A stretch of 57,146 nucleotides of DNA, filler included, from Bipalium vagum (taxonomy: Eukaryota), in NCBI GenBank assembly GCA_037834085.1. It is 3 parts of 3 records of this genome, joined end to end, with 100 filler letters (N's around TTAATTAATTAA, not from the genome) between each part and the next. Parts side by side here need not be neighbours in the genome. Positions count along the whole stretch, not along the records: positions 1 to 20,027 come from JBBMKC010262171.1; 2 more parts are not named here. One strand, 5' to 3'. This document shows positions 1 through 57,146 of the stretch, piece by piece; the stretch's first letter is position 1; every line of letters starts with the position of its first letter. The position numbers and the translations under genes are program-made. The notes beneath the pieces were generated by a model. The model was not told the DNA's origin and searched no databases. It saw nothing but the letters and a program-made list of their open reading frames with translations.

Positions 1-225
1 TAATATAATATATAATATAATATAATAATAACATGCGAAACTGTACTAATGAAATTTCAGTTATAATATATTATGAATAATTAAAATACCTTGCAGATTA
101 ATAAAACCTATCAACTTAATTAAAATTGGGCCGAAATGTTTCAGTTATTATAATCATTATTTCTAATAAGGAAAATATTGATTTATTGATTTATTAATTT
201 AAAAGTAAAATTTAAATAAAATTAG

Positions 226-276
226 GCAAGTCAGTTTTAAATTCTTAAAGTTTTACAATTCCATTTGTATTTATAG
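226..276 (+). other. candidate 51-nt GC-AG intron in the 5' UTR of the 325-1515 gene
   Basis: AG|GCAAGT donor at 225/226 and T-rich tract ending TTTATAG at 276. The length matches the 45-59 nt introns elsewhere in the window. Confidence 0.4.
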
Positions 277-324
277 ATTAAAAACAAAGCTGTAGGTATA
301 CTGACGGTTCGCTAATATACCAAA

Positions 325-1515
325 ATGGCTATGTTAAGAAATTCCGTTAGAGGTGTTCGAAAAACAGTTGGAAGTGAACTGATGAGGGTGGAAGGGGTTT
401 ATATGTACTTGATTAAAAATAATTGCAATGTTGGCGTGTTTTTGGGTCACAAATGTATGAGAGTTTGTACATGGAATTGCCCTATAGATGAAAATCCTAT
501 AAGAGCTTATTTGATAGTAAACAAGTGGGTATATCCCTTAGCACGGTCATTCAGCCCAGTTCACATTAACAAATCCAATGCTATCGTTATGCCGGACCCA
601 TTTTCAAAGTTTGAAGACCCAATTTTTGTAGCTATAAAGTTACCCGTTACCATGACCTTCATGGATAAAAAAAAATTGGAAAATTATCTGGACGTTTTTG
701 CGTATTTAAAAGGGAGATTCAATTGCAAAACAGAAATTATACTTGGTTCAGAAGAAGATAGAAAGCATCTGAAAGGCCTGGATGCATCTGGATGTACCAA
801 GGTGTGGTCAATTGTTGATTTAACAATGGACGATGTTGATGATTTGGAAGATGTTTGGTATTCAAAATCGTACAAAATACCTGCAGCTTTTTCGAGGAAA
901 AATTGTCGACTGTTCAGTAAGCCAAATATCAATCTACTTAGACTTTATGTCACCGGTCCGAAAGATGAAAATCATATTCACATAAGTACTGTACCTGCGG
1001 GAATAAAATTAAACCACATTTTATATGCAGCCATCGGATTTTCTTATAAACGTCTTAAATTAAGAAGGAAATTCCACGAATATAGAGGAGAATTGACAAA
1101 TTTTGACCAAAGGATATTAGGTCACGAAGAATACTTCCGGAAAAAAATGAATCTCTATGATAATTCAATTGATCCGGCTAGTAATGTTATAAAGGCCGGT
1201 AAGGTTTTGGATATAAAGCTTAAAAATTTGGACTTTGAATTGCTGGATTATGAGTTGCGAGAAGAAGCTCTTCCAAGAATGTTTCTCAATTTGGAATTTG
1301 AAGGAGCTTTAATTACAAGAAAAGTCTACACCCAATACCAAGAGGACCGCTATCAATTTTGCGAAATGGCCACCATATCTCAAATCGACATCGACAGAGA
1401 AACTCACACTATTTTGGTACCCAGAGTTGGAGAATTTTGCGAGCATCACAAACCAATGGAAATTCTATTGAGAAATGTAAAAGCAAAGATCTTTGGTACC
1501 AGAACTGATAAATAG
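325..1515 (+). CDS. 396-aa protein with a spartin (SPG20) central-domain-like region, probably duplicated; lacks MIT and senescence domains
   Basis: Long uninterrupted ORF in very AT-rich DNA, with in-frame TAA at 313-315 before the ATG and AATAAA at 1532-1537. Residues ~17-130 (ELMRVEGVYMYLI...PIRAYLIVNKWVYPLARSFSPVHINKSNAIVMPD...FVAIKLP...DKKKLENYL) match the remembered spartin motif series ELILIPNGVQIFFV...PPGFLQVCDWLYPLVPDRSPVLK...GAYMFPD...FVGVVL...DRELFEDLL. Alignment by eye. Confidence 0.75.
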   Translation: MAMLRNSVRGVRKTVGSELMRVEGVYMYLIKNNCNVGVFLGHKCMRVCTWNCPIDENPIRAYLIVNKWVYPLARSFSPVHINKSNAIVMPDPFSKFEDPIFVAIKLPVTMTFMDKKKLENYLDVFAYLKGRFNCKTEIILGSEEDRKHLKGLDASGCTKVWSIVDLTMDDVDDLEDVWYSKSYKIPAAFSRKNCRLFSKPNINLLRLYVTGPKDENHIHISTVPAGIKLNHILYAAIGFSYKRLKLRRKFHEYRGELTNFDQRILGHEEYFRKKMNLYDNSIDPASNVIKAGKVLDIKLKNLDFELLDYELREEALPRMFLNLEFEGALITRKVYTQYQEDRYQFCEMATISQIDIDRETHTILVPRVGEFCEHHKPMEILLRNVKAKIFGTRTDK

Positions 1516-2045
1516 CTTCAGAATATCTTCAAATAAAATTATTTAAATTATAAAAAAGAAATTAATTCTTCATGACTCTATGTATAAAATATATTAACAT
1601 AATATATCATATGTAATTGTTAATAACTATTTCATGATTCTTCTCGTCATTTGTTTATATTTTTACAACTAATCGGTTGCTCTCCACCATCATTTGTCAA
1701 TTTTAGTCATTTTTTATGGGGGATCTTTAAGTTTTCTTAATAACATAAAAATAAAAATAATAAGATAATGTAGCATCTTTCATTCGATTTGGTCCCAGTT
1801 TCATTGTCAATTAAAAATACAAAATAATTTTAATACTAAGAATGCTTGAGAAAGTATCGACATAAAAATAATTGATATTTGTCTTACCATTTCAAATTAG
1901 AAAAATTAATAAAATTTAAAAATAACAAAAAAAATAAAATAAATTAATAAAACATAATAAAATGTAATAAAATTTTTTTGAAAAATTAGCAAAAAATATT
2001 TTAAAAAATCACAAATAATAAATGAACAAAATTATTTAAAATATA

Positions 2046-3341
2046 TTAGGTGTACAACTATGAGTCCGGCTTTTTTTAAAATGATAATAAAAATTTTGTT
2101 TGCATATATATCTAAATTATATTGAATTGATTTATAAACAAAAATATCATATAATTAATAATATCACGAGACAATTGTTTTAATATTCCTTCTTTAAATA
2201 TTATAGTGATTCAAAATGTCAATATTCATCCCAAATAAACGACATTTGTGGGAAGTAATTCTACATTACCAATTACTTTATTACCAAGAAAACTGCAGCG
2301 GAAACGCACACTTGTTTCGAGATACCTATGGAGAACATGATCCTTCGATGACCACATGTAATGATTGGTTTTGTCGATTTAGAAATGGCCAATATGATAC
2401 GAAGGACAAGGAGCATGGGTAGTCACAAAATCAACGTGAAGATAGAGATTTGAGAAGGCTGCTGGACGAAGGCACATGCCAAACACAATCTGATCTGGTT
2501 GTCGCATTAAATGTGACTCAACAATGTATTTCAAAATGTCTGGCAGCTTTAGGAATTATTCGAAAATTAGGAATTTGGATCCCACATGAATTGATAGAAA
2601 GATGCATTGAACAGCGAAAAACAATTTGTGATGCCCTTCCTCAGAGACAAAAAAGGAAAAGTTTTTTGCATCGAATTATCACAGGAGACGAAAAATGAAT
2701 TCGTTATGACAATCTAAAACGCAAAGCAGCTTGGGTGATGCCAGGTGAACCCGGTCCATCAACACCGAAAAAAAATGTCCACGGTTTGAAAGTTATAGAC
2801 TGTATCTAGTGGGTTCAGAAAGGAGTGATCTATTATGAATTTTTGAAATCTTCTCAAAGACTAACTGGTGAATTAATTAATTAATTAATTAATCACAATT
2901 AATTCTTTTGAAGCAAGTTTTGAATGAAAACTACCGGAATGGTTGACTAGACACGAAAAGATAATTTTACAGCATTATAACGCAAAACCACACGTTAATT
3001 AATTTGTAAATAATTACTTAGAATGTACAAAGTGGGAAGTCTTACCTCACCCGCCCTATTCACCAGACACCGCTCCTTTGGATTATTATTTGTTCCGCTC
3101 ATTGCAATTAGCACTTTCCGGAGAGCGGTTCAGTTATCTTGAAGACCTCCAAAATTGGATTGACAGCTAAATGTCATCAAAAGAGCCAGATTTTTTCTTT
3201 CATGAAATTTATTCGTTATCTGAATGGTGGGCAAAGGTTGTAGCTTCCAATATATTTTCAATAAATGTTTTTAAATAAAATTTGTAATAAATGTCTTTGT
3301 TTTCTGTTGAAAAAAAGCCGTAGTCATAGTTGTACACCTAA
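2046..3341 (+). mobile_element. full-length defective mariner, Mos1/mauritiana-like
   Basis: TIRs TTAGGTGTACAACTATGAGTCCGGC (2046) and GCCGTAGTCATAGTTGTACACCTAA (to 3341), with TA on both sides. Broken transposase: MSIFIPNK...[30 protein letters not shown]; multiple stops and frameshifts. Confidence 0.95.
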
Positions 3342-4787
3342 TAACTTTACTTATTCACACTTAATTATCACTATTTGGTCTTTATTGTACTTTTAAATTG
3401 TTATTATTTATTTTATTATTTTTTGACTTATTTTTATTTTCAATTTTACTAAACCAATTTTGAATAGTTCCGAAGAGTTCCTATACAAAATACTTTTATA
3501 ATATAGTAGGATTTTATAATAAAGTATTTAATAACGATGATAGATGAACATTTTTTAATTCAAACTTGCGAATGCGTTCAATTGTTCGTTCCTGAACAAT
3601 GTAAATTGGGAAATACTTCTTCAGTCGCAACCGGGATTGACAAAGAACCTCTGTAAAGGCCTGTGCAGCGTAACCTACTTTATGGTTGTGGTTTCTCAAA
3701 TTCAGGTGCAGTATGTTTCATTTTAATAAAGAGATGGATTTTGAGCACAACTCTGCTTTGAATAAGTATTAGTTGAAGGTGTTGGCTGAAACAAATAGAA
3801 GTCTTTTCTAGATGTATCGAATACTTTTTTGTTAAAAAGAAGTTTATGGAAGGCTAAAAAACCTATTAATAATATAAAACCTATCTAAGAATTTTTGCAT
3901 CAGATATGAAAGATGTAATTAACTGATTAAGAGGTATTCGGAAGATAGAATGAAGACCAGTTATATGTCGGGAATGAAAAAGAAATGAAAAGAAATTAGA
4001 AATAAAGAAGAGAAATGAGTCCATATAAGAGAAGGGTTGGTTGATAAATGAAATGAATTGTATATTGGACATCCAAAGATTGGAGAACAATATAAATGTT
4101 CAACTTTAAACAAAATAATATTTAAATGAATAAAATAATATTTTATATATTTATTATTAATTATATTTTTAAAATGTTTTAAAAATTTTTTTAAAGCAAA
4201 TTTTCTTTTAGGTAACTTTTATAATCATAAAGTGATAATAATTAGCGGAAAGGAAATGATCAATTAATAATGAGAAGTCAAAATCATTTTGAGCGATACA
4301 AAATTCTTAATAATAAAGCCGATAAACCAGAAGTTTTATTGTGATGTGACTGTCCAAATCACGCTTAAGCATTCAAGGTCAAACAGTGAGATGCTCCATA
4401 TACCAGTAAAGTCATCTGGGCAAAAAAGGTAAAAGTTCCCATACAGTGAAAATTCCCATGAATTGAAATAAGTTTACTAACAGAAATAATAATCTTCAGT
4501 TCAAGCCAATCTTTGGGTATTAAAATCGCATGTACCGAAAATATGTCAGAATTTTCAGCGTTTCTTTATGGGCCCGGTGGCGGCTTGCCAGCCACAGTTG
4601 AAATAAAATGCGCTTTTTATTTATGATAAAAAATATCTTTAAGGGATTTGTAAAATAATCAAACTAAAATCAATTTTTTTCACTGAACAATTTATATTTC
4701 ACGTATATTTTATGATTTCGATATTTTTTAAAAACTTTTTAAAACCGATTTTATGAATTATTTTGTTAACTGTAATTTATCGAAATA

Positions 4788-4945
4788 NNNNNNNNNNNNN
4801 NNNNNNNNNNNNNNNNNNNNNNNNNNNNNNNNNNNNNNNNNNNNNNNNNNNNNNNNNNNNNNNNNNNNNNNNNNNNNNNNNNNNNNNNNNNNNNNNNNNN
4901 NNNNNNNNNNNNNNNNNNNNNNNNNNNNNNNNNNNNNNNNNNNNN
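4788..4945. other. assembly gap (N run)
   Basis: Run of N. Confidence 1.
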
Positions 4946-5237
4946 TTCATAATTATTATTATTAACATTACTATTTATTATTATCATTATTAATATCATA
5001 ATCATATTTAATAATCAGCCACTATTTTAATGGATATGTACATTTTTATTATGTTCATTAATAAAATATATGTTATTTCATATGTAACGAAAAATTAATT
5101 TCACATACCGATCCTTTAAAGTAACAAATGAAGATATTATTAATATTGAAATAATAATTTCCACATGATAATAACTAATAAAACTTTATTCACAACAAAA
5201 ATGATTGCGAAAACAGTTATTTTTAATTTAAAGTAAA

Positions 5238-8200
5238 TTATAATTTCAAAATCAAAGAGAGATTTATCAAAATAATAATAATAATGATATTTCTGGGTAG
5301 TTTTACTTTTGAACCGATTTTCGTATTCGTTGTACCAATGACCTTGATATCTAAACGTTGTCCGTGGTCGACATCTACGTGAAAATGTATTTATAAAAAT
5401 CGAGTAATAAAAGCTAAAATAATATAATAATCACAAAAGATAACTGATATGACATATTCGGCTCGACGACAGGAATTATCTTTAGTGGAACATTTCCAGT
5501 AAATATCCTCTTTTATATCCCAAATAAACTGTTTTTCTCACTATAATAAAATTTTACATCTTATGATAAAAATTTTCGTATTTTCCTTCTTCAAAATGGT
5601 CTCTGCATTAAATCATTGACTTTTTGTTTATACTGATTATTTGGAAAAATACGGAAATAAGAGGCACAATTTAAAAAATGCGGAAAGGTAAATTGTTTTC
5701 TGAATTTGAGCTTTTTGCAAAAATAAGATTGGACATAATTATGTTTAATTTAAAAAAAATGTAATCCCAAAAAGGTTCTATCAGGAAAGCAAATTCTAAA
5801 GAGAATTAAACAGAGTTACGTTAAATATAAAGTCCCACTGAAACCGGTTTTTGATTGTGTATTTATTTTAATTATAAATGATTTACAACAATAAATAAGT
5901 AAATAAAAAAACATATACAGTATGAGTCTTGTTATAACCACCGCATTTTTTCATGTTGTTTCAATTTATCGTAACTATAATAAGTATTTTGTGAACAGCG
6001 TTTCTTGTTGATCATAAGTTTAGTGTGAAAAAATTAAAACTATTTAAATAGTTTTGATTAACAATTAACAATATTTTCAACTGGTGTGGTGTATGACCGC
6101 CTTTAGCATCTATCATTTGGTGCAAACGCTTATAGATACTGTCAATAAATCTGTGGAGCATCTCATAAAAATTTTCATTATGGAACCAGATCCTGTTGAT
6201 TCTGATGAGATCCTTTTTCGTTGTGTGAGTCATCTCGCGTAAATTACTCTTCATAATGCTCCAAATATTTTCAATTGGGTTCAGATTCTGCGAATTTCCT
6301 AACCAAGACAGGAAGCTGATATTGTTGGAAGACAAAAATTAGAAACCACTTGGGACTTATGGCAGGATGCTTAACGTTTCTGTCCGGTGTTTGCCAAACG
6401 CATTTCTTGTTAACTGATTGACATTCTAATATGCTTTCATCACTGAAGCACACCTTCCTCCAGAAATCAGATGACGTTGACAATTTTTCAAGATTGCAAG
6501 AAAACTTAAAAATACTTCCAAGCTAATATTCCTGATAAGATGAACAAAATATGGGATTTGATTGATGAAATTCAAGGAGAAAAGCATCTAGACAATTGAA
6601 AATCACACTTTATTATGCGTCAAAGAAGTAAAAATTGTGATAAATAGGTTTAATGAATGCATTTCTTGTGATGTCTTTGATATTGTTATATTAATAGCTG
6701 TTCATATTATTTTTTAATTTGAGCATTTGAAAAAAATTAGGATTGGCTGTATATATATAAATAAAACTGATATTTATTATTTAAAAGCATAAAATAATAA
6801 AACCTTTAGAAAAATAATAAAGAAATTAAAGAAATACAAATAAAATAAAGGCGTTTAAAGAAGTAGAATGAAATTAAAAGCATTAAAGATATTAATTTTA
6901 TAAAATTAAATTAAAATGTGTATCTTTAGCATCCTATTGGTTAAAATATATTTTATTTTGTGATTAGTTTATTTATTATTAAAATGAACACTTATTATAA
7001 AAACGTTACAAAGGTGAAATAGAAAAATTATTAAAAATTACTCAGTGTTCATAATAGTTTTATCTAAAAGCATTCTGCATCATTTCATCAACAGTCTTAT
7101 AAAAGTTTTTTTCTGTTTATTTTATTAGTTGAAAATATTTAGGGATTATTTTTTGTAAACTTTTATACAAAACAATATTTTAATATCTGTATTAGGTGTT
7201 ACTCTTGACAATAGGGACTTCTTTTTAACAATGATAAGTTCAGAAAAAAAATTAAAATTTTTGGAGTGGATTTCATTTGTAAAAAACGCGCTTTTCCATT
7301 AGAAGATATTTTTAAATATAAATAAATTAAATTAAATCAAGTCTATGGAAATAATAAATATCCACAGTGACAAATATTACGATCTTGATAAGATAACATC
7401 TCAAAAAATATCTCGCCCATTAAAAAAATCATTTGAATCTCTGTTAATGTTGATATTATTTCTAAGTATGTATTAATATATTATAATTGAAGAAATATAT
7501 AAAAAAATAAAAATAAATAAAATATTTTTTTCAATAATTATTGAAGGGTTAAAATTTTTTAATGATTTATTCATTTTTAGAAAAAGTAATTTGCAAAAAT
7601 CTACAAAGTAAATCCATATAAAACTGCATAGGAGAAATGTCAAAGATAATTACCGTCATAATCAAGAGTTACTTTGCAGTAACTCAAATTTTAATGTTTT
7701 AAATGTTGTTATTAGAACTGAACCTCCTTTTTGAAAATTAGCCCTAAATATTTTAAGGTTTGCATTAGGTTGTTTGGAAAGTCACTTTGCATTTTTAGTA
7801 AAAAGTAAGATTATAAGTGTTATTAGTAATAAATATTTTAATCAATGATGTATTGTCCTTTTTGTTCCAAGAACTTCTGCCATCTACCAGGTAATTTGAA
7901 TATCCCAACCTTTAAAATGACTTAAGTGATTTAAATTAAGATTTAAAGATAGGTATAAAAAAGCGAAGTGACTTTCCGAACAACTCAATATATATTCTTC
8001 GAATTTTAACTCAATAATCTAATCATTTCATGGTCAGGACACAGTGCATTTAGATTATTGTTTTTCAATGTAACACTGAAAATATCAGGTGTTTTCATAT
8101 GAAACGTTCAACCCGGAGATATGAAAATTGATGTGTATTTGCATTATGAACAAATAACAAAACATTATTCAATGAAATAGTCACCACCTAAATCGACTGT

Positions 8201-11200
8201 TTTTATTATAAATAAATAATGTCTTTTATGAAGGTCTAATTTTAATGCATAGAAAGACATTAAAGCCCAGATGACAGAGGCCCATTTGATTTAGAGCTGA
8301 TTTTGCACAAAGTTTGCAAAGCTTCTGGAAAGATGAGTTAATACAGCAGGCGAATATGGTGAGAGAGTAAAAACTTCCTTTTCAAGATCCTTTAATTTTG
8401 ACAAAAATTTAAGCTACACATGGTATGGTATTTCGGTTTATGTTTATTAACCAAAGAAGACTATTTGACAGTTTCTAGTGAATTGCTTGAAGTAAGATTT
8501 TACAGTAAGATTTTACTTTGATAATTTCACAAGGCTCGACGAATGAATAATTCCTCAGTTAGACCATCATAATTTTTTAAAATTATTTTTTGTTTTCCTG
8601 GGTTTTTAATCTTAACAATTTATCCAATTATTATATTTTTTGTGTACCATTATCATAAAAGATCCATTTTTAATTGCAAGTTATAGTGGTTTTAAAACTT
8701 CTGCACAAGACACAGAGACTAGTTAATGAATCATGTTACACTTCTATTCGTAGAATCTCGTCATCAGTTGTGGTGAGCAGATCTCCACGAGTTTCATTTT
8801 TCATGCAAAAATCGCCTTTGAAGAATTTCCAAACCATCAATTTATCGTCCGTTGATTTCTTTGAATTGTTCGAAATTGAATTTCTTTGCCTGTTACCATT
8901 GGACTTGTTTTTGAAAATGAAAAAATGTTCTTATGAGAAAACAAAGCGTAATTTTAACTTGTTACAAGAAATATCAATAATTATTTACAAATATTTCAAA
9001 TATCCGTAAAAATTAAATAAAGAAATGATTTTAAAATGATATCAATTTCCAATTGTTAAAAAATCAAATGTTTCATATGAGAACACAGGATATTCATATG
9101 ATTGGCACGATTATCTGACACACGAATTACAAAAATATTTAGCGTAAATCAATTATTATTCTATTTTGATTTTGTAACTTATTATTTCATAAGTTTAATT
9201 TATAAAAATATTTCTGTAAAACAAACATACGCGGAGAGAGAGAGAGAGTAACCCAAGAATTTTCGCAAAATCATAAAACATTTTTAAAGCATCTTTACAT
9301 AGATTGTAAAACAATGGCGGGTGTATGGACAAGAGATTACAAAGTAAGTAAATGTTTAATTTATTGATTTAAACAACTGGACAATGAGATCTTCATCAAA
9401 ACATGATTTGATCTTATTTTAGAATTAATTTAGCGATTAATACACGGAGGTCTCAAGTTTATTTAAAAGTTATTAATAAAAATATTTCCTGATTGTATAC
9501 ATAAATCACCTGGTGTGATATCAGATTTTAAGCCAGACCCCTCAGTTTTGTCTGTAGAATTCTCAAAATCAGGAAAAATTAAAAAATTATTTCTGTCCAG
9601 CTCCTTTAAGTTGAAAACATTCAACGTTTCCTCGTAATACTTTTCCGGCTTTAGTTTTATTATTGATTCATTATTTGATGATTTGTCAAACAAAATTCCC
9701 ATGGAGTCGTTGGATGGTTTCGGATTATTTTTTTCGTTATTGTAATATATTTGATTGTCGAAAATAAACTTTTGGAGAATTTCGTGAATCTCATCCATTT
9801 TGTAACTTTCGTTTGAAACAATGGGCTGTTCGTTTGCTCTTTTGCTTTTACAAAAGGTACACTTCTGCCACAAAAGACTGTTATAATGAAAGGGTTATGT
9901 TAGCTAAAAATAATAATAAACATAATACGTTGAAGATGCACTCCCGTTCCAGCATTTCTCAGCATTCGACAGTGGAGACACCCAACTGCCCATCTTACAT
10001 ATAGAAGTTGCAAGGTCTTGCCATAGTAATTTATCCTGTCTAGCCTGTTGAAAAGTAAAATAAAAGACAAAAACTGATACAAATTTGACCTCATTGTTTA
10101 TTATTTGATAAAATGTGCGGCTGGAGGCTCTTATTGAATCGGAAAATATATTTTTTGTTTTATCCAGATTTCTGTAATGTGTCTGTCCTATGCATGGTTG
10201 GGAATCCTGAGAAAGGTTGGGTTTGTACTTTTCAAATAAATATTTTTTAATACTTTCTGATTTTCCTTCTGAAGCACTGAAAGGGATTGAAGAAATTTAT
10301 TGTAAAAGCTTTGTATTGCATCGAGAATATCTCCGCCATTTTTAAAATTTGCAAAACGTACTTCAACTTTTTCTGAAATTATAAATGAGTCTGTCTAAGT
10401 AGAAAGGTTATTCGAAAATACCGAAGATCTCTTTCCAATATCCTGCAATACTTCGGAAATTAGAGAAACATTGACTGATGACTTCCAGGCAAACTGAGAA
10501 ACAGGGAATATTAAAAACATGTCCTGCACAATATGCACAATGGTACATTCGAAATATGTTGATAGAACAGTCCCGGGACAAGGAACAATTCGGACACTAA
10601 ATATATTTGACATATGGTAAAACAAGTAAATTAAAGGTATAAGTGTAATTTATAAAAACAATCAATGTGTAATGACATGATCTTACAGATTTTTTTCTTT
10701 TTAATTTTTCTTTAAAATAAGTATATATCAACTTTTAGAGAGTCGATCATCTGGGCTCAATAAAATGCTTCGGTTTATATTTTGAATGGGACACACTTTT
10801 TAATCTTATGTGTTGACAGTATATGGAATAATATTGAAAAAATTTAGTTATTTTATAACTACTTATTAATACTACTTATAAAACAAATTATTAATTTATC
10901 AATAACTTAGTCAAGATATGTATATATGGAACCTGAAATGAATATATTTTTACGTAAATATCTTATTCATTATCTAAAAGCACGTGGAAAATTAAAGGTA
11001 TAAAATCGAACGAACCTATGTGACAACCAAATATAACCTGTATATGATAAATAATATAATTCCTGGATTGATAACTTGATAATCATTTGTAAGACTTCTT
11101 ATTATTAAAATGGGAAATGTGTGAAAATCTCTTACTTGACCTGTTCATTGACATAATACTTCATTATAAATAGACTATGTACTATGTAAATATAGTATGT

Positions 11201-14200
11201 ACTAAAGTAAACATTGTGTTACCCATGTTTATTAATAATATTCTTTTATTTTGTAATTTTTCAATTAAATTAATATAATAAAGTTTGTTGTTATCATTTT
11301 CTATAGGTTCAATTGTCTACCTTTGAGATTGGAAAACGTGTTGCAAATATGTAGGTGTTGTTGTCATCTGCAAAGGTACAGGTTAATGTAATTGTACAGG
11401 TTAAAATGTAAAAATGAAAATTAACAAAGGTGTTTCAAATATAACGTATATAAGGTAAGGCTAAAAGTGCTTAGAATATACTTCGATAAAATTTCGCACG
11501 TAAAATAATAATCATATATATAAGTATGAAATATACGATTGGTTTAAATATTCTAATTCTTTCTTGTACTAAATTAGAATAATTAAGCAAATGTTCGAAA
11601 ATGTGGAATTTCATAGTCTAATTCATTTTTACTGCTCAAGAGATCTGGCAAGAAGGAAATTAATAATTATCAGCCTCAAGAGAAGAATAAGTCTCATCTC
11701 AGTCGACTATTTATAAATGGATTTGATAATTTTTATGTCATGGAAAGCGTTACCAATGGACCCAAAAGTGGAAAATTTTTCGAAATTAGCGAAGGAATTA
11801 CTAAAAATTTAAATATATTGTGAAAATGAACTAGAAATTACTGAAACAACTATCTGAGAGGCTAAATGTTTGTAAAAGAAACGTCCACGCGTGTCTAGAG
11901 AAAATGAGAATTCGAAATCTATGTAGTAGGTTCGTGCAAAGATTTTCCAAAATTGATACGATGACTAGATCAAAATGACCTATGAAACGAACCAATCTTT
12001 TATCGAATATAATAACTACACTCGAGACGTAATTGAATCTCTATCTTCTTTACTCTAAAAGAGATTCAAAGAAATGGGTTTTAAAAATGAAAAGCCAGAA
12101 GTGTAAATGTGCCATTTTGGACATCTTTAAGGATAGAAATGGCATCTTGCAAATAAAATTTACTGAATAAATTTTAAACTCGAATTACTACATCAATCTC
12201 ACACTTAAAACCCGAAGCATTTGATGCAGCCAGGAACTTTTATGGTTTATGATAACGCTCCTATTCATGAATTGAAAAAAGTGTGTGTTTGTACAGCTAG
12301 ATAATTCTCAATACAGTCCAAATTTTGCACCAATTGATATTTTGTTGTTCAATAATCTGAAGATCAATATTTCTTTGAAATAGGATTCATTATTTCTGGT
12401 AAAGTTGAAGTACTTTTTAGCCTTAATACGTATATAAATTTATATTTTTATACACTTAGGTTAAGGAAACCAAGCCTGCAAGAAACAAGAAAGTCTTTTA
12501 AATAAGATTATGACAGACAAATTAAAAAATACAAATAATATTCAGTATTAATTAGTTCTATTAACCCATTCTTTAAATTCATAATGCCTTTATTATTTTT
12601 ATCAATTATTATTTCCTCTCGATTTGAGAATATGATTAATGTTACGAACAAAACCGAAAGTCTGCTGCTTTGAAGACTCAAAACTGATTAGTGAAATTAT
12701 TAACAATTTTCATTAATATTATTGCTTTGAACTCAATTTTTATATTAACTAAATATTAAACATGGAATAAGTGATGTCTTACTAAATATTATAATATAAT
12801 CATCCTATTTATGAAGATGATAAAAATGATGTCAGGATCGATAAATGTATCAACATAGAATTATAAATAAAATTTTTTTAAAAACATTTTATTTAAAATT
12901 CTATCTTAATACATTTGTTAATCTTTTCATTCAGATTTTCTTCAGCCAATTATATATTCTTCTCCATTATCTTCAAATGATATCATTATCATGATTTTAT
13001 AAAATCATCTTCATTATTATTGGACAAAAGTAAAAATAATTTTTTTAGATAATACCTTTAAGCCTTCTTTATTTATTGTCTTCATATTTTCCTTTTCAAA
13101 TTTCTAAATCCATTTGAATATGGAATCTTAATACTTTTCTTATATCCAATTTTTTGTTTTTCTTTCTTTATATTGGATTCTTGGTTATTCATTAATTTAT
13201 CCACAGTAACTTCTATCATCTTTTCGATTTTCCAATCTGAATACGCATTATTTTTAACCTTCTTTTAAGTATATTCAATTTGATGTCGATCTGCTTATAG
13301 TCCAATGTTTGGGACCAAACTCGGTGTTTTAATCCTTTCATTAGACCATTTTTATATTATTTCTCGCAGCAGCTGTTATTTATAATTAATATCCATTTTT
13401 TGTAAACTGATTTTTTCAATCTATTACTTTGTTTATCATTTATAACTAGTACGCCTAGGAATGGTAATTTTTTTTCGATAGAGAATTTTATGTTAGGATG
13501 GAGATTGTTCATTTATCCTGGGAATGAATCAATTTTTTTCTTTTTGAATATTAGCATTAGATCATCAACATACCATTTATACGAGTGATTTATTTCTATT
13601 GGAGTCATTTATTTTCTTTTCTAATCTATCCATAAATAAAGACGCCAGTATTGATCCTAAAGATGATTTAATATCAACTCTGTCTCTTTTCGTGTACCAT
13701 TCGCCATTGAATAAAAATGAATTATCTTTTGTAGTAAATTCCAATAATTGTCTCATGCTAAATTCGTCCATAAGGTCTTGATAACCTCTATCCTTCAAAG
13801 AGAAACACCTAAATCAATTGTTTCCGAAACAGGAACATATTGTCTTTTTCAGAAGTTTTCTCATAATTTATAAAATTATGAAATTTTTATAAAATTACAA
13901 AATTCAGACATCTTTTACTTTATATTTGATTTCTAATAATGGTCTTATCAATAAGTTTTGCTATTTTATTTTGAGCACAATGTCATCGAGAGAACTGGTC
14001 TTACTGGTTGATTATCTTTGTGTATACTTATATTTTCCATGAAAAATATGGCTTAAGAATTATTATTGCATAAGTTCCAACTCCGTTTACTGCGGCTGAA
14101 TATTTTGAGAGACAAAGAGATGTTACTATCAAAAGCGCGCATATGAATGGTTCAACAAAAATTGAAGTAATGATTTTAACCAAGAGGATAAGCCATTTAT

Positions 14201-17200
14201 GAAATCAGTCAAATGGGCCATTGAATATTTACAGTCAACTTCTGCACAATTCTCGCGTTATTCGTTTCATAAAAGGAATCTTGACTTGTCACCAAAAGTT
14301 GATTTAGAACACTGGATTCAGGAAAACTAATCTACAAAATAAGTCCAAGAGAGAGATCACTTCATTAAAATGTAATGTTATGTGCTTAGTGTAATTATGA
14401 AGTGCTAATTTATTTTGAGGTAATTCCTGAAGGTTTTGTTATTATGTCACTGTATTATTGCTAAAAGCAATAAAATGTACGAGGTTATGTATCAACAATA
14501 TCCAGCATTAAGAAATCAAAATAGAACCATTCTTCAATAAGATAATGATAAGTCGTACACAATTAGCTTGTAGCTAAAACAAAAATTAACAGTCTAGATC
14601 CAACCACATTCAGCATATAGTCCAGATCTAGTGCATCAGATCTCACAAATTTCGACCAATGCTTATGTTCTAGAAAGGAAGGGAATTCCTAGATCTCAAC
14701 AATATTGAAATAACATATCGTGAATTGCTTGCATCCAAAGATACGGCATAGTATCAAATTATTTTCTTACGACTTGCTATAGATGACCGAAGACGACTGA
14801 TCATGAAGAATTGTGTTTCTATGAATAAAATTCTTTCTAATTTTTGTATTCAGTAACAATATTATATTAATAATTCCGGAAACTTATGGGTCACCCTAAT
14901 ATTTAATTATTTATGCATTTTAAAAGACATGGAACATATACACGTTGATAAATGGATTCATCATAAATTAAGTAAAAATAAGCTAAATTTAATGGAGTTG
15001 GTACTTTTCTTATAAAATAGGTCACAGCGAAACTATATTTGTGAAAGTGAAATAAATGTGAATATAAAAATAAAAATCCCAATCACTTTATTAATCCAAG
15101 TAATCTTCATTAAATTTAAAATCGTGAAGAAAAGTTTTCGGTTTATTACCTTTAATTTCCCACGTTAACATGAAATGAACATTTTCTGAAACTAATATTT
15201 AATAAAAAAGATTCCTAATTTTTAAAGTAGAATTAATCCAATTCTTTGGATCGTTACTTACGTGGATTATTAGAATAGACAATGTCTAAGTATTATCGTG
15301 TGTTCATATAGTCTGAAAAACTTGACTTTGATGGTAGACATGTTTTTAATTTTATAGTACAAATAATAATATTCAAAGGGAATATCTTATTAAAACGGGG
15401 AAAAAATTATATGAGGGGTTCAAATAATTTGCCATTTTTGATATGTTCTAATCTTGTGCATAAATAATGAAACAGTAACTAAAAAAACTTCATTTGTCAG
15501 GCTGGCAAACAAACGGATTATTTCATCTCTCAACATAGCTAGAGATGGTGGTTTTTAAAGGAATCACCAAAAAGTTTACTCGTCAAACAATTTTAAAACC
15601 AATAACCTCTGTGACTCTTCTGAACTTCCAGGTAGTCAGACAATATCAAATCCTAGACAAATTACACATCCTGCTTAGGAAATTTTGGAGCAACAGACGT
15701 TTCATCTTGATGAAGATTGTTCTTCTAAAATCACCTTTTTAAATTCAGGGATAACCTGATTTGTAGCATTTCTTTATAATGGATTGCATTGACTGTTCCT
15801 CAAAGAAGAATGAATTAAGGTCAAATTTGCAATCGAAATCTATACACACAATTAATTGCAGTGAATATAAAGAGTTTACACAGTATGTGGACTGGATATA
15901 GACCAAATTCGATAATTATGACGATGAATATGGATATCAAGGGAAATATTGTATTCATCTCACTATAAAATGTCACAGGTTGAATCTTGTTCCATCAATC
16001 AAATTGCAAACTAAAGGAGCTTAACTTTATCACCATCATGCAAAGTTTGATGTAAACTAATTTTAACTAAAGTTCTTTATCAAAATGTTGTGTACAGATG
16101 AACTTTTCATATTGCTATTTCTCAAAGTTTAACAAATAAAAGTTAAGTCCGAAAAATTCTCAAGGGTATTAACATTTTTATTTATTCAATATCAGGCCGT
16201 CCCATTTGACTTTTACGTCTTTAAGACTTTCAGTATGCAAGAAATTGTTTATTAATTTGTGCACTGTTGATGCATTAACGTAGATGTTTTACTAATTTAT
16301 GAAGCCTATTGTATTCTCTTATACATCCCGTATCACTTTCCCTCGAAAAATGTAGCATTCCAAAATTTTTACTTTTATTTTCATATCCATATCTAAAATA
16401 AAATAAATACTTTCTAAAAAAATTAACTTAGCACACATCAGATTAAAAGATAAAAACACTAATGAGAGTTAAATTACAAAAAATATAAATCAATATTTTC
16501 CAGGCTTTATGGACACACTGTTTTTGTTATAATTTTAACAAAAGACAATAATTACTCTCAAATTATCGAAAAATTTGTTATATTGTTTACTATCATAAAT
16601 ATTTTTTATAAAAAGTGGATTAGAAGTAATGATTTTTTCACTTTTGAGTTTTACTTATCAAAACTTGATAAATCAAAAAATTATGATCAAAGCTTTTCAA
16701 CATATTTTTCAGAAGACAATTTTATTTATCTCAGCAACATAGAAATACAAAAAGAGTCCAGGAATGAGAGAAATAAATACCATGTCAAAGCGCTTCTTTT
16801 GAACGACTTTGAAAAAATCAATTCGTTAGTTCAAAGGGTTGAGGATTTAGTGAACATTGTAGTCTCGTGGGGAAGTTTGTAACAGAACAAAACCTTCGTT
16901 ATTTCAGAAAAATACTTAATTTAAGAAAAGTAATCCTCAAGTGAAAATAAATCCCTCAAAATTTCATTTAAAATTTTAAAAATTTCGTCATTATTTTCCT
17001 TATCAAATCTCTCTATTCTGATCAATCTCAACAATTCTCGTACGACATAAAAGCCCAAAAGTTTTAAGTATCCTTTAAAAAAATTGATAATAAAAAATGA
17101 AAAAATTCGCTTGAGACGAAGTCAGTCAATCAAGACAACACTCTCACGTTATTTCTAGCGAAGTGATACCGAAAAATTGCTTCAAAATTTTCTTATAATC

Positions 17201-17569
17201 CCAGTTGAACCACTTGAAGCCAATTTTTCACTTTATCTATACATAACAGTTTCATTTTTTCTTGACGCCATAGAAATGAGAAGCTTCCGTATTCAGTGAC
17301 AAAAACAAAAGAAATTATTTCTAATATAAAATTTAATTAATCAATTAATTACTACCTGATTTAAATGATTGAGAATACTGATAGAAATTCTAAAACAACT
17401 AATAAGGAATCTTGTCGAGTTGATATCGGCGATAAGCTCGTCAAGCGCTCTGTAGAGTAATTGAGAAATCCTGGGACTTTTTATTCTATTAAAAGCCAAT
17501 TGATTCAAACTTGTTCGTAAAATCTGATTATTATCAACGTCCATTCTTTGGAAAGAACGCTTTGCTCTC
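5238..17569 (-). CDS. gpc: glypican (GPI-anchored heparan-sulfate proteoglycan), multi-exon; 5' exons further upstream
   Basis: Phase-consistent exons 17569-17356, 10596-10422, 10372-10254, 10206-10090, 10044-9929, 9877-9510 and 5374-5238, with GT-AG introns of 49, 47, 45 and 51 nt in the core. Translation includes DCSINIFRMYHCAYCAG..IPCFSVCLEVISQCF...YWKE (glypican C6-C11), QPCIG (C12), LWQDLATSIC...KCWNG (C13-C14), an acidic EGSG GAG site, and the C-terminus NTKIGSKVKLPRNIIIIIILINLSLILKL* (GPI-signal-like). Minus-strand AATAAA at 5185-5190. Confidence 0.88.
5918..6600 (-). mobile_element. internally deleted Tc1-like (DD34E-type) transposon fragment
   Basis: TA|CAGT terminus at 5916-5921. 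ORF pieces FWRKVCFSDES and WLGNSQNLNPIENIWSIMK...IDAKGGHT. The right boundary is approximate. Confidence 0.85.
7765..7988 (-). mobile_element. 224-bp mariner deletion derivative (MITE-like)
   Basis: Imperfect 26-bp TIRs TTAGGTTGTTTGGAAAGTCACTTTGC and GCGAAGTGACTTTCCGAACAACTCAA followed by TA. The interior minus strand encodes the transposase C-terminus GIFKLPGRWQKFLEQKGQYIID*. Confidence 0.85.
8180..8960 (-). mobile_element. degenerate mariner fragment
   Basis: Minus-strand remnants KFFKGDFCMKNETRG..TTDDEILR (HTH/linker) and EVFTLSPYSP (YSPD region). Boundaries approximate. Confidence 0.6.
11591..12380 (+). mobile_element. degenerate mariner-like transposase
   Basis: Remnants STIYKW, YDNAPIH (~12248) and SPNFAPIDILLFNNLK (~12315). 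Confidence 0.6.
12900..14000 (-). mobile_element. Penelope-like retroelement RT fragment (degenerate)
   Basis: Minus-strand motifs in the expected order: VPVSETIDL (~13815), FLFNGEWY...SSLGSILASLFMDRLEKKI (ORF 13577-13798), KWYVDD (~13565), KLPFLGVLVI (~13455). Lies inside the long glypican intron. Boundaries approximate. Confidence 0.75.
14050..14899 (+). mobile_element. degenerate mariner with right TIR
   Basis: PHSAYSPDL at ~14605. Terminus CCGGAAACTTATGGGTCACCCTAA followed by TA at 14899-14901, of the same TIR type as the 28791 element. Confidence 0.75.
15400..16520 (+). mobile_element. highly decayed Tc1-like remnant
   Basis: Weak LCTDE motif at ~16090 and a ...CACACTG-type end at ~16520. 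Confidence 0.3.
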
Positions 17570-17859
17570 CTGATTATTATTATTATTTCAGCAAATTAAA
17601 TTTTCAGTAAAATAAATTAATTAAATCAAATTTTCAGAATTTTTTTAAACAAAAATGAATCACATTTTCTGCAAAAGAATAATTTTATATGGTTGAAGAA
17701 TAAGATGAATTATGGGGAGTTATTGATCACAAAAAAATAATTTATTAATTCTTATGTGTAATATCAAGTCCTTTCTGTTTAATAATTCAGAATAATTTCG
17801 ATTTTTTCATTACTTGATTTAATCATTCTAATTTCTGACAATAGAATATAGAATCAATA

Positions 17860-19065
17860 TATAAATCCTTTCAATTCCCGGAATACGTCCACCATCTTTT
17901 ATGAATTGGTTGTGGAGTTTCATATTTTGTAAACTACAGACTTTTTCTCACATATTTCATCTTTGATGATCACATTTTCAAGAAATGTTTCAAGTTCAGT
18001 TCTTTTCAATAAAGATTCACAAATAGAAATTGTGGTGATTAATTTTTTTCAAATAAATTATGAGGCATTCAAATATCAAATTTTTATCAAATATCAGACT
18101 GTTTTGAAGTGATCGAAGTAGGTGATAATCGGTTGGTGTAAGATCGGGACATCAAAATTTAGTTCCTCTAACATATTTCGGTTGGCTAGATCCATATGTG
18201 ATCTAGCATTGACCTGGTCCAAAACAATATTATTTCTGCTGGCAAATTCAAGACACTTGTGTTCGGTGGCCTGCTTCAATTCTGAATTTATCTGAATTAA
18301 AGATCTTATTATCAGATAAGATCTCATACAAAATTATTCCCTCGCAGTTCCACCAAACAGATAGCATTACCTTCTTCGAGTGTAAACTGGCTTTCACAAG
18401 AGTTGATGGAGGTTCTTTGATCTAAGACCACCACTTCTTGCGCTTAAAATTATTTAACAAAATCCACCTTTCATTCCCTGTAACCATGTCATTTTAAAAT
18501 GAATCTGTATTGTTTATATTCAATAGAGTTTCGCAAGCATTTAAACGATCTTTTCTCGAATAACTCATGAATTATCCATGAAGTTAGGTTGCTGAGCATT
18601 TCAAGTTTGCGCAATTGTCTCGACATTGTTGATTGACCTAATCCAAGAGTGTCAGTAATAATTCGTACTGTTAGATACCGATCACTTTCGATTAGCCTTA
18701 ATAAATCCATGTCAGAAGTGCCAAGCTGTGTCCCATAACGTGGGCATCGGAATTTTTTTGTTTAAAATATAGTAACCAGTTTTGCCTCGTGAAAATATTA
18801 ACAGAATCTTCGTCGTATACATCATATATCTTCTTTGTCCTTTAGGAAACATTTATTTCCAAAATGTACTTTATCTTCAGTCATTTATTTGTTTGTAATT
18901 TTTAAAAAACGCGTTTTTTCAGGCAAATGATTATTACAATTGATTTAAATAAACAACAGCAGCAGTTAATATAAAAGATTATTTATTTAAGGGAAATTTA
19001 TATCATAAGTTAGTGTAAATAATAAAATAAAATAAGAAACATAATAAATTTATGCACCAACCCAA
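17860..19065 (-). mobile_element. mariner remnants (mellifera-type TIR), two juxtaposed fragments
   Basis: TIR read on the minus strand TTGGGTTGGTGCATAAA at 19065, with TA outside it. Peptides LIESDRYLTVR...SWIIHEL and RNNIVLDQVNARSH. A second fragment ISICESLLKRTE.ETFLENVIIKDE at ~17960-18035. Confidence 0.8.
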
Positions 19066-20027
19066 TATTTCACAATACTCGAATATTATTTTAAAAATAA
19101 TGCCATAAATATTCCCAATTAGTAGTACATATACATTTAAGGAAGTGTGTACAGTTGTTTAACATCGGGATTATATTTAAATACTCATGTTGAGCAGGCA
19201 TCGAACCCTTTGATTACCAATTTGGTTTGATCAAAACAGTACGAGGTTTCTGAACCCCTATTCAAAATTCAAGAACTTAAAATACAAGTAAATTATTGGA
19301 AAATTTTCAGAGTAAAATTTTTATTTTTGAATCAATTTGTTACCTGAATAAATAAAAAAATAATATATTATATCGTGGACTCATTTCAGTAGAATATTTA
19401 TTTAATCAAATGAACATTACTTATTTTTCATTTTCGCCTGCTGCTTAAAATGAAATAATAATAATAATATATAATATATAATAATTAAGTAACTTAATGA
19501 TATAAATGAAATTAAAGTAAACAAAAAACTATACTATCTTCCACTATTAACTGATATTTATGTACACCCCTGTGTACTTGATTCAAAAAAGTATTATGCA
19601 TCAACTGGTTATCATGTATGGAATCTTGTAGCCCAAAATAAGTGGAATACATTTGAAAATTTTGTAAGTAGAAATATTTAAAAGACATTTTTTCAAAAAA
19701 GTTAATAAACTAAAACCTTTTTAGTAATATTTTTTAAAGTACATCTTGAAGGTCAGCAGATTTTCTAAAGTATTTATTTTAAAATTATAATCAAGCAGAA
19801 ATAAATAATACAAATAGTGTATAATTTCAAAGTATAAATGAATAATTCAAATTATAATAAAAATATTACTACTAATAATAATAATATTAATAAATAATAA
19901 TAATATATTTATTTAAAAATTATAATATAAATAATAAATAATAATAATAAAATTTTCAAAGGGATTCAAAGCTTTCAAAAACATACTAGAAAAAGCTGTT
20001 GGACATGAGAATTTAAAAGTGATATCA

Positions 20028-20127
20028 NNNNNNNNNNNNNNNNNNNNNNNNNNNNNNNNNNNNNNNNNNNNTTAATTAATTAANNNNNNNNNNNNNNNNN
20101 NNNNNNNNNNNNNNNNNNNNNNNNNNN
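20028..20127. other. 100-nt scaffold gap with artificial TTAATTAATTAA linker (20072-20083)
   Basis: 44 N, a 12-nt six-frame-stop linker, then 44 N. Identical construct at 39269-39368. Confidence 0.95.
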
Positions 20128-20400
20128 CCTGACTTGGCTCCCTCAGATTTTTTTTGTTCCCCGAATTGAAAAAAAATATCAAGGGCATTCGTTGGGAAAC
20201 AATACTGGAAATCAAAAGAGCTGTTTTGGATTGGTTCAAAACAAATGATAAAATTTTTTATAGAAATGGTTTAGAACGCTGGCGACACCGTATGAAAAAG
20301 TGTTATGAGTTAGATGGTTCAAATGTAGAAAAATTAATTTTTATTATGTACTTTGTTTTGATTTGTATGATTATTCCGGGAACTTTTTGATTCACCCTCG
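20128..20400 (+). mobile_element. 3' end of an irritans-type mariner, truncated by the gap
   Basis: Open frame PDLAPSDFFLFPELKKNIKG...RWRHRMKKCYELDGSNVEK. TIR ...GAACTTTTTGATTCACCCTCG followed by TA. Confidence 0.9.
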
Positions 20401-22459
20401 TATGATTTACTTTTTAGGAGATTTTTAAAGAAATCAATACTAATTTTCGTAATAAAAAACCAATTTCATTTATTAAACAAGTACCTGTTTATAAGAACTA
20501 AGCCTAAAAAGTTTACCACTGATCAACCTTTTCTTAGACTAACTAACTATTATAACTAAAACTTGTTGCCATTGTTTCAAATCTAACAATTTTTTTGAAA
20601 TTTACTTATGGTTCACAAAATCAAGTTTAAGAATTAAGTTAATAATAATAAAAATATATTGTAAAATTTTCGTAAAAATTATAAAAATTTTATTTCTCTA
20701 TCAAAAACATAAAATGAAAGTAAAATATAGATCAGGGACTTAATTAATTTTAAACTATATTGATTTTTGATATAACGATTCTTCTAAATATTAATATTTC
20801 TAATAATAATTCTTATAGAATATTTTAATGAATTTTCAATTTGATCATTAAAATCAAATGATTATTAAAACATTTTCAACATCTGGAAAGTATATATAGA
20901 TTTCTATCAATTATGTAATTGCATCTACCTGTTGAATGGTATGTAGTATGATAAATTATTAATTTCTATTAAATAAGACCGATGGATTCAACAAAAGTAC
21001 AGTTGTATTTATTTACATATTTATATTTCACTACATATATATCAGTGATTTTCCTTTTCTGAGAATCGACATGTTTTATTAGTATCAAATTAAAAAAATC
21101 TGATGGTCAATATGGTTTTATATGCAATGAATATCATTAATTTCATTACTTTTACTTTTTTTCTTTTTTTAGGATACCCTTCTATTTTTTTAATTTTTAT
21201 TAAGCAATACTTATTTAATAATTTATAATTATTTTTATTGTATACCTCATTATTCGAGCTGAATAAAAATATTGAAAAATGAATGTGGTATGTAAACCAT
21301 GATCAAATTTTCCGAGTTTTACATAAATTTTTTTCTTAACTTCATTGAGAAATACTATTAAAATTATTATTTATAAAACACTTGCTATTTAAAATAAAAA
21401 TATTAAATTATAAATTTGTCATTAAAAGTAATACTTAATTAGCAATAAAAATCACAAAGAGAAAATTATTTGTCAGTGTTAACTAATAAAACAAGTATCC
21501 ACTTCAATTCATGTCGAAAATCGGAATGAAATATTAATTTTCTTACTTTTTCGATATGTAAAGTGTGTCTAGACAAAATTCTTATTCAGGATTTGTTTCA
21601 TATTCTTATCTTTCTCATATTCCATAGTAGATGAAATAAATGTAAATTAATTGTAACGTCCTACCATTAGAACGATATTGTACGAAATGTATAAATATTA
21701 ATGTCAAGACATTACAACAGCTGACAGCTTATCTTCATGTTAATCAAATAGCATGAATCAACGGTTTCAACTTGCATTTATTACACATTACAAGATAGTG
21801 TACATAATATTGATGGACAATAACTACAAATAAGCGCGCACCAACAATACTTATATTCTTCAGGGTGATATTTAACATTGGGGTTCCGTGTTTCACAATT
21901 TTTAGAATATTATTTATTATTTAATTAATATTTAATTATTGTCTTGCCAGTTGGCTGTAAGGTAAACTGAATACAAGTAGTAAATCAATTTTGGATTTTT
22001 TTATTTCAGAAAATATTGATCTCTCTCAAGATTAAGACGAAATAATGATGCCTCAAACATAATTTGAGTATAAATAATAACATTGAGATAATGTTCAGTA
22101 TTTGGTTCGATCCAGCGCTACCATTATCAGCTAACTTTACAAAGAGATTCAATTATTGAGTTTTATTGAAAGAAAAAACAACTTTTTTGCTTTCTTTTTA
22201 TACTTTAAATATTCATTAATAAAATGATTTTAAGCAATAAATTAATAATGAAAAGAACTGGTGACCTAAATTAATAATACATATCTATTTCTATCAATTG
22301 ATATCGAAAAGATGCCTGTAACAGTTCACTGATAAAATACATCGTCGTTTGTCATCTAATATTTGAAGTCACCTATTTCCAATCATCTACATTTACCAGT
22401 AGTAATTTGTTCTGGGTGATTATTCACTTATCCCTGTAATTGACTGTCGTCTTATTTAC

Positions 22460-25169
22460 AAATATTGACTGATTTTGTCAATAAGACATTCCCTTATCCT
22501 CTGAAAAAATCTATATTAAGTAATACCAGCCAGATAAGGCTCATAAGACTACTATGGAAGATTAATCAAAACAAGTTTCTGGTTTTTCAAATAAAAATAA
22601 ATCTGATAGGATTGTGGAAATACAAGAGATTCGTTAAAAAATATTTTATTTTATTCACCAGAAATGTTTCCTTTTATTAAATTGCATTGTTTTTTAAAAT
22701 AAATTATAACAAAAAACTAACGTTTAAAAGACCTGCAGGCATCAGCTTTAAGAATTTTGTCAGTCGAAATAAGTAACGGTTTCTGAATACTTTCCTGAAT
22801 ATTAAATAAAATCTAATAATTTCTAAACGTTAAAAATTAATGGGAAAAAAGGAAATACGCCCAAATGAAATTAATTAAGAAAATTGTCAGTATCAGTTCA
22901 ACTTTAGCGTTAAAAATTTCCAAAAAAAAAGGATTAAAAATATTATCTATTAATATTGACAAAGAAATCAATAACAATTTTTATTTCACTTTAAAATTGA
23001 TTATTTTGATAATCAGAAAATGTTTTTAATAATTTAAATACTACTCATATAAGAAAAATAAAATATTTTGAAACGAATTAAGTCTTGGGAATAATGGAAT
23101 AATTTTGTTTAGAAACCAAGTTTCGTTTTTTGAAAAATAAATAAACTTTTAATCACTTTGGCATTGCAAATGTTAATTAATTTCGGTATAATAGAAATTT
23201 TTTCTTTTTTTAACATTAATTAAAACAAAATTAAATGAAATTATTTCCAAAATGTAAGAGAATAAATGTGTTCAAAAATCGATGTCATTAAGAAATGTTA
23301 ATTGAATTCTTAAATGAATTCTTAAATGAATTATATTGTCAATTTTTCTGAAATATTTTTTCCTATTTAATTTATCTTGAATATATTTACCATAAACGAT
23401 AAAAGAAGCTAAAACATTAGTCTTCGATTTATTTTTGAAGGGGTTAAATTGATTATTAATTTTAAATTATTTTTTATACAGAGTTTATTAAATTTGTGAA
23501 ATATCAATAAAAAATTTAGAAGATGGTGAAATTAATAAATAAGAATAGAATATTGAAGCTTCGACACAATATAAAATTTTTACTTTTCATCTTCCATTTG
23601 TCTTGTAAAAAGGAGGACAATTTTAAAATGAAATAGATTGATGAATTCTAACAATTATAAATGTCTAATCATCAAATTTCTCTTTTCAAACTCTTTACTT
23701 TCGTATTGATTTATTCCTTTAAGCTGTCATTTTAAAGGAAAAAATTGTCAAACACAATGAAAAATGATTTATATAACCATACATTATTCCTATAATGATG
23801 TTAATAACAACATTAAAGTTACATTAATAATAAAATTCACCTTTCTCACTTGAACTTCATATTTTATTACATTATACCACCTAAATTTAAAAAGGGAAAA
23901 TTTATTTTATTTTTTCTTGCTACTTTCTTTTATACTTCCTTAAGCAAACGGAAAGACTTTATCTAATTACTTCTGCTCGAATTTTTTAATAATTTGCTGA
24001 TGTTGTCTAACTTCTTGAAAAATTTAGACAGCTTCATTGTTACTAAAGAAACAATTTCATTTATTGATGAAAGATATTAATAAAATATCATCATTATCTT
24101 ATAGGAAAATACAGATCTTTACAAATATCCTATCCAATACAATTTTTCTTTATTCTTAAAGAATAAATAAAAATGACCAAAAATTTATATAAATTAATAA
24201 AGAAGAATTAATGAATTAATCATTGCGTGTGTACAGTAATATTGTTTGTCTACAATTTTTAAAAACATAAATTTGTATCTATCGTTTCACTATAATATTA
24301 TTAGAATTATTTACAATAAAATAATTATTATTACTTTATAATAAAATCTTACATAAACACGCTGAGAAGATGAATAAGCACTACAGGTTTGAATAAAATA
24401 TATTTAATGTGATACACAGTTAAACAATGTATATTTACGATGATAACAATTAATATTAATCCTTGAGATAATCTCGCTTGTTTATAACTTTATCTTAATA
24501 CTCAGGAAACTTTTCAACTCATTGTTCGAAATATCTGTATAATTTTGACAATATGAATTCTACGATCCGATTTTAAAACACCATCTTTAAAGAATTTTTC
24601 AAACTTACGAGTCTAAAATGAGAGGAAGAGATAATAATCTTTTGGGATTAGGTCATTCAAAAAAAACTAACGTAACAAAATCAATTAATATTTTATATAT
24701 TATGAATTTATATATTTATATTTCTTGTGAGTCATTTCAATTCCAAGTACATTCCAAGGTTTCAGTATTAAAACAGACATTAAAAGACTAAGGAGAGCGG
24801 AAAAATCATAAAAGAGGACGTCTTCAAAATGATCATGTATTTCATAAGTGTAAAATTTTGAAAAATAGCACCTGTTAAACAAAAAATTGTATTAGTAAAA
24901 ATTACTTATATTATAAGAATTTATTTATTAAATTTTTTATATATTTCTAAATCAAAAAGATTTATAAAGAATTTGATTATAATAATTAGAGATAGAAATT
25001 ATTTGCTAAACATTAAAAAAAATATTTTTTATTGAAACAAATAATTTTATGAATTATAATAACGCCAAAACAATTAAAAAAAATTGGAACATAAGGAAAT
25101 TCTATAAATGAAAGTATTGATCAAGAGGTTCATAAAATCAATTCTTACAAACACGTAGACATGGATATG
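22460..25169 (-). CDS. candidate 5' small exons of the glypican
   Basis: Candidate exons: 25169-25149 (ISMSTC); 24871 to ~24775 or 24751 (CYF...HFEDVL); from 24612 (TRKFEKFFKD, resembling glypican KKFDEFF); 24380-24353 (AYSSSQRVY); 22500-22460 (RIRECLIDKISQY, C5-like; its phase-2 donor GTAAAT matches the phase-2 acceptor at 17569). The full splice path and signal peptide were not resolved. Confidence 0.45.
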
Positions 25170-25459
25170 CTATTGATAGTTTAAAAACTCAAACGTCCTC
25201 ATGTCTTTAAATTTTATATTGATTTTTTTCTGCTTTTGAAAATATATTAAAATTAAAATCAAAACAGAATAGCATAAAAATTTATAATATCATTGGCTTG
25301 AACTTCCTTTATATACTATTTTCTAAACGACTTTTAAATAGAATTTCATTTTTATAAAACCCAATAATGGATAGTGAGGTCAGACTGTATTCACGTTTTT
25401 AAATCGATAAGTAACAGTAGACACCAAACATTAGTTGACTTTTATTAAAATGACAATTT

Positions 25460-28400
25460 CTACGACGACATTAAATATTTCTGTAAAATGTCGAATACCA
25501 AAAAATATTAAAAATCACTCAATTTTTAATAACATTAATACTAATTAAACTTGTTTAAGTTATAAGAAAATTATTAAATACTAATACATTAATTAATATT
25601 AAATAATAAATAAATACGAGATAATATTTAATGATAATAAGTAATACTAATACAATAATGTTTATTATAATGTATTTTATATTAATAAATTTCTAAAAAC
25701 TTCATTTAAATAAAATATGCAATAGGCAAATTTTAGAAAACATTACTTACTTATTATAAACAGAAATAAAATTTTTAAATTATTTTTTATTTCAAAAAAT
25801 TCTTATTATTAATTAAAAATTAAAAAGTATTTTTAAAATTATTAATTTACATTTTCATTTAAGTATTAATAATTTAAAATCATTTTTAATGATTTGTGTG
25901 ATTAATTTTTATTAGTTATTCTTCACATAAATATTTCTTTAACTTCGGATTACTGAATAAACCACTTAAAGATTACATTCTTTCATGGTTTAGCACTTTT
26001 TGGGCCATTTTCGCCTTCCAAGCATTGTCAAAATATTATTATTCTTTCAAATTTCATTTTGTCATTTTAATTGTTTGAATTATGTTGTGTAATTTTAAAA
26101 TAATTATTTTAGAGAGAAAACAAACATCTTTTCAATAAAAAAAATTGATTAAACGTTAATTTTTCAAAATCGAAACTGATTTAATTAAAACTGATTTATT
26201 TTAATTCCATATCTTTATCGATTTTAATTTTTATCAGGTTCAGCAGACTTTTTATTATCATAAAAGGTTCATAAAAATGAGCTACATATAAAATACTTAT
26301 ATTATTCAGAAAATTATCAGAATCATTTTTAATTATATATAATATCACCACAATAATAAACTATTATTATTATTATTTTAATAATTATATTTTATAATTT
26401 GTAATTAATTTAAAACGGAGTAAACTTTTTAAATATAAAAAAGAAATTCAATTACTTTGGTCCACTTCAATAATTTATCCAAGGGCTGATCTTTACGAAA
26501 AAGTTCAGAATTCCATCCTGGTAATGGACCTCTATATTGAGGAATGATGAGTCCAACAGAAGTAGGAGATAAAGGCCTATCAGCAAATCCACCCATTGTT
26601 CCACGATAATATCTGCCTGTTTGTAGAATCCCAGACAGAATATCATTAGGAGGACTAATCATATGTACTTCTTAGGTATCAATTTGATTAAGTAATGATC
26701 AAAATAATATCAACAAACTTTTTTTATTCAAGTCAATATTAATACTTTGTTCTGATTGCGGTCTTCTAAGGCAAAAGGTTTCTGGCTGAGGTCCTATATT
26801 TTGTGATGTTATTCTACTCACTCTAATTGGTTGTTGGTTGAACTTGGCATTTTGATTTGTCATATAATAATTAGATGTTGGTGGATAGTCATAAGCTGGG
26901 AACCCATTTAAAGGATTTATGGGACTAAACCCAGAGTATGTCAACCCATTATTGATATTTAAGTTTTTATTGGAAAGTTCTAAAGAAAAAAACTTAAAAA
27001 GGTAACAAAGACATTTGTAAAAATGTGAAAATCTTTCAAGAAAGATCTTTATCATAGCATAAGTCATCCGCAATGCATGAAATTATTCATAAATTTAGAA
27101 AAAAGATTCAGAAAATTAAGTATTTTAGCCTCAATAATCAAAAATCCGAGCAAGAAATTTTATTATTTAAACAAAATTTTATACAGATTCGTTGTTCAAT
27201 TATTATATCCATACTAAATTTCGCAATAATGATTCTTTCTGTATTATTTTAAACCTAAAAAAGAAAATCTCGTAAGCGTTTCTGTCAATTTTGAAGGATA
27301 TTTGTGTCTGTATAAAACCAAAAAATCATAAGAAATAGTGAATTTTAAATACATTTAAAATTAAATTTAATTTACTTCTTATACACACTATTATACATGG
27401 TGGGCAAACAGTAGGGCACCAAAATATAAGAAAATTTATTTGTTAAGTGCATCAAATTATTACAATTTGACGAGGTATGATTAAATTTATTGTTAATTAC
27501 ATTTTATTTTATATCTATCATTTATATTATTGATATTATGACGTTATCATTTGATCAACGAGTTGAACTCAAATTTATGTGTGGTCGCGATGGTACTACA
27601 AATAGATCTGTGACTAAAAGATTTAATTAAATGTTTCTCACACAATAGTTGGGCAACTGCTGACTAAATTTCGGGAAACTGGCAATGTCCTAGACAAGCC
27701 AAAGAGAGGATGGTCCCGAATTCTTGAAGAAACACACATGCGCGTAATTCAAAAACATCAGAAAAGCACAATGAAATCCGTGCGGCGATCTTCACTTTTT
27801 GCCTACCATGTATATAAATTTCGCTTAGTTTAAAAATTTTTTTTGAAAAATGAATTTCGTGTAATGATACATTGAAAAAAATATATAAAAACATCAAAAA
27901 ACTTTAATTAGTGAGAAGATATGTTTCAAACCATTAAGATTTTACTGTCTGTACGGTGACCTTTCAACTGCAAAATTCAGTTTTAGAAAAACTGAGAACA
28001 GTTTCGTAATAAACACAGAATCGAGTGTAATGAAAATTTCTGGATGCCGGTGCTTTAACATCAGACATCTTCCTCCAAATTAATATAATCACTAACTTTG
28101 TTTTTGTTAATTTTTTCTAACAAAGAAATTCTCAAGTTCAAATAATCAATAATCAAAATAAGGAAGGCTGAGTAAGATAAGAGGTTTTTTGAATCCCAAA
28201 AAATTATATATACATATCGTAATTGATTATTAAAAGCAATCAAATAAAAAAATATTGTTCACTAGACTAATATACTATATTTTAATGGGTTCCATTTAGC
28301 AGACAATATGGGAAAACCTTTGAGTTTTAATTATTTATAAAATTGATATTTTGATATTTACCAGTCATCAATGGAAAAAGTAGATAAAAGCAGAACAGTA

Positions 28401-31400
28401 AAAAAGTTGTTTATAAAAAATTATTTATTCGGATTCAAAGGGACTTTATTCCTAAACTAAATTTCACGAAAACTCTAAAAGCAAATTTAGGTTGCAATTT
28501 CATAGCCAAAATTGACAATTTTAAGAATCATTTTTGTGCATGAACTTTCGAACGACATTTTTGACAATTATTTTTAATTTGGTGATTTTATGAAATTATA
28601 AAATTAACTGAAATAATATTAATACTAATGACATTAATACTTTAATACAAGGTAACAGTTGATAATCTGTATCCATTTTTATAATGTTTAAAAGAAATTT
28701 TTGTTTGGTGAATTGAAAAAATATATATATATAATAAAATAAGTTATCATTTACTAAATATATTAAGATTTTTTATTTTAATTATTATTATTAGGGTGAA
28801 CCAAAAGTTCGCGCATTTTTAGACCAAAATTTCAACATTTAACAAAAAACAAAATAAAAATCAAATTTCAAAAATAAATCCTCTTTGATTTTACTGTCTT
28901 AAGCCATCTATTGGCAAATTATTCGATGTTACTTTTTTGTTCCGTTTTGATATCCCTTATATCACTGAAAGAGCTTCCTCGCAAAATATGTGCCATTGAC
29001 CGGAATAGGTAAAAGTCAGATGATGTGAGATCAGGGCTGTGAGCTGGATGCAGTAATAATTCAATACCATGTAGTTCTTTGATTTTTTCCTTAGTCTTTC
29101 TGGCCGTATGTGCTTTGGCATTGTCTTTCTGCAAATATATTTTCGGTTTACCATTGAAGAGCATTTCTCGCATAAAACCTCATACATTCGTTCAAGCTGA
29201 GCGCAATAGACATCCGCATTGATAAATTCTCTGTTTGGAAGCACCTCAAAATGGATTACACCTTGGTAGTTCTACCAAAAGCACAATAAAACCTTTTCTG
29301 AGAACCTGTTCCGTTTTGGCACAAATTTTGCTGTTTGACCTAGATACGACCTTGTACAACCATTGTTTTTTGCTGTCAGCATTGTAGAAATATATCCACT
29401 TTTCATCACAAGTGACTACTTTTCTAAAGAAACGTTCGTGACAAAGATTTTTCAATAATTTCTGACATCTGTTGTTTAGCCTGACTTTTATTTTATTGAT
29501 GAGGAACTTCTCGACCGCTTTGTTGACTTTTACAAGTTCATGAAGGTGTGCCGGACTATGGATGTTTTAGGAATATCTAACTCATGTGATAGCACACGAC
29601 TGCTGGTTGATGGATTATTTTCAAATGCATCGAGTATTGCCTTTTAATTAACGGTTCTACGTAGTCCAGAACGTCAGTAATCCTCGAGATATTTATGACT
29701 TTCATTGAATGTTTTAAACCATTTTTGAGCTGTGGGAATGGATACGATACATCTTCCTTCAATATCACATATTTTTGTAGCGGCTTCCTTGGCATTTATA
29801 TATTGCTTCCAATAATGGCGCAAAAGCATCCGAATTTCAAAATTGTCCATATTGCTAAAATATGAAAAAAAAAATTCTTAGAAAAATGTTTAAAACCGAT
29901 TTTATCTAATATTAAAGACAATTTAAAAACGAATAAAATTATTTCTTAATGCGACCAATAAAATCTATGGTCCTTAAAAAATACTTTATTTACAGTATAC
30001 AAAAAACACGAATTTTTGGTTCACCTTAATATTATCATCATCATTAAAATATTAATTCTCGATTTTCATAAAAGTGAATTCACGCAATAACAATAACAAG
30101 GTTATTACAGATAGTGAAATTTAACATTATTAAATTTGACAGGAATTAAATTAAATACTCACTAAAAGATAAACAACTCAGTCTTGACATCATTATGTTT
30201 AGGAAAATACGTTGTAGGAGACGGAAAAAAATAAAAGAAACTATATTCAAATAAAATGAAATATAGTCGAATTTTAGTCTGTGTTTTTATGAGATAAATT
30301 AGGAAAAAAATTGGGTTTTTTAAAATTTTAAGATAGATTGTAATAATCAAATAACAGAACAAATAAAAATAAAATTCTTAAAATTTATCATTAATTTGAA
30401 AGATGTCAGAAAAATATATTTTAATTAGAAAATAAAACAATTAAAATAAAACTTAATTGATTCCTCAGGAAAAACTTGAATTAAAAATGAAAACTTCAAC
30501 TAAAAATTATATTTTCGAAATCTTGAATTTAACGAACATACTTTAATATTGATTAAAAATATCAATAATTAAAGAGCATTTATTAGAAAAATAAGGAAAT
30601 AAAAGCAAATGACAAAAGTTTCAGCGTTAATTTGTCCGATTTATACGATTTTCTAAAAGGTAGTCAATGATAATTTTAAAACCTAAATAAATTTATATGG
30701 TTTTAAAATTTTTATTGTTTTATTAAATAATAAATTAGAACAGTGATCTAGAGTTGAGAAGTTTAATAGCATATTTATATAATTATATATATATTTTATA
30801 TAATATTTTTATATTTTAACACAATTGAAAATATATTTATTATTAACAGTATTACTCTAAAATTTATTTTTTAAAAATCTGTATATTATAATTTACTTTT
30901 CTAAAAAAATCCAGACTAATAAAATTTCCTGAACAAAGTTATTTAGTTTAATTATTTAATATTATGAAAATAAATTTAGTATATGTTTTTAAAATATAAT
31001 TGTTATTATGAATAATAAAATATTTTATTCTTCGTTATTTCAACTATTTCTTTACAACAAAAATAATTATATAATTTAATTCCTTTAAGATTAAATGAAA
31101 AAATATTAAGAATAAATTGATAGTGACTTGCATTAATGATTAAAACTTCTTAATCAAACTTTATTTTTCACATCTTTAATAATGTTGATTATTATATTTA
31201 TTATTATTAATTTTTTTAATTTCTTTTTGTTTTTATTATGTTTTTATAATTGTATAAAATCTTCTGTTAAAAATAAAAATACATATTATTTAGATTTTAA
31301 ATTTCCTAAATGTCAAAGTAATTAAATGTTTATTAAAAAATTTTGAAATCAAATTTCCTAATTATTTTACCAGTACATCATATGAAAAATATTTTATTTA

Positions 31401-34400
31401 TTTTGTAATTTATAGAATTTTTATTATCACAGAAAAATAATATAGAAAATAAATTAATAATAATTACATTAAACAAACATTTTATATAATAGAATTTATT
31501 TTCAAATTCACTTAAGTTAGTTTCAATGTTTTTTTATTATTTCATTTGTGAATTTTATTCATTTAAAGTGATATGTTGCAGTTTTCAATAGCAATATGTT
31601 ATATAGCTACATTCAAACCTGAAACTACAATATTAGGATGCAAATTTTTTTTATAATTCTCTGTATAACAGTGAATTTTTCTAGCAAATTCTAGAAAACA
31701 ATATACTAATATTAAAAATAAAATTATAATTCATTACCACATCAATAGGAAACAAAACTGAGTTACTGATAAAAATATATTAAATTTATAAATAAAAAAG
31801 AAATTATATTAAAAAAATATTAAGTATTATATCAATTAAAATTTTACAAAAATCTGTAAAGAATATCTGATTTTTTTTCGAAATAATTATATATTACCAT
31901 AAGATATAATGATAAAATTTAACAACGGAAATCAACATTAGTTGAACCAAAAATCCTAAATGAAAGAAAATATTCAGTATTTTAAAGAAAACCCATTAAA
32001 ATTTCAATTGATAATATTTATAACAAATAAATATAATAAAAAAATACTGGAATTTTGAGTAAAATTAATTAAATTTTAACAGAAAAAAATTCATAGAATT
32101 AAAATTTTTGAGTTCAGTAAGCTCCCTTATAAAAGTAATCAATAATAATAAAATAATAAAAATGGTATTGAATTTCTAATTAACTTGAAATTAAGGAATA
32201 AACCATAGAAAAGATTAAATCATTAACTATCTTTCATGCTAATTTTATGGGTGTGTCTTTTTCTAAAGATAAGTTTCATTTACCTCACTTCACAATCGAA
32301 AGTTTTTTACCAGTTTCAAAAATTTCTTCAGTTATCAGAATAGAATTAATAATTGAAATTGATTAAAATTATGAAAACTGATTTTGAAATAGGACATAAG
32401 AAATGAAAATTTGTTAATAATATTATTATTATTATTGATGTGATTATTAATAAACTACTGGAGTGCCTCGTATACAAAGGATTAGGCCTTACCTATAGAT
32501 AGTTCTACAAGATATTGGTGACGTGCTTATTCTTGGTAATTAACGCTATTCTATATTCAATTAATTTATTAATAAAATATTACTGAAAATCTCAAATAAA
32601 AATTTTTAAATAATAAATTTGGTTAAGTATGAGCACTTAAAAAAGTAAAGTTATTTTAATAAATTTAATATTCATAGACTATTAAATATAACTCACCTTG
32701 TCTCTGTACCTCTGCTCCACTATTTTTAACTGTCCGATTTAACAAAGTCTGTCCATGCATTACTCCACTGGTATTCATTATCGATTCTGAACTAGCACCA
32801 GACAATGAGGTCCGACTATGACACCATTGTTGGCTTGTCAAAGTTTTGCTTCCGCTAATTGATTGAATATTTTGCGAATTATTCACAGCATCGTGCAAGA
32901 AATCATTGCTGCTCAACTTTCGGCGTACTAGACACATCATATCTTTATCATTAAAATTCTTAAGTTTTTTCTTTCACCTGCAGTTTTGTTAACTGACTCT
33001 ATTGGTTGGATAATTGACTCTGCCTCAGCTCCTCTACGTGGTACAGATCTCGGATTAGTTCTTGGAAATGGACGATGTTTTACTGAAGGTGTTGAGGACA
33101 GGCCCTGTAAAGTCTTAGATACTTCCTTTCTGGATGTAGCATTGTCATTTAAATGACAATGTGATGTAAATTTTGTTGATATTTCGTTATTTAAGCTCTA
33201 AAATAAAATAATTGTATTCGGTAAATTTTTTATTTTATTAAAAATACATGGTCTGTCTATAAAGTACCGAGACTGAATCAAAAAAGAATATTTATATATA
33301 TTTATTTATTTAATCCATTACATTTATAATTTATCTCCTTCAAAATATTCTCCTTTGACAGGCACACATCAAAGCATTCTTATTTTCCACTGGTGGAAGG
33401 TGTATTGAAGTTCATTTTCTGACAACTGTTGTAATAACTTTTCTGTTTTCATTTTAACAGCTTCTAAAGACAAAATGAGTTCCTTTTAGCACAGATTTTA
33501 TTTTTGAGAAAAGAAAAAAATCAGAGGGTGATAAATCATGGGAATATCGAGTGTTGTAATTCTTTGTCCAGTGTTGTAATTCTTTTTTCAACTAAAAACT
33601 GCTTTATAGAGAGGGCTGTGTGTGAAGGGGCATTAACCTTTATGTAGAAAGAAACAATGTTACAGGGGTTCTGGGCGTAACTTTTTGTCTCAATTTTATC
33701 AATAATTCTTTGTAATATTGCTGGTTCAATGTCTTACCCTCAAGTAACCACTCAGGCAAAATGATACCCCTGGATTTTTTGATTTTTGGAGAAGAGGGGG
33801 TTTTCAAATGACGGGTTGTCTTTTTGGTTTTGGATCGTATTGAAAGATCCAAGTTTCGTTACAAGTAATGACTTTTTAGAAGATCAAGATCTTCTTCAAT
33901 ATGCTCCAGCAGTGGCACAAATTTCCACGTGTCGTTCTTTTTATTCTGTTGTGAGAATTCTAGGAACCATTTTGGCACAAACTTTTTTCATATGGAGATC
34001 CTCTCGTAAAATTTTCCACACAGTGCCTTTATCAATAATTGTCATCTCAGAAATCATTCGGACACTCAGTCGACGGTCTGCTCGAACAATCTGGCCGATC
34101 TTTTCGTTGGTTCTTGATGTTGCCGGTCTCCCAGGTCGTTCGTCATCTTCCACCTCCTGATGATCTTAAGTGAATCTTTTGTGTCACTCGAACACTCTGG
34201 CGCGGGAGATGCAGTCCTCTTCATAAGCCTACATGATCATCTGCAAACACTTCGTTATTGTTTTGTTTAGTTTCACCAAGAATTTCGATGTTTATCTGTA
34301 CTAATTGTTATTTACCAAATTAAACTTTATGGTGTTTTACTATTATTTTTAATTCTTTAATTTTCGGCCTTCTAAATAAAAACAAGAAATTAAATTTTTT

Positions 34401-34788
34401 TATCATATAAATATTTGTAATCTTTTATATTAAAATTCGATGCAACAATACAAAGCAACAGTTTAATTTATTTTTCTAAATTATCATAAAATTTGTGATA
34501 GGTCACACTTGATAAAAAATATAAAAAATAATGGAAAAGTTAAATAACTTCTAACCGTACATTTTTCTTACCAAATGGCGGCGATTGAGAGATGTCTGCA
34601 GAGTGAGTTGCCTCTGTACTTATTGAATGAACCACAGGAGATCGAATTGGCTTTTGTACAGTTTTCACATCATTACTACGTTTAGCAGTTCCATAATGGA
34701 ACACTTTCCGAGCTTTCATAAATTCCAAATTATTATTTGTGTGAACTATTTTAGAAATTGATGGTTGAATTTTTTCTTTAGAATTGAT
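25460..34788 (-). CDS. unidentified multi-exon protein, Ser/Asn/Pro-rich and probably largely disordered
   Basis: GC-richer open blocks bounded by AG/GT: 34788 to ~34561, 33197-32978, 32942-32697 (donor G|GTGAGT), 26979-26719, and 26670-26456 (after a 48-nt intron). Candidate last exon 25480-25460 (KYLMSS*) with AATAAA 14 nt later. Phases are consistent from 32942 onward. The 5' end is unresolved (possibly the 37672-37899 block). No family recognised. Confidence 0.65.
27396..27810 (+). mobile_element. 415-bp internally deleted Tc1/mariner-superfamily element (DD41D/rosa-like N-terminus)
   Basis: TA|CATGGTGGGCAAACAGT...ACTTTTTGCCTACCATG|TA inverted ends. Interior reads MTLSFDQRVEL...LTKFRETGNVLDKPKRG. 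Confidence 0.85.
28791..30029 (-). mobile_element. full-length defective mariner
   Basis: TIRs TTAGGGTGAACCAAAAGTTCGCG and CACGAATTTTTGGTTCACCTTAA, with TA flanks. Fragments VVTCDEKWIYF, INADVYCAQL and KDNAKAHT...HPAHSPDLTSSDFYLFRSM. Confidence 0.95.
33247..34310 (-). mobile_element. defective irritans-type mariner within an intron
   Basis: TA|CATGGTCTGTCTATAAAGTACCGAGAC terminus. Peptides EDDERPGRP...KKVCAKMVPRILT and GKTLNQQYYKELL. Confidence 0.9.
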
Positions 34789-34818
34789 CTTTTAAATAAA
34801 ACATATTGCTAATTAATT

Positions 34819-34856
<38 letters not shown>

Positions 34857-35449
34857 CACAATTTTTAAAAAAATTAATACGTTTTAATCTTATTTATCAA
34901 TAGTCTAATTATTATAAAAGAACTTCTAAAAATATTAATAAAGAAATATTATAATTGCCTTTACACTGTTATATAATTAGATAGAATAAATTATTATTTA
35001 ATATTTCTACATTAGTAGAAAAAATTTAGAATTTTAAAAATTTTATCAACATGATATCAAAAAATTACAAAATTAGAATTTAAGTTTTAATTAATTAATC
35101 ATTTATTTATTTGTCATAAATTTAGATTATTTTTTTGTGTATAAATAATATTTGTTAAAAAAACTAGAATAATTTTCGTAACTAGAAAATTATTTATATA
35201 ATTCCATAAAATTAAAACCACATAAAAAAATCAAAAATTATTTTATTTTATAACCAAAAAAATCATTAATCTTTACATCGGAACAGCTATATTAAATCAC
35301 AGACATTGTCTGATTTACGAGCTTCAAATTTCTCATAGATAATAATTACAGAAAAAATCCAAAAAATTAAAGATGGTGTCATTATGAATTAATATTTTGG
35401 AAATCTAAAATAATTTTTCGGTTCATTGTTCAATTTTAATACAAATGCT

Positions 35450-35870
35450 TCTGTATGTGGTCCGGGGTACTGATTATTTAAAGTAACTTTCAAGGATCTC
35501 AGAAAAAATATCATATTCTATTTGTAATTAATTGCAAGTAATTGTAATTAACCACCTTTTTTATTCTGACGGACGGCTGATCAATTTGTGAAGTGTATAG
35601 TAAGTTAAATGTGTCCTTTACGAATTTCTCGTACCAATATTTTGCAGTAGTATTGTCAAAAACATGTTTTCCGTAAGCATTACAAATTTCCTGGACAATT
35701 TCAAATTTTCGGAACTCGATTAAAATAAAAATGTAATAGGTGGCGGAAAATGTGTTGTTGATAAATTTGAAATTGTCAATTTTAAATTTAATTGAATGAC
35801 AAAAAACTTTACTGTACTTTTCGAGTAGAAAAATTTTCAAATTAATGTATTTGGTATTAATCAAATATGA
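35450..35870 (-). mobile_element. mariner N-terminal fragment
   Basis: EICNAYGKHVFDNTTAKYWYEKF (HTH motif) in ORF 35511-35876. Confidence 0.6.
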
Positions 35871-35986
35871 TACCATATATTACAAAATTGTTATAAAATA
35901 ATAATTTTAATAAATAAAGCTGAAGTTAATAGATAAGTTATGTTAATAATCCCACTACTTTTTATATCAATTACTTATATATTATA

Positions 35987-37251
35987 TTAGGTAACAAAAA
36001 AAGTTCTCGGAAATATTAAAATTAAATATTTTTTAAAAAATGTCTAACAATAAATAATTATATTGTATTATTATTCGCATTGTTTATCGAAGGTGAATCG
36101 AATTCTTAATTTTAGATATATTTAAATTTATTATAAATAATATTTTTAATTTTTTTTCATTTGTAGATGAAAAGTAGTAGATGGAAAAGAGGTTTCTCTG
36201 CTAAAGAATGCTTGAATAATATGAAATCATCTATAGGTGATGAGATTGTATGCAAGTTGACTGTGTATAAGTTTTTTAGAAATTTCAAAGATGGAAATTT
36301 CAGTTTTGAAAATGAGTAGTCCAAAAGTAATGGATGATGTAGTTTTATTGGAAACAATTCAAACAAATCCGACAAATAGAACTAATGAATTATCGAAGCT
36401 ATTCAAGACAAGTCAAACGATTAGAAATTATTGACATGATCTTGGCTATTCGTCAATGTAAGATAAGTGGGTACCACATTCGCTTAGTGATGTTAACAAA
36501 GAAAACAGAGTGAATGTTTGTAAAGAACTTCTTTATATACATCGAAAAGAAGATTTTTTCCCCAGGATGGTAACTGCTGATGAGAAATGGGTGTATTATG
36601 AACACGTATCTAGACGCAGATCATGAGAAAAGTCAAGTGGAGAACCTTTAGAAGTAGCTAAACGTGTCTTGATTCTTAAGAAAGTATGAATTCTATTTTT
36701 TGGGATATTAGAGGAGTTTTGCATAAGGAATTTCTTAAAAGTGGTCAAACGCTTACTATAGAAGTATATATTCAACAATTAGATAAATTCAATTCAGTAA
36801 TCAAAAAGACTTGGCCTTCAAATGTAATTAGAAAAAGGAATAATCTTCAAATCAGATAACGCCAAGCCACATACATCAAATTTAACAAAACGGAAGCTTT
36901 GACAGACTACGTTGGACAGTTTTGAAACATGCTCCTTATTTGCCGGACAAATCCCCTTCAGATTATAACCTATTCAGATGTTTGCAGAATAGTTTATCTG
37001 GCAATAAATTCAAATCGAATGATGAAAAAATGTCACAGGTTCAGTCTTTCTAAGTTCCAAAGATCATGATTTCTTTAAAGAAGGCATTTAGATGTTTTTG
37101 GAGCCTTGTGAGCCGATTGTGAAGAACAATGGTGCATATATTTTAGACTACGTGGTTTTTGTTATATTACCTTTAATACATGTAATATTTTCAATAAAAC
37201 ATTGAACTAACATATAAATTTAATTTTTCCGAGAACTTTTTTATTACCTGA
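35987..37251 (+). mobile_element. full-length defective mariner
   Basis: TIRs TTAGGTAACAAAAAAAGTTCTCGG and CCGAGAACTTTTTTATTACCTGA, with TA flanks. Motifs KWVPHSL, MVTADEKWV, SDNAKPH and HAPYLPDKSPSDYNLFR. Confidence 0.93.
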
Positions 37252-38142
37252 TATTATCTGATAGATGGAATTTAGGAAATTCTATTAATTTAAATGTATT
37301 TTTCAATTATTATCCATGGAAAAATGAGAAAGTATTATAACAGAGGGAGTTAGTATGATTTTAAATTTTTTGTTTGTATAAATGATTTACAGATGATGAA
37401 TGAAGAAATAAGAATAAATCGATAACCAGACTCATACATAAACCAGAATACAATTTTTCAAAGAAAGCCTATTGAATACTCTTTCCATATATAATTGGTT
37501 TTCTATTTTAAAAAATACTGAAAACAATAATTCCGTCTGAAACAAATATTTGCATAAAAACTAAAACTATTTTAATTCAAAACTTTTTGGAAAATAATTA
37601 TTTACATTTCTAGAATTCAAAAGAGAATAAGACTTATAAAATATCGAAATATATTAATAACAAACTTAAAATCAAACCTCAATAATTAACAGTAAATCTG
37701 ACTTTTGTGATATGCCCAGGGCCCATAAATGTAATAAATAGATACATTTATTCAAAGATATTTTGAATTTTTCAAAAAAGGATTTTTTTAATAGAAACAT
37801 TTTTTCATGTAGGTAACATAAGTGTTGTAAATTACCTGATAGTAATAACAGACTGTTTTCTCTTAGAAACAGAATTGCATTGGATGGAACATCCATCATT
37901 GTGCTGTTTATTAATTTAATATCCAGTTCTTTATTATCAACATGAAAAAGTTGAGTATTTATATAAAATAAATAACATTATATAATAGATCGGTCAAAAA
38001 ACATGAACCAGACTTTCTTGTAGTTATGAAAATTTCCTTACTAATGTGACATGAAAAACAAAAATTCAAATAATAAATATCCATTTTAGATATGAGAATT
38101 CTATAAAAATTATTAAAATATTAAAATAGCTACTTCAATATA

Positions 38143-39268
38143 CGAAGTGGGGTGAAAAGTTCTCGGCCTGATAAAGAAAAAACATCAATTTAATAAAATC
38201 TATCTTATTTTTGATAATTATAATCATCTAGGTAATTGTATTATGATTTTCATTTCATTTGTTTAAATAATTCTGTTGCAGCACTTGTTTGAATTCACCT
38301 ATAATTGCAGTTTTCAAAAAATGGATAAAATGGAGAATCGCGTTGTGATAAAATATTTCGTATTGAAAGTCTTAAGTCCAACGGAAATCAAAAATGAAAT
38401 CAATTCAACACTTGTTGAGTCTGTTCCTTCATTCTCTACAATAAAAAAATGGGCAGCTAAATTTAAATGTGGTCGCACATCAATTGAATATGATGACCAT
38501 TCTGGAAGGCCATGCACAGCAACATCTGATGAAATTATTGGAAAGATTCACAATGCAGTTCTGGATGATCGTCGTATAAAGATTCATAAACTTGCTGATA
38601 TTGTGAAGATTTCAGAGGAACGCGTTCGATACATTATACATCACCATTTAAATATAAAAAAACTATCTGCAAAATGGGTCCCGCGTTTGCTAACCATTGA
38701 TCAAAAGCGTCAAAGAATGAATCTGTCAATTCAATGGTTACAGATGTTTCAGTCGAATCCAAATGAATTTCTACGGCGATTCGTTACTGTTGATGAAACA
38801 TGGGTACACCATCATACCCCAGAAACAAAACAGCAGTCAAAGCAATGGGTAGAAGCAGGTTACAGTGCACCAAAGAAATCAAAAGTTGTTCCTTCAGCAG
38901 GAAAAGTCATGGCAACCGTTTTTTGGGGTACAAAAGGCAATAATATTGATTGATTATCTAGAAAAAGGGAAAACCATTACAGAAGTATATTATGCTTCAT
39001 TATTGAGCAAGTTGAATGACGAGATCAAGAATAAACATCCTCATCTAGCAAGAAAAAAGGTTCTTTTTCATCATGACAACGCACCAGCTCATTCTTCAGC
39101 AGTTGCACAAGCTGAACTCCATGAACTTCGATATGAATTGCTTCCTCATCCGGCGTACTCTCCAGATTTGGCTTCCAGTGATTTTTTCTTCTTTCCAAAC
39201 TTGAAGAAGTCACTTGCAGGAAAACGATTCAGATCAAATATGGAGGTTCAATGTGAAACTGAATCATA
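38143..39268 (+). mobile_element. near-intact Himar1/irritans-like mariner (DD34D), one frameshift, 3' end lost in the gap
   Basis: TA|CGAAGTGGGGTGAAAAGTTCTCGGCCT left end; ATG at 38321. Motifs WVPRLL, VTVDETW and HHDNA...YSPDLASSD, with 34 residues counted between the last two Asp. Single extra A near 38939 (GGC A ATA ATA). Confidence 0.95.
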
Positions 39269-39368
39269 NNNNNNNNNNNNNNNNNNNNNNNNNNNNNNNN
39301 NNNNNNNNNNNNTTAATTAATTAANNNNNNNNNNNNNNNNNNNNNNNNNNNNNNNNNNNNNNNNNNNN
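39269..39368. other. 100-nt scaffold gap with artificial TTAATTAATTAA linker (39313-39324)
   Basis: 44 N, linker, 44 N. Confidence 0.95.
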
Positions 39369-39450
39369 TACTCCCGAAGAATAAAACTATAAATTCGGAA
39401 ATCTACTGTGAGCAGCTGCAGAGATTGAGCGATTCTATCCAACAGTCAAA
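39369..39450 (+). mobile_element. mariner catalytic-domain fragment
   Basis: LPKNKTINSEIYCEQLQRLSDSIQQ. It is not a continuation of the element before the gap. Confidence 0.7.
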
Positions 39451-39673
39451 GTGCTTCATAAATCTAACTATTTTAGAAATTAAGTGATCGTACGAATAAT
39501 TTTTGCAGGTACTGTATATAATTAATATAAATTTTTAACTTTACTTTTTAGCACGCCCATTAAAATAATATAAAATTAAATTAATATTAAAAAATAATAA
39601 TATTAAATAAAATTAATTAATAAAATTAATGTAATATAATATTAAAATAAATACACTTATATCAATATACTTA

Positions 39674-40927
39674 CTCCATTCCATTAAAAAACCCGATTTG
39701 TTAATACGAAGTGTATTGATATTATATTTTAATTACAACAAGAATAAAACACATTATTTACATTATTATTAGTTATTAACGACGAGTGTTGTACATTAAC
39801 CATTAATTCTTTCTGACTAATAATATCTTGCAATATCCGAGATTTACATTCAAAAAGAGATTTCAACGTTTCAGGCCGTGTTGAACAAAATGTCTGTTGT
39901 AATGACAATTCATCAAGATTTTTACAATTATTTCTATGACATCGCTTATTGGGGGAAGTGAAGAAGTCAATATCGTTGACATTTAGATCTGGATACTGCG
40001 CCGGCTGATTTATGACGGTAATACATGGAACAATATTTTCTCCGAAGCCATTGAAATTTTTAAAAATTTTTCTTTCCCGCATGAGGGCGGGCATTATCCA
40101 TTTGGATAGTAACATTCGGACAGCACTGTATTTTTTCAGATATTGCTCGCATAATTTCAGTAGTCATCAAATTATAAAAATTATCGGGTGTCATTGTTCT
40201 ATCAACTTTTTATTTATCACCTTTGTTATGATTTTTGGAAGAACGCTGGGCCTCCATATCTATTTCTATTCTCCAGATACCTATCAACGAATTAAAGCCA
40301 TTTGCGATGTCAGGTTTAACAATAGCTGACAGTATCATAATTCTTGGTGGGTTACCTTTAGTAAGTTTTAGTTAGTTTTCCTCGGACTGTTTTCATGATA
40401 TTGTTCTCGACAGAATTGATACAATTCGAATCGCTTTTCATCTATGTCGACATAGGCATTCCATTTATTGCAGTGATTTTTTCTACAGCATTTTAGTCTC
40501 TTTATTTTCTGATTATCGTTTAAGAGAAGACAGGTTCTTCGGGAGACAAGTTTCATTCCTTCTGCATTGATAATTCTGAAAATACTCGTTGAAGGAATAT
40601 TCGTCTCCTCAGACAGACAAGCAATACTACTGGATCGCCGCTTGCAAATGGCTTCAACAACCCGTTGTCATTTCACAGCACAATCTTCCGAATTCCTTCT
40701 TCCGGATCCAATCTTTCGGATCTTTTAAAAAATTTTTTTCTTAAATCGTGGCCATAAACGTTATTGACATGAAATTTCTCGCATAAATACTTGACTGTAT
40801 CATATTCGGGCTGGACCTTTTCAATTTTCATTAAGATCCTCTCATAGTGGATAAGAAGTACAGATAAACAAATAACATTGATTGCCTATTTTATGGAATA
40901 AAAAAATTGATTTTTTATGGAATGGCG
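39674..40927 (-). mobile_element. defective DD39D-like (plant-mariner/Guest-type) transposon
   Basis: Ends TA|CTCCATTCCATTAAAAAA and TTTTTTATGGAATGGCG|TA. Minus-strand motifs YVDIDEKRF, IQMDNARPH and QPAQYPDLNVNDIDFF, with 40 codons plus 1 nt between the last two Asp. Confidence 0.8.
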
Positions 40928-41098
40928 TAAGTAAAATCATATTAGGCTGTATTAAAAGTTTCCGTGATTTGGAAATTTAATCTTCTTCTATTAAAATAAA
41001 TATTTTAATAAGAAATTCTTAAAAATTTTATTTAATCATCTTTATTTTATTATCAAACTATATTTTAAAGTTTGAGTCAATAATATTAGTTATAATTA

Positions 41099-41100
<2 letters not shown>

Positions 41101-41149
<49 letters not shown>

Positions 41150-41150
41150 T
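41101..41150. repeat. (AAT)n microsatellite
   Basis: About 15 tandem TAA units. Confidence 0.9.
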
Positions 41151-41381
41151 AAAATAAAAAATATTTTTAGATTAAATGTTGTGAGATTTCATTTTTTGAA
41201 ACTAATGGAACGATCCAATTTTTAACTAAATAAATTTTTATAATTATTATTTTCTTTTCTCTCATGAACGCAAAGAAAATGTCTATCTTTAATATCAATT
41301 TTGTTGACGGTGACTACTTAGAAGTTCAGGTTTCATCAAAGTCTCAATTGACATTGTTAAATTATTACCGCATATTTTCAG

Positions 41382-44300
41382 GGGAACGATCTTACATCGA
41401 TATGACCTTCTTGTGTGGTTTCAGATCCTTGAGTTATCCGGAAATGGAGAGTTATAATTTTCTATTTGAAAAATGATCTCTTTCACATATTACCCTTCTA
41501 GATATATTTCAGTACCTGTTGACCATTCCCATGATGCCCCTTGTCACGGGGTTTTTATGATCCATCAGGGCTTACAGCGACGGTTTTCGGTGACTATTGT
41601 ACACGAACCCATTACTGATAATGAAGAAGCGGAGAGTTCTTCATTGTTGTTTCACAGCGTTCGAGAGGTCGTAGTTGGCAGGGTCCGAGATCGACCTGAA
41701 TATGTGGACTTGGACGACTATTCAAAAGTGCTTTCTCTTAACTTGCTACCTGCACATTATATAACCAGCGTTGGGGATGAAAGGTTCCGTTTAATGTCAC
41801 TTATTATTTTATTGTTTTTATTACATTAATTATTTTATTAATTTTACCTTAAATTCGAATTATTAAACTTTATTAAAAAGATAAATATATATTATATTTA
41901 ATTTTATAATAATATTATTTTAATGTTTTTCTAAATGATATCATCGTTCAAATATTTTTCAAGATAATTCTGTGAAAATTAACATTCAATTTATGTTACT
42001 TTCAAATAAAAGTAGAATAAAAACAAGTTTATCATACAACAAAAAATCAGATTAGTGAAAGCTTAATTGATTTCTGATTCAGATATTAACATTTTTAGCA
42101 ATTAATCAATATTTTAATAGATAAATAATATTGATTTATTAATTAATTCAATAGCAAATCTCATAATTTTTCGACTTGATTTAATAAGTGGGGTTTATAA
42201 TTTAGAAGAGCTCAAATAAAATTATTTTATTAACTAGGACTTATTTATTGAATAGGGTTTATGTTTTGGAAACACGGTAGTACTTTTGATAACTTATGTC
42301 GACTCACTATGATGCGACTTTAGGGTTAAGAAAATTTTTAGAAAATATTTTTTGACGATTTCATAAAATTGATTATGTCAACATTCAACAAAAATTGACA
42401 GATCAAAATAACAACATGAATAGGGCCCAACGATATTTCATTCCACTTTCGAAAATGATTTGAAAACAAAACTAATTATTATGTTTCTTAAATTTAGGAC
42501 ATAAATCATTACGCTGTAAAAGGGAACGTGGTAAAATTTTAGAGATATGAACATATTTTCTATTATAAGTACTCATTGAAATATTTTCTTACTTTTATCG
42601 GTCGAAAGAAACGACCCAGAGAAAAGACAATTTGAAATAGTGAAAATAAATTAGTACGATTGTTGCGTTCTACTGAGTCTCAAGATTTTATTTGGTGCTT
42701 TATTAGTTGGTCTTTAAAGTAAAAGTGAATGATAATAAACGAACAAAATAATTGATAAAAACCATATCATAAATCAATTTTCATAGAAATACTTGATTGA
42801 TTGAGCCATCAGGAATATTGGTATATATGAACTTGGAAAATTATTTTTATGTCCAGAGTTTTTAAATTATTTGATAAATAAATTGTGATAAGTTATTAAC
42901 GTTTTTCTCTTAAGATGTCATAATGCAAAGCTGTTGGTCTTCCTGAGCCCAAAACATCTAAATTACCGGATCTGAACTTTTAAATCACCTTTGACATCTG
43001 CGAACGTCCAATGATTCTTGATTGACATTGGAAATGTTTTTCGTTGTAACTGTTGCGCTACTGCCCTCTTTAAATTCAAACAGTATACCATGCCGGATAT
43101 GCAATCCATCCGGTATTTTAGTGGCCATTAAAAGTAAAAATATAAAAAAAGTTTAAGATTCGATATTTTACCACGAAATAAGTTACTTTACCTTTAAAAT
43201 GTATTTAGATTGATTTTAAAATTAGCAATCAATAATAAATATTAATAATGTATTTAAACTAAAAAACGACATTACTTTCCGGTCCACCTAATATGAATTA
43301 CTCAAAGAGAGATTTGCCGAAGGTCAGAGGTGAAAATCTTTATATCAATTTTTTAAAATGCACGAAGAACCTGGTAAGTATGATTTTGATAACGAATAAA
43401 TTCGGTGCTCATTTAATAAATGTTTATAGTGAAAAGAATATCTTTCTTTAAATATCTGAATCAGACAAATAGAGAGGCGTAAAACCAGTCAGAGATTCCG
43501 TTTTGGTAAACTTTAAATACTAAAATTTTTGACATTTCAGTGAACAGGTCACAGACATTACAAATGCATATTTTCATATGTCTCATTAATTTGATTTTTC
43601 GTAATAAAAATGGTTGTACATTAACTTTTATTCATATTAACACTCAATAATATTAGGTACATTTAATACGAGATATACTTATCTTTAGAACCATATATTT
43701 CATGTTGTCATATACGTGGTATCTTCATGTCTAAGTATAGAGAAAGACTAAAGAAATCCCTTGGGTTGGCAAGGTATTATAAGGAGTGTCTGGGTGGTCA
43801 TTTAAGGATCATTGTATGTGAGATACCATAAATTAATATAGGAAAACAAATAATATTTATTTATTGTATAAACATTTTTATTAATGAATACCTTTAGCAG
43901 TCCTTGTTGGAACATGGTAAATAAAATTTGATTTAATTTATTTACTTAGTCTTATTTATTTTATTTTCATAATAATATTTCAATAATAATTAATAATATA
44001 TTATGGTATCTGTGGTAGCTGCGATTTCAACAAATTCAGACATATTTTAAAGATTTTATTGATTAATGACAAATAACAATATTAAAACAAACTTTACAAA
44101 GTCAATAAATTTTATTACGTATTCGGTTTTATTGTAAAAATTTTAATGTGCAAAAACTTTTAAAATTAAAGATATTTTAATTATTAGGTTGTAACATATG
44201 AATTGTCCTTATTTAAAACTGATTTTTATAAGCAACATATGCTCAGTAATAATTGATGAAAATTAAAGTTTGATATATTGATTTATAGGTTAGAAATTGC

Positions 44301-47300
44301 TTCATTTTATAATCACTTTTTTTTTAATAATAACAAATATTTAAAGATATTTAGCGGTCAATATGAATAACATAACACCGGCGGAATTAAGAACCATTTA
44401 TTTTTATGAATGGAAATTGGACAAGATATCCGAACCTGTCAGGAACATAAATTCGGCATTTTGGTTTCATGCTACAAACAAAAAAACTATTGGACGTTCG
44501 TACAAAAATTTCAATTCCAATGATTATAGTTGAGAAATTGCAGATCGTGGAAGGCCAGTCACCATTGTTGATGATGATCTGAAGGCAAAGGTTTAAGAAA
44601 ATCCACGCCAAACTGTGCGAGACCTAGCCAAAGTGTTTGACGTATCAGCAATGACTATTTTTCGTCATTTGAAATCAATAGGAAAAGTTAAAAATCTCGA
44701 CAGATGGATCCCACAGTTGTTGAACAATTTCCAAAAATAATAAAACATTTTTAAAATTGAACGCTAAAATTTGGAAATTGCAAAATATGTTTGAACTGTC
44801 CCAGTGCTCTTTTACACTTTTAATAAATAATAATATTTTCGTAATAGTTTTCTTGATTTTTGGAAAATAATATTCCGTTGTTCTGAAAATAATATTTTTT
44901 CTATGGAATTTTTTTATAAAAACTTACAAAGATTTTTCATTCTTTAAAATAATTTCCATAATTATCCGAAGCCATTATTCATCTGTCAAAAAATCAAAAT
45001 CAAAAGTCCCTGGAGAAAACTCTTCGCTTTGAGTCGAAAAACTGGTAATATACTTTCAACATGTTCTTCCAGCTAAATGATTTGTCATTCGACGGATTTT
45101 TCAGTAATCGAATTATGTGAAAATGTGGTGCGGGTGTGCATGGGTTTTACAGGGGAGGTTGCAGAATTTTCTGTCCAAGTTACGACAAGTTTTCTTGTCT
45201 GTCATTGCAACATCAAGTCAACTACCACCGTTTTTGCAGAATGACACCTTTCCTGTTAGCTAATACTGGTCGTGTATCTATGATTTGAAGTCAATAGTTA
45301 ACGTTTATATATTAAAGGTGATTATAGATTTCCGTGGTGGGATTAGAGTCACTAGATAAAATATAAAACATTGTTTTAAAACATTAAATATTAAAGTTCA
45401 TTTGATTTTTCCAACAAACTCTCTTTCAGGATCATGTTTCGATTTGAAACAGCCTGGGACAGCAGTCTCCATGAGTCGAACCTCCTTAACACAATAACAC
45501 CAAACAATGAACACGTTTTTCTCACAATGTCTTGCTACCTTGACGTGGAGAATTGCGTCAAGCCAGTTTGTATCACTAAAGATTTTTGTCTTGTCGTCTG
45601 TCCTCGGGACAGTCAATTGTCTATTCCTAGGTATATTTTATTGGAATGTCATCATTTAAAATGTGGTCCTGAAATTTTTATGTTGTCTGCTTCATGTTAT
45701 CCATTTCAATGTTGTCCCTTCTTCCCTTGGCTTATTTTTCGGGATCAAGGAAAAAGAGTTTCTTTTCGCTCAGATCACTTCGATCATTTCTCGGTAGCTT
45801 TTGCAAAATCCAGGATATCAACAGAGTCACCGGTATATACGACCTGCAGTTGAAACAAGTCTTGAACAGAGGTTAATATTTTTCTTGTCATCAAATATTC
45901 TAATGTTTATAATTCACATTGTGGGACGAGAGAATGACCAATAGGAAGGTTTCGAAACCATTTTTATCTTTCTAATAAACTAAAAAGGCCGAGGTCTTCC
46001 TTATTTCCCCATACAGAGGAATTTTGGTATACCCATACTGTATTTGTTAACGAGCTTCAACTTAACATTGATTTTCGCCTATCATCTACTGCAGTGAAAC
46101 CCCTTTCCAATATCTAGTGCAGACTTAAATATTCCAGTAACATATTTTTATGTTAGCAAATAATAGTGAAAAGAATGAGGTCAAGATTTTACTTTAATGT
46201 CTGAGCAACAAAGTATGCTTTGATGTAAAGCTACGTAATAGTGAATGGGGCCTGGAAAGCTATCGTTCTATGACCTAATGGTCTCTATCAAGCATTAGCC
46301 CTCCTCTTCAATTTTTTTGTGCTTGTCACCCGCTTACTTATATAATGAACTTCATCTTTTCCTTTTACCATCATATTTTATAATATGAGAGGTCCTTTCG
46401 CTCACATCTAAGCAACTGGCTATTTTAGTAGTTTATGACAGCCACGGTTGATCAAAACAACAAATGAAAAAGGGCACATGAAAACTTCTGAAGATTGTAT
46501 TCCACATAGGAACCATGATTGAATGGTCTTTTCTCTGTGATTGATTGTTTAAAATTATTTTCTCCTTTAAGGTCTTATTACCAAAGTCTTATTTATGAAG
46601 ATATTTATCCTACAACATCCCATTTCTCCTAAACTTTTCTGTTGGTGGATATTGGTGCAATTTATTTTATTGAACCCCTGTCTGTTTACTGAACCTTTTG
46701 CATATAAGACGATGAAAATGTTTGTTTTTGAAATTGGTTTTCAAGCGGCTATTGATCTTGTGACAGAATATTTCCTTATTTGTACCGCTTTCTTCTCTAA
46801 GCCCTTTATACCCTAGTGATAATAGACCTCGTGATTTGAACATGTTTTATACTAATTATATCAAACTTCCCAGTTCTTCTGTTTTTTGAGAGTAAATAGT
46901 TTATCAGACCCATGTCGCTATTTCCATAAATGGTCAGTTTAGTCCATATTTATATTAAGTCATGTGAACCGAAAAGTCCTATGGATTTTGACCAAGAAAA
47001 TTCCAACAGTTTTTAACAGGTTTATTTTACCAAATAAGGTTCATTCCCTTTAATTACTTTTCTTTTCTAGTTAGTTACGGGAAACCCAAATATCCTAGTG
47101 GGTAATGAATCCAAGTTTTTTTGTATTTATGGTCATGCACGGTACTCCATGGTATTTGGGATATTTCTGATAATTCTGAAACACTAAGGCCAAATTCTGG
47201 ACTATGATCTTCTGAAAAATATCAACAGTTTCTGTTAACACAACATCTTGACCATAGACTTCACAAATCTTATTGGTGGTAATTTGAAAATGATTACCCT

Positions 47301-48438
47301 TCTTATAATAAAAAATGAATAACTGCCAAAAATGGTTCTTTAGCAGGTTCCTTTCTAAATCTCAAAGGATTACTAATCGGAATATATTTTCAGTTAAAAA
47401 ATAAATCACCGCCATTTTTTATTTATTGATTTATTTAAACAAATAAAACTTCTATCAACAGCATTTCTTTTTAAAGAATTCATTGAAAAATCCACAGGAC
47501 TTTCCGGATGACCTAATATGTAGCACTACAACTGTGACAGATAAGATTATAAGTGTATTTGAACTATCTCCATATTGGAGTCTGTTTAGAAATCAAATTT
47601 GATTCGTCTCGACCTATTTATGTCATAGACACGGTCTTCAATGAACGCAATTGTCTTATTTTAGATGAATACTCTCCTAACATGCTTCGGCTTCATCTTT
47701 GTTTATTGATAAAGACCATTCCCATTCAGGAAGTCACAGAAGAGCCAGGCGCCAACAAAATTACAACAGTATATATGTTCGAGGTGAAGAAAATATAAAG
47801 GGATGGCTTCCAAGAAGTGATTCGTTAATATTGGATCACCAGTGGCAATTAGAGAAGTTGACTAAACTTCAGATGGTTTGATACCTTTCATAAATATCAT
47901 TATTAGTATTCCTACTTAACTTCTTTTCAGGTAGAGAAAGTCCGTCACATTTTACTACTTAGAGAGAAGTTAACAGAAGCAGGTCGATATAATGATATCA
48001 AACAACTCGATGAAAAGGCCAGAAGGGAGCAGATTAAGCAAAACCGTGCTTATAGAAATGCCCTATGGCATAAATGTACCATGGTCGTCAACAAATATAA
48101 CTATTCAAATTCTGATAGCTGTGCTCAGTTAGACTATATGACCAACGTGGATAGTGGTGTGGTCTGTGGGTAAAGATTGGTTATATAACAGCCGAATAGG
48201 GTTTTGAAGATATTTTCCAGATGCAATGACAAGGATTCTGGTACCACAGGCGAGGAAGACCTAATGACCACCAGCTTAATCATGCCGGGTGATGAGGAAA
48301 TACTCAACGAAGAAGGAGGAAGAGAAAAGCTGCTAACGTCCCGCTGTGTTGAATTAATGAGCATTTCAAACAAATCAAGCCAGCCGTTTCCGTCTAATGT
48401 GAACAAGGTTGTTTCTGAAGACCTTCATCTTATTTCTG

Positions 48439-48498
<60 letters not shown>

Positions 48499-50318
48499 TA
48501 CTTAATTTGTAGGAGGATCTCATGCACAAATCTGATACTATAGAAAGCTTTAGCAACGGGGTTCTTAATGCTGAGATCTCCATGCCTCAGGAGGAAATGT
48601 CAATAATTGGCATTTCCCGACCTATGACCAATTCCCTAATGACTGAGTCTGTGATGAGTTCTGAAGATGGATGTAGACTAGCTTGGAAAAACAACTTACC
48701 TAGACTTGTCGGTGAATGCGACGAAGTAATGATCTTTTAATGTTTTAATCATCTCAATTTATGTCTCCGTACTAATTAAGATTCGAATAAGCCCGGTGGT
48801 GAGTCGAAAGGGTTACTTGAATCTCCTGGAAGAGAGCAAGCCGGCCAATTGGGTCCGACGATGGATTGTTGTACGCAGACCTTTTCTGTACATCTATGCA
48901 CACGAAAAAGATCCAGTTGAAAGAGGCATAATAAATCTGGCGACAGCTCAGATACAATATACGGGATCTTTGGAGCTGTTGTCTCAGTCTATCGTGGAAC
49001 CCTCAAAGGGTTTCAATGCCGGTTCTCGTCAGTCAGGATCGCGATCCAGCATAAGTGGTTCGATGTTTTCACTGGTTTTTCCTCATAGAACCTGGCTTGT
49101 CCAAACGATAAGTGACGATCCTCGAGAGGTTCACGATTGGCTCTATGCATTTAATCCTCTTTTGGCTGGTCAGATCAGGTAGAAATCGTTTTTCTGAATT
49201 TATCAAAATTATTTAATATTATTTATCCAATTATGCCATTTCGACATTTAAAAAATATTAAAAATAATAATATTTTCTCAAAAAAATTTTAAAATATTAT
49301 TATTAGGTCGTTTTTTATCTCTATATTATGAGGATAGTTTTTCAATAAAATAAAATTATTATAAATGACCTTGATCGTTTTTTGTTTTAAATTATCATTT
49401 TCATTAACTTTTATATATTAACGATTTATAAAACTAAGTTAAGTGTTTTGATTAGCTTAAAAATTTTGTGGGTATACAACATTTTGATAACGATTAGTCT
49501 CAAAATATTCGAATTTTATCTCAGAAAATACAGAGAGACATTGTGACAGGTCTTCTAAATGTTGACAATAAAAAATATGTTTCAGGTGCAACCCGTCTCT
49601 TTACAGGGTGTACATCGAGGAGGTTTGTTCCAAGTGGAAGTGTACTTCAAGAACAATAGACTAATTAAATGTAAACATTGGTAAGGCAGCCGATTTTATA
49701 AATCAGAATGATTGCTACGGGTTCTTATCGCATGTACGATCTTTTGTCGTAAAAGGAATACGTCTGGAACCATTTTAATAGAGAATGTCGTACTTTTTTA
49801 TACTTTATTTTAGTTGGTATTAAATTTAAGTTTAATGAATTTAAATTAAGATGTACACCCTGTATAATAGAAATTAAACTTTCTCCTCCTTTAAAAACAT
49901 CTTCTCTTTCAATATCAAAAATAGTCCTTTGGTGGCAGCAATATTGAATCTCATTTTTTCCAATAATGACGATTGAAACCTCGAATTACAATATTGCCTG
50001 TATCCATATTACTATAATTATAAATTCAAATAAACGCACCGACATATTTATTTAAACAAAACTTACGAATAATGTTCGACAGTAAGAAATCAATGATTAA
50101 ATCAATTTTTTAAGAATTGTTACTAAAAAATATTTATTTAGATAAAAGAAATGTAAACTGTCACAATCACGACAACTTTTGATGCAACATAATATTTTCA
50201 TCAAAACATTGACAACGACCTTTCGAATATTTTCAGATCAAAGCTGGGTCGTCGTCGACGATCGATCAAGTCAACGGACAATGACAACTCTGCCCCAGCA
50301 GAGTCTGCTGCAAATTGA
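41382..50318 (+). CDS. unc-104: kinesin-3 KIF1A/B (unc-104), C-terminal part: stalk domain and PH domain
   Basis: Phase-consistent exons 41382-41450, 41502-41783, 45430-45630, 45774-45871, 47730-47875, 47931-48169, 48221-48407, 48513-48725, 48781-49178 and 50237-50318 (TGA). Hallmark peptides [65 protein letters not shown]...VVRRP...DPVER and [18 protein letters not shown]. Possible extra exon 41276-41340 with a 41-nt intron. Confidence 0.96.
42900..43291 (-). mobile_element. mariner 5' fragment in a KIF1A intron
   Basis: TIR TTAGGTGGACCGGAAAGTAAT on the minus strand from 43291, with TA outside it. Peptide [17 protein letters not shown]...KFRSGNLD...SGRP. Confidence 0.85.
44184..44740 (+). 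mobile_element. mariner 5' fragment (cecropia-like) in a KIF1A intron
   Basis: TA|TTAGGTTGTAACATATGAATTG start. Peptide [27 protein letters not shown]...[16 protein letters not shown]. Confidence 0.88.
46440..47516 (-). mobile_element. decayed mariner-like element in a KIF1A intron
   Basis: TIR-like GGACTTTCCGGATGACCTAA followed by TA at 47497-47518. C-terminal remnant NHGSYVEY near 46505. Interior poorly readable. Confidence 0.55.
48439..48497. repeat. (AAT)n microsatellite inside KIF1A intron 48408-48512
   Basis: About 19-20 tandem units. Removing them leaves an intron of typical ~46-nt size. Confidence 0.95.
49604..49862. mobile_element. 259-bp MITE (Tc1/mariner type)
   Basis: Perfect 13-bp TIR CAGGGTGTACATC / GATGTACACCCTG with TA on both sides; lies in the last KIF1A intron. 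Confidence 0.88.
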
Positions 50319-50494
50319 TGACCCTGGTGTTTTTGCGACTCTTGCTATTATATTGATCATCATTGGCATTTCTTTTATCACTAGATAACTGGAAAGTTTT
50401 TAACCAAGAAATTAGGCATTTTTATTTCTTTCTTTAATTTTTGAATATAATCATTTTATTTCCGATTTTATTGTCTTATTTGGTATTGTACTTT

Positions 50495-50532
50495 TGTGCG
50501 TGTGTGTGTGTGCGCGTGCGTGCGTGCGTGTG
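50495..50532. repeat. (GT)n/(GCGT)n purine-pyrimidine repeat in the presumed KIF1A 3' UTR
   Basis: TGTGCGTGTGTGTGTGTGCGCGTGCGTGCGTGCGTGTG. Confidence 0.85.
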
Positions 50533-52748
50533 AGAGTGGACCTTTTCATTAGTGTCAATTGAATGTAGTCATTTGTCAATTAAAACAAGGCTCTTATTAT
50601 TTTACGATTTGTTTTAATGCTCATATTTTGGTATTTATTAATGACGACATTCAATCAAATTGTTCGTGGTAAAGTGCTCATTAAAACAACAATATTTTGG
50701 AAAAATCCGGAATTAACAAGTTCAAGTTTTTGGTAATTGTCTCACGAGAGCGGTCTTAGAGATAAATTCAGGACCAATTGAACACATGTCGAGATTGAAA
50801 TCAATTGTTTCATTATGGAAAAATCAATACAGTAATATCTGGCCAACCAATTGGTAGGTGGGAATTTAATTTGAACAAAAATGTAAACGGAAATTTAACG
50901 ACCATAGGAATCTTAAAGGGTTTTGTGACATTTCATACAATTGACAAACTGTTACAGTGGTTCAAAGTCCTTACAATACTGACCATAAAGTTTTCAGTAT
51001 ACCATTTTGATATCACACCAATACTTAGTGAGACCGAACATTAAACGTGTCCAGAAATTGTTATCAGTGACATAGTATAACTGGTAGCTGGGTGTCCTTT
51101 ATTACATTATTTATACTTTGGAATTAACCCACCATGTTATAGTTGGACTTTGAAAGTGTTACAAATATGAGTCAAAAGTCGTAAAGATTTCATTGTTTGA
51201 TCCCGGTTCAGAGAAAGGTTTCAAAAGGGGAAATTGTTTCACTAATTCGTTTTTTTTCTCTTTTGCAACAGAGAAATAGAAAAGACGAATAAAAAATAAT
51301 AATCAACACCTACACGTTTTGTTGGAATAATATTTGACATATAAAAGAGTCGAGTGACAGAAATATCGATCAAAAGTAGTGAAAAACTTTAACCGTCAAG
51401 ATAATAATTGTACTGATAAAAGACGTTACTCTTGTATTTTGTGATCCTGTAGACTGATCCAATAGAAACACCTTTTGCACCCAGGTATCATTAAATGAAT
51501 GCTGTCTTAGCCTTGCGATTTAACGTTCTATCATGACAGTTATTAAATTACCAGAAATTCGTTAGATTAATTCACATAAATATAATAATTCAATACACTG
51601 ACCATAAAATGTTTTTGAGAACAATTTGCGAATTGAAATGATTCTCAGCTGCCTTGTTATGAATAAAAGTTACCAAAACTTTGTTAGAGGACAAATGGAG
51701 AGTGCTGATATTGAGCCCAAGCTCGGTCTTATCGATTACGGCTAATAAATTTTATCAGTAACAGATGGTATTCAGTCATGATTCTTTTTGATCTCGCAAA
51801 ACATTTCTTGATATACTTGACAATCTATAAAAATCAAAACCCTTAAAGCTCTTCAAAATGTGAAAAAATCAATGTTGACAATTTGTGCTCCCTTTTTTAT
51901 TGTAAGGTACAGAGGAAAGGAATTTTATTTTCGACGAAAACAGGAAAAAGATTTTTCTCATTGAGTATATTCTCGAAAAAATAGGACAATTTTATTACGA
52001 GTTCCATAATACAAGAATTAATCGATTTCCCATTGATCGGAACCAACATTTACGAATTTCATTTTAAATATAATAAATAATAAATTTTTATATATGTTAA
52101 AAAATCTAGGTAAAATTATTTCGATGAAATATTATATGAGAATTCCTAAAAATTCAATTTATAGATCAAGTAAAAATCAATATTTAAATAAATCAAATAA
52201 AGAAAATCAATGAATAAAAAACGTAAAATTATCAATCTTCCCCAAATTGAAAATGATGAAAATTTTATTTTCTCAAATTAATGTCCCATTTAAACACAGA
52301 AATTATTTTATTAATAGAATTAATATTGATTGACTTTCACCACTGACAAAAACATCCAAATTAAATAATAGAAGACACCAACAAAAGAAAAAAAAACAAA
52401 CAAACAAAAGTACGAATGCGATTATCACCGATAAGTCAACAATAATATTAATAATGTACATTGATAATAATAATAATAATACAATCAATAATGATAGTAA
52501 TAACAATTGATAATAGTAAAATCAATAATATTATCAATAATGATAAAATAAATAATAATCGATAATAATATCAATAGTAAAAAGGAAACGCCAAAAAAAA
52601 TAAAGCTCTAATAAAACAGAACCGCACAAAAACACAGGAATACAAATGGGTTGAGAAATCACAAAGCGCGCTCGGTGGAATCGGAGAAAATCGGTGACAC
52701 CTCTTGGACCCTCCCTCTCTCTCTCTCTTGCCAACCATGCTCCCGGGA

Positions 52749-53052
52749 TCACCATGAGAATCGGATGTGTTGGATGATTTCGAATATTGCTGAAACAAAT
52801 CAAAACGGAAGTAAATCAGTCGAACAATCAATTTTCAATAAAACTTACCGGAACCACAAACAACAAACAGGATCAAAGCAATGATCCATGTGCTCACTGG
52901 GTAACCATCCTCTTTGGATTTCTGAAACACAACAGTCAGTTATAGTCACAATTCGACAAAGTACACACTAATGATTTGGGAACGTTTCCGCGATTTTGAA
53001 CGTTTTTCAGTGCTTTGTTGTTCTGGACTTTCATACGTTGTATTGGTGCCAT
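52749..53052 (-). CDS. SERP1: SERP1/RAMP4 stress-associated ER protein, complete 65 aa
   Basis: Exons 53052-52969, 52921-52849 and 52789-52749 (introns 47 and 59 nt) give MAPIQRMKVQNNKALKNVQNRGNVPKSL KSKEDGYPVSTWIIALILFVVCGS AIFEIIQHIRFSW*. This matches the RAMP4 consensus RGNV...W..AL..FVVCGSAIF.II..IR. Confidence 0.96.
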
Positions 53053-53539
53053 GATTATCAAAATATGTGGTCAATAATATCGTCAATGGTAAATAATTTT
53101 GATGCGTTTAAACAATACACATTTTATAACGGTAAATAATATTATTGCAGATTTGAATTGAAAATAAATTTTTATATTAGTATTATAATTACATAATTTT
53201 TGAATTTTGAAAATGTTTAAGAAATTGAATTACTTTTTATAAAAGTAAATTAGATTTGTATTTTATATATTATTACATAAATTAATTATTTTTATTATCT
53301 AAATATTTTACTAAGTAATTCAGTTCCTTAAATAATAATTTTTTTTCAATAATATTACTCCAGTGTTTCCTTTCAATTTTATTTCATATATTAATATCCT
53401 CTTTTTCGTATGCTCTTTTTTCGTACACTACATATTTATTTTAGCACATACTATCCAACACTTTAGATTATCATAATTTATCTTAGTTATTTTTTAGAAT
53501 GATTTATTATTATTATATTTAAATTTCTTAGTGTATTTT

Positions 53540-53760
53540 ATCTTATGGACATGTATGAAACGGAAAAGTTTCCAATATGAGTGTTGTCGATGATGAGAAT
53601 TGGACTTCAATCTGAAGCGACATTTCAATATTTGTATCTACCGATTTTGAAATAGAGAGATTTCGAACAAGATCAATGATATCTTCGTAGGCAAGTTGTT
53701 CGTAACAGTAAAGTTTACCCTGTAGTTTACCCACCTAAATGTTTATTTGTGCGGAATAAT
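53540..53760 (-). mobile_element. possible DD41D/DD37D-type transposase C-terminal remnant
   Basis: GKLQGKLY resembles LWGYLKSKVY; weak. Confidence 0.35.
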
Positions 53761-54179
53761 CAGTATGATCAGAATTCATTGTGGAGATTGTAAGTACTGT
53801 ATCTAAGCTGAACCATTTACCAAAAGAATGAAGACTGACTTAATTCAATGGAAAACCTATAGAAATTACCATTTTTCTTTATTTTAGATTTGTTCTTTCA
53901 CTTTTGAAACAAATCTTGGTCTGAAAAATGTTGCTTTATTTTGTGCAAATTGTTTTTAAAGTAACCCGACAAATTTTTTAGAATAAAATTTTATCCTGTT
54001 AGCATCTTATGAATCTACATAACGATTTGTATTCTTGTCTATCGACGCCATTTTAGTATTAGTTATATATTTCTATTTTTATAATGCATTTGTTTAAATC
54101 AGCTAAATCTATCTTGAAAGGTAATGAACATTTATTGATTTTTTTATATGGTTATATTTTAGAAATTTTTGAATTTTCA

Positions 54180-54790
54180 TCATTTCATACCGTTGGTCCA
54201 TGTAAGATCGTGCAACAATTGGGGAATTATATGTTTCTAAAGATGCATTATTTACTGCTGTCCAAATAACATGGGGAACTAAGTTTGGTAGGCAATCAAA
54301 AGTTTCAGGACATGAAGCAATCAATAATCTTATCAATCGCTTCAAGTATACTGGAATTGTGCAGGTCTTCGCAGCACTAGACGCTTAAATGAAACTGCTT
54401 CATATGAAGTTCAAGTCCAGAATGCGTTGATGGATAATTAAAATACTTCTCTTCGAGATGTTTCTTCAACTATTGATAAATCGACATCTTTTGTGCATGA
54501 ACTCGTTTGGCACACTTTCAGACCTTTTCCAGACAAAGTTTTCATTCACTAGGACTTAAAATCTGATGATTTTTGCTTGTAACTTCAGTTTTGTCATCAT
54601 ATGTTGGAAATATTAAGAAAAATGATAATTTTCTCAATCATCTTTACTTTTTGGATGAGCACATTTCTGTTAAAGTGGTCTTGTGAACAATCAAAATTTA
54701 CGCTTTCGTTGTAAAGTAAAGTCAATTTCAGATATTATTGCGAAACCGCTACATTTCACACTACAAACTCTGAGGTGGACTCTTTTTCTT
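54180..54790 (+). mobile_element. degenerate DD41D (rosa)-like transposase
   Basis: INNLINRFKYTG, FLNHLYFLDEH..SGLVNNQNLR and PLH motifs in the expected order. Confidence 0.7.
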
Positions 54791-55248
54791 TAGTGAGAAA
54801 GGAAATGTGAGCAAGAAAAATATTTTTCCGCCCTGGAAACTATAGAAAGAATCCTTACTAATGTTTAGTTCCAACAAGATTCTGCCACATGATATACAGC
54901 AAGCAGTAAAGTAAACTGTACGAATACGTAGGGTTGTACATGAAAACCTCATTGTGCCCAACCAACATTGAGTTGCGACCATTGTTTTGGTAAGTAATAT
55001 AGACACTGTCTGCTGTTAATGAGAGGATTCCTCAGCAATTATAGTGTTATTCTTAATCTTTTCAGTTAGGAGTAAAAACACTGACAGAGGTCTGAATTAA
55101 GATAATATTTTCAAGTATTTTGACCTGTCTTTGAAGGTCTTAGGAAAAAGTTTACCGATAATTATACCTAAATTAATTATCACTTTGGGAAGGGGAAATC
55201 TAATTTTCGTTTTCATTCTTCTTAAAAATTATTTATATTGATATTTTA

Positions 55249-55396
55249 NNNNNNNNNNNNNNNNNNNNNNNNNNNNNNNNNNNNNNNNNNNNNNNNNNNN
55301 NNNNNNNNNNNNNNNNNNNNNNNNNNNNNNNNNNNNNNNNNNNNNNNNNNNNNNNNNNNNNNNNNNNNNNNNNNNNNNNNNNNNNNNNNNNNNNNN
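55249..55396. other. assembly gap (N run)
   Basis: Run of N. Confidence 1.
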
Positions 55397-56232
55397 CTAA
55401 TGTCCAAGTTGCTTCTCTTACTTATCATAATTATCATAAAAATATGACAAGCAAAGAAATTATTGGTGTCAAAATAAAATTATATTTAACAGTCCTAATT
55501 TTTATTTCCCCCTCGGAATGTGTATACTTATTCTATTGGAGATTAGAGCTTGTATTTCTTCGACGTATTACAATTCATTACTTTATATAATGATAAGACT
55601 ACAAAAAGTAATAGAAATATATTTCAAATAAAATAAAAATGAAAATAGTAAAAAAGAAAATAAAAATTCGAAAATTATTAATAAAAATATAACAAAAATA
55701 ACAAATGATAATGAAGGCCTTCATTAATCAATAATAATATTAAAATATAATAAAAAAGTTTATTTGCAGTTGATGATTATAAAAACACGTGTGAAAAATT
55801 ACACCTATAGTTTGTTTGTATTTATATTGGAAATCTTCAACAATTGATTTTAAAAAATTACAAAAACGTAAAAATCAATTTAAAAATGTTAGGGTATTAG
55901 GTTAGAGAAAAAAAGTTATTATTACAAAGAAAATTTACAATAATATTAGTTGTAGTCAAAAATTCTTACATAATCAATAATATTGTAAAGTTTGGAACAA
56001 CAAATAATTATCATGTTTTCGGTTGGTACAATACTTATAGGAATTATTTTATGGTTGATGGAAGATCTTTACAGAAAATATATGTTAAAAGTTATAAAGA
56101 AAGAGATATAATATAATATAATATTTTTACGTTATAGGCATTCACTTACAAAATATTACTTATTATTACTTATTATTATTCTGAAGAAAAGTATTCAAGT
56201 GAACGTAGAGAAATTAGTGATAATATTAAACT

Positions 56233-57146
56233 TTCTGTAAGGGTGACGATGTTGAAAAGTTCATTGCGCAGTGCATAAGGTACTTCATGGTGAAAGAGAC
56301 ACCAGTGAAAAGAAGGGAAACCTTGATCTATTGTCTTTTAGACTTAGATTTAGTAGAGAAGTATGAAAGCACGGCCGGAAAAGTTAGTGTATTCGAAGGA
56401 AGATTACGATTAGCCTTTTCCAAACCAAAAGATGTGATGGGTGATTTGGAAAAGCTAAGCAAATATCGTAGAGGAGCCGATAGTGTGGAAAATTTTCTAG
56501 AGAACGTCCATAAGATGGTGGAAGATGTCTTTTCACATGAAATGACAAAGGAAAGCCTTTTGAAAAAAGCGCTAATGAGATGTATAAACGATCCAGAAAT
56601 TGAGAAGGAGATCAAACTGAGAAAGTTAGGAAGTATTGAAGAAATGGGAGAGCTAATCAAATTAATGGATGGAATTCGACAGAAACAGTCTGATCATGTC
56701 AATACCATCAGGACCTACAGGGACGTAACGAGGAACGGTAGATATCAAAACATACGGAGACAGGAAGCAGGATATAAGATTAGACCTGTTGTAGAGCAAG
56801 TCAGACCAGAATCACGTGCAATTGTAGACCGTTTGCAAGAACTGCAAACGATTGCCCAACAAGAAGAAAAATAGAATGTTGGACGTGTAAAAAAGTTGGA
56901 CATATAAGACAAGACTGTCCCGAGGAGAGAATTTCTACATGTTTTGGATGCGGAAAAGCAGGACACATACGTCGAAATTGTACAGTTTACAAATGTCAAA
57001 GGTGTGGAAGAAATGTTCACCAAGCCTCGGAGTGCTACAAAAATCTGAATAGAGGTCAGAGAAGAAACGGGAATTTTTACGAAGGTAATCAGGAGATGAA
57101 TAGAAGTAAAAGAATTAATGTGGTTAGTGAAAATATTGATGTGATA
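56233..57146 (+). mobile_element. gag: LTR retrotransposon (Ty3/gypsy-type) gag, frameshifted, running off the window
   Basis: Frame open from GDDVEKFIAQCIRYF (56233) through ORF 56287-56874. The -1 frame from ~56877 encodes three knuckles: CWTCKKVGHIRQDC, CFGCGKAGHIRRNC and CQRCGRNVHQASEC. Confidence 0.85.

Follow-up and report, generated by a model that had tools for sequence, protein, structure and literature searches.

We describe here a protein of Bipalium vagum with a new architecture: a spartin-derived PH domain, in an arrangement of domains restricted to flatworms, together with a second domain that belongs to no known family. The gene lies near the beginning of a stretch of AT-rich eukaryotic DNA of 57,146 nucleotides (GC 0.28; assembly GCA_037834085.1), which is referred to below as the window, and its features are listed in Table 1.

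Reading frame

The protein, P0001, is 396 residues long and is encoded by an ATG open reading frame. A sequence-only reading of this DNA had described a clean frame of this length, closed on its 5' side by an in-frame TAA, and this is correct, as are all of the motifs quoted in that reading, every one of which is found in the translation. The frame is much longer than expected by chance, the longest ATG frame in 300 base shuffles of positions 1–3000 being at most 125 residues. It also stands out in composition, with a GC content of 0.36 vs 0.18–0.20 in the flanks. The first 17 residues include four K/R and no D/E. The open reading frame is a real, conserved gene.

Table 1 Features of the P0001 gene, with positions counted along the window
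Feature	Positions	Strand	Basis and remarks
In-frame TAA upstream of the start codon	313..315	+	Sequence itself
Single open reading frame	325..1515	+	Whole gene as far as discernible; gap-free vs P0002
Short basic N-terminal leader (aa 1–13)	325..363	+	85% identical to P0002; pLDDT <50
Spartin-type PH-like domain (aa 14–131), as assigned	364..717	+	hhalign, motif-free controls, predicted fold
W-x-Y-P-L signature stretch, common to family and spartins	508..557	+	1 match in window, 0/100 shuffles
Variable linker (aa 132–200), much longer in cestode relatives	718..924	+	51% identity to P0002; mostly low pLDDT
Conserved C-terminal domain (aa ~201–377), no known family	925..1455	+	HMM, model, database searches
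R-x-Y-x-x-G-P-x-D-x-x-H motif opening the C-terminal domain	940..981	+	Full motif in 8/14 proteins scanned
C-x-H-H near the C-terminus, putative metal ligands	1438..1449	+	8/14 proteins; pLDDT <50
AATAAA	1532..1537	+	17 bases 3' of the stop; weak evidence, DNA there being 18% GC

The N-terminal PH-like domain

On the basis of profile comparisons and a predicted fold, residues 14–131 are assigned as a spartin-type PH-like domain, homologous to that of spartin over its whole length. No spartin was retrieved when protein databases were searched with members of the family (word-based, phmmer and profile), and a PH fold is in itself no proof of kinship with spartin. Metagenome contigs were therefore scanned for spartins, using a degenerate pattern derived from the family's own motif. 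This gave 37 loci, 13 of which have spartin-like frames; the other 24 were left out of the analysis. Two of the scanned spartins carry the Pfam Senescence domain PF06911 (E 1.7e-34 and 1.2e-32), and one of these proteins, P0016, also has a weak MIT match. Invertebrate spartin frames, intact or once-shifted, are seen in the metagenome contigs at L025:281-1975 (-) and L035:223-1991 (-). The cluster to which the L025 protein belongs has no name beyond 'hypothetical protein' among the matches listed (15 of 54 members).

The N-terminal block of the family matches the spartin PH profile with an hhalign probability of 98.0% (E 1.7e-13, 112 columns), the profile being shallow (two long sequences and exon pieces, Neff 2.3–3.0) and containing no flatworm spartin. 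At each of three gap settings, the score was reached by none of 150 column shuffles and none of 150 block shuffles. Because the reference spartins had been picked by their motif, the comparison was repeated without it. With the motif columns removed, the probability was 83.4% (E 8.4e-6). The part to the left of the motif gave 93.4% (E 2.6e-7), and aligned correctly within whole spartin (E 1.6e-4), while the part to the right gave a weak match when used alone (probability 0.8, E 0.07), with the register unchanged. Within the signature stretch, W68 and Y70 are kept in all 11 rows of the alignment. The sequence-only reading had placed a spartin central domain at residues ~17–130, very close to the boundaries given here. 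It had also called this domain poorly characterised, and here it was less accurate: PMC10801920 already terms the spartin domain PH-like.

AlphaFold2, run with an alignment of 15 sequences, gave a model with a mean pLDDT of 67 and a pTM of 0.72 (with two sequences the pLDDT was 31). Residues 14–131 are predicted to be all-beta with one closing helix, which is the PH fold, mostly with pLDDT 85–93. When the model was searched using Foldseek and VIA-align, the top ranks were PH-superfamily domains (RanBD, EVH1, Dcp1, Rpn13 and REC114), matching about 100 residues within aa 13–127 at Z 6–7.4. The best Z values for these PH-superfamily members (EVH1, RanBD, Dcp1 and the Rpn13 PRU domain) were 7.4 (rmsd 2.8, 108 residues aligned) and 7.0 (rmsd 2.7, 97 aligned). 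Sequence identities to these domains are 2–16%, and Z-scores below 8 are a measure of fold likeness, so that what is indicated is a common fold and no particular function.

Spartin modules not recognised in P0001

The MIT domain binds ESCRT-III, and the PPxY motif recruits HECT ligases. The MIT domain (PF04212) has no match in any of the 15 family members; merely 13–17 residues precede the PH domain, and there is a stop upstream. The PPxY motif is present in both of the spartins that were fetched (P0016 and P0018) and in none of 14 family proteins. The Pfam senescence domain PF06911 was matched by none of the 15 members, nor by any of three slices of the C-terminal part. The absence of MIT and senescence domains claimed from the sequence alone is thus upheld, in the sense that no recognisable senescence domain is present. 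The PPxY motif of spartin is described in PMC10415183.

The linker and the C-terminal domain

The C-terminal part of P0001 is a separate conserved domain, kept independently of the clade to which P0001 belongs. An HMM built from eight relatives outside that clade matches residues 203–377 with 68 bits (E 2e-20); 500 shuffles reached at most 3.3 bits, and two spartins gave -2.2 bits or no score. The domain has no sequence match in Pfam, NCBIfam or PDB. Sequence searches of the PDB with P0001 and with the family profile gave no matches, and with the spartin P0016 matched the MIT piece of spartin alone.

The model predicts helices at residues 199–210, 231–253 and 286–300, and strands at 305–309, 329–336 and 344–351, with pLDDT below 50 for the C-terminal residues 355–396. 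Matches to the N-terminal domain took up the fold-search results, and none was centred on the C-terminal domain, which such searches barely test. In the motif that opens the domain, G211 is conserved in 10/10, P212 in 9/10 and D214 in 8/11 rows. Further conserved marks are a G-x-P-x-x-F motif and the helix 286–300. The C-x-H-H motif is absent in six of the 14 proteins, three of which are too short to reach it.

The possibility was noted before testing that this is a diverged senescence domain, in which case P0001 would be a MIT-less spartin-like protein that may bind lipid droplets or lipids. The C-terminal domain occupies the place of the senescence domain, in the same order, and has moderately amphipathic helices (226–255 and 280–305). 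The best hhalign match always falls on one stretch of 21–34 residues, pairing aa ~286–312 with the last part of the third senescence helix; however, it has E 0.11–0.19 and a probability of at most 0.5%, with a shallow senescence reference profile (Neff 2.3). An ungapped block of 31 columns outscores every other diagonal in spartin, and is equalled by 1% of 2000 column shuffles, but the limits of the block were picked after looking. The first C-terminal block missed the expected diagonal. The idea that this block pairs without gaps with the beginning of that domain thus failed its test. Nine gapped tests gave z from -0.8 to 2.1, eight of them at shuffle level, while the one good score (reached by 3/150 and 0/150 shuffles) is in another register; in five of the nine, reversed profiles score higher. 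The content of G+A+S+T is 0.14–0.27 in 12 family rows vs 0.38–0.43 in senescence domains. The senescence domain consists of four helical segments, according to PMC10801920, and the strands predicted in the C-terminal domain are unlike it. As noted above, there is also no PF06911 match. On balance, a heavily remodelled senescence domain is possible but rather unlikely.

Relatives and species distribution

A word-based search found one relative (P0002) among 1672 candidates, and a phmmer scan of 1.84 billion representatives found ten more at E ≤0.001. A profile search added two and a cluster look-up one, making 14 that were aligned. P0002 also has 396 residues, of which 77% are identical to those of P0001, and aligns over 396/396 positions without gaps, with the same first Met and last residues. 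P0003 has the same C-terminal end as P0001. The identity between P0001 and P0002 is 85% in the N-terminal domain, 51% in the linker and 81–89% in the cores of the C-terminal domain, a pattern that suggests purifying selection on two domains.

Seven of the 14 relatives carry the name of an organism, and all seven are from parasitic (neodermatan) flatworms: Protopolystoma xenopodis, Hymenolepis microstoma, Hydatigera taeniaeformis, Taenia asiatica, T. solium, T. crassiceps and Heterobilharzia americana. Among those named, the restriction to one lineage suggested from the sequence alone therefore holds. The groups represented are a monogenean, cestodes and a trematode. Both domains are kept in the monogenean and cestode relatives, and the PH part only in the trematode one. 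The seven proteins are all named as hypothetical, unnamed or uncharacterised. In a tree, 13 family rows form one clade, far from three spartin rows; the branching within the family is unresolved. The most distant match, P0012 (363 residues), has the PH-like domain of the family behind a 70-residue leader. Its C-terminal part has no match to the C-domain HMM. P0012 may represent a third architecture, or else belong to the family only very distantly.

A scan of metagenomes for related loci found none, and the ESM Atlas gave nothing above noise level, the top rows scoring 0.87 with whole P0011 and 0.79 with the PH part of P0006. The supplementary expression data of PMC6821492, PMC11116493 and PMC12900441 had no entry under the T. 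solium or GenBank identifiers. A literature search of journals outside subscription, mostly without their supplements, found no paper on the family: there was nothing under six of its accession numbers, nor under SPG20 combined with duplication and parasites, and three papers pairing spartin with Schistosoma were off topic to judge by their listing. In broader searches with thousands of results, spartin was absent from the top rows listed. The family may nevertheless appear, without a name, among the flatworm families in the gene-family tables of helminth genome papers.

Comparison with known systems

The closest known system is spartin (SPG20), a lipid-droplet protein containing MIT, PH-like and PF06911 domains, whose PH-like domain is homologous to that in P0001. 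P0001 differs in having no MIT domain, PPxY motif or recognisable senescence domain, and has in place of the last an unrelated-looking conserved C-terminal domain. The plant ERD7/SEN proteins and fungal spartin-like proteins, as described in PMC10801920 and PMC8079945, are likewise without MIT and have the PH-like domain first, followed by a second domain similar in length to that of P0001. By these descriptions, however, their second domain is PF06911, which targets droplets or mitochondria and to which P0001 has no match.

There is also a likeness to yeast Inp1 (PF12634), a protein that tethers peroxisomes and whose RanBD-like PH domain follows a basic N-terminus (PMC7659721). P0001 similarly has a PH-like domain with RanBD among its nearest solved folds, a basic N-terminus and no senescence domain. 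PF12634 has no match in P0001, in its N-terminal domain, or in the 15 family members, and P0001 differs from Inp1 in that its C-terminal part is a conserved domain predicted to be largely folded. Inp1 is a precedent for a similar PH-like domain serving as a tether outside spartin. A true spartin PH-like domain, at L025:1091-1462 (-), has no Pfam model above cut-off; its best weak match is to Inp1 (E 0.033, below cut-off), a hint of kinship between the domains of spartin and Inp1. PMC5091641 mentions neither spartin nor Inp1.

Proposed function and origin

Our preferred interpretation is that P0001, consisting of a spartin-type PH domain, a variable linker and a new domain, derives from a copy of spartin made in a flatworm ancestor, and that it acts as a cytoplasmic adaptor or tether and not as a lipid-transfer protein. 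We consider this reasonably likely. The origin would be a duplication of spartin, and possibly a retrocopy: the frame of P0001 is unbroken while the fetched spartin genes are split into exons inside the PH domain, so that retrocopying or intron loss is possible.

As P0001 lacks MIT, PPxY and any recognisable senescence domain, the functions of lipid transfer, ESCRT-III binding and HECT-ligase recruitment have probably been lost. In spartin itself, lipid transfer and droplet binding reside in the senescence domain, and no lipid transfer is seen with the PH domain by itself (PMC10801920, PMC10415183 and PMC8079945). The nearest solved folds to the PH-like domain of P0001 (EVH1, RanBD, Dcp1 and Rpn13) bind peptides or proteins, and by extension from these fold neighbours, which are the basis for the adaptor role, the domain may bind a partner protein or peptide. 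The C-terminal domain could then attach to another partner, or to the surface of an organelle, and a metal at C-x-H-H might stabilise it. The architecture would thus be that of a two-ended adaptor, in which a flexible linker joins the protein-binding PH-like domain to the other conserved domain. The sequence-only reading had proposed an adaptor or a competitor of spartin function; the first of these is plausible, and nothing here supports the second.

The copy would not be an extra one if the P0001 type were instead the only, orthologous spartin of flatworms, rebuilt beyond recognition. The searches made retrieved no flatworm spartin sequence, and the family has the appearance of being near single-copy in the named species. 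Against this, supplement 2 of PMC6225667 has a gene model named 'Senescence associated protein', HmN_000599800, in H. microstoma. This may be a canonical spartin, although it is possibly the same gene as CDS26448.1, the H. microstoma member of the family (annotated 'conserved hypothetical protein'). We regard a rebuilt orthologue as improbable. According to the same supplement, the expression of HmN_000599800 is ~80-fold higher in maturing segments than in the scolex-neck, and is low in larvae, a pattern that is odd for a housekeeping spartin.

Genes nearby in the window are multi-exon and the trematode record, P0009, is just 133 residues long, as might be found if the frame were a dead copy or only a single exon from a larger gene; but P0002 keeps both start and stop, P0003 keeps the stop, the cores have diverged far less from P0002 than the linker has, and annotated cestode models of 406–445 residues contain both domains without any match to MIT or senescence, all of which makes such a reading very hard to sustain.

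Equally remote is the proposal of the sequence-only reading that the protein is a tandem of two spartin central domains, with a second, eroded copy in the last ~90 residues: there are three predicted strands within aa 305–351, and an in-house profile aligner, run with three gap settings, puts the proposed register first among local alignments at one of them, but that register is at shuffle level (z -0.1, with 69/150 shuffles as good), as are all six tests in which spartin PH was compared with the C-terminal block or with the last 100 residues (z -1.1 to -0.1); hhalign gives a probability of 0.1–0.2% (E 0.32 at 0.2%) for the C-terminal half against spartin PH, and at most 0.24% for the N-terminal block of the family against its C-terminal blocks; the HMM of the N-terminal domain matches each protein once, a negative-scoring scrap in P0004 aside; and the model predicts helices before aa 305 in place of the first PH strands, with a helix-rich secondary structure over aa 199–351 that is unlike that of aa 14–131 and does not suggest a PH barrel. 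The tandem arrangement was accordingly rejected, the C-terminal part having no profile similarity to spartin PH or to the protein's own N-terminal domain.

Other features of the window

A multi-exon kinesin-3 gene resembling KIF1/unc-104 is found at 41234-49182 (+), with DUF3694 exons at 41470-41829 and 45395-45853 and a PH exon at 48733-49182. A Mariner/Tc1 transposase (HTH_48, Transposase_1 and DDE_3) lies in two overlapping frames at 38267-39320 (+), and among many decayed mariner-like pieces are those at ~2210-2960, 6012-6522, 18489-18761, 28919-29877 and 33536-34165. At 56230-57146 (+) there is a Gag-like frame followed by zinc knuckles in another frame (zf-CCHC, E 5.6e-11), which is likely to be an LTR retrotransposon running past the end of the window. 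Several exon-like frames are present at 8736-10649 (-), with a weak match to Glypican at 9904-10296 (E 0.0023, below cut-off). Ser/Thr/Pro-rich exon-like frames with no Pfam match, possibly a single unannotated gene, are found at 26429-27082 and 32665-34791 (-).

Significance

The finding is a modest one, in that it adds a new architecture and no new mechanism. The C-terminal domain is conserved and unannotated, and has so far been seen only in these worms. If it were a senescence domain that flatworms had remodelled into a compact, self-folding alpha/beta domain, which is possible but rather unlikely, nature would have supplied a foldable relative of a module for lipid transfer that neither crystallisation nor structure prediction has so far resolved, and P0001 would represent a parasite-specific variant of spartin tied to lipid handling in the worm. 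To our knowledge, no independent part in lipid transfer has been clearly assigned to the central PH-like domain of spartin. The fact that this domain has been kept through the whole history of the parasitic flatworms, without MIT, PPxY or senescence domain, implies that it has a separable function that is under selection, and the conservation within the family marks which of its residues matter.
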